This document shows positions 1 through 64,000 of a stretch of DNA of 64,000 nucleotides, in pieces. How positions within the stretch are numbered: position 1 is the first letter of the stretch; every line of letters begins with the position of its first letter. The translations under genes were made by a program, and so were the position numbers. This DNA is from an uncultured Bacilli bacterium (lineage in GTDB: Bacteria; Bacillota_I; Bacilli_A; RFN20; CAG-826). Below the pieces are notes generated by a model. That model saw only the letters and a list, made by a program, of their open reading frames with translations. It ran no database searches and had not been told where the DNA came from. The DNA is taken from the NCBI GenBank assembly GCA_944358985.1, contig CALVSI010000001.1:80156-144155 (forward strand). Direction: 5' to 3'.

Positions 1-78
1 CTCGTTTTTTTCTTGTGTTAAATTTGTTGTTTGAAAATTCATTTCTTTTTTAAAATTTAATTCATTTTGTTCAATCAT
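1..78 (-). CDS. 5' part of a gene running off the window edge (MIEQNELNFKKEMNFQTTNLTQEKNE...), product unknown
   Basis: ATG at 78-76 preceded by GGAGG with 7-nt spacer; frame open to the window edge. Confidence 0.5.
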   Translation of the reverse strand, partial: MIEQNELNFKKEMNFQTTNLTQEKNE

Positions 79-107
79 AAAAAAACCTCCTAATTACTAA
101 TAGGAGG
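79..107 (-). terminator. Intrinsic terminator-like hairpin after the ABC operon; its 3' arm contains the SD of the next gene
   Basis: CCTCCTA-ttagtaat-TAGGAGG followed by T7 on the minus strand. Confidence 0.65.
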
Positions 108-131
108 AAATTTTTAATATTGCTAATTTTT

Positions 132-920
132 TTAAAAAGAATATTTATTTTTTAAATATCGCTTAAGGAAATACATGATTATGTCAACCAAACCTATAAT
201 AACAATCGCATGTAAAGAATATGCCATGATTTGATCAACAAAAGCAAAATTATATGCTTGTCTAATCAACATTCCTAATCCATGTATTGAATTATTTCCA
301 ATTAAAACTTCCGCCATAAGGCTAACTTTCATACCTAAGCCTAATGTTTGAAATGACGCTAAAAGTAAATATGGTATCAAATTTGGTATTTTTATATTTA
401 AAATAGCTTTCATATTATGTAAACCAGCATCTACTTTTATTGAATTAACAATATTTTTGTCTAAACTTTCATATCCATTGATTACAGCTTCATAAATTAT
501 TGGAAACATAACCAAAAAAACGATTAAAAACAAAGACATAAATGGTTTAAATAAAACGATTAGAATTAAAATTACCGCTGCGGTTGGCACTGTTTTTAAA
601 ATTAGTACTAATGGCTTTAAAATTAAACGTACAGTATGGAATTCACCAGCTAATATTCCTAATATAAATCCAATAGCAAAACTTAATAAAAAAGATAGAA
701 TGAGCCTAAGAAAAGTCCATCCTATCGCTATATATAATTCACTTGTTGTATAATAATTAAAATATAAATTTAAAACTTCAATCGGCGTTGGAAATAAAGA
801 ATTATTAATAGTTATTGCTAGAATATACCATATGATGAAAATAGCAACTATGCCAATTACGACATATAACACATTTAAAACTTTTTTTAATAATTCTTTT
901 TCCCTAGCGCTTAATTTCAT
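132..920 (-). CDS. ABC transporter permease, NitT/TauT (SsuC-like) family
   Basis: About 6 TM helices, FPTP motif after TM1, T.P..A and AE..G...GLG motifs; overlaps the binding-protein gene. Confidence 0.85.
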   Translation of the reverse strand: MKLSAREKELLKKVLNVLYVVIGIVAIFIIWYILAITINNSLFPTPIEVLNLYFNYYTTSELYIAIGWTFLRLILSFLLSFAIGFILGILAGEFHTVRLILKPLVLILKTVPTAAVILILIVLFKPFMSLFLIVFLVMFPIIYEAVINGYESLDKNIVNSIKVDAGLHNMKAILNIKIPNLIPYLLLASFQTLGLGMKVSLMAEVLIGNNSIHGLGMLIRQAYNFAFVDQIMAYSLHAIVIIGLVDIIMYFLKRYLKNKYSF

Positions 921-1867
921 AATATGTAGTCAGAATAATCTTCAGTAATACCTAATATTTCAAAAAAATTATTAATATCTAAATTATTTTCCTCTAGTAA
1001 AGCAAATCCATTAGGAGTGTCTTGACTACTTTGAACCTTGTACGCAATATTGGAATTAAAACCAAATAATTTTTGTTGATCTTCTAAACTTAATTGTTCA
1101 TCCATTGTTTGTTTCATATATAAAGGATCATTTATGCATGTGTCGATTCTTTCATCGATTAAGGCCATTTGTTCATCGAAATATCCTTTGTGTTCATTAT
1201 AATAATTCATATTAACAAATAATCCAGCTTGAGGAATTCCAGACTGTCCTGTTTCTTCTTCCCACATATCTTTAAATGAAGCGATAACTGTTAGGTGATC
1301 ATATGTCGCAGCTTTTTCATTTTCCATTATTGTAGATAAAACAGGTTGTGCTACAACAACATAATCGACTTTTTCTCCCTCATACATTCCTGATGCTAAG
1401 ATAGCGCCGGCTTCCGATGTACTAGCAACATATGAAGTATTATCGATTATCTCTTGGTTTTCTCTATATAAGTATTTAAAAGCTAAATCTGGTATAAGTC
1501 CCTCGCCAAAAGAAACGATTTTATCTTCGCTTGTTGGTTGATCTGTCTTATCGATTCCGACCAAATATAAATTGCCACCAGTAATTATTCTAGCTAATTT
1601 ATAATGTCCATCGTTTGCTTTTAAGTTTTTTAAACCATTATAAAAATCAAAAACAACCATGCCATAGTCGTCAGTAGATAATTGTGCTAAAACATTCGCG
1701 GGTGTTTGATTAGTTTCAAATGTACCATTTGTTCCTTGATCATAAAATGCAATCGCAGGTGCACCTGATGGTGATATAGTTTTCATATACGGCAAAATTT
1801 CTTTTGGTGCACATCCAGCCAATAAACTAGTTAAAACTACAAATCCTAAAATAATATTTTTTTTCAT
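917..1867 (-). CDS. ABC transporter substrate-binding lipoprotein, NitT/TauT family
   Basis: Lipobox LAGC; PSGAPA, G.G..PD and G.PQAG motifs; coupled to the permease. Confidence 0.8.
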   Translation of the reverse strand: MKKNIILGFVVLTSLLAGCAPKEILPYMKTISPSGAPAIAFYDQGTNGTFETNQTPANVLAQLSTDDYGMVVFDFYNGLKNLKANDGHYKLARIITGGNLYLVGIDKTDQPTSEDKIVSFGEGLIPDLAFKYLYRENQEIIDNTSYVASTSEAGAILASGMYEGEKVDYVVVAQPVLSTIMENEKAATYDHLTVIASFKDMWEEETGQSGIPQAGLFVNMNYYNEHKGYFDEQMALIDERIDTCINDPLYMKQTMDEQLSLEDQQKLFGFNSNIAYKVQSSQDTPNGFALLEENNLDINNFFEILGITEDYSDYIL

Positions 1868-1878
1868 AATACCTTCTT

Positions 1879-3090
1879 TTAAAATAGTTCTTTAATAACG
1901 CTACCAATTAAATTATTTGGCTTTTCTAATTTAAAATTATATAGAATAGTCGCACCTATATCAGCGAAAGAATTTCTTTTATCTAACATTTTCCCATTAT
2001 CGAATAATTTACTATACATCAATAATGGAACTCGTTCTCTAGTGTGATCAGTGCCATGCCAAGTTGGATCGTTTCCATGATCAGCAGTAATAATTAAAAG
2101 GTCATCTTGTCGCAAGTCTTTTAACAATGAATTTAATTTGACATCAAATTGCTCAATAGCTTTTCCATAACCAAGAGGATTTCGTCTATGTCCAAATTCA
2201 GAATCAAATTCAACAAGATTAACAAAACATAAGCCAAGCTTAAAATTAGGATTATTAACTTCGTTTTGTGTAATATCCATACCATTATCATTTGAAACAG
2301 TTTTTTGTGTTTTTGTTACGCCGTATCCATCAAATATATCACCAATTTTTCCCACACAACTAACCATTATTCCATTGTCATCTAAAATATTCATAACGGT
2401 TTCATGTGGTGGCTTTAAAGCTAAATCATGACGGTTTGGTGTACGTTTGAAATTATCTTTGTTTGTACCAATAAAAGGTCTTGCAATAACTCTTCCAACG
2501 CGATATTTACTCTGCATGCATAATTTTCTAGCAATTTCACAGCAGCGATAAAGTTCTTCTAAACCTGTAACTTCTTCATGCGCGGCGATTTGTAAGACCG
2601 AATCAGCACTTGTATAAACAATCAAAGAATTTTCTTTCATTTGTTGCTCACCAAGTTCTTTGATAATTTCTGTTCCGCTGGCGGCAACATTTCCAATAAT
2701 TTTATGACCAGTTTCTTTTTCAAGTTCATCAATTAATTCTTTTGGAAAACCAGTTTCAGTAAACGTAACAAATGGTTCGACAGTTTTAATACCCATCATT
2801 TCCCAATGGCCAGTCATTGTATCTTTTCCAACACTTTCTTCTTGTGCCTTACAGACAAAACTATAGGGGTGTTCTACTTTATTGGTGCCTTGAATATTAT
2901 CTAAATCGCCTAATCCTAACCTATTTAAAGTAGGAATATTAAGACCATGACATTCATTAGAAATATGGACTAAGGTGTTTGCACCTTCATCGTTATATCG
3001 ATAAGAAGTTTCATCATAACCAATACCAACACTATCCATAACAATGACAAATACTCTTTTAAATTTTTTAAAGCGTTCAGCGTTATTCAT
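1879..3090 (-). CDS. deoB: Phosphopentomutase
   Basis: [51 protein letters not shown] motifs. Confidence 0.97.
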
Positions 3091-3145
3091 TTTTTACCTC
3101 CGTATTTATAATAGTGAATTTCATCTATATATTCTATGAATATGC

Positions 3146-4027
3146 TCAGTTATTTTTCATAAAAGAATCATAGGCAGAAATAATTCTTTTAGATGACACG
3201 TGCGTGTAGATTTGTGTGGTGGCAATATTAGTGTGCCCTAACATTTCTTGAACTATTCTTAAATCCGCACCATTTTCTAACATGTGTGTCGCAAAGCAAT
3301 GTCTTAAAGTATGAGGAGAAATATTTTCTTTAATTCCCGCTAGTAAAGCATACTTTTTTATCCTTTTGAAAAAATATTGTCTAGATAAAGGCTCACCATA
3401 TTTACTCAAAAATAAATATTCAGATTTTACTTTAACATTTTTGCTTCTCACATCGTTTATATATTTTACCACAAATTCACTAGCAAATTCTCCAAAAGGA
3501 ATTTTTCTTTGTTTTTTACCTTTTCCCATTACTGTTACAATGTTTTCTTTTAAATCAATATCACCTTTTTTAAGGTTTAATAATTCGCTGACACGTAAAC
3601 CGCTCGCATACATCATTTCAAGCATAGCTTTGTCTCTTATTTCATCATCTTTTTCTAAATTTGGTGCATCTAATAAAGCTTCTACTTCCTCAAATGAAAT
3701 TAAAGTTGGAAGATGAAAAGGCTTTTTTGGTGCATCAACTTCTTCAATGGGTATATTTAATATTTCTTCTTTAACTAAAAACATAAAAAATCCTTTTAAA
3801 GATGATAATCTTCGCAGTGCTGTAGTCACACTTTTTTTATTTTCCAATTGGAATTTTAAAAATTCTGATAAATCATCTTCTTCAATTTCGTTTGTATCAG
3901 TTATTTTTTTGAAAACATCAGTGTACAAATTAATATCTTCTAGATAAGCTTTGCAAGTTAAAATCGAAAGGCCCTTTTCCGCCAAAAGATATTGGTAATA
4001 ATTATCTATTGCGTCTTTTATGTCCAT
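3146..4027 (-). CDS. xerD: Site-specific tyrosine recombinase XerD
   Basis: RDKAMLE.MYASGLRVSEL, GKG.K.R, HTLRH.FATH, LGH..I.TTQIYTH; conserved xerD-deoB order. Confidence 0.9.
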   Translation of the reverse strand: MDIKDAIDNYYQYLLAEKGLSILTCKAYLEDINLYTDVFKKITDTNEIEEDDLSEFLKFQLENKKSVTTALRRLSSLKGFFMFLVKEEILNIPIEEVDAPKKPFHLPTLISFEEVEALLDAPNLEKDDEIRDKAMLEMMYASGLRVSELLNLKKGDIDLKENIVTVMGKGKKQRKIPFGEFASEFVVKYINDVRSKNVKVKSEYLFLSKYGEPLSRQYFFKRIKKYALLAGIKENISPHTLRHCFATHMLENGADLRIVQEMLGHTNIATTQIYTHVSSKRIISAYDSFMKNN

Positions 4028-5213
4028 TGTCTTTCTCCTTTATAGCGTCTATGGCTCTAAATAACATTGGCTTTGATAAATGCCGATTTAATTCATTAAT
4101 GAGTAATTTTGTTTGTGATTGTTTGATGCCTTCTTCATAATCATAAAAAGTCATTTGAACAGCAACATCTTTAATATCAACAAAATTAGAAACGCCAACT
4201 CCGATTAGTCTGATCAAACGATTGTCATAAAATTTATCTAATAGATCCAAACAAACATCAAAAATAGTATCCTCATCACTTATTGGCTTATCTAATGTAA
4301 TTGATTTACTTTTGCTAATAAAATCAGTGTCTTTGATGACTAATGTAATTGTTTTTGCTAATTTATTTTCTTTTTTTAATCGATAGGTAACATCTTTTGA
4401 TAAATTTTTAATAACGCTCCTTATTTCCATATATTCATTTGTGTCATATTTTAAAGTAGTCGATGTTTGAATTGATTTTGGATTTCTTTCCTCATCAAAA
4501 TTAATTTCGTCATCACCTTCACCATTAAGCCATTTTTCGATTGTAAAATAAAATTTACCTAAAATATTTCTAACATCTTCGTCATTATTTTTTATTTTAT
4601 TTGCTAAATCTCCAATAGTTTGTATCCCTAAATCAATAAGTCTTGGTGACGTTTTTCTTCCTATACCATACATAGAAGATAAATCTAATGGATATATAAT
4701 AGTTCTAAAATCTTTTTTTCTTAAAATAGTAATTCCATTTGGCTTTTTATAATCAGAACCCATTTTGGCAAGAAATTTGTTTGTCGATATCCCAATTGAA
4801 CAATATAATTTAGTCTTATCATATAATTTCTTTTGAAAATCTTTAAAAAATTCAATCGGATTTTTAACATCTTTTAAAACATCGCTAAAATCAGCGTAAC
4901 ATTCATCGATTGACGCTACTTCTACTTTTTTGGTATACGACTTGACATATAAAATAAATTCACGCGACATCAAACTATAAAAATCAAAATCAGCAGGTTT
5001 TATAATTAAGTCCGGACATAAAGTTGTTGCTTGAAACATCGGCATGCCGCTTCGCACACCATATTTTCTAGCTGCATAAGAACATGTAGAGACGATTCCA
5101 GCACGTCCTTGATGACCAACCGCGACTGGCTTATTAATTAAAGTAGGATCTTTAATTTCTTCACAACGAACAAAGAAATAATTTAAATCTATATGAACAA
5201 TAATTTTTGCCAT
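4002..5213 (-). CDS. dinB: DNA polymerase IV (Y family)
   Basis: HIDLNYFF, SY.AR.YGV.SGM, SIDECY, KFLAKMGSD..KPNG. Confidence 0.95.
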   Translation of the reverse strand: MAKIIVHIDLNYFFVRCEEIKDPTLINKPVAVGHQGRAGIVSTCSYAARKYGVRSGMPMFQATTLCPDLIIKPADFDFYSLMSREFILYVKSYTKKVEVASIDECYADFSDVLKDVKNPIEFFKDFQKKLYDKTKLYCSIGISTNKFLAKMGSDYKKPNGITILRKKDFRTIIYPLDLSSMYGIGRKTSPRLIDLGIQTIGDLANKIKNNDEDVRNILGKFYFTIEKWLNGEGDDEINFDEERNPKSIQTSTTLKYDTNEYMEIRSVIKNLSKDVTYRLKKENKLAKTITLVIKDTDFISKSKSITLDKPISDEDTIFDVCLDLLDKFYDNRLIRLIGVGVSNFVDIKDVAVQMTFYDYEEGIKQSQTKLLINELNRHLSKPMLFRAIDAIKEKDNGHKRRNR

Positions 5214-5219
5214 GTTTAG

Positions 5220-5228
5220 ATTATATCA
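5220..5228 (-). promoter_or_regulatory. Extended -10 promoter (TGaTATAAT) 6 nt before the dinB ATG; probable leaderless mRNA
   Basis: TGATATAAT-ctaaac-ATG with no SD. Confidence 0.65.
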
Positions 5229-5246
5229 TATTATGTTAACCAGATG

Positions 5247-7103
5247 CTATTTTTTTACTAAATAATTAAAAACATTAATTGGTAAGATATTTGATATTTC
5301 CAATTGTTCTTTAAATGCCATGTGAGGATAATAAAAATCATCGATAGCGAAAATTTTAATAGTTCCTTTATAGTTGTTTTCAATTAATAAGTTTTCTAAA
5401 TGAAGTGCAAATCCTGATTTATTAGCGTAGCCATCATAAATAACAATTTCGTCATACTTAAGTAATTGGTTAACATAATCTTTGCGTATTGGTTTCAAAT
5501 AACAAGCATCATAATAATCAATATTTAGGTTGTTATCTTTAATTAATTCGAACAATTCATAGCCAAAATTACCAACTCCTATAACGCAAATTCTTGAATC
5601 CGAATTCAAATTTAATAAGTGCCAATCTTGATAATTTGTTTTAGGATATTTTAAAATATCATTTGCTTCATCTTTAGGATAACGAATGACAAATAAGCCA
5701 TGGTTGTTGATTGATTCTTTTAATAAATCAAGGCAAGTTTTCTTATTATTTGCCATTGTAATAACAGAATTTGGTAAATCATAAATAAAAGATTCATCAA
5801 AACTTCCTTGATGAGTTTCACCATCAAAACCACCAGTGCCAGCACGATCTACTAATAAAGTAATATTAACGTTCATTCTTGCAATATCATGATTTAATTG
5901 ATCGTACGCTCTTTGTAAAAATGTAGAATACATCGAAACAATTGGATGAAATCCTTCCAAAGCTAAACCTAAAGCCATTGTTATAGCATGCTCTTCACAA
6001 ATTCCAACATCAAAAGATCTATTTGGAAAATCTTCATATATTTTTTCTAAACAAGATCCTTTCATTGTCGCTGGTGTTATCAATATAATTTTTTCATTAT
6101 CTTTCATTAATTGATAAACTCCATCTGCATATACTTTTGAATAAGTTTCTTTATTTGAAACAAAAAGAGGTTTGCCAGTCAAAATATTAAATGGTTCAAC
6201 GCCATGCCATGAACCAGAATTATCAATTTCACTATATTTATATCCTTTTCCTTTTTTTGTCTTAAGGTGAACCACGCAAGGCTTGTTCATTTTTTTAGCC
6301 TTTTTAAATATTTTTTCCATTTTTTTAATATTATGTCCATCACAAGGACCAAAATATTTTAATGATAAATTATCAAAAATTGTTGATGGAATAAGCATTT
6401 TGGCAATTTTGTTTTTAATAGCCGAAGTAAAAGTATAAATCTTTTTACCTACTTTTGTTTTTTGCATGAATGTCTTATAGCGTGTCTTAGCACTCATATA
6501 GGAAGTAGAATTAGAAATTTTCCGAAATAAATTGCCAAGTCCGCCTATTGATTTTGAAATAGACATCTCATTATCATTTAATACAATAATCAATTTATGC
6601 TGATTAAAAGATAAATTATTTAAACCTTCAAACGCTAATCCATTCGCGATACTCGCATCGCCAATAAAAGCAATGATGTTATAATCTTCTTTTTTTAAAT
6701 CTCGTCCGATAGCCATACCATAGGCAGCACTTATCGATGTTGAGGAATGCCCCGCTTCAAAAACATCATATTTTGATTCGCTTCGTTTTTGAAAACCGCT
6801 TACGCCATTCTTGTGACGCAGATTAGATAAATCTCTACCTGTTAATATTTTATATGTATAACTTTGATGTCCAACATCAAATAATATTTTGTCTTTATCA
6901 AAATCAAAAACACGGCACAACGCAATGCTTGCATCGATTACTCCCAAATTGCTTGAAAGATGACCGCCATTTTTTGCTACGGTTTCTATGATATATTGTG
7001 TGATTTTATCTTTAAGAAGTAAAATTTCATCATACGTTAACTCTTTAACAAAATTGGGATTTGTGATTTTAGATATATCGATGTTACGAATTTCTTTTTT
7101 CAT
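5247..7103 (-). CDS. dxs: 1-deoxy-D-xylulose-5-phosphate synthase
   Basis: GGHLSSNLG, DVGHQSY, GHSSTSIS, GDASI..G.AFE.LNN, YSTFLQRAYDQ, DGETHQG. Confidence 0.95.
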   Translation of the reverse strand: MKKEIRNIDISKITNPNFVKELTYDEILLLKDKITQYIIETVAKNGGHLSSNLGVIDASIALCRVFDFDKDKILFDVGHQSYTYKILTGRDLSNLRHKNGVSGFQKRSESKYDVFEAGHSSTSISAAYGMAIGRDLKKEDYNIIAFIGDASIANGLAFEGLNNLSFNQHKLIIVLNDNEMSISKSIGGLGNLFRKISNSTSYMSAKTRYKTFMQKTKVGKKIYTFTSAIKNKIAKMLIPSTIFDNLSLKYFGPCDGHNIKKMEKIFKKAKKMNKPCVVHLKTKKGKGYKYSEIDNSGSWHGVEPFNILTGKPLFVSNKETYSKVYADGVYQLMKDNEKIILITPATMKGSCLEKIYEDFPNRSFDVGICEEHAITMALGLALEGFHPIVSMYSTFLQRAYDQLNHDIARMNVNITLLVDRAGTGGFDGETHQGSFDESFIYDLPNSVITMANNKKTCLDLLKESINNHGLFVIRYPKDEANDILKYPKTNYQDWHLLNLNSDSRICVIGVGNFGYELFELIKDNNLNIDYYDACYLKPIRKDYVNQLLKYDEIVIYDGYANKSGFALHLENLLIENNYKGTIKIFAIDDFYYPHMAFKEQLEISNILPINVFNYLVKK

Positions 7104-7130
7104 ACTAAAAATAAACTAAATTTTTACTAA

Positions 7131-7319
7131 TTACTCTATTATTTTCTCTATTTTTTCTTTTACATTTTTTAAAGCATCCTGAATGCTATCGATGATAATT
7201 TTAGCATCTTCATATAATTTAATGCTTTCATCAATACTCGTATTTTCATCATTAATTTTCTCTAATATTTCTTTTAATTTATTTAATGATTGTTCAAAAT
7301 CAATATTTTTATTTTCCAT
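7131..7319 (-). CDS. xseB: Exodeoxyribonuclease VII small subunit
   Basis: FE..L..L..I...I......SIDESIKLYE; follows xseA. Confidence 0.9.
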   Translation of the reverse strand: MENKNIDFEQSLNKLKEILEKINDENTSIDESIKLYEDAKIIIDSIQDALKNVKEKIEKIIE

Positions 7320-8460
7320 TTTTTGTTACCTCCAAAATAGTGCTTTTAATTGTACCATCACTTATTGTAGTAAAAATTATATCACCTTTATTAACGTCTC
7401 CACATGATTTAACTACACTTTTTTTATCTTCTTTTCGTGTTAATGAATATCCTCTTTTTAATATATTTAAGGGATTTAAATCATTTAGACGATTATTATA
7501 TAGTTCAATTTGTTTTATTAAGTTTTCCAATTTAATTTTTATACTTTTATGTAAATTATCTTTTAGATAATTGTAATCTGTAATAAAACTATTCAATTTG
7601 TTTTTAATTTGATTTTTCATTTCGTTTTCATAACTATTACAAATTTGTTTTATTTCTCTTACATCGATAGTCGCTAATTCAGCAGCACCTGTAGGTGTTG
7701 ACGCTCTTTTATCAGCGATATAATCGATTAAAGTCAGATCTATCTCATGTCCAACCGCACTTATAATAGGACATTTGCTATTTGATAATGCGATTATTAG
7801 TGTTTCATCGTTAAAAGCACTTAAATCTTCACTTGATCCACCACCGCGTCCAATAATTAAAGTATCAATATCGTATTCTTGGGACTTAAAATATGCTTTT
7901 AATATTTCTTTAGCGGCCCCATCGCCTTGAACTTGACAAGGAAAGACATAAATGTCACAAAATGGATATCTGCGCTTTATATTAACAATAATATCTTTTA
8001 AAGCTGCACTATTTTTAGCACTTATCACGCCGATTGCTTTTGGAAATATATTTATTGGTCGCTTTCTTTTTTCATCAAATAGCCCCATTTTATATAATTT
8101 TTGTTTTAATTCTTTAAATTGTAATAGTTTGTTTCCAAGTCCTTGATTTATAACATTATATACTTTTAGTGAATAACTTCCCCGACCAGTAAAAACACTA
8201 ATCGCACCGTATAAAATAACTTTATCGCCAGTTTTAATCTCGAATTTTAATTTCTGGTAATTGTTTTTAAATAATACACAGTTTATTGATGAATTTTTCT
8301 CGACATCTAATAAAGAAAAATAATAAACGCCATTACTAGCTAATTTAAAATTGCTTACTTCGCCTTGAACAAGTATAGATTGTAAATTTTCATCTTCTTC
8401 TAAGCGTGATTTTATATAATCGTTTAATTGACTAACACTAGGTATATCAGCATAATCCAT
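7309..8460 (-). CDS. xseA: Exodeoxyribonuclease VII large subunit
   Basis: SVSQLN.YIK, GEVSNF, RGGGS.EDL..FNDE, SAVGHE.D, TPTGAAE. Confidence 0.96.
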   Translation of the reverse strand: MDYADIPSVSQLNDYIKSRLEEDENLQSILVQGEVSNFKLASNGVYYFSLLDVEKNSSINCVLFKNNYQKLKFEIKTGDKVILYGAISVFTGRGSYSLKVYNVINQGLGNKLLQFKELKQKLYKMGLFDEKRKRPINIFPKAIGVISAKNSAALKDIIVNIKRRYPFCDIYVFPCQVQGDGAAKEILKAYFKSQEYDIDTLIIGRGGGSSEDLSAFNDETLIIALSNSKCPIISAVGHEIDLTLIDYIADKRASTPTGAAELATIDVREIKQICNSYENEMKNQIKNKLNSFITDYNYLKDNLHKSIKIKLENLIKQIELYNNRLNDLNPLNILKRGYSLTRKEDKKSVVKSCGDVNKGDIIFTTISDGTIKSTILEVTKNGK

Positions 8461-8873
8461 TATAAAAGATTCTCCAATATTCCATTTACAAAGCGATAAT
8501 TATTTTTATCTAAAAAAGTTTTAGCTTGTTTAATAGCGACATTTATAATTATTTTGCGATCGGTTTTTTCAATATAATGATAATGTGCATACGCTAAAAA
8601 AAGAATAGCTTGCATGATTTTGGAAAGTCTATTAAAAGACCAATCTCTTAAATATTTTGTAATATTTTCTTTAATTTCCTCTTTATGTGCGATCGCACTT
8701 ACCACTACACGCTTAATATAAAGATCAACTTCATCAAAGGGTTCTTCTAAATTATCGCTTATCAATTCTTTAATATCATATTTTAAATTCATTTCATCAT
8801 AGCAAAGACATTGATAAATTATAATCATCGCAATATTTTGAGCTTTATTTCTTGTCATCAACATTTTCTTCAA
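8460..8873 (-). CDS. nusB: Transcription antitermination factor NusB (true start may be a few codons downstream)
   Basis: W...RL, IIN.AI..AK, FVNGIL motifs; asp23-nusB-xseA synteny. Confidence 0.85.
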   Translation of the reverse strand: MKKMLMTRNKAQNIAMIIIYQCLCYDEMNLKYDIKELISDNLEEPFDEVDLYIKRVVVSAIAHKEEIKENITKYLRDWSFNRLSKIMQAILFLAYAHYHYIEKTDRKIIINVAIKQAKTFLDKNNYRFVNGILENLL

Positions 8874-9522
8874 CCTTTGTTATTTTATCATTTTCATTAT
8901 TGTTTTGCTTATAAATTTTTTCAATTGCAAAAAGATGATAATATTCATAAATAGAAATTATTAAAAAGAACCAAATTATTACATGCAAGCCAAGCATTAT
9001 CCAAAGATATTCGCTTGCCTCACCTATTAAATAACATGCCAAAATCATAATTGTATCAACTAAATAAAAAATAATTTGTCCATAAAAAGCAATCTTTTTG
9101 CCTTGACTAGCGTATATTCCTGCTAAAATCGCTAAGGAAGAAAAGATAAGACTAATGGCCATGATTATAACAATAAACCAAACAAAATCCAAGGATGGAT
9201 CTCCTAAACGATAAAAAGTAAGCATTTCAAAAATGCGAAACAAAAATGAATTGCTAGAAAAACAAAATGCATATTGATAAGTTGAAAAACTTAAACTATT
9301 TCCTAATAGTGTTCCTTCAATAAAAGTTGCAGGTGAAATTTGTTGAGTCGCATTTTGTATTAAACCAATCATCAAACCGAAAATATTAAAAACACCTGCC
9401 CAAATCATTATCCGTGAAGATTTTTGATAAGAACGCAAAGCTTTATTATGAGCTTGAGCGTAGGTCAGAACTTTTTTACTTTTCTTTTTTTTGACTTGCT
9501 TTTTGCTCATTTGTCTTTTCAA
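8845..9522 (-). CDS. Hypothetical membrane protein (about 4 TM, basic N-terminus)
   Basis: 225-aa ORF with hydrophobic segments, overlapping both neighbours. Confidence 0.7.
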   Translation of the reverse strand: MKRQMSKKQVKKKKSKKVLTYAQAHNKALRSYQKSSRIMIWAGVFNIFGLMIGLIQNATQQISPATFIEGTLLGNSLSFSTYQYAFCFSSNSFLFRIFEMLTFYRLGDPSLDFVWFIVIIMAISLIFSSLAILAGIYASQGKKIAFYGQIIFYLVDTIMILACYLIGEASEYLWIMLGLHVIIWFFLIISIYEYYHLFAIEKIYKQNNNENDKITKVEENVDDKK

Positions 9523-9847
9523 TTTTTATTTCAATATCAAAAGGAACTTGCTCAGTAGCTTCATTTAACGCTAAATGAATTTCTTTTTCTAATAATTGCT
9601 TTACTTCATCTTTATCAACGTTTGAATTTATCTCAATCGCTAACCAAACATGAACAACACCATTTCTAATTGTTATTTTAATTGGTCTATTTAGACGAAA
9701 ACGTTGATCTTTTTTCAACTGTCGACTACTTTTTGCGATTCCTGGCACATTTAAAATAGCGTCATTTACAAGATTTTCAAAAGCTAAATATGAAATGCCA
9801 ATTTTTCCTTTATTTGTTAAGTTATCTATAAAAACATAATCCGCCAT
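9476..9847 (-). CDS. Asp23/Gls24 family protein
   Basis: G.I.IS.....V..A...VPG pattern; canonical position upstream of nusB. Confidence 0.8.
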   Translation of the reverse strand: MADYVFIDNLTNKGKIGISYLAFENLVNDAILNVPGIAKSSRQLKKDQRFRLNRPIKITIRNGVVHVWLAIEINSNVDKDEVKQLLEKEIHLALNEATEQVPFDIEIKIEKTNEQKASQKKEK

Positions 9848-9897
9848 AAGTAAACCTCAGTTTAATTATATTTAAATATAAAAATTTCCACAACTAA

Positions 9898-11883
9898 TTA
9901 ATTTTCAATTAATTTTAGTAGTTGTTCTAAAACACTTTCTTTATCGAATTTGAAGTGCTCTATAGCATCTGATGCTGGTGCACTAGTGCCAAATGTATCG
10001 ATTCCAATATTGTGTTTTGCAAATTTTGACCAACCAAATGTAGATAACATTTCAATAGATACTCTTTTATCATATGGAAGCGATAAAATTTCATCTTGAT
10101 ATGATTTATCTTGTCGTAAGAATATTTCTTGTGATGGCATTGATACAACGCGAACATCAATTCCTTTTTCTTTTAACATGGTTTTAAGTTCAATTGCTAA
10201 TGAAACTTCACTACCTGTCGCTATTAAAATTAAATCAGCTTTATTTTCTTCTTTTGCAACAATATAAGCACCTTTTTTAACGCCATCAAGAGATGTTGTT
10301 TTTAAATTTGGCAAGTTTTGGCGCGACAAAATAATCGCTGTTGGATGGTCTAATGATTTTAATCCAAGATACCAAGCAGCGTAGGTTTCCATTTCATCAC
10401 ATGGTCTAATGACATCTAAATTAGGAATACTACGTAACATTGCTAAATGTTCGATTGGTTGATGGGTAGGACCATCTTCACCAACAGCAATACTATCATG
10501 CGAAAATAAATAAATAACCGGTAGATGAGATAACGCTGCTGTTCTAATAGCGGATTTCATATAATCAGAAAATACTAAGAAGCATCCAACATAAACTCTT
10601 AATCCATGGTGTAACATTATTCCATTAGCAGCACTGGCCATTAAAAATTCGCGAATACCCCAGTTTATATTATGTCCACTACGATTAGATGGAGTAAAAT
10701 CAGTGCCACCATTTATCTTAGTTATAACACTTCCAGCGACATCTGCACTTCCTCCAATAAGATTTGGAATAGAAAGAATGTAGTCATTTAAAGCTTTACC
10801 AGACGCATTACGTGTGGAAATCGCACTTCCTATTTCAATATCTGGCATAACATCGCTTAAATATTTGCTGACGTCATTATTAATTAAGTTAGTAAAACGT
10901 AAAGCATCTTTTTTATTGCGTTTAGCGTATGAATCGAATTCTTTTTTATATTCTTCATAAGCTTTTGAACCGCGTTTAATAAAGTTGTCAGCGAAATTTT
11001 TGTAAACTTCTTCAGGAATAAAAAATGGATCATAATCATAATGATATATTTCTTTTTTAGCGTAATTACCATCTTCTTCTCCTAATGGAGATCCATGAAC
11101 TTTACTTGTTCCTTGTTTTTTGGAACCATAACCTATTATTGTTTTAACAATAATTAATGTTGGCTTATCTTTTGATAATTTAGCTTGTTTAATTGCTTTA
11201 TCAATTGCGACGATATCATTGCCATCTTCAACTTTTAAAACATTCCATTCGCTAGCTAAAAAACGATTTTCGACAGATTCAGAAAATGACATTTCTAATC
11301 CACCATCAAGGGTAACATCGTTTGAATCATAAAATAAAATTAATTTATTTAATTTTTGATGTCCAGCAAAAGAAATTGCTTCTTGTGAGAGTCCTTCTTG
11401 AAGACAACCATCTCCACATAAACAATATGTATAGTGATTAATCAGTGTTTTTCCATTTTCGTATTGGGCTTGTAGTGATTGTTCAGCAAGTGCGACACCG
11501 ACGGCTTGAGCGATTCCTTGTCCTAAAGGTCCACTTGTCGCATCAACCCCGGAAGTATGACCATATTCAGGATGGCCAGGAGTCAAACTATTCAATTGGC
11601 GAAAAGATTTAAGATCATCAATAGTTAATCCATAACCGCATAAATGCAACATTGTGTATAACAAACTAGAAGCATGTCCGGCACTTAAAATAAAACGATC
11701 GCGATTAATCCAATCTGGATGGTTAGGATCGGCTACTAAATGATTTTTAAATAAAGTATAGACAATAGGTGCAGAACCGAGAGCCATTCCAGGATGTCCG
11801 CTTTTTGCCTTGTTAATTACGTCGATACATGTTGATCTGATTGCTGCTATTGATAGTTCATCAATTTTCATTCTTTCTGCCAT
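9898..11883 (-). CDS. tkt: Transketolase
   Basis: SGHPG, DRFILSAGH, TPGHPE, GDGCLQEG, GEDGPTHQPIE. Confidence 0.97.
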   Translation of the reverse strand: MAERMKIDELSIAAIRSTCIDVINKAKSGHPGMALGSAPIVYTLFKNHLVADPNHPDWINRDRFILSAGHASSLLYTMLHLCGYGLTIDDLKSFRQLNSLTPGHPEYGHTSGVDATSGPLGQGIAQAVGVALAEQSLQAQYENGKTLINHYTYCLCGDGCLQEGLSQEAISFAGHQKLNKLILFYDSNDVTLDGGLEMSFSESVENRFLASEWNVLKVEDGNDIVAIDKAIKQAKLSKDKPTLIIVKTIIGYGSKKQGTSKVHGSPLGEEDGNYAKKEIYHYDYDPFFIPEEVYKNFADNFIKRGSKAYEEYKKEFDSYAKRNKKDALRFTNLINNDVSKYLSDVMPDIEIGSAISTRNASGKALNDYILSIPNLIGGSADVAGSVITKINGGTDFTPSNRSGHNINWGIREFLMASAANGIMLHHGLRVYVGCFLVFSDYMKSAIRTAALSHLPVIYLFSHDSIAVGEDGPTHQPIEHLAMLRSIPNLDVIRPCDEMETYAAWYLGLKSLDHPTAIILSRQNLPNLKTTSLDGVKKGAYIVAKEENKADLILIATGSEVSLAIELKTMLKEKGIDVRVVSMPSQEIFLRQDKSYQDEILSLPYDKRVSIEMLSTFGWSKFAKHNIGIDTFGTSAPASDAIEHFKFDKESVLEQLLKLIEN

Positions 11884-11917
11884 TTTTAAATCTCCTTAGT
11901 AATTATTTAGTATATAT

Positions 11918-13663
11918 TTAGTTTTTTAAACTAATGCCAAGTTCTTCTAATTGATCGTTATCAACTTTATTAGGTGCACCTGATACAGGATCAACTGCAT
12001 TAAGATTTTTAGGAAAGGCAATAACATCTCGTATGTTGTCTGTCCCACCTAAAATCATCGCTAGACGATCTAAGCCAAACGCTATTCCACCATGTGGTGG
12101 TGTACCATATTTTAAAGCTTCGATAAAATAACCAAATTTTTCTTGTATTTGTTCGTCACTTAAACCTAATATTTCAAAAATTTGTTTTTGAATATTTTGA
12201 TCATAAATTCTTAATGTTCCACCACCAGCTTCATAACCATTTATAACAATGTCGTATGCGTATGATAAAACTTCTAATGGATTAGTTTTTAATTGGTCTA
12301 AACATTCATCTTTTGGTCTAGTAAAAGGATGATGTGTCGCGACAATTTTATTATCTTCGACATTTTTTTCAAACATTGGAAAATCTACTATCCATAATAA
12401 ATCGTAAGTATTTGGTTTGATTAGTTTAAGTTGTTTAGCGTAATTATTTCTTAATGAGCCTAAAAAAGAACAAACACGATTATATGAGCCGTGGCTGATA
12501 ATAAGAATATCACCATTGTTTAAATTTGCTCTATTTATCAAATTTGAAATCGATTCTTCATCGAGATATTTTGCTAAAGATCCATGAAATTCATTATTTT
12601 CATATTTTAAAACATTTACAAAATCTAAATTGAATTTTTTGGCTTCTAAATTTAATGAATCAATAACTTTTCTTGATGTTTCAGCGGCAATATTTTCTAC
12701 TTTTATTGCTCTAATGGACAAATTGCCTTGATAAAATGGAATATTTAATTTTTGTAAAATATCATCAACGTCAAATAATTTCATGTCAAAACGTGTATCT
12801 GGTTTATCGCTTCCATAATTTTTTATAGCATCGCTATATTTAATTTGACGCAATGGCAAAGAAATTTCTACACCAATAGTGTCTTTGAATATTTTATATA
12901 ATAATCCTTCCATCAATTTTAATAATTCATCTTGACTTAAAAAAGAAGTTTCAATATCGATTTGAGTAAAATCAGGTTGGCGATCAGCTCTTAAATCTTC
13001 ATCGCGAAAACATCTAGCGATTTGATAATATCTTTCAAGACCACCTACCATTAACATTTGTTTAAACATTTGTGGACTTTGTGGTAAGGCATAAAAATTA
13101 CCTTTATGTATTCTTGATGGAACTAAATATTCTTTCGCACCTTCAGGAGATGATGCACATAACATTGGGGTTTCAATTTCAATAAAATGGTATTGATTTA
13201 AATACTCATGCACCGCCATTTTGATTTTATGACGTATATCTAAATAATGCTGCATGATTGGTCTTCTTAAATCTAAATAACGATACTTTAATCGAGTTTC
13301 TTCCAATGCATCAGTGTTATTATCGATAATTAAAGGAGGATTAATTGCACTATTTATTAAATTGACTTCATCAGCAATTATTTCAATTTCTCCGGTTTTA
13401 AGTTTAGGATTTGGCGTTTCTTTTTTTGAAACGACACCTTTAACATTAATTACATATTCATTTCTGATTTCGCAACATTTGACATTATCTTTAACTAAAA
13501 CTTGAATTATTCCACTTCTATCACGTAAATCAATGAAAAGTAATTGTCCTAAATTTCTTTTTTTGGCAACCCATCCCACTAAAGAAACATGCTTTCCAAC
13601 ATCTTTTAAAGATAATTCAGTGTTAAATAAATCTCTGTACATATTAATTTTCCTCATGATCAT
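11918..13663 (-). CDS. aspS: Aspartate--tRNA ligase
   Basis: FIDLRD, RYLDLRR, LPQSPQ.FKQ, CFRDEDLRADRQPDFTQID, PPHGG.AFGLDR. Confidence 0.97.
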   Translation of the reverse strand: MIMRKINMYRDLFNTELSLKDVGKHVSLVGWVAKKRNLGQLLFIDLRDRSGIIQVLVKDNVKCCEIRNEYVINVKGVVSKKETPNPKLKTGEIEIIADEVNLINSAINPPLIIDNNTDALEETRLKYRYLDLRRPIMQHYLDIRHKIKMAVHEYLNQYHFIEIETPMLCASSPEGAKEYLVPSRIHKGNFYALPQSPQMFKQMLMVGGLERYYQIARCFRDEDLRADRQPDFTQIDIETSFLSQDELLKLMEGLLYKIFKDTIGVEISLPLRQIKYSDAIKNYGSDKPDTRFDMKLFDVDDILQKLNIPFYQGNLSIRAIKVENIAAETSRKVIDSLNLEAKKFNLDFVNVLKYENNEFHGSLAKYLDEESISNLINRANLNNGDILIISHGSYNRVCSFLGSLRNNYAKQLKLIKPNTYDLLWIVDFPMFEKNVEDNKIVATHHPFTRPKDECLDQLKTNPLEVLSYAYDIVINGYEAGGGTLRIYDQNIQKQIFEILGLSDEQIQEKFGYFIEALKYGTPPHGGIAFGLDRLAMILGGTDNIRDVIAFPKNLNAVDPVSGAPNKVDNDQLEELGISLKN

Positions 13664-14933
13664 CTTCTAATTGTTCACTAAAATATAAAATTAAATCATC
13701 ATATTTAACAATATCTTGTGTTTGATTAGTTAAATTTTTAATAGTTAATTGGTTATTATTAATTTCATCTTCACCAATGAAAATAACATAATGGGCCTGT
13801 TTTTTTAAAGCTATTTTTATTGCAGAAGATGGCTTATGAAACTGATAATCGCTATCGCATACAAAGCCATGCATTCTTAATAAATTACTAACATTAAATG
13901 CACTTAAATTTGCACTTTCATCAATCGCAGCAACATAAATATCGATTGAATATTCTGGATTTGGTATTAATTCGTCATCTTTAAGAATTGAATAAATTCT
14001 TTCAATACCAAATGAAAATCCAACACCTTGCAAGTTTGGACCACCTAACTCATTTATTAGATTCGAATAATGTCCACCTGCTCCGATTGCACCATAATCA
14101 AAACCTTTTTTGCTTACATAATGGAATTCGAAAACAGTCTGGCTATAATAATCTAAACCTCTAACTAAAGTATCATCGACTTCATATGGAATATAATTTT
14201 CATCTAATATTTCTTTTAAATGTTTAAATCTAATTTTAGAATCTTTGCTCAAATAGTCTGACATTTTAGGTGCAGCACGCACAATTTCTTTATCGGTATC
14301 AACCTTACAATCTAAAATACGTAATGGATTTAATTTAAATCTTTGTTTACAATCATCACACATATTATCGATGTATTGTGAAAAATATTCTTTCAAAGCA
14401 TTTCTATATGATGTTCTTGATTCTTCATCTCCTAAAGAATTTATTTTTAATTTAACATTTTCTAAGCCAAATTGTTTTAATATCGTATATCCTAAGATGA
14501 TTGCTTCAGCATCAAAATATAATGAATCAGTTCCTAAAATTTCAACACCAAATTGATCAAATTGACGATATCGTCCTAATTGAGGTCTTTCATAGCGAAA
14601 AACTGGACCATGGTAATAAGCCTTAATAGGCAGATTAGAATTTGCATATAATTTATTATTAACAAAACTTCGAATGATTGAAGCGGTAAATTCTGGCCTT
14701 AAAGAAATTAATCTTTCTCCTTTATCTAAAAAAGTATACATTTCTTTTCTAACGATATCGCTGCTTTCGCCTACACCCCTTTGAAACAAATTAGCGTTTT
14801 CTATAACTGGTACTTTAAACAATTTATAAGAAAAAAGACGACAAACATCAGACATTAAATCAACGATAAATTGATAATCTTGAGCTTCTTTTAATATAAC
14901 ATCATGAGTTCCTTTAAGATTTTGATATTCCAT
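13644..14933 (-). CDS. hisS: Histidine--tRNA ligase
   Basis: KEMY.F.D, LRPE.TA, FRYERPQ.GRYRQF.Q, LVRGLDYY, GF.FG.ER. Confidence 0.97.
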   Translation of the reverse strand: MEYQNLKGTHDVILKEAQDYQFIVDLMSDVCRLFSYKLFKVPVIENANLFQRGVGESSDIVRKEMYTFLDKGERLISLRPEFTASIIRSFVNNKLYANSNLPIKAYYHGPVFRYERPQLGRYRQFDQFGVEILGTDSLYFDAEAIILGYTILKQFGLENVKLKINSLGDEESRTSYRNALKEYFSQYIDNMCDDCKQRFKLNPLRILDCKVDTDKEIVRAAPKMSDYLSKDSKIRFKHLKEILDENYIPYEVDDTLVRGLDYYSQTVFEFHYVSKKGFDYGAIGAGGHYSNLINELGGPNLQGVGFSFGIERIYSILKDDELIPNPEYSIDIYVAAIDESANLSAFNVSNLLRMHGFVCDSDYQFHKPSSAIKIALKKQAHYVIFIGEDEINNNQLTIKNLTNQTQDIVKYDDLILYFSEQLEDDHEEN

Positions 14934-14981
14934 ATATCCTCCAACTAAACATTATATAGAATTGCTATTCTATATACAAAG

Positions 14982-17198
14982 CTAATGTATCACACGCGAC
15001 ACATTTATTACGCCTTTTAAAGATAATAGCAATGAAAATACATTTTCTAATTTCTTAGCGTTTTCAACATGAATTGTGGCAGTAATTGTTGTAATAAGTG
15101 TTTGAGTATTTAATTTGGCATTAATTGCCGTTAGCATAATATTTTGTGACGCTAATGCGGACATCACATCATTTAAAAGACTTGTCCTATCGCTAGCGTC
15201 TAAAGATATATCGACTTGATATTTTTTATTTTGTAAATCATCACGCCAATAAACATTAACTAAACGCAATTTTTCTTTGGCAATATTTGGACAATTTATG
15301 CGATGAACACTTATTCCTTTTCCCCTTGTAATATAACCAACTATTTGATCACCAGGTATTGGATTGCAACATGATGCTAAATTTATCATAATTTTTCCAA
15401 CGCCTTTACAATAAACCGGACAATCATCGTCATTACTGACTTTATTATTTTTAAACGTTGGTAAAGAGGTTATTTTTTTAAGTCCAAGATAATCTGCTAA
15501 ATTGCTAGGCAATATTTCTTTATTGCTAACTGATAAAAATAATTCATCCAAATCATTGACATTAAAGTGATTAAAGACATCTTTTTTATCAATATATTTT
15601 ATTATTTCACTTTCGCTAGTTATACCTCGATCTCTAAATCCATCAATGCAAATATTTTTGCCTTTATTAATATTTTCTTGACGCATATAAGCAGCGTTTT
15701 TCTTAAACAAATATTTTTTAATTGCACTTTTTGCGTTATGACTGACGACAAAATCTAACCATTTTTCATTGGGTCCAGGTGCATTTTTACTCGTTTTTAT
15801 TTCACAAACATCACCAGTTTTTAATTTGGTATTAAGTGGGACCATTAAATTATTTATTAAAGCACCAACAGTGGATTCACCAACTTTTGTATGAATACGG
15901 TATGCAAAATCTAAACAAGTCGCACCGCGTGGCAATTCCACTACTTTTCCTTTTGGCGTAAAAACATAAACATTAGCACCAAAAATATCATTGGTTAACG
16001 ATTCCATATATTCTTGAGCGTCACCATCTGTGTGATCAGACATTGATACGAAATCTCTAAACCAATGCAATTGATTTTCTATTTCTCTTTGCTCTTTTTG
16101 GGAATTATAAGATCCTTCTTTGTATGCCCAGTGAGCGGCAACACCACTTTCAGCGACATCATCCATTTTTTCGGTTCGGATTTGCACTTCATATATGTTT
16201 CCGTCACCAGAAACAATGCTGGTATGCAATGATTGATAAAGATTTGGTTTTGGCATAGCAATATAATCTTTAAATCTTCCTGGTATTGGACGATATGTTT
16301 GATGAATCAATCCTAATATTTCATAACATTGTAAATCAGTTTTAGTAATTATTCGTAAGGCCAAAACATCATAAATTTCATCAAATTTTTTACCTTTATG
16401 GTACATTTTTTCATAAATGGAATATATTGATTTAATTCTTGTTTTAATATCAAAAGGAATATTGTGTTCGAACAATATATCAGCAATGCGTTTAGCTAAA
16501 GTGTCTAAAGACTTTTTTCTTGTTTTAAAACGATTAGACAATAATTTTGATATTTCCTGATATTTATCTGGTTCAAGATATTTTAAAGATAAATCTTCTA
16601 ATTCACTTTTTATAACATTAATACCTAAACGATGAGCAATAGGAACAAAAACATCAAGAGTTTCACGCGAAATAATTAATTGACGGTCTTTAGTTAATGA
16701 GTCTAATGTTCTCATGTTGTGAAGACGATCCGCTAACTTGACAATAATAACACGAACATCTTGAGCCATTCCTAAAAATATTTTCATGTGATCTTCGGCT
16801 TCAAATTCTTCTTTTGAAATTTTAGAAAGTTTTAATCTTTGAATTTTTGTTAAAGAATCGACAATTTTTGCAACGTCTTTTCCAAATTTACCTTCGATTT
16901 CTTTTAATGGCGTGTTCGTATCTTCAACAACGTCGTGCAATAAACCAGCACATAATGTTACTGGTCCACATTGCAAAGTTGCTAAAATATAGCATACTTC
17001 CACTAAATGATGATAATATGGTTCTCCAGATCTACGATATTGACCTTCGTGCTTTTGTAAAATGTATTCATAAGCCGCGCGAATCATTTCGTGGTCTTTT
17101 AAATTTGAAATATACGTGTCATATAAAGACTCAACTTCTTCGAAATTGTGTAATTTATATCCACCATTAAATTGCGTTTTGATTTCCGTTGTTTCCAT
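14982..17198 (-). CDS. relA: Bifunctional (p)ppGpp synthetase/hydrolase Rel
   Basis: HD motif LHDVVED, KLADRLHNMRTL, RFKDYI, YQSLHT, EVQIRT; TGS and ACT domains. Confidence 0.95.
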   Translation of the reverse strand: METTEIKTQFNGGYKLHNFEEVESLYDTYISNLKDHEMIRAAYEYILQKHEGQYRRSGEPYYHHLVEVCYILATLQCGPVTLCAGLLHDVVEDTNTPLKEIEGKFGKDVAKIVDSLTKIQRLKLSKISKEEFEAEDHMKIFLGMAQDVRVIIVKLADRLHNMRTLDSLTKDRQLIISRETLDVFVPIAHRLGINVIKSELEDLSLKYLEPDKYQEISKLLSNRFKTRKKSLDTLAKRIADILFEHNIPFDIKTRIKSIYSIYEKMYHKGKKFDEIYDVLALRIITKTDLQCYEILGLIHQTYRPIPGRFKDYIAMPKPNLYQSLHTSIVSGDGNIYEVQIRTEKMDDVAESGVAAHWAYKEGSYNSQKEQREIENQLHWFRDFVSMSDHTDGDAQEYMESLTNDIFGANVYVFTPKGKVVELPRGATCLDFAYRIHTKVGESTVGALINNLMVPLNTKLKTGDVCEIKTSKNAPGPNEKWLDFVVSHNAKSAIKKYLFKKNAAYMRQENINKGKNICIDGFRDRGITSESEIIKYIDKKDVFNHFNVNDLDELFLSVSNKEILPSNLADYLGLKKITSLPTFKNNKVSNDDDCPVYCKGVGKIMINLASCCNPIPGDQIVGYITRGKGISVHRINCPNIAKEKLRLVNVYWRDDLQNKKYQVDISLDASDRTSLLNDVMSALASQNIMLTAINAKLNTQTLITTITATIHVENAKKLENVFSLLLSLKGVINVSRVIH

Positions 17199-17199
17199 A

Positions 17200-17832
17200 T
17201 TAGTAATAAAGTTGTATCTCCATAATATTTGTTTGATCTAAACCAGCAAAAATGTTTAATGTTGATGAATCAAGTTTAAAAATGATTTCACTTTTTTTCA
17301 CATCATTATTTTCAATACTATTATCTAATTTTATATAATTTGTTTCGTCGATTGATAAAGCACTATCATAAACTGTAATATTAGTTTTACCACTATTGTA
17401 ATCGATTGTTTTGACATAAACAGGCGTAGCAATTATTTTGACGAATTTATATGTGTTTGAAAAACGAAATGAAATTTGTCCATCTTCATTTGAAAATTCA
17501 CCAATTAATAAACCATTTATTCCTTGATAACAATTTTTGAAATCTGTAATTTCTAGTTCGATTTGATTAGAGTTATACATATCTTTTATTATTTCATTAG
17601 AATTAGTGTACTTTTTCCCAATCGTTTGATTTTCATTATAAAAAGATAAAGTATGATAATTTAAACCCTCGCCGATAGAAATGTCATTACTCGTATAGTT
17701 ATACGATATTGTTGTAGTGCTTGCTATAAAATTGCTATCGAAAATAGAACCATTTGGATTGTTACTAATTGAAAAATCACAACTAGTAAGCGGCAACATA
17801 AACAAAGATAAAAACAAAAAAGCACGTTTCAT
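17200..17832 (-). CDS. Hypothetical lipoprotein (start reassigned to MKRAFL...)
   Basis: Signal peptide with lipobox LTSC; TATAAT 6 nt before ATG 17832. Confidence 0.7.
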   Translation of the reverse strand: MKRAFLFLSLFMLPLTSCDFSISNNPNGSIFDSNFIASTTTISYNYTSNDISIGEGLNYHTLSFYNENQTIGKKYTNSNEIIKDMYNSNQIELEITDFKNCYQGINGLLIGEFSNEDGQISFRFSNTYKFVKIIATPVYVKTIDYNSGKTNITVYDSALSIDETNYIKLDNSIENNDVKKSEIIFKLDSSTLNIFAGLDQTNIMEIQLYY

Positions 17833-17850
17833 ATTTAAATTATACATAAT

Positions 17851-19410
17851 TTAGCTCGGATTATTAAAATATTTATTAACAAGAAATTGAACACGACTTG
17901 TTCCATGATAATTATGGAGTGAAATTGTACCATAAAGATCGACCATTGAACCATTTTTAAAGAAATCATCATCGATATTAAAAGCAACAATTTGACTAAA
18001 AATTGATAAATTTGTAATTATGTGTTTTTTTGTCTTGTTTAATTGTAAAAATGATTTGCTTACATTACAGATTTTGAATATTGGTGGTTTAAACTCTTCA
18101 CCAAATGGTGAAAAACTCTCCACTAAACGACAAAGAGATAAATTGATGTCGCCAATGGAAATCTCGATTGCTTTTAATGGTTTTTGGACTTGTATATTTT
18201 TTTGACAAATAGAGATGATTTTTTCTTTAAATTCATTATATTTATCTTTCTTAATCGTCACACCTCCCGCAAAAGCATGACCACCATAATTAATTAATAA
18301 ATTATCAACATTTTTTAATAGTTCAATCGCATCATAACCATCGTCGACACGGATTGAGCCTTTTAAGATAGTAGAATCATTACTATCATATGTAAAAATA
18401 ATTGTCGGTTTATGATAAATGTTTAAAATTTTATTAGCAAGTAAGCCAACCATCCCTTCTTCGATATCATAAATAGAGACAATTGCACTGCTATCAGTGT
18501 CACTTTCATCAATTGAAATATTTTTTGATATAAATTTTCTTTGTTCATTAATACTATAGATATCTTTGTAAATTTGTTTTACTAAATCTTTATCATCAGA
18601 AGTTAAAAACTTTATTAAACAATTAATTTTATTTGTTTTTAATAAACGCCCTACAGCATTAATTTTTGGTGCCATTTTCATTTGTATACATAAATAATTA
18701 AATACATCATTTTCTTTTAACAAATCTAAAGCATAATATTTATTGTTTTCATATAAAGAAGACGCTAAGCGCACAATATCACGATTAAAATCTTTTAATG
18801 GCATCATATCGCTAATTATAGAAATAGCTCCTAATATCAATAAATAAATATCGATTTTTTTTAAAATGGCGTATGAAACCATAAAGGAACAAAATCCAGC
18901 ACTGGTAGCGATTTGAGAAAAATTAGAAACTGATGGATGTATTATCGCATCAGCGTCAGGTAAAACATCTCCCGGCTTATGATGATCGATGATTATAACT
19001 TTTATATTGTTATCTTTTAAATATTTAATTTCTTCATTAGCAACAATGCCATTATCACAAAGTATTACTAATTTGTAACCTTTTTCAATAATTTGTTTAG
19101 CGCGTTGAATATTTATACCATATCCGTCAATATACCGAGAAGGAACATAATAGCCAACATCTTTATTTAAATAAGAAAACATTTTAACTAAAATTGATGT
19201 TGCCATGATTCCATCGCAATCGTAATCACCATAGATTATAATTTTTTCATTATTTTCTAAAGAATAATTTACAATATTAAAAACTTTATCCATATCTTTA
19301 AATAAATATGGGTCTTTAATATCAGAAAGTGACAATTCTCTAGTTAAATAGTCATAATCACTTAATGATAAATTATAATACGATAATAATTTTTCAAATA
19401 AAGTATCCAT
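17851..19410 (-). CDS. recJ: Single-stranded-DNA exonuclease RecJ
   Basis: YGDYDCDG, R...GYG, DNG, DHH, P.INA.GRL, GGH..AGG. Confidence 0.93.
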   Translation of the reverse strand: MDTLFEKLLSYYNLSLSDYDYLTRELSLSDIKDPYLFKDMDKVFNIVNYSLENNEKIIIYGDYDCDGIMATSILVKMFSYLNKDVGYYVPSRYIDGYGINIQRAKQIIEKGYKLVILCDNGIVANEEIKYLKDNNIKVIIIDHHKPGDVLPDADAIIHPSVSNFSQIATSAGFCSFMVSYAILKKIDIYLLILGAISIISDMMPLKDFNRDIVRLASSLYENNKYYALDLLKENDVFNYLCIQMKMAPKINAVGRLLKTNKINCLIKFLTSDDKDLVKQIYKDIYSINEQRKFISKNISIDESDTDSSAIVSIYDIEEGMVGLLANKILNIYHKPTIIFTYDSNDSTILKGSIRVDDGYDAIELLKNVDNLLINYGGHAFAGGVTIKKDKYNEFKEKIISICQKNIQVQKPLKAIEISIGDINLSLCRLVESFSPFGEEFKPPIFKICNVSKSFLQLNKTKKHIITNLSIFSQIVAFNIDDDFFKNGSMVDLYGTISLHNYHGTSRVQFLVNKYFNNPS

Positions 19411-19417
19411 AAATTTT

Positions 19418-19440
19418 AAAAAGACTGCATTAAGCAGTCT
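19418..19440 (-). terminator. Intrinsic terminator after secDF
   Basis: AGACTGC-ttaat-GCAGTCT followed by a T tract. Confidence 0.7.
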
Positions 19441-19448
19441 ATATTATT

Positions 19449-22112
19449 TTAATCATTAATTCCAATAAATATAGCTTCCTCAGGCTCGCTAGATTTAACT
19501 TTTGGAGCTTTTTTGTGTTTACGTTTGATTTTAAGATTTGGTAATTTGATATTTAATTTACGCATAATTTTATAAATAAACATATAAACTGGACCAAAGC
19601 AAGTTAAAATCAAAGCCAAACCCACTATTAAGCCAACAAAAGCAAATAGATAATAATTAGAAGTTGCTAAAGGTCCAAAACCAAAATTATTTAAGCATAA
19701 ATAGGCAACAACAATTCCAGCAACCGCAATAGTGCTTGCACTTAAAGAAACGGCTTTATTCATTATTTCAACACGTTTTTCAACGCTATTATCCTTACTT
19801 CTAACCAATTCGTCTTTAACCATTTCTTTATCTTTGTTAGCAAATAATGTCATTAATAAATAACTAACAGTAATAATAAGTGGTAAAGCAATAAATAAGT
19901 CTAGACCAACACTAACACGAGTTAAGACAAATACTCCGACACTAATAAATCCAATTACTCCACTAAATAAGACGGTTGCTAATCCTTTTGATAATCCATA
20001 ACGAAGCGTCAAATATAATGACATAAATCCAATTGCAACAGCACTTGCCACTACAATCCAAATATAATCAGGCTGTTGAGCGTTAACATGTTTTGTCATT
20101 TTAACAGATGCTACAGCATTAGCGTCAACGTTTGCATTTTCGATATAATCGACATATAAATTGTTTAAACTATCTTCATAACCATCGTCTAAATTGAGTT
20201 TTGCCATTTGTTCACCATCAATTGGACGATTTAAATCAACGACGATATATGTATAATTTGTCGTTACACCTTCGATAACTTCTTCACGAGAATATACAGT
20301 CATATATTCGTTAAGATTAGTGCCTTCTTCAAACAAATCTTCATATGTTGTTTCTTCGTTTTCCTCATAGACTAATTGAGTGTTTTTTAATAAATTTTCT
20401 ACATAAGAAAGATTAACAGACGAATTATTTGTTGTTGTTTCAAAATATAAGTATGTATTTCCTTGTGAATAAGTTCCTGGGTTAAAAATTGTTCCGTTAT
20501 CTAAAACACCAAAGGTGATAGAACCAGCAATAGATGCAACAAACAAAATTAGTCCAACAATCATAAATGGTTTTTTATGTTTAGTAAAATTAGTATTTTG
20601 GAATGTTCCATAAAAAGATTGTTTTTCTTCATTTAAAATGTTTGGAACGTTTTCGTTTTTAACACCAATGACACTATATTTATTCGTAAATTTTGTAGTG
20701 TTAGTTAATAACCACATCAATGTTTTTAATCCTAATGTATTTAAAAGCAATGAAGCAATTCCACCAAAAACACACACTGCAGCAAATGAAATCATCATTT
20801 CGCCACCTAGCCAATAAAATATAGCACCAATAATAACTAATAAAACATTTAAATCAACTATTGGAAGTAAAGCTCTTTTTGCACCTTCCGCGTTAGCTTT
20901 TTTTAGTGAACGACCGCGATAACATTCTTCTTTTACTTTGTTGATATAAATAACTCCGCACACAACACTGACAATAGCTACTAATGCTAATCCAACAACC
21001 ATTGCTGTATTAAATTCAACTGTAAATAAAATTGAAAATAAAAGTGCAAGATAAGTTGAACCAATGCCTAAAGTAGCAATAGCAAGTGCAGCCCAACGAT
21101 AAAATGCTGCTAATAGTAAAGATAAAATTAAAATTGCAAATAATGTAGCAATTAATGTTCTAGACATAGCAACAGTTTCTCTCATGCCATAAGAAATAAT
21201 ATTTTCAAAATAAGCAGGAACTGTTTTTTCAAAAATAAACGTGACATTATATGGTAGTTCATCGCTATTTAAAAGATTGACATAATAATTTGCAATTTGT
21301 GTACCATTACTTACATCATTACTTGTAATAGATCCATCTCCATCTGTGTCGATATTTACGCTACTAGCAATTGCGGTATGGGTATCATCACTCCAAATTC
21401 TTGAAATATCAAATTGCATAAGCAATTTATCGGCTTTATCTTCATCATAATCATCACTTGAAGATATCAATTCGGAAATAGTATCAGTTTCTTCATTAAA
21501 GTTATAAGCTAAATAAACATAAGTAGCGGTATCTTCAGTAGTTTCCCCTTCTTCTTCGCTTGAAGTATTATTGTTTGCTTCTTCTTGCAATCTTTCTGCT
21601 TCTTCAATAACAGCTTGAAACTCTTCACTCTCACTATTAATTGGAATGACGACAGTTGGATAATGATTAACAAAAGTCACATAACTTTCGCGTGAAGTAT
21701 CCATAAATTCATCACCGATGGCAACTGTGTTTGAACTAGTGCCAAGAGCGAAAGCCCCATTAAATGACAAATATGTTTCGATTTGTTCATAATATGCAGT
21801 TTGTTCTTCACTTAAAACAACTTCTACAATATCATTACCTTGGGTATAAATATCATATCTTGTTTCACCATAAGTGTTTAATCTTTGTTCCATGATGCTA
21901 GCAATTTCACTAGAAGCATCTTCAGGAAGAACACTATCATCATCGGTGCTAGAAAGTTGGAAAGTTAAAGATTTGCCATCGGCATATTCAATGTTTGTAT
22001 GACTTTTTAAAAAAGCGGTATTAAATGTGACGCCAACTGCGGTTAATCCAAGAACAGATAAGGCTAAATAAGCAATAAATCTTCTCATAAATCTCAATTC
22101 CTTTTTAATCAA
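19449..22112 (-). CDS. secDF: Fused protein translocase SecDF (divergent)
   Basis: Two repeats of 1 TM + large extracellular domain + 5 TM; KEE...GRS..A...G..RA..PIVD.N; ruvB-secDF-recJ synteny. Confidence 0.8.
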   Translation of the reverse strand: MIKKELRFMRRFIAYLALSVLGLTAVGVTFNTAFLKSHTNIEYADGKSLTFQLSSTDDDSVLPEDASSEIASIMEQRLNTYGETRYDIYTQGNDIVEVVLSEEQTAYYEQIETYLSFNGAFALGTSSNTVAIGDEFMDTSRESYVTFVNHYPTVVIPINSESEEFQAVIEEAERLQEEANNNTSSEEEGETTEDTATYVYLAYNFNEETDTISELISSSDDYDEDKADKLLMQFDISRIWSDDTHTAIASSVNIDTDGDGSITSNDVSNGTQIANYYVNLLNSDELPYNVTFIFEKTVPAYFENIISYGMRETVAMSRTLIATLFAILILSLLLAAFYRWAALAIATLGIGSTYLALLFSILFTVEFNTAMVVGLALVAIVSVVCGVIYINKVKEECYRGRSLKKANAEGAKRALLPIVDLNVLLVIIGAIFYWLGGEMMISFAAVCVFGGIASLLLNTLGLKTLMWLLTNTTKFTNKYSVIGVKNENVPNILNEEKQSFYGTFQNTNFTKHKKPFMIVGLILFVASIAGSITFGVLDNGTIFNPGTYSQGNTYLYFETTTNNSSVNLSYVENLLKNTQLVYEENEETTYEDLFEEGTNLNEYMTVYSREEVIEGVTTNYTYIVVDLNRPIDGEQMAKLNLDDGYEDSLNNLYVDYIENANVDANAVASVKMTKHVNAQQPDYIWIVVASAVAIGFMSLYLTLRYGLSKGLATVLFSGVIGFISVGVFVLTRVSVGLDLFIALPLIITVSYLLMTLFANKDKEMVKDELVRSKDNSVEKRVEIMNKAVSLSASTIAVAGIVVAYLCLNNFGFGPLATSNYYLFAFVGLIVGLALILTCFGPVYMFIYKIMRKLNIKLPNLKIKRKHKKAPKVKSSEPEEAIFIGIND

Positions 22113-22192
22113 TAAAATCCATATAAAATAATCGCATAAAATATGCTTTTATAATTTACAACAAAAGTAAGTATTTTTCAACAATTTATTTA

Positions 22193-23200
22193 TTAAAATA
22201 AATTACCTTGATAATCGATTTTTAAATGTTTATATGCTTTATTTGTTACAACTCGCCCTTTACTAGTTCGATTAATAAAGCCGATTTGTATTAAATATGG
22301 TTCATAAACATCTTCTAAATTAGTTGTTTCTTCTCCGATTGCACTTGCGATAGCCTCAACACCAACTGGACCGCCTTTATACCTATCAATAATTGTTTGT
22401 AAATATCTAATATCTACATCATCTAAACCAAGCGGATCAACTTTTAAAGCATTAAGAGCCTTCAATGCGTGCTCCAAATTTATATCATCATATCCTTCAT
22501 AATTTGCAAAATCACGAACACGTCTAAATAAACGATTGGCGATTCTAGGTGTGCCACGACTTCGCTTAGCTATTTCATAACTAGCGTCATCATTAATTTT
22601 GCAGTTATAAACTTTCGCTGTTCTTTTGACAATTTGATTTATTTCATCGATAGTATAAAAATTTATTTTTTCACATATGCCAAATCTAGCTCTTAATGGA
22701 GATGATAAATCTCCAGCCCGCGTTGTTGCACCAATTAAGGTAAAAGGAGCAATATCAATTGTTAATGTTTTTGCAGATGTTTCACGCGATACCACTAAAG
22801 AAATTGTATAATCTTCCATTGCTTGATATAAAATTTCTTCCACAATACGAGGTAAACGATGGATTTCATCGATAAATAACACCTCACCAGGTTCTAAATC
22901 AGTTAGTATAGTTGCTAAATCACCAGCTTTTTCAATTGAAGGTCCGCTGATAACACGGATTTTTGCATGCATTTCATTTGCAATAACATGGGCTAAGGTA
23001 GTTTTTCCTAGACCAGGAGGACCATAAAACAAACAATGATCAAGACATTCGCTACGATGCAAAGCAGCATAAATAAAAACACGAAGATTGTTTTTTAAAT
23101 GCGTCTGCCCGACATACTCATCAAGAGTTTGGGGACGCAATGAAATTTCTTCATTTTCTTCCTCTATATTTAAATGATTGTCCATTAATCTTTTTTTCAT
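22193..23200 (-). CDS. ruvB: Holliday junction helicase RuvB
   Basis: LRP..LDEYVGQ, GPPGLGKTTLA, FIDEIHR, GATTRAG, RGTPRIANR. Confidence 0.98.
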   Translation of the reverse strand: MKKRLMDNHLNIEEENEEISLRPQTLDEYVGQTHLKNNLRVFIYAALHRSECLDHCLFYGPPGLGKTTLAHVIANEMHAKIRVISGPSIEKAGDLATILTDLEPGEVLFIDEIHRLPRIVEEILYQAMEDYTISLVVSRETSAKTLTIDIAPFTLIGATTRAGDLSSPLRARFGICEKINFYTIDEINQIVKRTAKVYNCKINDDASYEIAKRSRGTPRIANRLFRRVRDFANYEGYDDINLEHALKALNALKVDPLGLDDVDIRYLQTIIDRYKGGPVGVEAIASAIGEETTNLEDVYEPYLIQIGFINRTSKGRVVTNKAYKHLKIDYQGNLF

Positions 23201-23754
23201 TATTTTTTCCTCAAGTTTTTAAGTGCTAAGGCTAATATTTCTTCGTTAGTAGCGTTTTCGATATTAATTTGGGCTAAAACATTTTCGATTTGAGTATTTT
23301 TAAATCCTAATTGCTTTAAAGCTTGCTTAACATCTTCATATTGTTCAGGATTTCCTTTTTCACCAGTTAATTGGCCTTTTAAATCTAAAATGATTTGACT
23401 CGCGGCTTTTTGCCCAATGCCTGGTAGTCTTTTTAAATAGGCAACGTTGTTACTAGCAATAGCTTTCATTAACATATCTGGCGTTGTCATAGACAAAGCA
23501 TTAATTGCTAATTTTGGACCTATTCCCTTGACGTTAATTAAAGACAAAAAAGCTTGCTTTTCTAAAAGATTATTAAATCCAACGAGATATTGTTCATCTT
23601 CTCTAACAACTAAATAAGTATAAACAAAAGTTTCTTCATTAAGAATGAATTCATCAGGATGAGAAACGATAACTTGATATCCAACCCCATTAACATCAAT
23701 TACAATAAATTGTTTGTCTTTATGAATAATTTTACCTTTTAAAGAATAATACAT
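23200..23754 (-). CDS. ruvA: Holliday junction protein RuvA
   Basis: V.GVGY, VRED, V.GIGPK.A, PGIG.K.A..I.LDLK. Confidence 0.96.
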   Translation of the reverse strand: MYYSLKGKIIHKDKQFIVIDVNGVGYQVIVSHPDEFILNEETFVYTYLVVREDEQYLVGFNNLLEKQAFLSLINVKGIGPKLAINALSMTTPDMLMKAIASNNVAYLKRLPGIGQKAASQIILDLKGQLTGEKGNPEQYEDVKQALKQLGFKNTQIENVLAQINIENATNEEILALALKNLRKK

Positions 23755-23792
23755 CTTGTTTACCTCTTATAATTATATACAAATAAAATATT

Positions 23793-25061
23793 TTAGTTTA
23801 TATATTCAAATTCAAAATCACATAATACGACTGTGTCGCCATTTTTGGCTCCTAATTGTTCTAATTTATCATCGACACCAATATGTCGTAAATGGGAAAT
23901 TAATTTTAAAATTCCTTCATCGGTCGATAAATTAATCATCGCATAATATTTTTCGATTTTTTCCCCATAAATTCTAAATGTATTCGAATTTACTTTTTCA
24001 ATATTAAACGATTCTTCTTCTTTTAGTGAATAAACTTTGATTGTCGCTTTTTCTTGTAAATCTTCTAATGCTAAATTTGGACAATCTTGCAATTTCAAAT
24101 AACATCCTTTTTTAAATTCATCGATATTTTCGTTTGTTAAACAACTGATTGGATAAATTTTAGCTTTAACTTTGCCTTTAAATTCTTTTAATAAATCAAT
24201 TGCTCCATCTTCATCCATCTTACTAGCAACAATTATATAAGGGCGATTGTATAGATTATATCCATATTCTTTTAACTCTTCTCGTAATTCTATAAATTGT
24301 TGGTAAGGATCCATGCTTCCATCCATAGAAATCACATAACAAATAAGACGACATCTTTGCACGTGCCTTAAAAATGTTAATCCTAATCCTTTTCCTAAAT
24401 GTGCACCTTTAATTAAACCTGGCAAATCCGCTAAAACAAAATAATCGTTATTATTTAGATAAACCACGCCTAAATTAGGTTCGATTGTAGTAAAAGGATA
24501 ATCAGCTATCTCAGGTTTTGCATTGCTTATTAAAGATAATAATGTGGATTTTCCAACGCTTGGAAAGCCAACTAACCCAACATCCGCTAGTAATTTCAAT
24601 TCCAATGTTAACTTTTTAATTTGTCCAGGCTCTCCATTTTCTGCAATTTTTGGTGCACGATTAATGCTAGATTTAAAACAAGCATTTCCTCTTCCGCCTC
24701 TTCCACCTTTTGCGACCATTACCATCTTATTATTTTCATCTAAATCAGCAAAAAAAGTGTGTTCAGGTTCAATATAAATGACAGTGCCAACAGGAACATC
24801 GACAATAACATCATCTGCACATCGACCATATTTATTTTTGGAACCACCTTTTTCGCCATCATTTGCGATAATTACTTTTGAGTGGCGAAAATTAAAAAGC
24901 GTATTTAAATTTTTATTGGCACGAAAATAAATTGATCCACCTCGACCACCATTTCCACCGCTTGGACCACCAAACGGGAGATATTTTTCGCGTAGGAAAG
25001 CAATCATTCCATCTCCGCCTTTTCCTGAACGAACCTCGATTTTAACTTGATCAATAAACAT
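23793..25061 (-). CDS. obgE: GTPase ObgE/CgtA
   Basis: Gly-rich Obg fold, GFPSVGKST, YPFTT, DLPG. Confidence 0.97.
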   Translation of the reverse strand: MFIDQVKIEVRSGKGGDGMIAFLREKYLPFGGPSGGNGGRGGSIYFRANKNLNTLFNFRHSKVIIANDGEKGGSKNKYGRCADDVIVDVPVGTVIYIEPEHTFFADLDENNKMVMVAKGGRGGRGNACFKSSINRAPKIAENGEPGQIKKLTLELKLLADVGLVGFPSVGKSTLLSLISNAKPEIADYPFTTIEPNLGVVYLNNNDYFVLADLPGLIKGAHLGKGLGLTFLRHVQRCRLICYVISMDGSMDPYQQFIELREELKEYGYNLYNRPYIIVASKMDEDGAIDLLKEFKGKVKAKIYPISCLTNENIDEFKKGCYLKLQDCPNLALEDLQEKATIKVYSLKEEESFNIEKVNSNTFRIYGEKIEKYYAMINLSTDEGILKLISHLRHIGVDDKLEQLGAKNGDTVVLCDFEFEYIN

Positions 25062-25085
25062 TTTATTCTCCGAAATATATTTTAT

Positions 25086-25113
25086 AAAAAGACCACATTG
25101 TTTTCAATGTGGC
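25086..25113 (-). terminator. Intrinsic terminator after rpmA
   Basis: CCACATTG-aaaa-CAATGTGG followed by tcttttt. Confidence 0.75.
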
Positions 25114-25123
25114 TTTTATTATT

Positions 25124-25411
25124 TTATTTAGCTTCAATTACATTAACACGGGTTCTATTTTTTCCCCAACGTTCATATTTTACAATACCAGACTTAGTAG
25201 CAAATATTGTATCATCTCCACCGCGCTTTGTATTAAGTCCTGGATAAATTTTTGTTCCGCGTTGACGATAAATAATATTTCCCGCTAAAGCAAATTGCCC
25301 ATCAGCTTTTTTAGCACCAAGTCTTTTTGATTCGCTATCACGTCCATTTTTAGTGGAACCGACACCCTTTTTACTAGCAAAGAGTTGTATATCTAATCTA
25401 AAGTTCATCAT
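25124..25411 (-). CDS. rpmA: 50S ribosomal protein L27 with Prp-cleaved N-terminal extension
   Basis: ...[26 protein letters not shown]. Confidence 0.98.
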
Positions 25412-25418
25412 CTTTTCT

Positions 25419-25733
25419 TTATCCTTTCTTCATAAATTCAATTTTGATATTTTTTGGATAACTTTCAGCAATTGTTTTTAAGGAAGTAATTATCGTTTCG
25501 ATGACAATCTCGTCATGATACGTTAATTTTCCTTTTAATTTCAATAATGCATATCCATTTTCAAGAATCATTTCAAATTCTTGATTTTCTTTGATGGAAT
25601 TAAATCCTCCAGTTAACACGCTTGATACGCCTGCGCAAATCAAATCTTGACCATGTACATCACTTCCGGCGTGACCCCTAACTATTAATGATTTAAATTC
25701 TTTGTTTTCTCCATCAATTTTTACAATAATCAT
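25419..25733 (-). CDS. prp: Ribosomal-processing cysteine protease Prp (YsxB)
   Basis: GHA...G.DLICAGVS catalytic motif; located between rplU and rpmA. Confidence 0.93.
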
Positions 25734-25735
25734 AT

Positions 25736-26044
25736 TTAAGCATTAATACTTTCAATGACTAAGCATGTATATGGTTGACGATGACCTAAAGTTTTACGTT
25801 CATTGTGCTTGGCTTTGTATTTGTAAATACGAATTTTTTTACCTAAGCCATGCTTTTCCACTTTAGCGACAACGCTCGCGCCTTTGACATATGGTTTACC
25901 GACTTTATTAGATTTATCGCTTACCAATAACACTTTATCAAAGGTATAAGACGCTCCTGATTCAACATCAAGTTTTTCAACATAAATTTTTGAACCAACT
26001 TCAACGCGTACTTGTTTACCACCAGTTTCGATAATTGCGTACAT
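25736..26044 (-). CDS. rplU: 50S ribosomal protein L21
   Basis: [18 protein letters not shown]. Confidence 0.98.
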
Positions 26045-26065
26045 AAATGTCCTCCTTTTTTAAAC

Positions 26066-26147
26066 TAATGACTCGCTTGCAAGGTATAATGCAATGCATT
26101 AATTTATGACCTTTTTAAGGCGGTTGTAGCCAAATATAGGCGACAAC
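26066..26147 (-). ncRNA. Probable L21 leader RNA (ribosomal protein autoregulatory element)
   Basis: 5' UTR of rplU containing GCTACAACCGCC...GCGAGTC, resembling the Firmicutes L21 leader. Confidence 0.55.
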
Positions 26148-26153
26148 GAAAGT

Positions 26154-26182
26154 AATATAACATTAGTTATATATTTTGTCAA
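26154..26182 (-). promoter_or_regulatory. Sigma-A promoter of the rplU-prp-rpmA operon
   Basis: TTGACA-17 nt-TATATT with TG extension. Confidence 0.75.
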
Positions 26183-26183
26183 A

Positions 26184-26876
26184 TCATATTTGATTTTCTA
26201 AAAATGAAAAATATCCTTTTGGATAAATTACGATATGATCTACTAGTAAAATTTTCTCCTTTTTTGCTTTGTTTTTCAATTCGTAAGTAAATAAAATATC
26301 TTCATCGCTTGGATAAGGATAATTTTCGATATGATTATGCAATAAAATAAATTTGCTTTTACGTTCTTTTTTAATGAATTTTATTATTTCTTGGCTAGAA
26401 ACATAAACATATTTTTCACTGCCTTGATAAAATAATGTTTCATTAACAATTTTGTTTTGATAGTTAAGTAAAATAATGAAGACTAACTCTTGATTTTTAT
26501 TATTTAACAGGTTTTGATATTTATTTGTTAAATAGGTTAAATTATCGCTATAAAGATAAAAGGATTTTTTCACATTTATTCTTTTATAAAATTCAAAAAT
26601 AGTTTTTAGTAAAAGTGCTTTATTTTTATTAATTCCTTTAATGCTAATAAGTCTTTCATAATCCATACTTATTACATTGATCAACCCACCATTTTGATAA
26701 TATATTTCATGAGCAAGTTGCAATACATTTTTATTTTTATAACCGCTGTTTAAAATAATAGCAAATAATTCAACATCGCTCAAAGTTTCAATTCCATACC
26801 GCAAAGCTTTTTCTTTAGGACGCTCGATTATCGGCAAATCCTTTATTTTATAATTTATTCCCAAGTAAATTTCCAC
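26184..26876 (-). CDS. radC: RadC/JAB domain protein
   Basis: ERP.EK...G...LSD.EL.AI.L..G, HNH......PS..D, DHIV. Confidence 0.9.
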   Translation of the reverse strand: MEIYLGINYKIKDLPIIERPKEKALRYGIETLSDVELFAIILNSGYKNKNVLQLAHEIYYQNGGLINVISMDYERLISIKGINKNKALLLKTIFEFYKRINVKKSFYLYSDNLTYLTNKYQNLLNNKNQELVFIILLNYQNKIVNETLFYQGSEKYVYVSSQEIIKFIKKERKSKFILLHNHIENYPYPSDEDILFTYELKNKAKKEKILLVDHIVIYPKGYFSFLENQI

Positions 26877-27040
26877 CCGCCAGGAATTGTAACATTTGCT
26901 TCGTTTGACAAAAACAATCGATAGATAATAACGGCGACAACTGCAACAGCAATAACCGCCATGACCGTTGTTAGTGTAATAGCTTCACCAACATAGTGTT
27001 GTTTTAATTCTTCATCACTTAAAATTCTTAATTTATTCAT
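26855..27040 (-). CDS. 61-aa hydrophobic peptide with a bacteriocin-type leader-like N-terminus
   Basis: SD GAGGGG; LSDEEL....VG then a hydrophobic helix; overlaps the radC start. Confidence 0.7.
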   Translation of the reverse strand: MNKLRILSDEELKQHYVGEAITLTTVMAVIAVAVVAVIIYRLFLSNEANVTIPGGWKFTWE

Positions 27041-27091
27041 TTTTCCCCTCCTAATTACTTATAGAGAAAAAATAAATAAAAAACTAAAAAA

Positions 27092-29689
27092 TTATTGGAG
27101 TTGTTTTAATTGATTTTCTAATTTTTTTAAATTTTCTTCATGAGCTTTTAATTTTTCTTGTTCTAAAATTATTTTTTCTGGTTTCGCTTTGCTCATAAAG
27201 TTTGGATTATTAAGCATTTTATTACAACGAGTGATTTCGGCTTTTTCATTTTCGATGTTTTTCAAAATTAATTTTTTGATATCATCCTTATTGGCGTTAA
27301 CTTGAATTAAAATATCACCATAATTGTGAATAAAAATTGCCCCATTTTGATCGATTAAACTCTCTTCAACATTTTCGATTTTGCTTGCAAAAGTAAATCT
27401 TTTTAAATAATTTATGAAATTATCAAAAGTATTTATTCGCATATTTATTTTAAGTTGACAATCAGCGTTTGGTGCTAATTTATTATTAGTTTTGTAGTTT
27501 CTAACATCTTTTATATAATCTAAAAGCAATGATACAGAATTATCAAAATAAGAATTTACAAATTTCTTTTCCACCTTTGGATAATTTTCAAGCATTATCG
27601 ATTCAAGATGTTCTGGTAATGATAAATATATTTCTTCGCTTATAAAAGGTGTATATGGATAAATTAGTAAAACAATAGTTTTTAAACACTTATACAATAC
27701 TTGATAAATAATATCTTTATACTTATCGTTGTTATTTTGTAATGATATTTTAGACATTTCTAAGTAGATCGAACAAAAGTCGTCATAGACAAAATTATAT
27801 AAATGTCCGCTAGCAGCATTAAAATCATATTTATCCATGTTTTTAGTAACATTTTTTATAGTGATTTGTAATTTATTTAAAATCCACGTTTCAAAACCAT
27901 CGAGTTTTGCTTTGTTAATGTCTTTTACCTTAAAATCGCTTGGTAATACATTTAAAATATAGCGGGCAGAATTCCAAATTTTATTTAAATAATTATATGA
28001 TGATTCAACTTTTTCTTTGCTATATCGCATATCTAGTCCTGGTGTTGAATTTGTTGTTAAAAAATAACGCAAAGCGTCCGCACCAAATTCATCGACTACA
28101 TCATTTGGATCAACACCATTTCCTAACGATTTTGACATTTTTCTGCCTAATTCATCTCTAACTAAACCATGGATAATGACATTTTTAAATGGTGGTTTCT
28201 TTAAATTATATAATGATTGAAACATCATTCTAGAAACCCAAAAGAAAATAATATCGTAACCTGTTGATAAAACATCTGTTGGAAAATATCTATCCAAGTC
28301 TTCAGTTTGATTAGGCCAACCTAACGTGGAAAAAGGCCATAACCCAGAAGAAAACCATGTATCAAGAACATCTTCATCTTGAATATAATTTTCGATGTCT
28401 TTTGGAGGATTAACATCAACATATATGGTTCCGTCATCTTTTTTATAATATGCTGGTATTTGATGACCCCACCACAATTGACGAGATATACACCAATCTT
28501 CAACATTTTCCATCCATCTTAACAATACTTTGTTAAAACGTCCTGGAACAAATTTAACTTTATTTTTGCTTTTTTGATTTTCCAAAATTAGTTTAGCTAA
28601 TGGTTTCATTTTCACGAACCATTGTTTTGATAAAACCGGTTCAACAACCGCATTGCTTCTTTCTGAATGGCCAACACTATGAACAATTTCTTCAATTTTT
28701 ACTAAATTTCCTGAATTTTTAATAACGTTAACTAATTGTTCGCGGCAAACAAAACGATCTAAACCAGCGTATTTTCCACATAAATCATTCATAGTCGCAT
28801 CATTATTCATGATTATTGGTCGTGCTAAATTATGTCGTTTTGAAATTTCAAAATCGTTTGGATCATGTGCTGGCGTACATTTCATGACACCAGTTCCAAA
28901 ACTAATATCAACGTATTCGTCCCCTATCACAGGTATTTTTTCACCATTCGCAGGATTTATTACGTATTGTCCAATGTAAGATTTATAACGATCATCATTT
29001 GGATTAACGCAAACGCAAACATCACCAAACATCGTTTCTGGTCGAGTCGTGGCGACTAATAGATAATCGCTATTGTCTAGCAAACGATATTTAAAATAAT
29101 AAAATTTTCCTTTGTCGTCATGATGAATAACTTCGATATTTGATAAAGCTGTTTTTTGTACAGGATCCCAATTAATAATTTTTTCACCCCTATAAATAAG
29201 GCCATCATTATATAAATCAACAAAAACTTTTTTTACTGCTTTATTTAATCCTTCGTCTAGAGTAAATCTTTCTCTTGTATAATCAAGCATTAGTCCAAGA
29301 CTTGCCCATTGTTGATGAATGTTTTTTGAATATTCGTCTTTCCATTTCCAAGCGATGTCTAAAAATTGTTGTCGGCTTAATTTAGATATATCAACACCAT
29401 CGTCTTTTAATTTGTTCATAATTTTGGCTTGTGTTGCGATTCCTGCATGATCACAGCCAGGTAACCATAACACATCGTAGCCTTTTGCTTTTTTATATCT
29501 AGCAATAATATCTTGAATTGTCGTATCCCATGCGTGTCCTAAATGTAGTTTGCCAGTTACATTTGGAGGAGGTATAACCATAGAAAAAGCCGGTTTATTT
29601 TTCTTATTAGCAATAAAATAACCTTTTTCTAACCATTTTTGATAACGATTTTGTTCTACAGTTTTATGATCGTAACGACTAGATAACAT
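27092..29689 (-). CDS. valS: Valine--tRNA ligase (start reassigned to MLSSRY at 29689)
   Basis: PPPNVTG.LHLGH, DWCISRQLWWGH, KMSKS, C-terminal coiled coil; GGAGG SD before 29689. Confidence 0.97.
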   Translation of the reverse strand: MLSSRYDHKTVEQNRYQKWLEKGYFIANKKNKPAFSMVIPPPNVTGKLHLGHAWDTTIQDIIARYKKAKGYDVLWLPGCDHAGIATQAKIMNKLKDDGVDISKLSRQQFLDIAWKWKDEYSKNIHQQWASLGLMLDYTRERFTLDEGLNKAVKKVFVDLYNDGLIYRGEKIINWDPVQKTALSNIEVIHHDDKGKFYYFKYRLLDNSDYLLVATTRPETMFGDVCVCVNPNDDRYKSYIGQYVINPANGEKIPVIGDEYVDISFGTGVMKCTPAHDPNDFEISKRHNLARPIIMNNDATMNDLCGKYAGLDRFVCREQLVNVIKNSGNLVKIEEIVHSVGHSERSNAVVEPVLSKQWFVKMKPLAKLILENQKSKNKVKFVPGRFNKVLLRWMENVEDWCISRQLWWGHQIPAYYKKDDGTIYVDVNPPKDIENYIQDEDVLDTWFSSGLWPFSTLGWPNQTEDLDRYFPTDVLSTGYDIIFFWVSRMMFQSLYNLKKPPFKNVIIHGLVRDELGRKMSKSLGNGVDPNDVVDEFGADALRYFLTTNSTPGLDMRYSKEKVESSYNYLNKIWNSARYILNVLPSDFKVKDINKAKLDGFETWILNKLQITIKNVTKNMDKYDFNAASGHLYNFVYDDFCSIYLEMSKISLQNNNDKYKDIIYQVLYKCLKTIVLLIYPYTPFISEEIYLSLPEHLESIMLENYPKVEKKFVNSYFDNSVSLLLDYIKDVRNYKTNNKLAPNADCQLKINMRINTFDNFINYLKRFTFASKIENVEESLIDQNGAIFIHNYGDILIQVNANKDDIKKLILKNIENEKAEITRCNKMLNNPNFMSKAKPEKIILEQEKLKAHEENLKKLENQLKQLQ

Positions 29690-29705
29690 ACTAATTCCTC
29701 CTAAA

Positions 29706-29910
29706 AAATAAAAAAACGTCCTCCATAAGGACGCAATTATGCGCGGTACCACCTTAATTTATTAATCAATTAATACACTCGATTCGTTAACGCCGATATA
29801 CGTAATTACTTAATCCTTGCAAACTGACTTCAACAATCTTTTCTAGACCCCACTTCCACCTTAAGGGGCTCTCTATCTAGCAGTATTATTTACTACTTTT
29901 TGTTCAACGG
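29706..29910 (-). ncRNA. T-box riboswitch (Val) controlling valS
   Basis: AAGGTGGTACCGCG T-box; terminator CGTCCT-tatgg-AGGACG-T7; stem I AGAGA/GGTGGAA motifs; specifier GAA-GTC-A (GTC = Val) at 29826-29828. Confidence 0.92.
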
Positions 29911-29918
29911 ACAATTAA

Positions 29919-29946
29919 ATTATACTTAAAAATCAGATTCTTACAA
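29919..29946 (-). promoter_or_regulatory. Sigma-A promoter of the valS leader
   Basis: TTGTAA-16 nt-TATAAT just upstream of the T-box. Confidence 0.6.
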
Positions 29947-29954
29947 TAAATAAT

Positions 29955-30536
29955 TTATAGATGAACTTCGATTATTTTTTTTAGCATATCAAGATTTTTA
30001 TTAGAGTATGTTGAAGTAAATATTAAATCATCTTCAGCGATATCAAAATTATTTTTAATTTCTTTTAAAATCGCATATTTTTCTTTTTGATTTATTTTAT
30101 CGGCTTTTGTTAAAACAACTACAAAAGGAATATTTTCAACTTTTAAAAAAGAATAAATATCTAAATCATCTTGATTAATTTTCCGGCGTGAATCTAATAA
30201 AAATACCACAAATGAAAGAAACTTATTGTCGGCAAAATAATTTTCCATTAATTTAGCAAAAAAATTAATCTCATCTTTATTAGAAAATGAAAAACCATAT
30301 CCTGGAGCGTCTACCAAATAAAATTTTTTATCGACATTATAATAATTTAAAAGTTTAGTATGGCCAGGTTTAGATGATACAAACGCCAAATTTTTATTAT
30401 TGCAAAGGCAATTTAAAAGGCTGGATTTTCCTACATTACTTCGTCCCACAAATAATACTTCTTTAAGATTATCATTTGGTCTTGATAACTTATCATTAGA
30501 AGATTTTATAAATTGGGTATTGCGAAAATTAATCAT
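29955..30536 (-). CDS. engB: Ribosome biogenesis GTPase EngB/YsxC
   Basis: GRSNVGKSSL, S.KPG.T, D.PGYG, TKADK; follows lon. Confidence 0.96.
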   Translation of the reverse strand: MINFRNTQFIKSSNDKLSRPNDNLKEVLFVGRSNVGKSSLLNCLCNNKNLAFVSSKPGHTKLLNYYNVDKKFYLVDAPGYGFSFSNKDEINFFAKLMENYFADNKFLSFVVFLLDSRRKINQDDLDIYSFLKVENIPFVVVLTKADKINQKEKYAILKEIKNNFDIAEDDLIFTSTYSNKNLDMLKKIIEVHL

Positions 30537-30553
30537 ATCCAGCCTTTATATTT

Positions 30554-32866
30554 TTATTCTTTTATCAAAGCAACTTTTAAAGCGTCATCAACATTTTTCA
30601 TAAATACGATGTTTAAAGAGTTTTTGACTTCTTCTGGAAGTTCTTCAACGGTTTTTTTATTTTCTATTGGAACAATTATTGTTTTAATTCCCGCTCTTAA
30701 TGCAGCTAAAGATTTTTCTCGAAGACCTCCAATAGGTAAAGCGTGACCACGTAAAGTTACTTCGCCAGTCATTGCAATATTTGGATCGATTGGTGTCTTG
30801 CTTAAACAAGAAATTATAGCTGTTGTAATCGCAATGCCTGCACTAGGTCCATCTTTTGGAACAGCACCTTCTGGAACATGAATATGAACATCGTTATCGA
30901 TAAAGATTTTTTCATCTATGCCATATTTTTTGGCATTAGCACGAACATAATCTAGAGCGATTGTTGCACTTTCTTTCATCACATCACCTAAATGGCCAGT
31001 TAAAACCAAACCGCCTTTTCCTTTAAAGTAAGTTACTTCAATTGGCAAAATATCTCCACCATATTCCGTATAAGCTAAACCAGTAACAACACCTATTTGT
31101 TTAATGCTTTCTTTTTTGGTTGAATCAAATATTTCTGTCCCTAAATATTCTTTAACCTTACTTATATTTATCGTTATAGATTTCGATTTAGGATTTTCAA
31201 CAAAGTGAAGTGCAGTTTTTCTTAAGCAAGAAGCAATTTGTCTTTCTAATTCACGCACTCCTGCTTCACGAGTGTAATGTTCAATAACATATGCGATTGC
31301 ATCATCATTAAATTTGACATCATGTTTTAATAAGCCGTTAGCGGCAAGTTGTTTTTTAATTAAATGTTGTTTTGCGATTTGAATTTTTTCAAGAGAAGTA
31401 TAAGAATTTACCTCAATAAGTTCTAATCTATCTCTTAATGGTGCAGGAACATTTTCTAAATAGTTTGCAGTACAAACAAATAAAACATCACTTAAATCAT
31501 ACGGTTCTTCAATAAAATTATCATTGAAAGCAAAATTTTGCTCTGGATCTAAAACCTCTAACAAGGCACTAGAAGGATCACCTTTATAAGAAGAACCTAA
31601 TTTGTCAACTTCATCCAATAAAAATACTGGATTGGTAACACCGGCTTTTTTCATACCAGCAATAATACGACCTGGCATAGAACCGACATATGTTCTTCTA
31701 TGACCACGAATTTCAGCTTCGTCACTAATTCCACCTAAGCTAGCCTTGACAAATTTTCTTCCTAACGCTCTTGCTATACTTCTACCTAATGAAGTTTTTC
31801 CACATCCTGGTGGGCCATAAAAACAAAGAATAGGCGATTTGAGATTGCCAGTTAATTGCTTGACCGCTAGATATTCAACAATTCTTTTTTTAACTTTTGC
31901 TAAACCATAGTGATCTTCATCTAATATCTTTTTGACATTACTGATATCATCATTATCAATAGTTTTTTGCCACCACGGTAAATTTAATAACGTGTCAATA
32001 TAATTTTGAATAAGCGAAGTCTCAAGAGAACCAGGAGGCATCATTTCGGCTTTTTGAAGTTCGCTTAAAATCTTACTTTTAATATTTTCTGGATATTGCC
32101 CTTGTTCCAAACGTTTTTTTATAGAATCAGAGCGGTCTTCATTTTCATTACCATTAATTTCTTTTTTAATTGCTTTTAATCTTTCGCGCAAAAAATATTC
32201 TTTTTGGGCCTGTTCACTAGAACTTCTAATCTCACTATTTATTTCTTTTTCAATATCTAAATTAATTTGTTGAAGATCTAATGCTTTGCTGGCTAAATCA
32301 AATAAATCACTAACTTTATCAATTGTTAATGCTTTAAATTTTTCTTCAAATGGAATATTAGAAAATTGAATAATAGTATACGCTAAAAGATAAAAATCAG
32401 TTTCAATATTAATATTTGCTCCTTCGTGTCTTTTATACACCTCTAGCAAATTTAAATTTTCGCATTTATCTAATAAGCGATTTAAATAACCATACAATGT
32501 TGCTTGATCGTTGGTTTCGTTTTCTAAAATTTCGCCTGTGGCAAAAAAACAATCATCTTTAAAATAAATGTTTGTAAAGCGAACACGTGAATTTGAAATA
32601 ATACGTAAAGTAAAATTTCTTCTGTCTTGATTTAATGAAATTATTCGACAAAGACTACCATATTGATATACATCATCACTAGTAATATCATCGACATCAG
32701 CGTTTTTTTGAGCAGTTGCAAAAATCAAAGAATCATAAGAATCTTTGCTCGCATAAACTGCTTTTGATGAGATTTTGCGGCCCACTCCAATTGATTGGGT
32801 AATGCTTGGCAAAATTATTGTTTCTTTTGTTATAAGCAATGGAAGTTCCAAAGTTTTATTCTTCAT
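30554..32866 (-). CDS. lon: ATP-dependent protease La
   Basis: DHYGL..VK.RI, GPPGCGKTS, GHRRTYVG, PKDGPSAG, IGGLREK. Confidence 0.97.
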   Translation of the reverse strand: MKNKTLELPLLITKETIILPSITQSIGVGRKISSKAVYASKDSYDSLIFATAQKNADVDDITSDDVYQYGSLCRIISLNQDRRNFTLRIISNSRVRFTNIYFKDDCFFATGEILENETNDQATLYGYLNRLLDKCENLNLLEVYKRHEGANINIETDFYLLAYTIIQFSNIPFEEKFKALTIDKVSDLFDLASKALDLQQINLDIEKEINSEIRSSSEQAQKEYFLRERLKAIKKEINGNENEDRSDSIKKRLEQGQYPENIKSKILSELQKAEMMPPGSLETSLIQNYIDTLLNLPWWQKTIDNDDISNVKKILDEDHYGLAKVKKRIVEYLAVKQLTGNLKSPILCFYGPPGCGKTSLGRSIARALGRKFVKASLGGISDEAEIRGHRRTYVGSMPGRIIAGMKKAGVTNPVFLLDEVDKLGSSYKGDPSSALLEVLDPEQNFAFNDNFIEEPYDLSDVLFVCTANYLENVPAPLRDRLELIEVNSYTSLEKIQIAKQHLIKKQLAANGLLKHDVKFNDDAIAYVIEHYTREAGVRELERQIASCLRKTALHFVENPKSKSITINISKVKEYLGTEIFDSTKKESIKQIGVVTGLAYTEYGGDILPIEVTYFKGKGGLVLTGHLGDVMKESATIALDYVRANAKKYGIDEKIFIDNDVHIHVPEGAVPKDGPSAGIAITTAIISCLSKTPIDPNIAMTGEVTLRGHALPIGGLREKSLAALRAGIKTIIVPIENKKTVEELPEEVKNSLNIVFMKNVDDALKVALIKE

Positions 32867-32894
32867 CTATACTAACCTCCTTCAAACGGACAGA

Positions 32895-34169
32895 TTAGTT
32901 ATTGTTGTTATAAAGATAATCTTCCGCTTGTCCTAATAAAATTTGTGTTTTTAATTGTTCTTGTTGCGATTCTAATGCTTTTTTGACATCTTCAATTTTC
33001 ATTTTGTATTGTTCCGCCATACGAGCATATTCGAAATCTAATTCTTTTTCTCCAATAACAATTTCTTGAGTTTTCGCAACTTCTCTTAAAATTGTTACAG
33101 CATTTAAATTCTTAACAGCATCATTACGCAAAGTTTCCATAAATTGTTCTTCGCTTTGACCAACGACTGACAAATATTGTTTTAAATCAAAGCCGGATTG
33201 AGCCATTCTTTGTTCAGCATCTTTTTTTCTTGCTTCGACTTCGCTTTCAACAATAGCATCGGGTATATCAATCGTAGAATTTTTTTCAATTTCTAAGAAT
33301 AACTTATTCAAATAATCACGTTTTGCTTCACGCTTTTTGTTATTCAATAATTCATTTTTCTTAAATTGTTTTAATTGTTCGACCGTTTCGACATTTGCAA
33401 TATTTAAATCTTTTACAAATTCATCATCTAATTTTGGCAACACCTTGCATTTTACTTCATGTAAATTTACTTTAAAAACGGCTGGTTTTCCTTTTAAATT
33501 TTCAACATATTGTTCTGGGAATGTGACATTGACATCAAATTCATCACCACTTTTATGTCCCACTAATTGTTCTTCAAATCCTGGGATAAAATAATGTGAG
33601 CCAACTGCTAATTCATAATTTGATGCAGTACCGCCTTCAAATTTTTCTCCATCGACGCTTCCTTCAAAATCCATAATAACGGTGTCACCTTCACTAACTT
33701 CACCATCTTTAGTTTTTAATGTGGCGTTTTCATCTAACAAATGATTGATTTCTTTATCAACCTCTTCATCACTTACAGAAATTTCTGTTTTCCCAATATT
33801 TAAGTTTGTATATTGACCTAATTTAACCTCTGGAGCGGTAGTAATCAAAAATTTGACAACTAATTCCTCACTAGACAACTTATCAATTGTAATTTGAGGA
33901 CGAGCAAAAGGCTCGACTTTATCTTCCATCACGATAGCTTGATAAGCTGTTGGCAATAAACTATCAATAGCGTCATTATACAAACGGCCTTGATCTATTT
34001 TGTCCTTTACAAGATTATCAGGGGCATGTCCTTTTCTAAAACCAGGAACAGTAACATTTTCTTTTAATCTATTAAAAGCTTTGGTTTGAGCTTTACTCCA
34101 TTCTTCTTTTGAAAAAGTAACAACTACTTCTGTTTGGCAATGTTCTAATTTTTGTAATTTTCTTTCCAT
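32895..34169 (-). CDS. tig: Trigger factor
   Basis: PGFRKG.AP, DFEG..DG..FEGG, FIPGFEEQL. Confidence 0.97.
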   Translation of the reverse strand: MERKLQKLEHCQTEVVVTFSKEEWSKAQTKAFNRLKENVTVPGFRKGHAPDNLVKDKIDQGRLYNDAIDSLLPTAYQAIVMEDKVEPFARPQITIDKLSSEELVVKFLITTAPEVKLGQYTNLNIGKTEISVSDEEVDKEINHLLDENATLKTKDGEVSEGDTVIMDFEGSVDGEKFEGGTASNYELAVGSHYFIPGFEEQLVGHKSGDEFDVNVTFPEQYVENLKGKPAVFKVNLHEVKCKVLPKLDDEFVKDLNIANVETVEQLKQFKKNELLNNKKREAKRDYLNKLFLEIEKNSTIDIPDAIVESEVEARKKDAEQRMAQSGFDLKQYLSVVGQSEEQFMETLRNDAVKNLNAVTILREVAKTQEIVIGEKELDFEYARMAEQYKMKIEDVKKALESQQEQLKTQILLGQAEDYLYNNNN

Positions 34170-34248
34170 TTTAATTCTCCTTTTTTTGAGTTTCGCTTTG
34201 CATTATATATTATATAAAATGTAAAAACAACTAATTAACTTCGTAAAT

Positions 34249-35136
34249 TTAAAAATTTCTAATGATGTCTATTATTTTATTAATTAAATTTTTGCAATTT
34301 GCTGAGATTTCAACATTTTGTTGCAAATCATTGTTTAACATTCCATTAACGATATTATCAAGTGCTAAAAATAAAATTGTCGGATTATCATTTAGTTTAA
34401 AAGGATAGCAATAAAGTGCATAAAGACTTAAAACGGACTCAAAAGTTGAATAATAGGTAGGATCTTTGACAATTTTTGCTTGTTCGATACAATATTTAAA
34501 AGTTGGGTCATTAAAAATACCTAAAATAGTGCTTGGAACTATTTTTATAATCTCGCCATGATAATTAAATTTGACTTCTTTATTAAAACCACTGTCTTGC
34601 AAAGCAATCAAAGCAAGTGTTCGAGTTGATTCTTTGCTATTATTAAGCATAATATTTTCTAGTTCTGATAAGAATAATTCAATTTTGTAGTTTTTCAGTG
34701 ATGAAATGCCTTTTTTAACAATCTCATCATTTTCGCTTTTTAACATTTTTTGGATTGATTCAACATTATTTTGCAAATTAGAAACATTATTAAGCAACTT
34801 AGTTATTTCTTTTTTATATTTCTGCATTTTTTCTTCTACGATTTGACTTTCGTATGGCATTTCTTCAAACTCTTTTAAATAATCCAATGCAAAATCATAT
34901 TTTTTAAAATAAAAACATAAATTCATGGTGATATCGATGAATTTTGGTAAATCTTGTATTAATTTTGCCTTATTAGTATTTAGAAGAGTAATCGATGTTT
35001 CAAAATTATCTAAAAAAGCATAACTAAGTATTTTTAAATACAATAAATCACTATCACTTTCATCTTTGACATTATCTATAACTTCTTGATAGTTACAAGA
35101 ATTGAATAATCTTTGTATTTCTGTTTTAGTTAACAT
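34249..35136 (-). CDS. Hypothetical helical-repeat protein
   Basis: 295-aa ORF with host-like composition; no motif recognised. Confidence 0.7.
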   Translation of the reverse strand: MLTKTEIQRLFNSCNYQEVIDNVKDESDSDLLYLKILSYAFLDNFETSITLLNTNKAKLIQDLPKFIDITMNLCFYFKKYDFALDYLKEFEEMPYESQIVEEKMQKYKKEITKLLNNVSNLQNNVESIQKMLKSENDEIVKKGISSLKNYKIELFLSELENIMLNNSKESTRTLALIALQDSGFNKEVKFNYHGEIIKIVPSTILGIFNDPTFKYCIEQAKIVKDPTYYSTFESVLSLYALYCYPFKLNDNPTILFLALDNIVNGMLNNDLQQNVEISANCKNLINKIIDIIRNF

Positions 35137-35148
35137 ATTAGTAGATTT

Positions 35149-35712
35149 TTAGTTATTATTTAGCATTACATCTAATCTTAAAAATTTTAAAAAACCTTTA
35201 ATAATATCCAGTTCTGAAGTTTTGAAGTTTTCATTAATCCACTTTTTAAACGCTCCAACGCAACCAAATATAATAAAAGTAATTACATAATCTTTTTCTT
35301 GTGGATTCGTCAATTGTTTAACTAAAATTGATTCACCTACTAAATCATAAAAACGTTTAAAAATTAAGTTTGTAAAATGTTCGCTAGCTACATTAAATAA
35401 GGCCTTAAATAATTTAACATTGTTTTTGATGTATGAACAAATTCCATCAATTAAGGATAAATATTCATATTCGTATTCATTAGCGATTGAACTAATTATA
35501 GTTAAAGCGTCATCTTCTATTTCTTTAATGACTGCATCTATTGAAGGATAATGCAAATAAAAGGTTGAACGATTTATGTCAATAGCTTCACACAACTGAC
35601 TTATAACTAATCTTTTAGAACCATTCGCGGAATAAGTATCGATAACATATTGTTTTATCGCGGCTTTTGTCTTTTTTATACGACGATCCATTCTCTTTTG
35701 TCTCCTTTTCAA
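35149..35712 (-). CDS. TetR/AcrR family transcriptional regulator
   Basis: DRR..KTK.AI, I.QLC...DINRSTFYLHY HTH; divergent from the SDR pair. Confidence 0.9.
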   Translation of the reverse strand: MKRRQKRMDRRIKKTKAAIKQYVIDTYSANGSKRLVISQLCEAIDINRSTFYLHYPSIDAVIKEIEDDALTIISSIANEYEYEYLSLIDGICSYIKNNVKLFKALFNVASEHFTNLIFKRFYDLVGESILVKQLTNPQEKDYVITFIIFGCVGAFKKWINENFKTSELDIIKGFLKFLRLDVMLNNN

Positions 35713-35761
35713 CGTTTTGTTAATACTGTCTTATTATCAATAAAATTAAAATTTTGTTTCT

Positions 35762-35779
35762 TAATTTATACATAAATTA
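35762..35779. promoter_or_regulatory. Candidate TetR operator (8-2-8 palindrome)
   Basis: TAATTTAT-ac-ATAAATTA in the divergent intergenic region; AT-rich, so may be chance. Confidence 0.35.
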
Positions 35780-35821
35780 TATTAGATTAAAAATATAAAA
35801 CAATAAAAAGGAGGAAACAAG

Positions 35822-36871
35822 ATGCAAGAAAAAATAAAAATACTAGTCACCGGAGCAACTGGACACGTTGGAAATAATCTAGTTAAAAAATTAAATTCAT
35901 TAGGAATAACGCCATATTGTTTGGTTTTAGAAAACGATAATTGTTTTTCTATTAGAAACGATTCATATAATAAAATTATAGGAAATATAATAGATCGCGA
36001 GAAAATGTTTTCCATCATTAAGGAAATGGATATTGTCATTCATTTGGCTAGCCAAATTTCTATAAAGGCAAACGATGATTATTTAAAATTATATTCTATT
36101 AATGTGTCTGGCACTATTAATATAGCGGATGCTTGTTTAAATTACGATAAAAAACTAATTTATGCTAGTTCAGTTCATACAATTCCAATCACAATTAATA
36201 ACAAGCCAATGAGTGAACCGACTTCATTTAACATTGATACAAGTCATGGTAACTATGAAAAAACAAAATCAATTGCGACAGATTATGTATACAATTTATC
36301 GCATAATAAAGGTTTAAAAGCAACGATTATTTATCCAAGCGGTATAATTGGCGAAAATGATTATTTTATTAGCGAATTGTCTACATTATTTATTGATATA
36401 GCAAATAAAAAATTGCCAGGATATGTCAAAGGCGGATATGCTTTTGTCGATGTAAAAGATGTTGTTGATATGATTGTTGAAATAATAAATAAAAATAAAT
36501 ACAACACCGAATACATTATTTCAGGTGGATATTTATCAATAAAAGATGTTATAGAAACTATTAACAAATGTTATCAAAGAGACAAACTTCCTATTTTATT
36601 TAGTACTTGGTTTGTTAAATGCATGATTCCATTTCTTTCATTACATTCAAAGATAAAAAATAAAAAACCTCTTTTTACTCTTTATTCATTAAAAACAATA
36701 TTGTCTAATTCTAATTTTGATGTTTCTAAGGCTAAAAAAGAATTAAATTACGAGCCACGAGATGTTAAATTAAGCATAGTTAATGCGCTAAATTGGCTTT
36801 TAAAAAACAAAGATTATAAATTTAATAAAAAAAGTAAATCCACTTTTAAAAATATTGCTGCTACAATGTAA
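35822..36871 (+). CDS. NAD-dependent epimerase/dehydratase (extended SDR, dihydroflavonol reductase/3-beta-HSD-like)
   Basis: TGATGHVG, HLA, N..GT, SSVH, YEKTK, VDV.DV. Confidence 0.88.
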   Translation: MQEKIKILVTGATGHVGNNLVKKLNSLGITPYCLVLENDNCFSIRNDSYNKIIGNIIDREKMFSIIKEMDIVIHLASQISIKANDDYLKLYSINVSGTINIADACLNYDKKLIYASSVHTIPITINNKPMSEPTSFNIDTSHGNYEKTKSIATDYVYNLSHNKGLKATIIYPSGIIGENDYFISELSTLFIDIANKKLPGYVKGGYAFVDVKDVVDMIVEIINKNKYNTEYIISGGYLSIKDVIETINKCYQRDKLPILFSTWFVKCMIPFLSLHSKIKNKKPLFTLYSLKTILSNSNFDVSKAKKELNYEPRDVKLSIVNALNWLLKNKDYKFNKKSKSTFKNIAATM

Positions 36872-36873
36872 GT

Positions 36874-37875
36874 ATGAAACAAAATGTATTTATAACTGGC
36901 GCTAGCGGTCATATTGGAAATGTTATTATTAAAGAGTTATTTAATAATTATAAAAATGAAATTTCAATAACTTGCTTATTATTAGAAAACGATAATGCTA
37001 ATTATTTAAAAGATTTTGATTTAAACATTATACGTGGCAATATTTGTGACCGCGAATTAATGTTTAGATTAATTAAAGAAAACGATATTGTTATTCATTT
37101 AGCAGGTATTATTTCTACGTCAAACAAAAACAAGGATTTAATGTATAATGTAAACTACTTAGGAAGTAAAAATATAGCGGATGCGTGTTTTAAAAATAAA
37201 GCTAGACTAATCTATGTTTCTTCAGTTCATGTTTTAAATTGCGAAAACACTACAATTAATGAAAATGCTTCTTTAAATGTTTCTTCACATCGTGGCGAAT
37301 ATGAAAAAACAAAAGCATTGGCAACTTCTTATATAAAAGACTTGTTTGACAAAGGTTTAGATGGATTGATATTTTATCCAAGTGCAATAATTGGGCCGTT
37401 TGATTATTTATTAGGAGAAACATCAAGATCAATTATCAACATATATAATGGAAAATATCCCTTTTATCTCAATGGTGGTTATTCGTTTGTCGACGTTAGA
37501 GACGTCGCTAAAATGATTGTAAAAGGTGCTTTAAATAAAAATTTAAGTCGTCAATCTTATATCATTAGCAACGGCTATATCAGTGTTAAAGATTTAATTT
37601 TATATACATCAAGTCTTTCCAAAAAACCAAAAAAACATTTAATTTATGTACCGCTGTTTTTGGTATATATCGCCCTACCATTTATTTCACTTTTTGCTAA
37701 AATTTCAAAGAAAAAGGTAATTTTTAGTAAAAATATGGTAAAAACTATAACTAGTAACGGGAGTTTTGATATTTCAAAAATTAAAAAAGATTTAAATTAT
37801 GCACCAACAGATTTACACACCACCATTAAAGATACAGTTGAATTTTTAAAAGAATATCAAAATTTAGATAAATAA
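36874..37875 (+). CDS. Second NAD-dependent epimerase/dehydratase, paralogue of the upstream gene
   Basis: TGASGHIG, HLAG, SSVH, YEKTK, FVDVRDVA. Confidence 0.88.
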   Translation: MKQNVFITGASGHIGNVIIKELFNNYKNEISITCLLLENDNANYLKDFDLNIIRGNICDRELMFRLIKENDIVIHLAGIISTSNKNKDLMYNVNYLGSKNIADACFKNKARLIYVSSVHVLNCENTTINENASLNVSSHRGEYEKTKALATSYIKDLFDKGLDGLIFYPSAIIGPFDYLLGETSRSIINIYNGKYPFYLNGGYSFVDVRDVAKMIVKGALNKNLSRQSYIISNGYISVKDLILYTSSLSKKPKKHLIYVPLFLVYIALPFISLFAKISKKKVIFSKNMVKTITSNGSFDISKIKKDLNYAPTDLHTTIKDTVEFLKEYQNLDK

Positions 37876-37882
37876 TAAACGC

Positions 37883-38599
37883 TTATCTAATCAAATCGCT
37901 TGGTACAATCATGCCAAGCAACTTTTGTGTTTGTTTTCCATGTTCGCTAACAAAAACGCAAACAAGCTTTTTTCTATCGCGATTGTATTTATCAAAAACA
38001 TCTAAAATATCATCCAAATCATAATCTCTTGGTATAAATTCATATTTTTCAGAGATATGTTTATTTAAAGGTATAAATTCAATAAAATCTTTTATTTTTA
38101 AATTTTTAGTTTTGTTTGTTTTATTTTTTGCCATGTATAAAAATAAAACATTTGGTGAAAAAACACCTATTAGATAACCATCTTTTAAAATAGGAATTTG
38201 GGTAAATCCTTTTTTAATCATTGTGTCTAAAACATTCTCAATTGGTTCTTCTTCATCAACATAATACAAATTACTAATTTTTGTCATTATATCATTCGCG
38301 GTAATTGGATTTTTTAACTCCTCTATTTCTTTATTTAAAAAATCAATAGTTTCATCTGATATAATAAGCAAATCTTTAGAATTCATATCAAATTCATGAA
38401 CTAGATTATTTCTTAATATTCTTATCATGTTTATTTGACGTGCTTTTTCAAAATTTTCTTTATTCGATGATGATTCTAATTTATCAATATATCTTTGTAT
38501 CATTGAAAACGAACGTGAAAACTCTTTAAATTTATCTCTTAATAAATCATCAAAAATATTATAAAGTCTAATAAATTCTTCAACATTATCTTTGTTCAT
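37883..38599 (-). CDS. HEPN-like domain fused to a CBS pair (start reassigned to MNKDN)
   Basis: N-terminal helical domain with RNNLVH; C-terminal CBS pair (DIMT, M...GFTQIPI, LLGMI...DL). Confidence 0.75.
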   Translation of the reverse strand: MNKDNVEEFIRLYNIFDDLLRDKFKEFSRSFSMIQRYIDKLESSSNKENFEKARQINMIRILRNNLVHEFDMNSKDLLIISDETIDFLNKEIEELKNPITANDIMTKISNLYYVDEEEPIENVLDTMIKKGFTQIPILKDGYLIGVFSPNVLFLYMAKNKTNKTKNLKIKDFIEFIPLNKHISEKYEFIPRDYDLDDILDVFDKYNRDRKKLVCVFVSEHGKQTQKLLGMIVPSDLIR

Positions 38600-38644
38600 A
38601 TTAAACATTATATAATAAAAACACCCGAGGGCGTTTATATTTTT

Positions 38645-39547
38645 TTATTGAGGATTTCTTGAATCACAAAGTGCAAATAATGCAACTGTCCCTGGACCTG
38701 AATGTGCACCGATAGTTTGATCGATATAATTAATGATAATTCTTTTAAATTTAACTTTTTTCTCTAACAAACTTATTAAATAATTAACATCATCAATACA
38801 ATCACAATGTCCGATAGCGATTACTTGATTTTTTAAATCAACACCATGTTTTAAAAATTTTTCAGCCATAACTTGGAGTGATTTTTTTCTGCCTAATACT
38901 TTCGTAAATGGAATTAATTTACCTTCGTCGTTAACATGCAATACTGGTTTTATTCTTAATGCATTACCTAAGAAATAACTAGCTTTGCTAACTCGACCTC
39001 CTCGATATAAATAAACCAAGTCTTCAACAGTAAAATAATGTGCTAATTTTAATTTGTTTTCTTCTAGCCATTTTCTATTATCTTCTAAACTCATTCCATT
39101 TTCCTTATTAACAGCAGCGTGATAAACAAGCAAACCTTGTCCTAATGACGCTGCTAAGGTATCAATGACTTCAATTTTACGTTGTGGATATTTTTTTAAA
39201 AGAATATCTCTTGCAACTAAAGCGGAATTATAAGTAGTTGATAATGCACTTGAAAATGCTAAATATAAAACATCGATTCCTTTTTTTAACAATTCTTCAA
39301 AATAATTTAAAAAACTTGTTTCGTTAATTGCACTAGTTTTTATTATTGCACCATTACGCATGCGATTATAAAAACCTTTATAATCTTGATCGTGTTCTGG
39401 ATCAAAACCAATATGTTCGTCTCCGTTTTCATCAATCCAGTACATTGAAATAATTCCTATATCGAATTTTTTAACTTCGTCAGTGGGTAAATTAGAACAT
39501 GAATCGCTTACAATTTTATAATTTTCCATATTTATATTTCCTTTCAT
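38645..39547 (-). CDS. DegV family fatty-acid-binding protein
   Basis: DS..NLP, KTS, SSALS.TY, IDT..AS.G.G, L.YL.RGGRVS, L.IKP, H.GPG. Confidence 0.93.
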   Translation of the reverse strand: MKGNINMENYKIVSDSCSNLPTDEVKKFDIGIISMYWIDENGDEHIGFDPEHDQDYKGFYNRMRNGAIIKTSAINETSFLNYFEELLKKGIDVLYLAFSSALSTTYNSALVARDILLKKYPQRKIEVIDTLAASLGQGLLVYHAAVNKENGMSLEDNRKWLEENKLKLAHYFTVEDLVYLYRGGRVSKASYFLGNALRIKPVLHVNDEGKLIPFTKVLGRKKSLQVMAEKFLKHGVDLKNQVIAIGHCDCIDDVNYLISLLEKKVKFKRIIINYIDQTIGAHSGPGTVALFALCDSRNPQ

Positions 39548-39746
39548 AAAAAATATTTAATATCCTTATTTAGGATATTCGTTAATACATTAATTTGTTT
39601 TATTTGGATTTCAATATATTGTTTGAACACAAAAAGTAGAGATTAAAATATTTGCTCTACTGATAGTAGAATTTTAAAAATTATTTAGTGTATTTCGGAT
39701 ATTTTTTTATGCTTTATTTAAATTTTTTTTCGTTTATAATGGCTTT

Positions 39747-41027
39747 ATGAAATTTTTTTTAAAAAATTTTTTACTAGAATTTATCAAACTGACAATTATT
39801 TCTGTTGTTATAAGTGTTGTTATTGCTTTATATAGATACACTAGTCATTATATTATTTCTTTAAGCCGATCATTATTTTTAAGTGATGACATCTATACGA
39901 AAACATTTGCTGTCATTTTGGCGGTGTTTTTAGTTTTTATTTCTTTTTTAATTATACGATTTGAAGGAACTGTTCAAAGTGGCGGATTATCCCAATTAAA
40001 ATTGATGCTTACTAACAAAAATATCAAATTTAGATATTATTTTGCTATACCATTAATGTTTATAAACTCGCTGATATCTTTTTTTATTGGTGCCCCTGTT
40101 GGAAGTGAAGCTCCATCAGTTTTTATGGGTGGAAGTATTTCATATGGTGTTGATGAAATTTTTTATAATAAAAAAAGTAAAAACGATGATGATTATTTAG
40201 GAATGGCACTAGGTTTTTCAATGGCTTTTAACGCTCCATTTGCGGGCCTTTTATATGGATTAGAAGAATGTCTTCACAATATTAAAATTAAAAATATAAT
40301 GAAGATGATTTATTTATTGAGTATTAGTTACTTAATAAGTATGGTTATATGTCCTGATCCTGTTTTTTCTTTTGAAATTGCTTTTGAATTTGATTTTAGC
40401 AAAATTTATATTTTTATTTTCCTTATAATTTTAAATTTTTTAATTTCTGCTTTGATATTATTTTTAGTTCCGACCATCAAAAAGATTTTGAATAAACATT
40501 ATTTAAATAAGTTTGTTCAATATCGTTTCTTCTTATTGGCTGGGATTTCAATAATTTTATCATTATTTTTTCCTATCCTTGCAGGAAATGGCACTCAATT
40601 AATTAATTATGTTTTTGCAAATCCTATGATTTCATTAATTATAATATTTTTAATAATCAGAGTTATTTTATTTATAATAAGTGCTAATTCGATGATGACT
40701 GGCGGATTAGTTTTACCAGCATTAGCCATCGGAGCGTTAAATGGTTATTTAGGATATTATATAGCTAATATTTGTTTTGATTTGAATTCTACTTATATAA
40801 CATTATTTGTTCTTATTGGAATGGTAAGTATGTTTTCTTGTCTAAATGAAGCTCCTTTAACTGGTATTATTTTAGCGTTGTCTTTTTCTAATTTTTCAAA
40901 TTGGACTACTGTTTTAGTAGTTTCTTCGTTTGTAATTTTTGTTTGTTTTATATTTATTAAATTATGTCGATTAGATGATATTACTGATTCTCGATTTAAA
41001 TTATTAAAAACATCAAGAAAAGAATAG
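39747..41027 (+). CDS. ClC-family anion channel/transporter
   Basis: GSEAP (GxEGP-like), AFNAP.AG....LEE, GG...P.L..G, AP.T.I motifs; many TMs. Confidence 0.85.
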   Translation: MKFFLKNFLLEFIKLTIISVVISVVIALYRYTSHYIISLSRSLFLSDDIYTKTFAVILAVFLVFISFLIIRFEGTVQSGGLSQLKLMLTNKNIKFRYYFAIPLMFINSLISFFIGAPVGSEAPSVFMGGSISYGVDEIFYNKKSKNDDDYLGMALGFSMAFNAPFAGLLYGLEECLHNIKIKNIMKMIYLLSISYLISMVICPDPVFSFEIAFEFDFSKIYIFIFLIILNFLISALILFLVPTIKKILNKHYLNKFVQYRFFLLAGISIILSLFFPILAGNGTQLINYVFANPMISLIIIFLIIRVILFIISANSMMTGGLVLPALAIGALNGYLGYYIANICFDLNSTYITLFVLIGMVSMFSCLNEAPLTGIILALSFSNFSNWTTVLVVSSFVIFVCFIFIKLCRLDDITDSRFKLLKTSRKE

Positions 41028-41723
41028 CTATATGCTTAGTATATTACATATTTCTCTTTTTTGTTCTTTTGTCAAAAGATAAGAATCAAGGCATTTTCTT
41101 TTAACCATCTTTTTTATATCATCATCGCATATTTTGTTTGATTTAAAATAATTGTAAGTGACAACATATCTTTTAGAAAACGCGGTAACAATAAACCAGC
41201 TTATTGACATTTTTAAATAATATTCAGTTGTTTTAATAGAATTAATCTTTCTTAAATATTTATCTAAATCATCTGTGTTAATATAATAAACCATCACCAT
41301 ATTAATCATAAATCTTACGATATATGGATTTTTATTATTTAAATTTTCATCAATATAATGAGAAAAATCATCTAGATGATTTTCGATAATATTATTTTTA
41401 AATCCATCAGTTAAAGCCCAATTATTTAAATATGGTAATAAATCTTTTAGATATTTAAGCAACAAATTATAATCGTTAAAATTTTCTAATATCATCCTAT
41501 GTAGAAAAAATTCTTCTAAATATTTGTGATATGGACTATTTATAAAATTTGAAAAAAGATTATTTTTGTATAAATATTTAGCAAATTGCCGTAATTTAGG
41601 TATTCTTACTCCTAATATTTCATATGCGCAATTAGGAATCAATTTTGTTATAAAAGTACGATATTTTGGATCTTTATTTTTATTTAAGAATAATTCAATA
41701 TCACAAATTTTGTTCATATTCAA
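41028..41723 (-). CDS. DNA alkylation repair protein (AlkD-like)
   Basis: LGVRIP.LR..AK, NWA..D, YY..M...W motifs. Confidence 0.85.
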   Translation of the reverse strand: MNMNKICDIELFLNKNKDPKYRTFITKLIPNCAYEILGVRIPKLRQFAKYLYKNNLFSNFINSPYHKYLEEFFLHRMILENFNDYNLLLKYLKDLLPYLNNWALTDGFKNNIIENHLDDFSHYIDENLNNKNPYIVRFMINMVMVYYINTDDLDKYLRKINSIKTTEYYLKMSISWFIVTAFSKRYVVTYNYFKSNKICDDDIKKMVKRKCLDSYLLTKEQKREICNILSI

Positions 41724-42129
41724 TTAAAGGTCTTAAAAGCGAAGCGTCATCATATTGGACAACCATTTTGCCATGCTGCTCGATATTAACCCACAAGCTT
41801 CCGCCTCCAGCTACTAATGCATAAAGCCATAAAACTATATTCCAATTATTTTCATCTGCATATGTATATGCCATATTTTCATTTTCAAAAAAATAAAAAT
41901 AAGCACTAGTGTCTTCGTTGTTACTAATAATTAAATATTCATCGTATTCATATGATTCATCACCTGAATAATCAAAATAATGCATTTCATATTTATCATT
42001 GTATAATTGATAAATTGATATAACTTCTTGGCAAGAATATTCTTTTTTTAAAGTATTGCTAACATTACAAGACGTAAGAGTTAAAGTAAATGGAAGCGTT
42101 AATGATATAATTTTGTTTAGAGTTTTCAT
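41701..42129 (-). CDS. Hypothetical lipoprotein
   Basis: Signal peptide with lipobox LTSC. Confidence 0.7.
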   Translation of the reverse strand: MKTLNKIISLTLPFTLTLTSCNVSNTLKKEYSCQEVISIYQLYNDKYEMHYFDYSGDESYEYDEYLIISNNEDTSAYFYFFENENMAYTYADENNWNIVLWLYALVAGGGSLWVNIEQHGKMVVQYDDASLLRPLIEYEQNL

Positions 42130-42218
42130 AAAGTTGCTCTATCTCCACATTGATTAGATTAAATGATTTATGCAATTGAAGCAATAATTTTTATGCAATT
42201 TCTTAATGATAAAATAAT

Positions 42219-42239
42219 AAAAAAACCGATTTTCATCGG
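42219..42239 (-). terminator. Intrinsic terminator just outside the island's left end (possibly the displaced original tRNA terminator)
   Basis: CCGAT-gaaa-ATCGG followed by T7. Confidence 0.7.
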
Positions 42240-42290
42240 AATAATTTTTAAATGTACCGGTGGAACGAATTGAACACTCATTGGCTTGTT

Positions 42291-42327
42291 TGCGACTGAG
42301 TGAATACATTACCTGCGACTGAGTGAA
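42291..42327. repeat. Perfect 14-bp direct repeat TGCGACTGAGTGAA, two copies (42291-42304, 42314-42327)
   Basis: Read directly; period 23 bp, at the island's left end. Confidence 0.9.
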
Positions 42328-42544
42328 CATACACTTTTTACCGGTTTTATGCAGGTTTCATACAGATTTTAACAAAAATACGCAACTTTTTACAGTATTT
42401 GCTGAAAATTAACCGATTTATAGAAAACTCTCCATTTTCCAAAAAGCATCTTGTATACTATTTTCACCGGGCATAAGAACTAATGGTTAACTTATTAGTT
42501 CAATATAGGTAGCACGAGAGTTACCAATAATAGTTTTAACACTT

Positions 42545-42883
42545 ATGTCCGATTGCGATCTTCCAGTCACTGTTTCTGAAGTGAGACATGAATTTAAAAC
42601 CTTCTTTGATAGAGTTAGGTTGCTTTACAACTTAGCATTCTTCAGAGAAGAAAAAGGCTACAGAGCGGAAGCTGTGAAAAAGTACGCTGATGAATTGCTT
42701 GAGGCTAACCGCATCAGTGAGTATGTCCACTCCATCATTGGAGAAGCGATCCAAAAATTCACACTATTCTCTCCGGTCAAATTAAAAGAGATGAATCCTA
42801 CTAAGCTCGAACAATTGAGCAAACGGATTAACATCTCTATCTATGACATTAACGGTGAAATTACTGATTTAATGTCGAAGTAA
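42545..42883 (+). CDS. Hypothetical helical protein (112 aa)
   Basis: ORF followed by a terminator; no clear SD and no motif recognised. Confidence 0.6.
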   Translation: MSDCDLPVTVSEVRHEFKTFFDRVRLLYNLAFFREEKGYRAEAVKKYADELLEANRISEYVHSIIGEAIQKFTLFSPVKLKEMNPTKLEQLSKRINISIYDINGEITDLMSK

Positions 42884-42886
42884 CTA

Positions 42887-42910
42887 ACTCCTAAAAAGGG
42901 AGCTTTTTTT
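42887..42910 (+). terminator. Intrinsic terminator between convergent island genes
   Basis: CTCCT-aaaaa-GGGAG followed by T7. Confidence 0.55.
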
Positions 42911-42914
42911 GAAT

Positions 42915-43106
42915 TTAAGCCTGAATTAGCTTTTTGTCTTCTTCAAGCAACTCACAGAAGATCTCTTCGGTCTTATCCATGAATTCTTCATGACTCAAAA
43001 ATGGGCCATAAATTGAAGAAACCATATGCATGGCTTTAATGTTAAGGCGAATCAAGCGATCTAACTCATCATCAGGTTCGCCTGTGATTAATTGGTTTTT
43101 ATCCAT
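42915..43106 (-). CDS. Small acidic hypothetical protein (63 aa)
   Basis: SD AAAGGA upstream; follows the 59-aa membrane protein gene. Confidence 0.6.
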   Translation of the reverse strand: MDKNQLITGEPDDELDRLIRLNIKAMHMVSSIYGPFLSHEEFMDKTEEIFCELLEEDKKLIQA

Positions 43107-43133
43107 ATTAAAAGTCCTTTCTATTTTTGACTC

Positions 43134-43313
43134 TTAATATTCTTTTTTTGGTAAACAAGCAACAATAAGTAACCCTATCAATCCAAGGAACAAGCCTCCA
43201 AAAATCCATCCAACAACGCTCCTGTTTTTATATCCGGCGATGATTGGACATGCAATAACACTAATAACCGTATTGATGATACCTAAAACTGTAAAGATTG
43301 GTGATATTTCCAT
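43134..43313 (-). CDS. 59-aa two-helix membrane protein missing from the ORF track (MEISPIFTVLGIINTVISVIACPIIAGYKNRSVVGWIFGGLFLGLIGLLIVACLPKKEY)
   Basis: Strong SD GAGGAGG, hand translation; A..K.RS..GW...G..LG.IGL.IV..LP pattern. Confidence 0.8.
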   Translation of the reverse strand: MEISPIFTVLGIINTVISVIACPIIAGYKNRSVVGWIFGGLFLGLIGLLIVACLPKKEY

Positions 43314-43367
43314 TTTTATGCCTCCTCACAATAAACAATAAAGCACTTTTTTGGAAAAATGTTTTTT

Positions 43368-43386
43368 TGTCCCAACATTGGGTACA
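43368..43386. promoter_or_regulatory. Operator-like quasi-palindrome TGTCCCAACATTGGGTACA
   Basis: Related motifs at 53570-53588 and 55018-55037. Confidence 0.45.
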
Positions 43387-43391
43387 TTTAT

Positions 43392-43931
43392 TTAATCACC
43401 ATTAATAAAAATATAATCTTCGGCCACAACTTCTTCTTTTGAAATCGATGAATTAAAATATGATTCTTGTTTTAAATATCTATCTGTTATGAAATGAAGA
43501 ACTTTATTCTTAGAGCCTAACAGAAGTCTTTCTTTATCTAGTTGGCTCTCTATAAAAGGCCCATCTATTAAAAGATCTACAGAATTAACTAAATCTTTGT
43601 CCAACGCATCAATAGTTTTGCCAGAAAATAATATAATACCGAGGCCAGCTTCATGGATCCTTTTATTTAAAGATTTTAAACCAGATTGCAATGATGGTTC
43701 TCCTCCTGTGAGAGTTACTCCTTCAATCCCATATTTCTTTTTTGCCTCATAAATAATATCTAAAAGTTGTTCTTCTGTAAGAAGATGTTTAGGAACAAGA
43801 GGCTGCAAAGAAGGGTTTCCGCAACCTTTGCAGTTTAAATTACAACCCTGAAACCAAATGCAGCATCGGTCAAAAGGGCCTTCAATTTTAGTAAGCAATT
43901 TAATATAAGCAACGTTGAATTTATTCATCAA
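43392..43931 (-). CDS. Radical SAM 4Fe-4S protein, NrdG-like activase family, with no partner glycyl-radical enzyme nearby
   Basis: WFQGCNLNCKGC.NP (CxxxCxxC), GVTLTGGEP, DLLIDGPF, GS.N. Confidence 0.88.
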   Translation of the reverse strand: MMNKFNVAYIKLLTKIEGPFDRCCIWFQGCNLNCKGCGNPSLQPLVPKHLLTEEQLLDIIYEAKKKYGIEGVTLTGGEPSLQSGLKSLNKRIHEAGLGIILFSGKTIDALDKDLVNSVDLLIDGPFIESQLDKERLLLGSKNKVLHFITDRYLKQESYFNSSISKEEVVAEDYIFINGD

Positions 43932-45747
43932 ACGAAAATTCGAATCCGTTCTTTCCTAATTTAGTAACAAGCTTACTTCCTTTCAAAGAACGAAGGTCAT
44001 CCTTGTTTTCAAACAAGAACATTGCTAAAGGATCTAATAGTCTGTCATTAATAGCGTTAAGAATATCTCTTCCGCCTTTTGATGAATCAACAGATTTTAA
44101 GATATATTCGATTGCTTCCATTTCTTTTTCAAACTCTAATTCAAGCTTATATTTTTCTTCAATTCCTCTAATAACTGGTTTGAGCTTATTCTTACAAATT
44201 TTATATTGGAATTCTCTATCTTGAATGAAATTAAATGGAACAATATTGTTGTAACCAATTCTACCTAACAATTCAGGTCTCTTGAGTTCGTTATCGAAAT
44301 AATCTTTAACGATTTTAATAAATTCTTTGGCCACAGCTTCTTTGTCACTACTCATCGCAACTTGCTTTGCTCCAAGGTTGGAAGTAAATACAATTATTGT
44401 ATCGCTGAAATATACTGTTTCACCTTTAGAATCTGTCAATCTTCCATCTTCCAAAATTTGTAAGAAAATATCGAGAATTCTTGGGTTTGGTTTTGCAGCT
44501 TTTTCGATTTCATCAAAAAGAACAACGCTGAAAGGATGTTCTTTAATAGCGTTTGTTAATTGGCCGCCTTCTTCATATCCAACATATCCAGGAGCAGCAC
44601 CAATTAGTTTTTGATCACTATTCTCTTGAGCATATTCAGACATATCAAATCTTATGCAAGCTTGTTCATCTCCAAATAAGAATTTAGCTAATGCTTTTGA
44701 TAATTCGGTCTTGCCTACACCAGTTGGGCCAACAAAGAAGAACACACCTTTAGGCATAGATCTTGAAGAAGTTTTGTGCAAACCAGTTAAACCCATGTAA
44801 GCTTTAACCACTGTTTTTTCAATTTTTGCAATAGCTTCTTCTTGTCCAATAACTCTTTCAGAAAGTTCCCTCTTGATGTTTTTAACCCTGCTTTGTTCCA
44901 ATTTTTCCCATGGATTTTCTTTTTCTCCATACTTGAATAAATAGAACAATTTATCAAAAGTCATCTTATCTTCTTTTCTAGACATCCTAGAAAGTTGAAT
45001 GATTTCACGATTTGTAAAATCTTCAAGCATATCAATGCATTCAATATTTTCAGGATCTAATAATGAAGTTGTTCCTGTTTTGAGCTTTACCTCAAAGGAA
45101 TCTTCAATCTTTTGTATTATTTGCTTTCTTTCTTCTCTATCTGGTTTTTGTAAAGTAACTATTTCGACTTCTGGATTTCCTTGATAGAAAGAAAGTGGCA
45201 TGCCAGAGGCTTTATTTAGAATGATAATCACTACGCTTTCATTGCAATCTGAATTTAAGTAGTCAACCTTTCTATCTTTTAAAGCCTTCCCTAATAAGGT
45301 AATATTTTGCCTTTCATCATCTGATAATCCGTTTGCGCTGAATAAATATTCAGACCAGTTGATAATGAATGCGACTTTTCTCTTTTTATCAATTACGTTC
45401 TTGTAAACAATATTTAGTATTTCAGCAGGGCTTTTAAATAATCCTTGTTGAGTTTTTGGATTGATATCTTTTTCTTCTTCGTCATCTAAATCGTAAGAAT
45501 CACCTTCGACTTTTACTTCATCGGTTAAAGTTAATTTATCAACGGCGCCAGTTGCTCCTTCAACTCTATCCCAGTAAACAATGTCTTGATAATCCATGTC
45601 CTTAAACATAGCTTCAAGAAATTCTCTTAAAGTAACGATTTTATTCTTTTCATCAAGATAAACATCACCGACGTTGCCATCGATCATTACGCATTTCTTA
45701 ATACCTGCGCTTCTTTTGATTTTGTTGAAAGTGTTTTGTAAAGACAT
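43921..45747 (-). CDS. Clp/Hsp100-like AAA+ ATPase with an intact NBD2 and a degenerate N-terminal NBD
   Basis: RVIGQ..A, GPTGVGKTEL, RFDMSEY, GAAPGYVGY..GG.LT, LFDEIEKA, GRLTD; N-half has GNVGD instead of Walker A. Confidence 0.9.
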   Translation of the reverse strand: MSLQNTFNKIKRSAGIKKCVMIDGNVGDVYLDEKNKIVTLREFLEAMFKDMDYQDIVYWDRVEGATGAVDKLTLTDEVKVEGDSYDLDDEEEKDINPKTQQGLFKSPAEILNIVYKNVIDKKRKVAFIINWSEYLFSANGLSDDERQNITLLGKALKDRKVDYLNSDCNESVVIIILNKASGMPLSFYQGNPEVEIVTLQKPDREERKQIIQKIEDSFEVKLKTGTTSLLDPENIECIDMLEDFTNREIIQLSRMSRKEDKMTFDKLFYLFKYGEKENPWEKLEQSRVKNIKRELSERVIGQEEAIAKIEKTVVKAYMGLTGLHKTSSRSMPKGVFFFVGPTGVGKTELSKALAKFLFGDEQACIRFDMSEYAQENSDQKLIGAAPGYVGYEEGGQLTNAIKEHPFSVVLFDEIEKAAKPNPRILDIFLQILEDGRLTDSKGETVYFSDTIIVFTSNLGAKQVAMSSDKEAVAKEFIKIVKDYFDNELKRPELLGRIGYNNIVPFNFIQDREFQYKICKNKLKPVIRGIEEKYKLELEFEKEMEAIEYILKSVDSSKGGRDILNAINDRLLDPLAMFLFENKDDLRSLKGSKLVTKLGKNGFEFSFDE

Positions 45748-45758
45748 AGTATTTCCTC

Positions 45759-46844
45759 CTACTTTTTGTTCTTGTTCACATCAACATATTGATATTTTTG
45801 AGTTTGTATTTTATCTGGGTTCTCCCAATTAACTTCTTCATGAAGGATATTGATATCATAGATATTTTTTAGATCTTCAAGGAATGGTTCGATATCTTTT
45901 TTACATGCATGGCCTTCGTATTCATCAAAATGATACATGAATTTACCATTAAGCTGAATTTCAAATTCTGCCATTTGGCCTGTAGCTTTTAAAGCAACAA
46001 GCTTCACAACATTTCTCTCTTTGTCAATTTTCAAATTGTTCTTGGTATCAACAATAAAGCCTCTAGCCCTAATAGCTTTTATAATAACTTTAAGCGTTTC
46101 CTTTCTAATCTTTTCATCAGTTATCGACTCATTTGCAACTCTATTTGCTTCATCAATGGTTTTAACTTCGTTAAGAACTTCTTCGCTAACACCACTACTC
46201 TTAAGATTTTCTTTGATTTCGGCAATAGCGCTCTCTGTTTTCTTATTAAGCAATAAATCATATTCGCGTTGAGCCTTGGATAAAATCTCTTCAAAGCTCA
46301 ATTCGTTATTTTCTGAATTAATTAGTTCCCTATAAGCTAATTCTCTTAATGAAACATCTTCAATTTGGTTAATCTTGTTCAACAAATCTTGTGAATAATG
46401 TAAAACACCATTAGCCTTATCTAATAAAACGTTACCAGCATTTAGTATGCCTTCGTCAATCATTTGATCTATCACGGCAAGTTTTGAGCCGGTTAAATCA
46501 TTAACAATGCCAATTAGTTCAGATGATTGTCTTTCAAGTTCTTGTTTCGTCTTTAAAAAATCGTTATATCGAGAATCATGGTTGTTTGTAGAAAAAAACT
46601 TCTTAAGTTCCTGATACTTAACTAAAGTAGTCTTGAAATCATTAATTTTATTTTGGATAGTCTTCTTTGACTCTTGAAGATAACGCTCGTATTCGATTAC
46701 TTTTGCGCTTTCAAGCTTATTAGCAGTTTCGTGAATTCTTTCGATGGCTTTATCAATTCTGCACAAAGAATGAATAGCGGTATCGCATTCAGCCTGGATT
46801 CTAATCGTTAAGCCTTCATAATCAACTGTTACTTGTTGACTCAT
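45759..46844 (-). CDS. Coiled-coil protein with a C-terminal alpha/beta domain (DUF2997-like G.AC motif, tentative)
   Basis: Heptad-rich N-terminal two thirds; C-terminal AIRARGF.V...EFEIQLNG.....YEGHACKKDI..FLE.L; ATGA overlap with upstream gene. Confidence 0.75.
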   Translation of the reverse strand: MSQQVTVDYEGLTIRIQAECDTAIHSLCRIDKAIERIHETANKLESAKVIEYERYLQESKKTIQNKINDFKTTLVKYQELKKFFSTNNHDSRYNDFLKTKQELERQSSELIGIVNDLTGSKLAVIDQMIDEGILNAGNVLLDKANGVLHYSQDLLNKINQIEDVSLRELAYRELINSENNELSFEEILSKAQREYDLLLNKKTESAIAEIKENLKSSGVSEEVLNEVKTIDEANRVANESITDEKIRKETLKVIIKAIRARGFIVDTKNNLKIDKERNVVKLVALKATGQMAEFEIQLNGKFMYHFDEYEGHACKKDIEPFLEDLKNIYDINILHEEVNWENPDKIQTQKYQYVDVNKNKK

Positions 46845-48982
46845 TTTTCATCTTCCTCCAAATCGAATATTTCGTCAGACCATCTCCTTAAATCATCAGG
46901 AGTAAAGTTTGCTGTTCTATCTTCAGGATGAACGAAAGCATTTCTGTTTTCTCTAAAGTCGTGAAGATCGCTAATTACTTTTTTATCGATTATACCACTT
47001 CTTCTTGCTTCAGAAAGCATATCGGAAAGCTTTCCATCTAAATTGTATTTATTCTTCAGAAGCATTTCTAATTTCGCTGCAAGATTAACAAAAACAAATT
47101 GATAATCTCCTGAAACAATCTTCTTTTCTATTAATTCTTTCTTTATGTTTTTAGGGTTCTTCAAGGCATCTTCTACCATATTAATGTGGTCATTTATTAA
47201 TCCAAAAACACTCATAAAATCTTCATATTCAGCAAACAATTGAACGTTCGAAGCTTTAAAGAATGAAACGCTCTTTAATAAAGAGTGAGCAGTAGAATAT
47301 TCTGACTTAAAAGCTTGCACATTAAGATTTTCTTCTTCAAATGAATAATTTTTATAGTCTCGTATGTTTGTAATCGACTTGAGAGAGTTTATTCTTTCAT
47401 CAAGATTTAATAAATCCAGGAGAATTTTATTATCCGCTTCTCTATTTTCCAATAATTCTGGAACAGGATTGATGTATAAAACAACAACTTCTTTTGAGAA
47501 ACCAGAATTTAATAGAATCTCAAATGTTTTGACCTTTTTAGAAAACTCTTTTTCGCCACTAAATATAAGCTTCAATGAATCGTCTTGAGACATTCCGATG
47601 TATTTTGGAATCGATTGAGTTATTTTTAACGCGGTTTCGATATTTGATTCAGAAACATTATTTAAATAAGCTAGATAGTTGCTTTTTGTTAATTCTTTAT
47701 GCTTGGCAAGAATATTCGGATTTGTAATAGCTGCTGATTTCATTTCGTTTAAACAAACAATGTTTGTTTCATAATTATCTTTCATGTATCCGTTCATGAT
47801 TGAATATGCCAATTCATAATCTTTAGAAACGTCAGTTAATCTAACAAGTGTTTTGAAGTTTTCATCAGAGTAGCTAAGTTTGTCGGATAAGAATTCTTTT
47901 GCTAAGCTTCTAAGCTGTTCATTTTCAATTTTTAATTTCAAAACGAGAGGCAAGGTTATTGTTCCAAATTTATCAGAGCTAAAATCAAATGTTCCAGGAA
48001 CGTAACCATAAATAGAATCATGAAGATCAACTTGAACGAACTCAATATACTTGTTCAATGTTTCCATGGAACGTTTGTCAGAATAAACTAATCCACTATT
48101 TGAATTATAGTTACCTTTGGTAAATAGCAATTTATTCTTTTGTTTTAATACTTCATCAATATCTTTAGGAATCAATAGGTCATTAATCTTTTCGCTATCA
48201 AATAGATCGAACGAAATATGAGGAGCATATTCTGACTTAAATTTAAATTTGTTCTTATATGCTACAGAGGCAGTAAATGTTTCGTTATTGTAGTGAGCTT
48301 CTGCGAACTTTTGAAGAACATCATCATTAAAGTTAATTGAAACAGCGGTTCCTTTGATTTCCATATCGCAGTCGTACTTTGCTGTCCAATTTTCGTATTT
48401 ACCAATAGTTTCAACTTTAGTGATAATTTCTTCTTTTTTAATGTCGACACCGCGTTTGCCTTTATTTAAATTAAGGAAAGCTTCAACATCTTTATTGCAT
48501 TTAAATGATGAAACAAACTCAGGAGTGAGCGCACAATCCATCAAAGGCCTTGGTTCCAAATCAGTATCAATAGATAAAGACAATTCATTCTTGGCTATAT
48601 TATAAAACACAGCAATTTTAGATTCCTTATTTACTCCAGTAGGAATAGATTCTTCAGCAAAGATCTTTTTGCCTTTTTCTGTAAACCTGAAATAGCCAAT
48701 AGAATAGGTTTCGAATTCATTTTTATAAAAACCATCACAGTTCAAGATATCTTGGCTTATTAATTTTTCAAGTTCATCCGCAAATATATATTGCAAGTTC
48801 TTCGGAACACCAAAATTTTCCAATAAATTGGAAAGTCCTACAGTTCTATCTTTAGATTCATTTATCAACACAAGCAAAATATAGGCAATTCCGCTTGGTT
48901 TTTTTACCTCGGAATACGTCACGAGTTCATTCATTTTAAAGAAGGGAAATTGAATTGATGTTTCTAATTTAAACTTATCCAT
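46841..48982 (-). CDS. 713-aa protein with a wHTH-like N-terminal region and a C-terminal HEPN RNase domain (start reassigned to MDKFK at 48982)
   Basis: SD AAGGAGG; 8-bp overlap with the helicase stop; C-terminal KLEMLL...LHDFRENRNAFVH (RxxxxH). Confidence 0.8.
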   Translation of the reverse strand: MDKFKLETSIQFPFFKMNELVTYSEVKKPSGIAYILLVLINESKDRTVGLSNLLENFGVPKNLQYIFADELEKLISQDILNCDGFYKNEFETYSIGYFRFTEKGKKIFAEESIPTGVNKESKIAVFYNIAKNELSLSIDTDLEPRPLMDCALTPEFVSSFKCNKDVEAFLNLNKGKRGVDIKKEEIITKVETIGKYENWTAKYDCDMEIKGTAVSINFNDDVLQKFAEAHYNNETFTASVAYKNKFKFKSEYAPHISFDLFDSEKINDLLIPKDIDEVLKQKNKLLFTKGNYNSNSGLVYSDKRSMETLNKYIEFVQVDLHDSIYGYVPGTFDFSSDKFGTITLPLVLKLKIENEQLRSLAKEFLSDKLSYSDENFKTLVRLTDVSKDYELAYSIMNGYMKDNYETNIVCLNEMKSAAITNPNILAKHKELTKSNYLAYLNNVSESNIETALKITQSIPKYIGMSQDDSLKLIFSGEKEFSKKVKTFEILLNSGFSKEVVVLYINPVPELLENREADNKILLDLLNLDERINSLKSITNIRDYKNYSFEEENLNVQAFKSEYSTAHSLLKSVSFFKASNVQLFAEYEDFMSVFGLINDHINMVEDALKNPKNIKKELIEKKIVSGDYQFVFVNLAAKLEMLLKNKYNLDGKLSDMLSEARRSGIIDKKVISDLHDFRENRNAFVHPEDRTANFTPDDLRRWSDEIFDLEEDEK

Positions 48983-51900
48983 TAATTCTTGCCTCCTTAT
49001 CACCAATGATGTCGGTGTCATCTAAGACTTTCCCATAGCGCTCTATTGTAGATAAAATCTCTTCATATACTCTGAAGTTATGTTGATCCATTCCTGGTCT
49101 TCCATATACATCTGGTAAGTCGATTACACCTTTTGATTCAAGGTAATTTCTATTGCCAACAATCACCAGCATTCTTCTAGCTCTTGATAAAGCAACATTA
49201 ATTCTTTGATATGCCAAAATGAACCCAGGATTACTTCTTCTTGGATCTTCTGGATTTCTAACAGTTGAAAGAATAATGATATCTCTTTCGTCTCCTTGGA
49301 AATCATCAACCGTGGAAACAATCATTTTCTCTGCATCTGTCTTAAAGGCATCTGTCTTAACTTTTTCACTCTTTATAACTTCTTTGATTCTTCTGGCTTG
49401 GTCACCATATGTGCAGATAATGCCAATGCTCAATCTTTCATGTGAAGGATTCTCTTTGAAATAGGTATTAAGCTTTCTTAATAATTCCGCCACTACTTTT
49501 GCTTCACCAGAATTGTACATTGATGTTGAATCAGCTTCATGAGTTTCGTTGCCTTTGCAATCAATAAAATAGATGTGCTTACTTGGTTCGATAATATTTC
49601 TGCCGTTTGAGAAAAGCTTAATGTTGTGCTGCTTTGCATTATTTTGACCTGCCCACCCTAATTTAAGCTCATTTCTATAGAAATGGTTGAAAACATTCAT
49701 GATGTGCTCGTGGCATCGATATTGTTGGACAAGCATTGTTTTATAGCTGGAAGGGATCTTTTCAAATAATGTCTTAAAGAAGCACTCCTCGTAAAGCTCC
49801 GTGAATCTTTTATTAATGTCTTTGTTTATGATGTTCTCGTCCAATCCTTCAAAATCATCATCGCGAAGTTTGGAAAATTCATACATAGGTGGAAGCTGTC
49901 TGTGATCACCAACCAAAATAATTGTTTTTCCATAAAGAATAGGGATTAGCAAATCGATAAAACTGGATTTTGAGACTTCATCAATGATGACAACATCAAT
50001 TCCCGCAGACTTAATATCAATGCTCTCTATGTTGTATTCAGATAAAGAATCTACGTTTCTACTTGTAAAGTAATCACTAGATGTGCAGGTAATGCCAAAG
50101 ACATTAGCGTTTTCAAAAAGCTCTTTTGTATAGTCTTTTCTGTCTCCTTCAATGACATCCTCTGTTGTGATGTAATTTGAAATCTTTTCATACATCGGAA
50201 TCTTTTCTTTGTTTTCTGATTCCTTTTTACTGTAGTCAGTATCTAATTCATCCCATTTACGCTTAATAATGATTAAAGCCTCATCTATATCATTAAATGG
50301 TTCTGAGATTTCGAAGTCCCTGAAGAATTGGATAATGCCGCTTTCTAACTTATATTTGTTTTCTTGAACTTCTTTAACATCGTTTCTGTCTTGAATATCA
50401 ATAATTTGCTCGTTCAAGCCTTTAATAACCTTTTTGCGAGATTCTATTTCTATATCAATTTTTTCTTGTTCGGATTCAACCTTGGTTAATTCATCTTTAA
50501 CTTTTTCAATATAGCTGTATTTAAGTTCCGAGATTTGCTCTTTTAATGAAATAATTAGTTCATAAATTGAAGCTGAGTTTGCAACTAAATATGAGAAATT
50601 AAAAATTTCTCCTAGTTTCAAATCGTCTGGCATCTTTTCACTGTCAGCATCTATTTGTTTTTTGATCTCAATCAATTCTTTTCTTAGTCTATCGTATTCG
50701 TCTTGTTTATCAGGGAGAACTTCATCGAAATCATCTTTGCACTTATCCATGCTGGTTTTAATTTCTTTTCTTTTAATTTCTAAAAGTGTCTTGTTTGACT
50801 CAGGATTCAAAATAGCTAGTTCCCTGTTAATTTCTTCTGGTTTTATTGCGTTAACAAGTTTAACTAAAACACCAATATCTTTATCAAGGAAAGTGTCTTG
50901 AGTGAATAAAGGCGACAAAGAATTTCGGTATTCCACTATTAAATCTGCCTTAACATCTTCATCTGGTTTTAAATTATCATTTTCGATATGTCGTATCGTC
51001 CTTCTGAGAACATCTATATCGATTCTTAATGTGTCCTTTTTATTGTTAAGACCAGCAATTTCTGAATTAATAACAGCTGATTTCTTTTCTAAATCTTTGA
51101 TCTCGTTATTAGCAGCTTCAAGAACCTTAATAGATTTATCAACTTTAGATTTTAAAAGTTTGAGTAAATCATAGTTTTCTCTAAACTCTTCCTTGTTCTT
51201 TTTGAAGTTTCTATAACGTTCTATAGATTTCTTCATATTTGAAGATATATTTGTATAAAAATTATCAACGAGATATTTTGGATCGTACTCATTGTCTTTC
51301 TTATTAATCGAAGGAATAAGTCTTAGCGGAACAATTTCAGCAATTTTTGGTAGACGTTCAAAAACGTTATCAATAGCTTTATGAGTTTCGCTAGAGATCA
51401 ACACTTTTTTACCTTTTTTAACCATTTGAGCAACGGTTTCAGCTATAACCTGTGTCTTTCCTGTTCCTGGAGGACCTTGCAATAAGAAGATACCATTGCT
51501 TGAAACAGCTTTTCTCACTGCTTCTTTTTGCATGTCATTAAGCGAATCTAAATACCAAGTCCAATCGCTAGGCTCAGCTTGAACGCTGTTAAGCTCTTCA
51601 GGATTAAACAAATATGTTGAAAGATATGGATTTTTAACATATCCGGAATAAAAGTTTTTAAGAGCCTGTTCTTGTCTGGCTATCTTAGCTTTTTCAGCAC
51701 GGCTATCATAAACGATAAATGAGCAAGAATTAATAATCTTAATCTGTTTGTCACTAATGATGTTATTAGCATCGCCGAGTCTAAAATACAAAGCAAAACG
51801 AATTATTGTTTCTTCATCAATTACTTTTTGTTTGTCGGCTCGTAAAGATTCATCAAGGGATTCTTTAGCAGAGATTTTTTCGTTTCTAATATCATCTTTA

Positions 51901-53486
51901 TATTTATTAGATATTTCGGTTTCTTTCTCGCCGCGATAAATTTTCAATTTATTAGCATATTCAATTCTTGTTTTTCTTTCAAATTCAGCTAGAAGTTCTT
52001 CATTTCTTTCCTTATATAGCGAAGTAATATCTATCTTGCTATATTCTTTTTCAAGAAGCTTGCTAATTCTCTCTTGGTATTCGGTTTCTTTCTCTTTTTT
52101 GTCTTTTGGATTTTTCTTAACAATCTCTTTTTTGATTTGAGATTGCAGATTTTGAATCTTGGCTAAAATTTTAGTATCTTTGTTTTCTTTAACATCCGAG
52201 TCTAGAGACAAAGCTAATTCTTTTTTCTTGTTTTTCAAAGAAGACTCAATCTCAGAGTCATATTCTTTTTCAAGCTTTTTAACTAATGCCTCTACTTCAG
52301 AAGCTATCTTTTTTTCATATTTTGAATCTATAGATTTGTATTTTTCATCTAATTCAATGTCGTGTTCGTATTCAAGTTCGGCTAAATGTTCTTCTGGAAG
52401 TATGTAATATGAAAAAACTTTAAATCTATCACCTAGAGCATAACCAGCAGAAAGCATATCACCAATTTTAGGGTGTTCATCGTTTCTTATTATGCTCATT
52501 GGATCTAACGAAGTAATAAACACATTATCGCTAGCTAATGAACGAATGGCACGTTCTTCTTCGCTTATGTTCTTTCCTCTTTTTAATACCTTAGCAGCTT
52601 CAAAACTCTTTTTATTTCTATCAATCGTTAATCTGACAACAGGGAATTCTTCGGCTTCTTCAATTTTGTCGGACAATAGAATCATTTCACCATAACTAAA
52701 TTCCGGTCTTTTATCTAAAAGATAATCTTCATAAATAGATGAATTTCTTCTGTATTCTTTTCTATTTACTGCATAGGCTTTCACAAATTGAGCACTATCT
52801 AATTTGAAGTTTCTCTTTGATTGCTCTTGAAGATAATAATTCCTGAACTCAATATATTTATTCCATTCTTCGTATTTCTTTCTCACTTCTTCAGGTTGAG
52901 AAACGGTATAACAGGAGCGGATCAATTCATAAACATTATTTGGAGTAAAATATGTTTCATTGTAATCAACGTTAGAAATGGACCAAATACTTACATTAAA
53001 TGTACCGTTTACACCACTTCTTTTTTCTACAGCAAAGGAATTGCACGCCATTGCTGAAACAACCAAATCATGAGGAGATCTCATTGAATCATCAATTAGC
53101 TGAATGCCTTTTACTTCAAATAATTTTTGTTTGCCACCTTCCACTATTTTGCCGATTAAAATAACATTCTGATTATCTGGCAAGTAGGAACGCATAGACA
53201 TTGTCAATTCTGGTCTAATTACAACATTATCCAAGAATTGCGTTTTTCCACTTTTCGATTCATTCTTCTCTCTAAGAAAATTAGGACAAGAAATGTAATA
53301 CTTTTTTGCCATTCCGGTTGGAAAACAAGTTTCAATAAATCTTTGAAAATTATTCGTTTGTCTTCTTAAAGGGATTCTTTTCTGAAGATTATTAAATTGA
53401 CTTCTAAGCGAATCTCCAAAAAGTTCATTCTTTGTAGAAATGTCTCTATCGAGTCTATCAGCAAAAGAGATAAATAAATAAGCCAT
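48975..53486 (-). CDS. SF1 helicase, UPF1/DNA2/NAM7-like, with long coiled-coil insertions (1503 aa)
   Basis: LNDMQKEAV, QGPPGTGKT, SETHKAIDNV, IIDEVSK, LVGDHRQLPP, QYR, TVDDFQGDERD, RINVALSRAR. Confidence 0.93.
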   Translation of the reverse strand: MAYLFISFADRLDRDISTKNELFGDSLRSQFNNLQKRIPLRRQTNNFQRFIETCFPTGMAKKYYISCPNFLREKNESKSGKTQFLDNVVIRPELTMSMRSYLPDNQNVILIGKIVEGGKQKLFEVKGIQLIDDSMRSPHDLVVSAMACNSFAVEKRSGVNGTFNVSIWSISNVDYNETYFTPNNVYELIRSCYTVSQPEEVRKKYEEWNKYIEFRNYYLQEQSKRNFKLDSAQFVKAYAVNRKEYRRNSSIYEDYLLDKRPEFSYGEMILLSDKIEEAEEFPVVRLTIDRNKKSFEAAKVLKRGKNISEEERAIRSLASDNVFITSLDPMSIIRNDEHPKIGDMLSAGYALGDRFKVFSYYILPEEHLAELEYEHDIELDEKYKSIDSKYEKKIASEVEALVKKLEKEYDSEIESSLKNKKKELALSLDSDVKENKDTKILAKIQNLQSQIKKEIVKKNPKDKKEKETEYQERISKLLEKEYSKIDITSLYKERNEELLAEFERKTRIEYANKLKIYRGEKETEISNKYKDDIRNEKISAKESLDESLRADKQKVIDEETIIRFALYFRLGDANNIISDKQIKIINSCSFIVYDSRAEKAKIARQEQALKNFYSGYVKNPYLSTYLFNPEELNSVQAEPSDWTWYLDSLNDMQKEAVRKAVSSNGIFLLQGPPGTGKTQVIAETVAQMVKKGKKVLISSETHKAIDNVFERLPKIAEIVPLRLIPSINKKDNEYDPKYLVDNFYTNISSNMKKSIERYRNFKKNKEEFRENYDLLKLLKSKVDKSIKVLEAANNEIKDLEKKSAVINSEIAGLNNKKDTLRIDIDVLRRTIRHIENDNLKPDEDVKADLIVEYRNSLSPLFTQDTFLDKDIGVLVKLVNAIKPEEINRELAILNPESNKTLLEIKRKEIKTSMDKCKDDFDEVLPDKQDEYDRLRKELIEIKKQIDADSEKMPDDLKLGEIFNFSYLVANSASIYELIISLKEQISELKYSYIEKVKDELTKVESEQEKIDIEIESRKKVIKGLNEQIIDIQDRNDVKEVQENKYKLESGIIQFFRDFEISEPFNDIDEALIIIKRKWDELDTDYSKKESENKEKIPMYEKISNYITTEDVIEGDRKDYTKELFENANVFGITCTSSDYFTSRNVDSLSEYNIESIDIKSAGIDVVIIDEVSKSSFIDLLIPILYGKTIILVGDHRQLPPMYEFSKLRDDDFEGLDENIINKDINKRFTELYEECFFKTLFEKIPSSYKTMLVQQYRCHEHIMNVFNHFYRNELKLGWAGQNNAKQHNIKLFSNGRNIIEPSKHIYFIDCKGNETHEADSTSMYNSGEAKVVAELLRKLNTYFKENPSHERLSIGIICTYGDQARRIKEVIKSEKVKTDAFKTDAEKMIVSTVDDFQGDERDIIILSTVRNPEDPRRSNPGFILAYQRINVALSRARRMLVIVGNRNYLESKGVIDLPDVYGRPGMDQHNFRVYEEILSTIERYGKVLDDTDIIGDKEARING

Positions 53487-53569
53487 GAAGTGTCCTTTGA
53501 AATAATTTTACAACAAGCGTGTGCGTGTTTGTTAATTATTTTACTCGGTTAACAACTTTTTTGTTGTTT

Positions 53570-53588
53570 TGTGCCCAAAATGGTAACA
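53570..53588. promoter_or_regulatory. Operator-like quasi-palindrome TGTGCCCAAAATGGTAACA upstream of the helicase operon
   Basis: TGT-N13-ACA flanked by T/A tracts; similar to 43368-43386. Confidence 0.45.
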
Positions 53589-53599
53589 AAAAAGGAATA

Positions 53600-53803
53600 T
53601 CAGTCGATTGATATTCCGTCGATACCAAGTATCTTGCATATTCTGAAGAATGTGGAGATGTCAGTACCGTGATTAAGAATTCGACTCACGGTCTTGCGAC
53701 TCGCACCAAGTTCTCTACCAAAGTTCTCTTGGTTTTTGAACTTATCTTTAATGCGACACTTGATTTCTTCCATAATTTTATTGGAAGAGTAGCAACTATT
53801 CAT
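53600..53803 (-). CDS. XRE/Cro-like helix-turn-helix regulator
   Basis: Q..FG.ELG.SR.TVS.ILN......I.T...IC..LG; SD GGAGGAGG. Confidence 0.85.
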   Translation of the reverse strand: MNSCYSSNKIMEEIKCRIKDKFKNQENFGRELGASRKTVSRILNHGTDISTFFRICKILGIDGISID

Positions 53804-53888
53804 ATAATCATGCCTCCTCCATTCAGCTGAGGCCTAGCTTATTAGTTGCAATCATATTTTATAATTTTGTTTCTCTTATGCAAACTTT

Positions 53889-54896
53889 TTAATACAAATC
53901 GACATCTCCTTCGATTACTTCATTTATGAATTTATGTATTCCTCTAAGAAAATATTGATCATAATTCCATTGAGAATCATATGGAGATTCATCAAAACAT
54001 AGTTCGCAGAACTCATACGAGAAATTGATTAAACCATCGATTATTTCTTCAACTTTTTCAAAAGATAAATTTACCCAATTAGCGGCATATCCACCATTTG
54101 GAAATTTGTGCTCTTCGTCTCCATAGACAAACAATTTAAGGAACTTTTTAACTTCCGGATTTCTCTCGAAAGGATTGTTATATAAATCATTATATGATTT
54201 AAGTGAGTTGTGTTTTGTGAAATTACTCAATAAAGAGATGAGCAAAAAATAACGATAATTTTTAAGACCAAAAATCGGATTCTTTTTCCCATATTCATTA
54301 GCAAATTTTCTTTGAACGAAACGAGTAATTTCATTGAATCGGCCTAAATCTTCATCATTCCTATAGCCATGTTTTTTTAATACATAAAACATTACACGCA
54401 AGTATTCTGCATGAACCCTTTGAATGTACTGGACCAAAATTGATCTAAGCAATTCATTATACTTTACAATGCGATAACTTTTAGCGATTGTAGCGGTTTC
54501 CAAAATCTCGTCATAATCATCCATATTCGAAGTAAATGCAATACGGCTTGATATAGAATTCTGTTCAACTTCTTCAGGGGTTTTTATGCTTTTAATCATA
54601 GGCACGTATTCATTTTTCCAGTCACTTAGTAAACCTTTAAGGCTGTCAACAAGATAGTTCACCGAGTAGTCAGAACGTTTAGATTTATTTGGAATGAAAT
54701 AATGAGTATTTCTTTTTGCTGTCATAAAATCATCAAAAGGAAAATAATCGCCTATACTGCAATTTTCAAATTCAAACGCTTTTTTAAGCCTTTTAGTATC
54801 GATAGAAAGTTTTCCATTATGTCTATGAAATCCATAGAACAAGATGTCGCTTTCGCCAATTCCGTCTTTAAAATAATCAAATAACTGTTTTTTCAT
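53889..54896 (-). CDS. Hypothetical 335-aa protein with a possible divergent HEPN motif (LSNFTKHN)
   Basis: Long ORF, helical C-terminal half; N..KH variant of the HEPN motif, lacking the canonical Arg. Confidence 0.7.
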   Translation of the reverse strand: MKKQLFDYFKDGIGESDILFYGFHRHNGKLSIDTKRLKKAFEFENCSIGDYFPFDDFMTAKRNTHYFIPNKSKRSDYSVNYLVDSLKGLLSDWKNEYVPMIKSIKTPEEVEQNSISSRIAFTSNMDDYDEILETATIAKSYRIVKYNELLRSILVQYIQRVHAEYLRVMFYVLKKHGYRNDEDLGRFNEITRFVQRKFANEYGKKNPIFGLKNYRYFLLISLLSNFTKHNSLKSYNDLYNNPFERNPEVKKFLKLFVYGDEEHKFPNGGYAANWVNLSFEKVEEIIDGLINFSYEFCELCFDESPYDSQWNYDQYFLRGIHKFINEVIEGDVDLY

Positions 54897-54909
54897 AATC
54901 CTAACAAAG

Positions 54910-54980
54910 TGTGCAGCACACCACTCCGCTTAATTGCCAAAGGTGTCGCTAATGCAACTTTCATTAGCTCCTGCTGCACA
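54910..54980 (-). ncRNA. Putative three-way-junction RNA in the 5' leader of the 335-aa gene
   Basis: P1 TGTGCAGC/GCTGCACA, P2 GCTAATG/CATTAGC, P3 ACACC/GGTGT; GC-rich against its background. Confidence 0.55.
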
Positions 54981-55036
54981 ATAAAATACTATCACAAAGT
55001 ATTAATTATTTAAAATCTGTCCCAAAATTTGACCCA

Positions 55037-55066
55037 AAAACCCACCACTTTTTGAAATGGTGAGTT
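55037..55066 (-). terminator. Probable terminator downstream of the truncated gene
   Basis: ACTCACCA...TGGTGGGT followed by TTTT. Confidence 0.45.
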
Positions 55067-55150
55067 CTGGTTACTTCTGAATAGTAGTTTTGTAGTTTTG
55101 ATATGTTCTTTAATATTTACACTTGATATAACCACAATTAGTTAAAGGGT

Positions 55151-55438
55151 TTATTTGTTTTTATCAAAATCGTTATATAGCTTTCTTAAATGGTCAAAAT
55201 AAGGAGCAAGCGCGTTTTCAAACATGAGTATGTTCTTATTGAAGAAGTCGCATATTTTATCATAATTGTCTTCTCCAAAAACTAGACTCTCATCAGAAAT
55301 TAAAACTCTCTTTGATGATTGTCCTTGGTTATTTATCCACTCAACTTTAAAACCGGTAATTTTTGATTCGATTTCATCTTTTTTTACTTTTTTATACTCA
55401 AGGATTGTTTCTTTAGTTTGCTGTTCTATATGGTTACC
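55151..55438 (-). pseudogene. 5'-truncated gene remnant resembling the C-terminal half of a DUF4268 domain
   Basis: Startless open frame GNHIEQQ...KDEIESKITGFKVEW...SKRVLI...DNYDKICDFF...FENALAPY...*; cut at the att-like site. Confidence 0.6.
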
Positions 55439-55476
55439 CTAAACGCGACTCGAGTTGGTTTGGAGTCGCGTTGAGG
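55431..55476. repeat. Two head-to-head degenerate copies of the tRNA-Arg 3' end forming a 10-bp inverted repeat (att scar)
   Basis: TGGTTACCCTAAACGCGACTCGA vs tRNA TGGCACCCTCGAGGCGACTCGA; AACGCGACTC...GAGTCGCGTT. Confidence 0.65.
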
Positions 55477-55557
55477 TCTAATTGACCGACTGTTCGAATT
55501 CTGCTCATTTTGATAAATTGGGCTTTTCTTTTGCTCATTGATTATCTCCATATAAAC

Positions 55558-55581
55558 AAAAAAGTACTACTACGTAGTACT
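55558..55581 (-). terminator. Terminator downstream of tRNA-Arg
   Basis: AGTACTAC-gta-GTAGTACT followed by a T tract. Confidence 0.7.
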
Positions 55582-55622
55582 GTTCTGTATTCTCACAAGT
55601 TATTAACCTGGAAAACTTGAAA

Positions 55623-55699
55623 TGGCACCCTCGAGGCGACTCGAACGCCTGACCCACAGCTTAGAAGGCTGTTGCTCTATCCAGCTGAGCTACGAGGGT
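55623..55699 (-). tRNA. tRNA-Arg (anticodon UCU), CCA encoded
   Basis: Acceptor ACCCTCG/CGAGGGT, D-arm GCTC-AGCTGGATA-GAGC, anticodon arm ACAGC-CTTCTAA-GCTGT, T-arm AGGCG-TTCGAGT-CGCCT. Confidence 0.97.
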
Positions 55700-55795
55700 A
55701 TCATTAATAATAAACAATATTTAAAATGAATAATCAAGATAAAATTATGATTTTTGTAAATATTTGTATTGATATTCTTTATTTATAAAGAAAAA

Positions 55796-57559
55796 TCATT
55801 TATCTTGATTATGAATTTTGCTGAATAGAGCAACAGCCACTTCGTTAGGCAGCAATTGTTTTAGTTCGTCTATTTTTGCATTACGAAGCATATCTAAATC
55901 AGGATATACTTTCAGTATATTTTCTTTTCTTTTATCCCCTAGCCCTTTAATTCCATCAAAAATTGATTTATACATGGCTTTATTTCTTTTATAAATATGG
56001 TAACTAATTGCAAAACGATGGACTTCGTCTTGCATTCTAGTTAATAAGAAAAATAATTTTTTATCATTTATTTGATATGTATTTCCTTTATAATCGATTA
56101 ATCCCTCGGTTTGGTGTTTGTTGTTTTTGTATAGACCAAAAATAGGAATCAAAAGATTTAAATTATCTAATACAGTTTTTCCAGCTTTTACTTGATTTAA
56201 ACCACCATCTAGTAAAATTAAATCAGGTTTATTTAAATTATTTTCTTTTACTCTTTTATAATGTCTTGTCATTACTTCAATCATTGATTGTAAGTCATCG
56301 CGAGCTTCTTGGTGTTCAATTTTAAATTTACGATATAGTTTTTTTTGCGGTTCTCCATTGATGAATGCGACTAAAGCTCCGACAGGTTCGTAACCTTGTG
56401 TATGCGAATTATCAATAAGTTCTATATAATATGGTGTTTTAATTTTAAGCATATTCCCTAATTCATTTAACAATTTCACTTTATCATCATTTAATCTAGC
56501 GCTCAAAAAATATTCATCCAATGCGTTATCAGCGTTAATTTTTGCTTGACAGACTAATTCAAATAATTTTCCTTTTTCGACGCTGGTGAAACTACAATCA
56601 TAAATTTGTGATATTTCTTTTATTACTTTTTCATTATTAATTATTATTTCTTTAGGAAGCGGATATAAGTTATAAAACTGATTAATAATATTTTTTAAAG
56701 TATCAACTTCGTTTAAAAATATTTCTACAACATAGCTTTTTTTGGAAAGCAATAATCCTCGCCTATACATTAAAATAGAAACTGATAAATAATTTCTTCG
56801 CACACTATATGCATAAATGTCGCGATCAATCTTATCAAATAATTCAACATTTTGTTTTTGATTGATATGTTCTATTGACTGCAAAATGTTTTTGTAATTT
56901 TGTGCTAATTCAAAATTATCTTGATTTGATGCTTCTAACATTTTATTTTTAATTTCATCATATTTTTCTTTATTATTTCCATTTAAAAAGTCTTTGATTT
57001 GATTAATTAATTTTTGATATTCTTCAGTTTTAATATTTTTATTTATACAAGGTGCTAAACATTGATTTAAATGATAATAAAGGCAAGGCGTGTTTGGAAT
57101 ATTTTTGCATTTCCTCAACGGAAACAATTTATTTAGCAAATCTACCATTTCATATGCGGCTGTGGAGTTTGGAAATGGACCAAAATATGAATATTTTCTA
57201 TCTTTATTGTTTCTTTTTATTGTTAAATATGGATCTTTATCATTTTTAATAGCAATGTATGGGTAGTGTTTATCATCGGTTAATAAAATGTTAAACCGCG
57301 GATAATGAGTTTGAATAAGATTCATTTCTAATATCAAAGCTTCTTTTTCATTATTTGTGATAATTGTTTCAAAATGGTCAACCTCGCTTACCATTTTCAT
57401 CACTTTTCCCACTTGCGGCTTTAAAAAATATTGGCTGACTCTTTTAAATAAATTTTTAGCTTTCCCAACATAAATAATTTTATTATCAATGTTATACATT
57501 AAATAAACACCAGGAAGCGGTTTTAAATTACTAATTAAATTTTTGATTTTGTCATTCAT
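55796..57559 (-). CDS. uvrC: Excinuclease ABC subunit C
   Basis: PGVY, IYVGKAKNL..RV, P.FNI.L.DDK.YPY, DNSH, LDGG..Q, QDEVHRFAI. Confidence 0.97.
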   Translation of the reverse strand: MNDKIKNLISNLKPLPGVYLMYNIDNKIIYVGKAKNLFKRVSQYFLKPQVGKVMKMVSEVDHFETIITNNEKEALILEMNLIQTHYPRFNILLTDDKHYPYIAIKNDKDPYLTIKRNNKDRKYSYFGPFPNSTAAYEMVDLLNKLFPLRKCKNIPNTPCLYYHLNQCLAPCINKNIKTEEYQKLINQIKDFLNGNNKEKYDEIKNKMLEASNQDNFELAQNYKNILQSIEHINQKQNVELFDKIDRDIYAYSVRRNYLSVSILMYRRGLLLSKKSYVVEIFLNEVDTLKNIINQFYNLYPLPKEIIINNEKVIKEISQIYDCSFTSVEKGKLFELVCQAKINADNALDEYFLSARLNDDKVKLLNELGNMLKIKTPYYIELIDNSHTQGYEPVGALVAFINGEPQKKLYRKFKIEHQEARDDLQSMIEVMTRHYKRVKENNLNKPDLILLDGGLNQVKAGKTVLDNLNLLIPIFGLYKNNKHQTEGLIDYKGNTYQINDKKLFFLLTRMQDEVHRFAISYHIYKRNKAMYKSIFDGIKGLGDKRKENILKVYPDLDMLRNAKIDELKQLLPNEVAVALFSKIHNQDK

Positions 57560-59853
57560 TTTAAATTAACCTGTGTAACACCAAAACCGCCATCAAATTG
57601 ATCGCCGCTTTTAAAAGAAGCGACAAAATTACATTTTTTTAAGTAATCTTGCACTGCTTTTCGAAGTGCACCAGAACCAAGACCATGAATAATTTTAACT
57701 TGTTTTAAATTTTTTAATCGGCAATCGTCTAAATATTTTTCAACATTTTTTAGTGCTTCATCAACATGTTGACCAATAATGTTAATGGAAAGTCCAACAT
57801 TTGATTTAATTTGATTATCGATGTTTGATTTATAAATTTTATTGCTTGTTGGTTTTTCTATTTTATGCAATTTAGAAATTTCAACTGAAAAAGACATCCC
57901 CATATCAGAGTTGATATACGCTTTGTTATTTTGTATTCTTGTTACCTTGCCATTAATATTTAAGGATGGAACACTGACATAATCATCGACATTAATATTT
58001 TCATCATATTGAGTAATTGATGTATTTTTAATTAAATTATTAACTTCGCTTTTAGCTTTAATAACATCTGGTAACTTAATATTATCTTTTTTTAAAGAAG
58101 ACATTATTTCATCGATTTCATCTTTAACAGAAGCAATTATTTCTTCTTTTTGCTTTTCGACATCTTGCAAAAGATTTTCTCTTTTTTTATCTAGCAATGC
58201 TTTTTCACCATTTAAAGCTTTTTCTTTTTTTAACAAGATGTCTTTTTCTTTTTCAAGGTCATGTCTAATCATCTCGTTTTTTAATGCTTCCTCGTGCAAT
58301 TTATTCATCAAAAGATGAATGTCGCTAGTCTTAATGTTATCAAGATGACTTTTAGCGTCATCAATTATTTCTTTTGCCAAACCATATTTGCTAGCAACTT
58401 GTAAAGCATAACTTTGTCCAGGAACGCCTTGCTTGAAAATATAAGTTGGTGTTAAATTATCTTCATCAAATAGCATCGAAGCATTAATAGTGTTATCGTT
58501 TGTAAAAGCAAATTCTTTTAAACGTGAAAAGTGACTAGAAATCATTGCAAAACAATGTTTTTTTATTAATGATTTTACGATTGAAATAGCAAGAGATTCT
58601 CCTTCGCTTGGATCTGTACCTGTTCCTAATTCATCGATTAAAATCATATCTTTTTGTTTAACTAGATTAATTATTTGAGCAATATTTGAAATATGTGCGG
58701 AAAAAGTTGACAAATTATTCATTAACGATTGTGAATCACCAATATCTAGATAGATATTATTAATAAATGTGATATTAGCAACATCCGCAAAAACTCCAAG
58801 ACCACATTTATGCATCAAACATAGTAGCGCAACTGTTTTTAAGGCGATTGTTTTTCCGCCAGCATTAGGTCCAGAAATTATAATTATTCTTTGTTGATTA
58901 TCAAAATAAAAACTATTTGCCACAACACGATTTTTTTCTATTAATGGGTGACGAGCGTTTCTAAGTGTAATATTTCCTTTTTCTTGTTTAGCAATTATCG
59001 CATCGTTTTCAATACAATACACTGCTTTTGCTTGTAAAAAATCCAAATTAGCGATTATTTCATTGTTATTTAATATTTCATCTTGGGAAATCACGCATAA
59101 ATTAGTCAATTCTTTTAAAATTTTTCTAATTTCTTCGTTTTCTTCCATTTTTAATGAAACAATTTGATTATTTAATTGTAAAACTTCGCTTGGTTCAATA
59201 AATGTAGTGTAACCGCTGTCGGAAACATCATAAATCGCTCCACTAACCTTATTTTTATATGATGTTTGAATTGGTATAACATAATGTCCATCACGAAGAG
59301 TAATATTTTCATCACTTAAATATTGCTTATATTTAACTGTTAAAGAAGATATTAATGCTTGCATTTCTTTTTCAGCTTTTAAAATATCTTTTCTGATTCT
59401 TGCTAATTGGCTAGAAGCATTATCGGATATTGTTTGTGATTTGTTAATACAACGATGAATCTCTTTTTCTAGCATCGATAAATCAAAAAAATTATCACAA
59501 ATTTTATGAAGGAGATTATATTTATCATCAACTTTTGAGAAATATTTTATAATTGCTTGACTTGTTAAAACATCTTCCCCAATCATATCTAAATCACGAA
59601 TAGATAAAATTCCACCTTTTTTGGCGTATTCAATTAACGGGATTGCATTTTCACTAAATCCAATTGGATAGTTGCCTTTACTTGAAATTAATGAAAGAGT
59701 TTCATCTAAAAGATTCAAATTATAAATTAAATCATCCTCATTTTCATAAGGACATAAATTTTGACAATAAAGTTTACCTCTTGAAGATTTTGCGTGTTCT
59801 TCAATCGAGGATTTAATTTTTCCAAATTCGAGAACATCATAAATATTTTGCAT
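57556..59853 (-). CDS. mutS2: Endonuclease MutS2
   Basis: ARHPL, SGPNAGGKT, LSTFS.H, DELGTGTDP.EG, C-terminal Smr domain IIHG.G.G.LR. Confidence 0.95.
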   Translation of the reverse strand: MQNIYDVLEFGKIKSSIEEHAKSSRGKLYCQNLCPYENEDDLIYNLNLLDETLSLISSKGNYPIGFSENAIPLIEYAKKGGILSIRDLDMIGEDVLTSQAIIKYFSKVDDKYNLLHKICDNFFDLSMLEKEIHRCINKSQTISDNASSQLARIRKDILKAEKEMQALISSLTVKYKQYLSDENITLRDGHYVIPIQTSYKNKVSGAIYDVSDSGYTTFIEPSEVLQLNNQIVSLKMEENEEIRKILKELTNLCVISQDEILNNNEIIANLDFLQAKAVYCIENDAIIAKQEKGNITLRNARHPLIEKNRVVANSFYFDNQQRIIIISGPNAGGKTIALKTVALLCLMHKCGLGVFADVANITFINNIYLDIGDSQSLMNNLSTFSAHISNIAQIINLVKQKDMILIDELGTGTDPSEGESLAISIVKSLIKKHCFAMISSHFSRLKEFAFTNDNTINASMLFDEDNLTPTYIFKQGVPGQSYALQVASKYGLAKEIIDDAKSHLDNIKTSDIHLLMNKLHEEALKNEMIRHDLEKEKDILLKKEKALNGEKALLDKKRENLLQDVEKQKEEIIASVKDEIDEIMSSLKKDNIKLPDVIKAKSEVNNLIKNTSITQYDENINVDDYVSVPSLNINGKVTRIQNNKAYINSDMGMSFSVEISKLHKIEKPTSNKIYKSNIDNQIKSNVGLSINIIGQHVDEALKNVEKYLDDCRLKNLKQVKIIHGLGSGALRKAVQDYLKKCNFVASFKSGDQFDGGFGVTQVNLK

Positions 59854-59899
59854 AAAAATATATTATATTATTTTTATCAAAGTTAAAAGTTATTAAATG

Positions 59900-59908
59900 T
59901 GATATACT
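59900..59908 (+). promoter_or_regulatory. Extended -10 promoter (TGaTATACT) 6 nt before the rnhC ATG; probable leaderless mRNA
   Basis: TGATATACT-tattgc-ATG with no SD. Confidence 0.6.
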
Positions 59909-59914
59909 TATTGC

Positions 59915-60808
59915 ATGGTTGTTTTAAAAATTAACAAAAATATTTTAGATAAAATTATTAATGATTTTAAAAAATATGAAATTCATACAAACGAAAATTA
60001 TGTAGTTAATGCATTTAAAAACGAAAATATTTATATAAAAATATATCAAAATAAAAATGGCGAACTTAAAGCTGTATTTAGTTTAAAAGATAGTTTAAAA
60101 GTTGCTAAAAAATATGATGATACCGCAAAAGAAGTACCAAAGGTAAGCAATACCACTCCTTCACATTTTTTAAATCTTGACGCACAAATTGGTAGTGATG
60201 AGGTTGGTGTTGGGGATTTATTTTTGCCACTTATTGTCGTCGCAAGTTATATCACAAAAGAAGATGTTGATTATCTTTTAAAGCTCAAAATAAAAGATAG
60301 TAAAAAATATAGCGATGAACAAATTAAACAAATCGTTAAACCACTTTTAAATAAGTTTAAATTTGTTAAATATACAATTGATAATGAAAAATATAATGAA
60401 TTGATAAAAAAAGGTGAAAACGCTAATTCGATCAAAGCTATTTATCATAACTACGCCTTATATTTATTGCATAAAAAATATCGCGTCAACAACATTTTTA
60501 TCGATCAATTTGTTAATGAAGAAAAATATTATGAATATTTAAAAGATGAAAAATATATCTTAAAAAATATAACATTTAAGACAAAAGCGGAATCTTTATA
60601 CCCAAGCGTTGCACTATCTAGTGTGGTTGCTAGATATTATTTAATATTATATCGAGAAAAATTAAATAAAAAATATCACCTTGTTTTTCCTTATGGTGCT
60701 GGAGTCGATGCCGATCGCTTTGCCCTGTTGTTTAAAGAAAAATATGGCGATGATGAATTAAAAAAAATAACAAAAAATAATTTCAAAAATATTAAAAAAT
60801 TATTTTAA
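59915..60808 (+). CDS. rnhC: Ribonuclease HIII
   Basis: IGSDEVG.GD.F.P, DSK, IDQF, KAE....VA..S..AR; divergent from mutS2. Confidence 0.92.
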   Translation: MVVLKINKNILDKIINDFKKYEIHTNENYVVNAFKNENIYIKIYQNKNGELKAVFSLKDSLKVAKKYDDTAKEVPKVSNTTPSHFLNLDAQIGSDEVGVGDLFLPLIVVASYITKEDVDYLLKLKIKDSKKYSDEQIKQIVKPLLNKFKFVKYTIDNEKYNELIKKGENANSIKAIYHNYALYLLHKKYRVNNIFIDQFVNEEKYYEYLKDEKYILKNITFKTKAESLYPSVALSSVVARYYLILYREKLNKKYHLVFPYGAGVDADRFALLFKEKYGDDELKKITKNNFKNIKKLF

Positions 60809-61714
60809 ATTAGATAAAACATCTAAAAAATATTTAGGTAAATCTATTTCAAATGTAACTATTTTATTAGACTTTGGATGGATAAAAGATAATTTATAAG
60901 CATGCAAAAGTTGACCATTATTATAAATTTCTTGTTTTTTATTTCCATATGTTTTATCACCTACGACACTATGCCCAATATAAGCAAGGTGAACACGTAT
61001 TTGATGTGTTCTCCCCGTTTTTAATTTGCAATTAAGCAAAGTATAATTAGAAAATCTTTTAATAACATTAATTTTTGTATACGCTTCTTTTCCTGATGAA
61101 TTTATCGACATTTTAAGCGGATTATTTTTATCGCGTGCGATCGGTAAATTTATAATCGCTTCATCTTCGTTTATAACACCATTAACTAAAGCGATATATT
61201 CGCGATTCATCGTATGATCTTTTAATTGCTGTGCCAAAAAATTATGGGCCTGATTATTTTTTGCAATACAAACTAATCCAGATGTATCTTTATCAATTCT
61301 ATGAACGATGCCAAGACGATATTCGCCATTAACATTTGACAAATTATCGTGATATTTATACATTAAACCATTAACCAAAGTATCATCAAAATGACCAACA
61401 CTTGGATGAATAACAAGACCTTGTGGTTTATTTATTATGATGATGTCATCATCTTCATAAACAATATTTAAATTCATTTCTTTTGATTTAAAATTTTGTT
61501 CTTCTTTTAAAATCTCATAACTAATAATATCGTTTAATTTGACTTTATAAGACGCTGAAACATTTTTATTATTAACTAAAACATGTTCATTTTTTATCAA
61601 GGTTTGAACTTGACTTCTAGATATATTTAAAAGACTAGATAAAACAACATCTAGTCTCATATTTTGATATTTTTCTTCTACATTATAATTATTCATTTTT
61701 GGTTTTATTTGCAT
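60800..61714 (-). CDS. rluD: RluA/RluD family pseudouridine synthase
   Basis: S4 domain RLD...SRS, NKP.GLV.HP, HRIDKDTSG, TGRTHQIRVH; follows lspA. Confidence 0.9.
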   Translation of the reverse strand: MQIKPKMNNYNVEEKYQNMRLDVVLSSLLNISRSQVQTLIKNEHVLVNNKNVSASYKVKLNDIISYEILKEEQNFKSKEMNLNIVYEDDDIIIINKPQGLVIHPSVGHFDDTLVNGLMYKYHDNLSNVNGEYRLGIVHRIDKDTSGLVCIAKNNQAHNFLAQQLKDHTMNREYIALVNGVINEDEAIINLPIARDKNNPLKMSINSSGKEAYTKINVIKRFSNYTLLNCKLKTGRTHQIRVHLAYIGHSVVGDKTYGNKKQEIYNNGQLLHAYKLSFIHPKSNKIVTFEIDLPKYFLDVLSNLK

Positions 61715-62402
61715 CGTCTATGACAGATGAATCAGTATTAGTTTCATCTTTGATTATAGCATCACCGCTAGAATCATTAGATAAATCATTTGTAAGTTGA
61801 ACAGCTTCATCAACTTTCTTTTTGGCTCTATTCATCTTTACATCTTCAACAATTAGCCAAATAATTAGCATAATTGTTCCAATAACTAAGCAAGAATCCG
61901 CAACATTAAAACGTGGGAAAGAATAACTTCCAAAATCAAATCCAATAAAATCAACAACATAATGATAAGTCTCACCAGTCGCGGCATTAGTGTCAACATA
62001 AAAAGAGCGATCAATTAAATTTCCAAATGTTCCGCTTAACATTAAAGATGCAGCGGCTAAACCGACACCATATAATTTTTTCTTTCTATAATAATAAATC
62101 ATGCAACCAGCAATTAAAAGAAATCCAATTATGCTTATTGCAATAAAAAATACCGTGTTAGCAACATCATTTCCAAATTCAATTCCAAATGCCATTCCAT
62201 TATTTTGAACATAATTTATCGATAAAAATCCATCAATTAGTGAAATATTAGCGCCTACATTTAACAAATTTTTAATTAGTTGTTTGCTTAAAATATCTAA
62301 TGCGAACATCAATAAAAATAACCAAATAAAACTTCGCCATAACCATTTAAAAAATTTAACAACTAGTTCTAAAAGAACCCTAAAAATCGTAGTAATATCC
62401 AT
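61689..62402 (-). CDS. lspA: Lipoprotein signal peptidase II
   Basis: D...K, N.G.AFG, GN.IDR, VVDFI, FNVAD. Confidence 0.93.
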   Translation of the reverse strand: MDITTIFRVLLELVVKFFKWLWRSFIWLFLLMFALDILSKQLIKNLLNVGANISLIDGFLSINYVQNNGMAFGIEFGNDVANTVFFIAISIIGFLLIAGCMIYYYRKKKLYGVGLAAASLMLSGTFGNLIDRSFYVDTNAATGETYHYVVDFIGFDFGSYSFPRFNVADSCLVIGTIMLIIWLIVEDVKMNRAKKKVDEAVQLTNDLSNDSSGDAIIKDETNTDSSVIDDANKTKNE

Positions 62403-62403
62403 C

Positions 62404-63999
62404 CTATTTTCCTAAAACCTTTCCGCAACGTTTACAAACAACAGTGCCATCTTCTAACTTAATAGTGTCAAAGCTATAATTCCAACATCTTTGACATTTT
62501 TCACCTTTATGATGGTTGACTAAAATACGACTGACTTGATAATTTTCACCATCAATCAAATCATTATTTTCATTAAACGATGAAACAACAAATAATTTGT
62601 CGCCATCTAGTTTAATATTATCAAAAATATTTTGATAACTGCTATCTAAAATTTTAATTTCGACACTAGCTTCTTGGCTTGAACCAATAATTTGATTGCT
62701 TCTAGCAATTTCTAAAGCTTTTAATACATCGCTTCTAATGGTTAAAAATTTTTCAAATTCTTTATCTAATGCATCATCATAGTTTTGTTGCTTTGGAAAG
62801 TCGTATAATTGAGCGCTAATCTTTCTTTCTCCTAATAAGCTATCATTAACTTCCTCCATTGTAAAAGGCAAAATAGGAGTTAGTAAACGCATTAAATTAT
62901 CAAGAATCTGATAAATTACATGCATCACGGTTTGTCTTTTAATAGAATCGCCATCACAATATAAAATGTCTTTGTTAATATCTAAATAAAATCCACTTAA
63001 ATCAGTCGATAAATATGTTACAATCGCACTTATCGCATCGCTAAAATTATATTCATCAAATGAGGAAATAGTTATATTAATAACTTTATTTAAGCGATTT
63101 AAAATAAATTTGTCGACAAGACTATATTCATAACTTGGGTTTTCAATATTATAATCGTAAATATTTCCAAGCATGAATTTGAATGTGTTACGAATTTTTC
63201 GATAAATTTCACTAATTTGTTTGATGATACTTTCTGATATTCTTACATCTTGATGATAATCAATGGTCGCAGCCCAAAGACGTAAAATATCAGCACCATA
63301 GGTATTGGCAATTTTGCTTGGATCGATACCATTTCCTTTTGATTTGGACATTTTTTCCCAATGTTCATCCATGACAAAACCATGACTTGCAACATTTAAA
63401 TATGGAGAAACTCCATTACAAGCAACGGAAATAATCAAAGATGAATTAAACCATCCACGATATTGATCGCTTCCTTCTAAATATAAATCGCAAGGATATT
63501 TTAAATTCTTATCAACGAGGTTATATGCCCAGCTTAATCCAGAATCAAACCAGACATCCATAATATCGGTTTCTTTTGAAAATTTTCCATTTGGAGAGTG
63601 GGAATTTTTATAACCTTTCGGAAGCAAATCTATCGGCTCTAATTCATACCAAATATTGCTTCCATGTTCTTTGAACAAATTGCTAATGTGATCGAAAACA
63701 TTTTTTTCAATAATTGGGGTTTTATCTTCGTTATAAATAATAGGAATTGGAACACCCCACGCTCTTTGACGAGAAATGCACCAATCATTACGATCTTTAA
63801 TCATGTTATGCATTCTTTGTTGTCCCCATTTTGGATGCCAAGAAACTTTATCAATTTCTTTTAATAGCTGATCTCTAATTGGTTCAATCGAGCAAAACCA
63901 TTGGTCTGTTGCACGAAAAATTAAGGGTTTATTGGTTCGCCAATCATGTGGATATGAGTGGGTAAATTTACTAACTTTTAATAAACAGTTATTTTCTTT
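62404..63999 (-). CDS. ileS: Isoleucine--tRNA ligase, 3' part (5' end outside the window)
   Basis: HSYPHDWRT..P...RAT.QWF, DWCISRQR.WG, EGSDQYRGWF, KMSKS, C-terminal Zn finger. Confidence 0.97.
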   Translation of the reverse strand, partial: KENNCLLKVSKFTHSYPHDWRTNKPLIFRATDQWFCSIEPIRDQLLKEIDKVSWHPKWGQQRMHNMIKDRNDWCISRQRAWGVPIPIIYNEDKTPIIEKNVFDHISNLFKEHGSNIWYELEPIDLLPKGYKNSHSPNGKFSKETDIMDVWFDSGLSWAYNLVDKNLKYPCDLYLEGSDQYRGWFNSSLIISVACNGVSPYLNVASHGFVMDEHWEKMSKSKGNGIDPSKIANTYGADILRLWAATIDYHQDVRISESIIKQISEIYRKIRNTFKFMLGNIYDYNIENPSYEYSLVDKFILNRLNKVINITISSFDEYNFSDAISAIVTYLSTDLSGFYLDINKDILYCDGDSIKRQTVMHVIYQILDNLMRLLTPILPFTMEEVNDSLLGERKISAQLYDFPKQQNYDDALDKEFEKFLTIRSDVLKALEIARSNQIIGSSQEASVEIKILDSSYQNIFDNIKLDGDKLFVVSSFNENNDLIDGENYQVSRILVNHHKGEKCQRCWNYSFDTIKLEDGTVVCKRCGKVLGK

Positions 64000-64000
64000 T

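What the first reader, a model, noticed from the sequence alone, without database searches (positions are those of the whole stretch)
43392..53486. Candidate undescribed five-gene defence/conflict operon: SF1 helicase, wHTH-HEPN, coiled-coil protein, Clp-like AAA+, radical SAM
Seen: five co-oriented genes packed as one unit (helicase/HEPN overlap 8 bp, HEPN/coiled-coil overlap ATGA, 11-bp gap, AAA+/radical SAM overlap) inside a tRNA-anchored island, behind an XRE regulator. Catalytic motifs look intact: all SF1 motifs, HEPN RNAFVH, NBD2 Walker A/B and GYVG pore loop, and CxxxCxxC. Known: UPF1-like helicases and HEPN RNases are recurrent anti-phage sensors and effectors. I know of no described system that joins them to a Clp-type remodeller and an NrdG-like radical SAM enzyme. 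Inference: the helicase senses foreign nucleic acid, HEPN cleaves RNA (abortive infection), and the AAA+/coiled-coil/radical SAM trio arms, remodels or modifies the complex.
Basis: partly seen in the sequence, partly recalled or inferred. Interest (0 to 1): 0.9.

Follow-up and report, generated by a model that had tools for sequence, protein, structure and literature searches.

The report
Conserved mobile helicase–RNase–AAA+–radical-SAM five-gene cassette
The five genes are a real, tightly packed cassette that recurs in the same order on prophages, plasmids and chromosomes of distant bacteria, and it looks like an unnamed RNA-targeting conflict system that adds an unfoldase and a radical-SAM enzyme to a known helicase–nuclease pair.

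Summary
Five co-oriented minus-strand genes lie at 43392-53486, with the stated overlaps and intact motifs.

The cassette is not a local accident. Of 40 related loci with enough sequence, 38 keep all five genes intact and in the same order. They come from Firmicutes, Mollicutes, IMG/VR prophages and proteobacterial plasmids.

Gene 2 is a scaffold whose C-terminal RNase is swapped between lineages:
- HEPN here (RNxxxH invariant)
- PIN in distant versions
- no motif in Spiroplasma-like genomes

The helicase matches PADLOC MkoA (1.4e-97). Together with gene 2 it resembles the described CnuH-CnuE pair of CoCoNuT systems (PMC11090510). There is no MkoB/PLD, McrB or McrC partner.

The best-conserved part is a trio:
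- a coiled-coil protein with a conserved C-terminal domain that has no match
- a single-ring ClpB-NBD2-type AAA+
- a radical-SAM enzyme closest to glycyl-radical activases

I found no description of this trio in PADLOC 2.0, NCBIfam 20 or nine literature searches.

One complication: a version without the HEPN motif is present in whole Spiroplasma-like genera (20/20, 3/3, 17/21).

Verdict: a new variant of helicase-nuclease conflict systems. The mechanism of the trio is unknown.

The parts
48975..53486 (-). Gene 1: 1503-aa SF1B (UPF1/IGHMBP2/Sen1-like) helicase. It has a ~640-aa N-terminal region with no match and a ~490-aa K/E-rich helical insertion between Walker A (671) and motif II (1169).
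   Evidence: Pfam AAA_11/AAA_12. PADLOC MkoA 1.4e-97, covering profile positions 402-1099 of 1112. Best PDB relatives are IGHMBP2, Sen1, UPF1 and DNA2. Motif positions. A profile of the N-terminal region has no PDB match.
46841..48982 (-). Gene 2: 713-aa scaffold protein with a C-terminal HEPN (DUF4145-type) RNase domain. The motif RNAFVH lies at 680-685. The N-terminus is HTH-like by eye.
   Evidence: Start at M14 and invariant R/N/H in 18 sequences. DUF4145 1.5e-4, just under the cut-off; homologues carry PF13643. AF2 model pLDDT 88.7; no Foldseek hit at E<=1e-3. Distant orthologues end in PIN_4. The Spiroplasma-like ones lack an Rx4-6H motif.
45759..46844 (-). Gene 3: 361-aa protein made of long coiled-coil helices (12-259) and a conserved C-terminal alpha/beta domain (~245-345) with invariant R247, F263, G289, G300, Y329, P343 and nearly invariant C314.
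   Evidence: No Pfam, PADLOC or NCBIfam family. 366 representative clusters at E<=1e-3. Alignment A2. AF2 pLDDT 85.5. Foldseek gives only weak AdoMetDC/spermine-synthase-N/TBP-like hits, E>=4e-3.
43921..45747 (-). Gene 4: 608-aa AAA+. Residues 281-583 match the second ATPase ring (NBD2) plus small domain of ClpB/ClpC/ClpE. Residues 1-280 form a family-specific domain. No [ILV]G[FL] ClpP-docking tripeptide is present.
   Evidence: AAA_2 3.4e-51. ClpB NBD2 region 7e-75, far below the cut-off. PDB ClpE/ClpC/ClpB NBD2. PADLOC PDC-M37B 3.9e-33 and DolB 2.5e-20, ATPase core only. Motifs and regex. It is 88-99% identical across L003-L013 and L061.
43392..43928 (-). Gene 5: 178-aa minimal radical-SAM enzyme of the glycyl-radical-activase type (EGP..R...W.QGC...C..C.N, GGEP).
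   Evidence: Fer4_12 6.4e-26. The six best NCBIfam hits are NrdG, NrdG2, PRK11121, NrdG3, YjjW activase and PflA, all below their cut-offs. Invariant columns in 24 sequences. The genome has a separate NrdD with its own activase.
53600..53803 (-). 67-aa ORF upstream, probably an HTH regulator. A terminator-like hairpin at 53617-53594 follows it.
   Evidence: Conserved in L003 (98.5%) and L004 (77.6%). It lies inside the DNA block shared with L003. No Pfam hit. Hairpin.
53889..54896 (-). 335-aa accessory gene ('F5') of unknown family. It sits directly upstream in some loci and is replaced by a ~175-aa HTH protein in others.
   Evidence: Homologues (29-41% identical) lie upstream in L003-L006, L013, L060 and L067. 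No Pfam, PADLOC or NCBIfam hit.
42915..43106 (-). 63-aa ORF downstream, inside the shared mobile block. Function unknown.
   Evidence: 77.6% identical in L003. The shared block is 42908-53850. No Pfam hit.

Best explanation
This is one member of a widespread, horizontally mobile five-gene conflict system that most likely targets RNA, acting against phages or other mobile elements.

**Genes 1 and 2.** They form a sensor/effector pair of the kind described for CoCoNuT CnuH-CnuE and, in PADLOC terms, Mokosh MkoA. A UPF1-like helicase with a long helical insertion translocates on RNA. It is coupled to a scaffold protein whose C-terminal RNase does the cutting. That RNase is HEPN here and PIN in other lineages, with an optional extra RNase III.

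**Genes 3 to 5.** These are the most conserved part and act as one control machine:
- The coiled-coil protein is an adaptor that tethers a hexameric ClpB-NBD2-type unfoldase to the helicase/scaffold.
- The unfoldase remodels a protein. This could be a partner or an invader protein.
- The activase-type radical-SAM enzyme makes a radical-based change on a protein substrate within the complex, licensing or resetting the nuclease.

**Shown by computation:** gene order, domain identities, intact catalytic motifs, effector swapping and mobile/defence context.

**Inferred:** RNA as the target, physical complex formation, the adaptor role, a protein as the radical-SAM substrate, and any anti-phage phenotype.
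For: **(1) Fixed five-gene order.** 38 of 40 loci with enough sequence are intact.
- 10 of 11 genome-contig loci. L008 lacks the radical-SAM gene.
- 16 of 17 genome regions. In L058 the radical-SAM gene is frameshifted.
- 5 of 5 uncut IMG/VR loci.
- 2 of 2 metagenome loci.
- 5 of 5 inspected plasmid records, out of 10 that matched.

**(2) Translational coupling.** Overlapping or near-touching ORFs.

**(3) Effector swap at one position.**
- HEPN, invariant RNxxxH.
- PIN_4, 9e-22. RefSeq annotates this gene as 'PIN domain-containing protein' on five plasmids.
- An RNase III-like gene follows the radical-SAM gene in 7 of 11 genome-contig loci and 4 of 6 viral loci.

**(4) Helicase identity.** PADLOC MkoA 1.4e-97. 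Helical insertion after Walker A, as described for CnuH. [quoted passage not shown]

**(5) Mobility and context.**
- Flanks differ between loci. The window and L003 share only 42908-53850.
- A large serine recombinase lies next to the cassette in 4 viral loci, and a terminase and portal lie in a fifth.
- The plasmids carry transposases, ArdA and toxin-antitoxin genes.
- Of 131 flanking ORFs, PADLOC hits include PDC-S01 (4-5), type II methyltransferases (2) and NERD helicases (2). Pfam finds BrxL (1) and resolvases (3).

**(6) Uneven conservation typical of conflict systems.** Across L005-L013 the identities to the window proteins are:
- AAA+ 90-92%
- radical SAM 68-71%
- coiled-coil protein 62-69%
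- helicase 61-68% (75% over the C-terminal piece in L005)
- scaffold 53-57%

**(7) Patchy in the window's own family.** 1 of 42 other genomes has it.

**(8) Radical-SAM type.** The closest families are all glycyl-radical activases, which act on proteins. It is an extra paralogue, separate from the genome's NrdD-linked activase.
Against: - There is no experimental phenotype, and no PADLOC, NCBIfam or Pfam model names genes 2 (beyond HEPN) or 3.
- In Spiroplasma-like Mollicutes the coiled-coil gene is in 20/20, 3/3 and 17/21 genomes of three genera. In all 12 regions fetched from that family the cassette keeps its order. In 7 of the 12, spread over three genera, it lies beside rpsI, and in 5 of those also beside rplM. 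Its second protein there has no HEPN motif. That looks like a vertically inherited cellular function rather than an accessory defence.
- No glycyl-radical domain or motif was found in any partner, so the radical-SAM substrate is unknown.
- The wHTH of gene 2 and any physical contact between the proteins are not shown.
- Defence-gene enrichment in the flanks was not tested against a background.
- The only evidence of expression is contigs from metatranscriptome libraries. These can contain DNA.
Confidence: 0.55

Rival explanations
1. The conserved core (helicase, scaffold, coiled-coil protein, AAA+, radical SAM) is a cellular RNA or ribonucleoprotein surveillance and repair machine, for example acting on stalled or damaged translation components. 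The nuclease-bearing copies on prophages and plasmids are weaponised or selfish offshoots.
For: - The coiled-coil gene is in 20/20, 3/3 and 17/21 genomes of three Spiroplasma-like genera with small genomes.
- The cassette lies beside rpsI in 7 of 12 fetched regions, spread over three genera, and also beside rplM in 5 of them.
- There is no Rx4-6H motif and no Pfam nuclease domain in the second protein there.
- UPF1-like helicases and Clp-type unfoldases have housekeeping roles. This point rests on established knowledge, not on a call.
Against: - Outside that family the cassette is patchy: 1/42 in the window's own family, and 0/7, 0/6, 0/3, 0/4, 0/4 in other Mollicute genera.
- Elsewhere it sits on prophages and plasmids with unrelated flanks.
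- It carries swappable RNases.
- Broken copies occur within the Spiroplasma-like genus itself (G416, G419).
Confidence: 0.2
2. The cassette serves the mobile element that carries it rather than the host. It might exclude competing phages or plasmids, stabilise the element in a post-segregational way, or take over host RNA metabolism during the prophage life cycle.
For: - It sits next to the integrase at the prophage end in L066, L068, L069 and L071, and inside a prophage with terminase and portal genes in L067.
- It is on conjugative and non-mobilisable plasmids.
- An HTH regulator lies upstream.
Against: - This overlaps heavily with the defence reading, since prophage 'moron' defence genes occupy the same position.
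- Chromosomal copies in non-mobile context exist.
- No antitoxin-like partner is evident.
Confidence: 0.12
3. These are two independent systems that merely sit side by side: a Mokosh/CnuHE-like helicase-RNase pair, and a separate AAA+/radical-SAM/coiled-coil module.
For: - PADLOC hits fall in two unrelated families: MkoA for gene 1, and PDC-M37B/DolB for gene 4.
- Helicase-nuclease pairs work with other partners in CoCoNuTs (PMC11090510, passages).
Against: - Every locus found with the coiled-coil gene, the AAA+ gene or gene 2 as bait had all five positions in the same order, down to 27-41% identity.
- ORFs overlap across the supposed boundary (ATGA between genes 2 and 3).
- L078 and L079 share DNA only over exactly the five genes.
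Confidence: 0.05

Closest known systems
CoCoNuT type II/III CnuH-CnuE module (Bell et al., eLife 2024, PMC11090510; passages read)
   Same: A UPF1-like SF1 helicase with a large helical or coiled-coil insertion after Walker A. It is followed, often with overlapping frames, by a protein with an N-terminal HTH-type domain and a C-terminal nuclease (HEPN among others). The pair is accompanied by a separate coiled-coil protein and an AAA+-class motor. RNA targeting is predicted.
   Different: The motor here is a ClpB-NBD2-type unfoldase, not a McrB GTPase. There is no McrC and no TerY-P. A radical-SAM enzyme and a coiled-coil protein with a conserved globular C-terminal domain are added. I could not fetch CnuH or CnuE sequences, so direct homology was not tested.
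Mokosh type I (MkoA helicase + MkoB PLD nuclease; PADLOC models)
   Same: Gene 1 matches the MkoA model at 1.4e-97 over profile positions 402-1099 of 1112. The logic is the same: a helicase plus a separate nuclease.
   Different: No PLD/MkoB domain is present in any of the five proteins. The N-terminal 400 positions of the MkoA profile are not matched. Three extra conserved genes are present.
Dodola DolB and PADLOC candidate PDC-M37B (Clp-like ATPases in defence)
   Same: They share the ClpB-type ATPase core: 2.5e-20 and 3.9e-33, covering residues ~224-476.
   Different: None of the other proteins matches DolA or PDC-M37A. The similarity is confined to the ATPase core.
Glycyl-radical-enzyme activases (NrdG, PflA, YjjW)
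   Same: They share the minimal Fer4_12 radical-SAM fold, the CxxxCxxC cluster, the GGEP motif and a glycine-rich EGP..R motif before the cluster. These are the best NCBIfam hits.
   Different: Scores are far under the family cut-offs (68.4 vs 126.1 bits for NrdG). No glycyl-radical enzyme is in the cassette. The genome's NrdD has its own activase elsewhere.
Prokaryotic viperins (pVip), the radical-SAM defence enzymes modelled in PADLOC 2.0
   Same: A radical-SAM enzyme in a putative anti-phage context. PADLOC pVip hits are weak, 4e-6 to 9e-4.
   Different: Only the cluster-binding core of ~70-90 residues matches. At 178 aa the protein is shorter than the 257-474-position pVip profiles.

Membership tests
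Mokosh type I | MkoA-type SF1 RNA helicase | tested here: met
   PADLOC PDLC03920 MkoA 1.4e-97, residues 428-1483 on profile positions 402-1099 of 1112. The N-terminal part of the profile is not matched.
Mokosh type I | MkoB PLD-family nuclease partner | tested here: not met
   No PLD or MkoB hit in any of the six proteins scanned against Pfam and PADLOC.
CoCoNuT type II/III | CnuH: UPF1-like helicase with a large helical insertion after Walker A | tested here: met
   Walker A at 671-678 and motif II at 1169, with a ~490-aa K/E-rich segment between them. UPF1, IGHMBP2 and Sen1 are the best PDB relatives. Direct comparison with CnuH sequences was not possible.
CoCoNuT type II/III | CnuE: elongated wHTH fused to a C-terminal nuclease (HEPN) | tested here: inconclusive
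   The HEPN motif is invariant and DUF4145 scores 1.5e-4. The N-terminal three helices plus hairpin in the AF2 model fit a wHTH, but Foldseek gave no hit.
CoCoNuT (any type) | CnuB/McrB-like GTPase and CnuC/McrC partner | tested here: not met
   The only McrB signal is E 0.0037 on the AAA+ core. The ATPase is ClpB NBD2-type. No McrC or DUF2357 hit.
Dodola | DolA (DUF6414) together with DolB | tested here: not met
   DolB 2.5e-20 on the ATPase core only. No DolA hit in any protein.
PADLOC candidate PDC-M37 | Both PDC-M37A and PDC-M37B present | tested here: not met
   PDC-M37B 3.9e-33 on residues 224-463 only. No PDC-M37A hit.
Class III ribonucleotide reductase activase NrdG | Score above the family cut-off, and partnership with NrdD | tested here: not met
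   68.4 bits vs a cut-off of 126.1. NrdD is on another contig, with its own Fer4_12 gene beside it.
ClpB/ClpC/ClpA two-ring chaperones | Two active ATPase rings; a ClpP-docking loop in ClpA and ClpC | tested here: not met
   Only NBD2 matches (residues 281-583). There is one Walker A and no [ILV]G[FL] tripeptide.
Prokaryotic viperin (pVip) | Full-length match to a pVip model | tested here: not met
   Hits of 4.4e-6 to 9.3e-4 cover only residues 27-112.

The most novel reading that the evidence does not exclude
The conserved trio is a radical-based protein switch. An activase-type radical-SAM enzyme puts a radical or a radical-derived modification on a partner protein. The best candidate is the invariant Gly/Cys-bearing C-terminal domain of the coiled-coil protein. 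A Clp-type unfoldase presents or resets that partner. This oxygen-sensitive mark gates an RNA helicase-RNase immune effector. The same ancient machine was later kept, without its nuclease motif, as a core cellular function in Spiroplasma-like bacteria. This would be the first protein-radical control step reported in prokaryotic immunity.
Probability: 0.15. Interest if true: 0.92.

Novelty: new variant of a known kind. Interest (0 to 1): 0.8.

Why it matters
Helicase-nuclease modules related to eukaryotic UPF1/MOV10 are a growing theme in bacterial immunity, but none is known to work with a Clp-type unfoldase or a radical-SAM enzyme.

- **Breadth.** The cassette is widespread. The coiled-coil family has 366 clusters at 50% identity. 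Copies occur in Firmicutes, in Mollicutes, and on plasmids of Alpha-, Beta- and Gammaproteobacteria, as well as on prophages.
- **Annotation gap.** RefSeq annotates it only with generic names.
- **Testability.** It offers a clean natural experiment in effector swapping (HEPN, PIN or no motif).
- **New chemistry.** It could reveal a new use of radical chemistry and protein unfolding in nucleic-acid surveillance.
- **Evolution.** Its presence in whole Spiroplasma-like genera gives a handle on how a conflict system becomes, or derives from, a cellular function.

Tried and rejected

**Searches that gave nothing useful.**
- Protein Atlas returned only 'hypothetical' clusters for genes 2 and 3.
- PDB sequence and profile searches gave only helical-bundle noise for the coiled-coil protein. 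They gave nothing for the scaffold, nothing for the helicase N-terminal region, and one weak SkfB hit for the radical-SAM enzyme.
- Foldseek on the coiled-coil model gave its best hits to the spermine synthase N-domain, AdoMetDC and TBP-like folds, at E>=4e-3. I treat this as a lead only.
- Foldseek on the scaffold model gave no hit at E<=1e-3, so the wHTH is not confirmed.
- The repeat search around the tRNA found no att-like direct repeat.
- The promoter scan found 43 sites against 53.3 expected from shuffles, which is uninformative.
- A tblastn of the coiled-coil protein against 50,697 phage records gave no match.
- An IMG/VR scan with distant homologue P0177 found none.
- A DNA search of 5,426 E. 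coli genomes with the Moellerella coiled-coil, AAA+ and radical-SAM genes gave only ClpB/Clp cross-hits, and 0 genomes with 80% cover.

**Ideas considered and rejected.**
- *The radical-SAM gene is the housekeeping NrdG.* Rejected: NrdD and its own activase lie on another contig.
- *The AAA+ C-terminus carries a glycyl-radical motif.* Rejected: it is not conserved.
- *The PP-loop and second radical-SAM genes downstream in L078/L079 belong to the system.* Rejected: DNA similarity ends at gene 5.

**Complex prediction** (coiled-coil C-terminal domain with the radical-SAM enzyme): verdict 'no answer', score 0.00. This is no evidence either way.

**Read laying**: contigs from four metatranscriptome libraries (X15-X18) are 90-99% alike to the window.
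- They cover all five genes and bridge the four gene junctions: X16 record 11, X16 record 12, X15 record 4 and X18 record 29.
- Such libraries can hold DNA, and a contig across two genes shows no single transcript, so I count this only as a weak hint.
- The uncovered flanks say nothing.

**Literature.** Nine searches found no description of the five-gene cassette.
- Passages only were read in PMC7159879, PMC3710099, PMC10853773, PMC11090510, PMC10250203 and 10.64898/2026.09.30.754977.
- The rest were seen as search listings only.

Full report
**1. The observation**

The window region 43392-53486 holds five co-oriented minus-strand ORFs of 1503, 726, 361, 608 and 179 aa. An alignment of 18 homologues of the second protein puts its start at M14 of the longest ORF, position 48982, which gives 713 aa.

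- The helicase stop and the gene-2 start overlap by 8 bp.
- Genes 2 and 3 overlap as ATGA.
- There is an 11-bp gap with a GGAGG before gene 4.
- The gene-4 stop overlaps the gene-5 start.

The catalytic motifs are all present:
- SF1 helicase motifs from GPPGTGKT (671) to VALSRA (1431).
- HEPN RNAFVH.
- AAA+ Walker A and B, the GYVG pore loop, sensor 1 and GGR.
- Radical-SAM CxxxCxxC and GGEP.

Domain searches agree:
- Helicase: AAA_11 and AAA_12.
- AAA+: AAA_2 at 3.4e-51, matching only the second ring of ClpB, ClpA and ClpV.
- Radical SAM: Fer4_12 and Radical_SAM.
- Second protein: DUF4145 at the C-terminus. It is marginally under the Pfam cut-off, but many homologues carry it in precomputed annotation. 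DUF4145 is a HEPN family (PMC3710099, passages).

**2. The surroundings**

- tRNA-Arg(TCT) lies at 55623-55699, between UvrC and the cassette.
- I found no integrase and no att-like repeat.
- The nearest relative, L003, is 92% identical in DNA and shares only 42908-53850. Its flanks are unrelated.
- That shared block contains the 67-aa upstream ORF, the five genes and a 63-aa downstream ORF.
- The 67-aa ORF looks like an HTH but has no Pfam hit.
- The genome is 1.17 Mb and 96% complete.

**3. Conservation of the cassette**

*Close relatives.* A scan of genome contigs with gene 2 gave 12 loci from MAGs labelled Erysipelotrichaceae, Christensenellales, Bacilli, Clostridia, Anaeroplasma and others.
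- Eleven loci have enough sequence. All 11 have genes 1-4 in order, and 10 have gene 5.
- In L008 a DUF4143 ATPase follows gene 4 instead.

*The coiled-coil family.* A search of 1.84 billion representatives with the coiled-coil protein gave 366 clusters at E<=1e-3. The distant ones share only the C-terminal ~150 residues.

*Genome sample.* A profile of that family (A2) found matches in 40 of 399 genomes sampled from the phylum.
- I fetched 17 of those regions. All have helicase, coiled-coil, AAA+ and radical-SAM hits in the same order, with a 717-806-aa ORF in second place in 15. In L060 and L061 the second gene is split into two ORFs.
- In one region (L058) the radical-SAM gene is frameshifted.

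*Prophages.* An IMG/VR scan with the AAA+ gave six full-length relatives. Five loci are complete and one is cut by the contig start.

*Distant versions.* A distant coiled-coil homologue (P0201) led to two metagenome loci with the same five genes, at 27% (helicase), 41% (AAA+) and 34% (radical SAM) identity. These two loci share DNA only over the five genes.

*Plasmids.* A tblastn against plasmids found 10 records in Leisingera, Acinetobacter, Moellerella, Photobacterium and Polaromonas. All five that I opened show this order: 'AAA domain-containing protein', 'PIN domain-containing protein', 'hypothetical protein', 'AAA family ATPase', '4Fe-4S single cluster domain-containing protein'.

*Total.* 38 of 40 loci with enough sequence are intact. 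RefSeq gives no system name.

**4. What varies**

*The C-terminus of gene 2.* It differs between lineages:
- HEPN with RNxxxH in the window's clade and in relatives at ~30% identity.
- PIN_4 (9e-22) in the metagenome and proteobacterial versions.
- Neither motif nor any Pfam domain in the Mollicute versions.

*An optional RNase III.* An RNase III-like gene of ~166 aa follows gene 5 in 7 of 11 genome-contig loci and 4 of 6 viral loci. It is absent from the window.

*The upstream gene.* It is either the 300-335-aa 'F5' protein of no known family, or a ~175-aa HTH protein.

*Conservation is very uneven.* Across L005-L013 the identities to the window proteins are:
- AAA+ 90-92%
- radical SAM 68-71%
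- coiled-coil protein 62-69%
- helicase 61-68% (75% over the C-terminal piece in L005)
- scaffold 53-57%

**5. Context**

- In the viral loci a large serine recombinase sits directly beside the cassette in L066, L068, L071 and L069. L067 has terminase, portal and ParB-methyltransferase genes downstream.
- Among 131 flanking ORFs from 15 loci, PADLOC matched PDC-S01 (4-5 members), type II methyltransferases (2), NERD helicases (2) and HTH_VI (3). Pfam found resolvases (3), BrxL (1) and SNF2 (1). I did not test this against a background.
- The plasmids carry transposases, ArdA, an integrase and a Phd/YefM antitoxin nearby.
- The cassette is patchy in the window's own family: 1 of 42 other genomes.

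**6. The complication**

In one Mollicute family that reads TGA as tryptophan (genomes of 0.7-2.4 Mb), the coiled-coil gene has this distribution:
- Present in 20/20, 3/3 and 17/21 genomes of three genera, and in four single-genome genera.
- In 0/7, 0/6, 0/3, 0/4 and 0/4 genomes searched of five other genera.
- Two copies are broken (G416, G419).

In all 12 regions fetched from that family the cassette keeps its order. In 7 of the 12, spread over three genera, it lies beside rpsI, and in 5 of those also beside rplM.

In one genus the radical-SAM enzyme is fused to a Redoxin/AhpC-TSA domain.

This looks like vertical inheritance of a version without the HEPN motif. It is the main evidence for a cellular, non-defence role of the core.

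**7. The individual proteins**

*Helicase.* The best solved relatives are IGHMBP2, Sen1, UPF1 and DNA2. PADLOC's MkoA model matches at 1.4e-97. Walker A and motif II are ~490 residues apart, separated by a K/E-rich segment. The first ~640 residues match nothing.

*Scaffold.* The AF2 model is confident (pLDDT 88.7). It shows an N-terminal hairpin plus three helices, a beta-rich middle and an alpha-helical C-terminal half ending in HEPN. Foldseek on the whole chain found nothing.

*Coiled-coil protein.* The AF2 model has pLDDT 85.5. It shows long helices and a small alpha/beta domain, with only weak AdoMetDC/TBP-like neighbours.

*AAA+.* Only residues 281-583 match Clp NBD2. There is no ClpP-docking tripeptide. 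By eye the N-domain looks like a degenerate ATPase domain, but I did not test that.

*Radical SAM.* Its six best NCBIfam hits are all glycyl-radical activases. Its signature motifs are invariant in 24 sequences spanning all clades. The genome has a separate NrdD with its own activase. No glycyl-radical domain was found.

**8. Comparison with what is known**

The CoCoNuT paper (PMC11090510; passages read) describes UPF1-like CnuH helicases with a helical insertion after Walker A. [quoted passage not shown] In CoCoNuTs this pair works with a McrB-like GTPase, McrC and coiled-coil proteins.

Genes 1-2 here fit that kind, and they fit PADLOC's MkoA. The defining partners of Mokosh (a PLD nuclease), CoCoNuT (McrB and McrC), Dodola (DolA) and PDC-M37 (protein A) are all absent.

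That paper's text does not contain 'Clp' or 'radical SAM' (listing). I could not see its supplements.

Nine literature searches found no description of the five-gene cassette.

**9. Verdict**

I file it as a new variant of the helicase-nuclease conflict systems. Its distinguishing and best-conserved part is a trio that has no known counterpart in defence: a coiled-coil adaptor, a Clp-type unfoldase and an activase-type radical-SAM enzyme.

A defence or conflict role is the most likely reading (about 0.55). A cellular RNA-surveillance role for the core is a serious rival (about 0.2). The mechanism of the trio is inference only.

Noticed in passing
L045-L056 (G-handle genomes of one Mollicute family); A version of the cassette without the HEPN motif occurs in Spiroplasma-like genera. 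The coiled-coil gene is in 20/20, 3/3 and 17/21 genomes. In 7 of 12 fetched regions the cassette lies beside rpsI, and in 5 of those also beside rplM. Two copies in one genus are broken by stop codons (G416, G419).
   Followed up: partly
L045:6038-7144, L046:5838-6944, L047:11887-12993 (table 4): In one Mollicute genus the radical-SAM enzyme is a 368-aa fusion with a C-terminal Redoxin/AhpC-TSA domain (Pfam 6e-11 in L047). This may be a built-in redox partner.
   Followed up: partly
L005:15600-16100 and equivalents in L006, L007, L010-L013, L066, L067, L069, L070: An RNase III-like gene of ~166 aa, with the E..L...GD and D..EA signatures, follows the radical-SAM gene in many loci. It is absent from the window and from L003, L004, L008 and L009.
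   Followed up: partly
window 43921-45747 compared with L005-L013: The AAA+ protein stays ~90% identical where the scaffold protein of the same loci is only 53-57% identical. This is an unusually steep gradient of conservation within one operon.
   Followed up: no
L008:15428-16696; L058:11631-12096; L005:5520-10029: Some copies are decayed or altered. L008 has a DUF4143/AAA_14 ATPase where the radical-SAM gene should be. In L058 the radical-SAM gene is split between two frames. In L005 the helicase is split into ORFs of 932 and 582 aa.
   Followed up: no
G000:C4:6156-9711 and G000:C3:41188-42009: The window's genome has a normal NrdD with an adjacent small radical-SAM gene, and a second Clp-type ATPase that is 42% identical to the NBD2 part of gene 4.
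   Followed up: partly
window 55667-55685 and 55820-55838: A 19-nt inverted copy of part of the tRNA-Arg gene (95% complementary) lies about 130 nt upstream of it, inside the 3' end of uvrC.
   Followed up: no
window 53889-54896: The 335-aa protein upstream has no family in Pfam, PADLOC or NCBIfam. Divergent homologues (29-41% identical) recur directly upstream of the cassette in seven other loci, so it may be a sixth, fast-evolving component.
   Followed up: partly
PMC10250203, section on core defence hotspot 1 (passage only): In Pseudomonas aeruginosa a large DUF4011 (SF1-type) helicase gene and a radical-SAM gene are described as conserved core genes flanking a defence hotspot. This may be a parallel helicase/radical-SAM pairing. 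I did not test it.
   Followed up: no
L080 (NZ_CP032284.1) 13484-15466 and L084 (NZ_AP024856.1) 1-925: Two of the plasmids carry a further annotated 'radical SAM protein' close to the cassette. In Acinetobacter it comes with a small AAA ATPase. The relation to the cassette is unknown.
   Followed up: no
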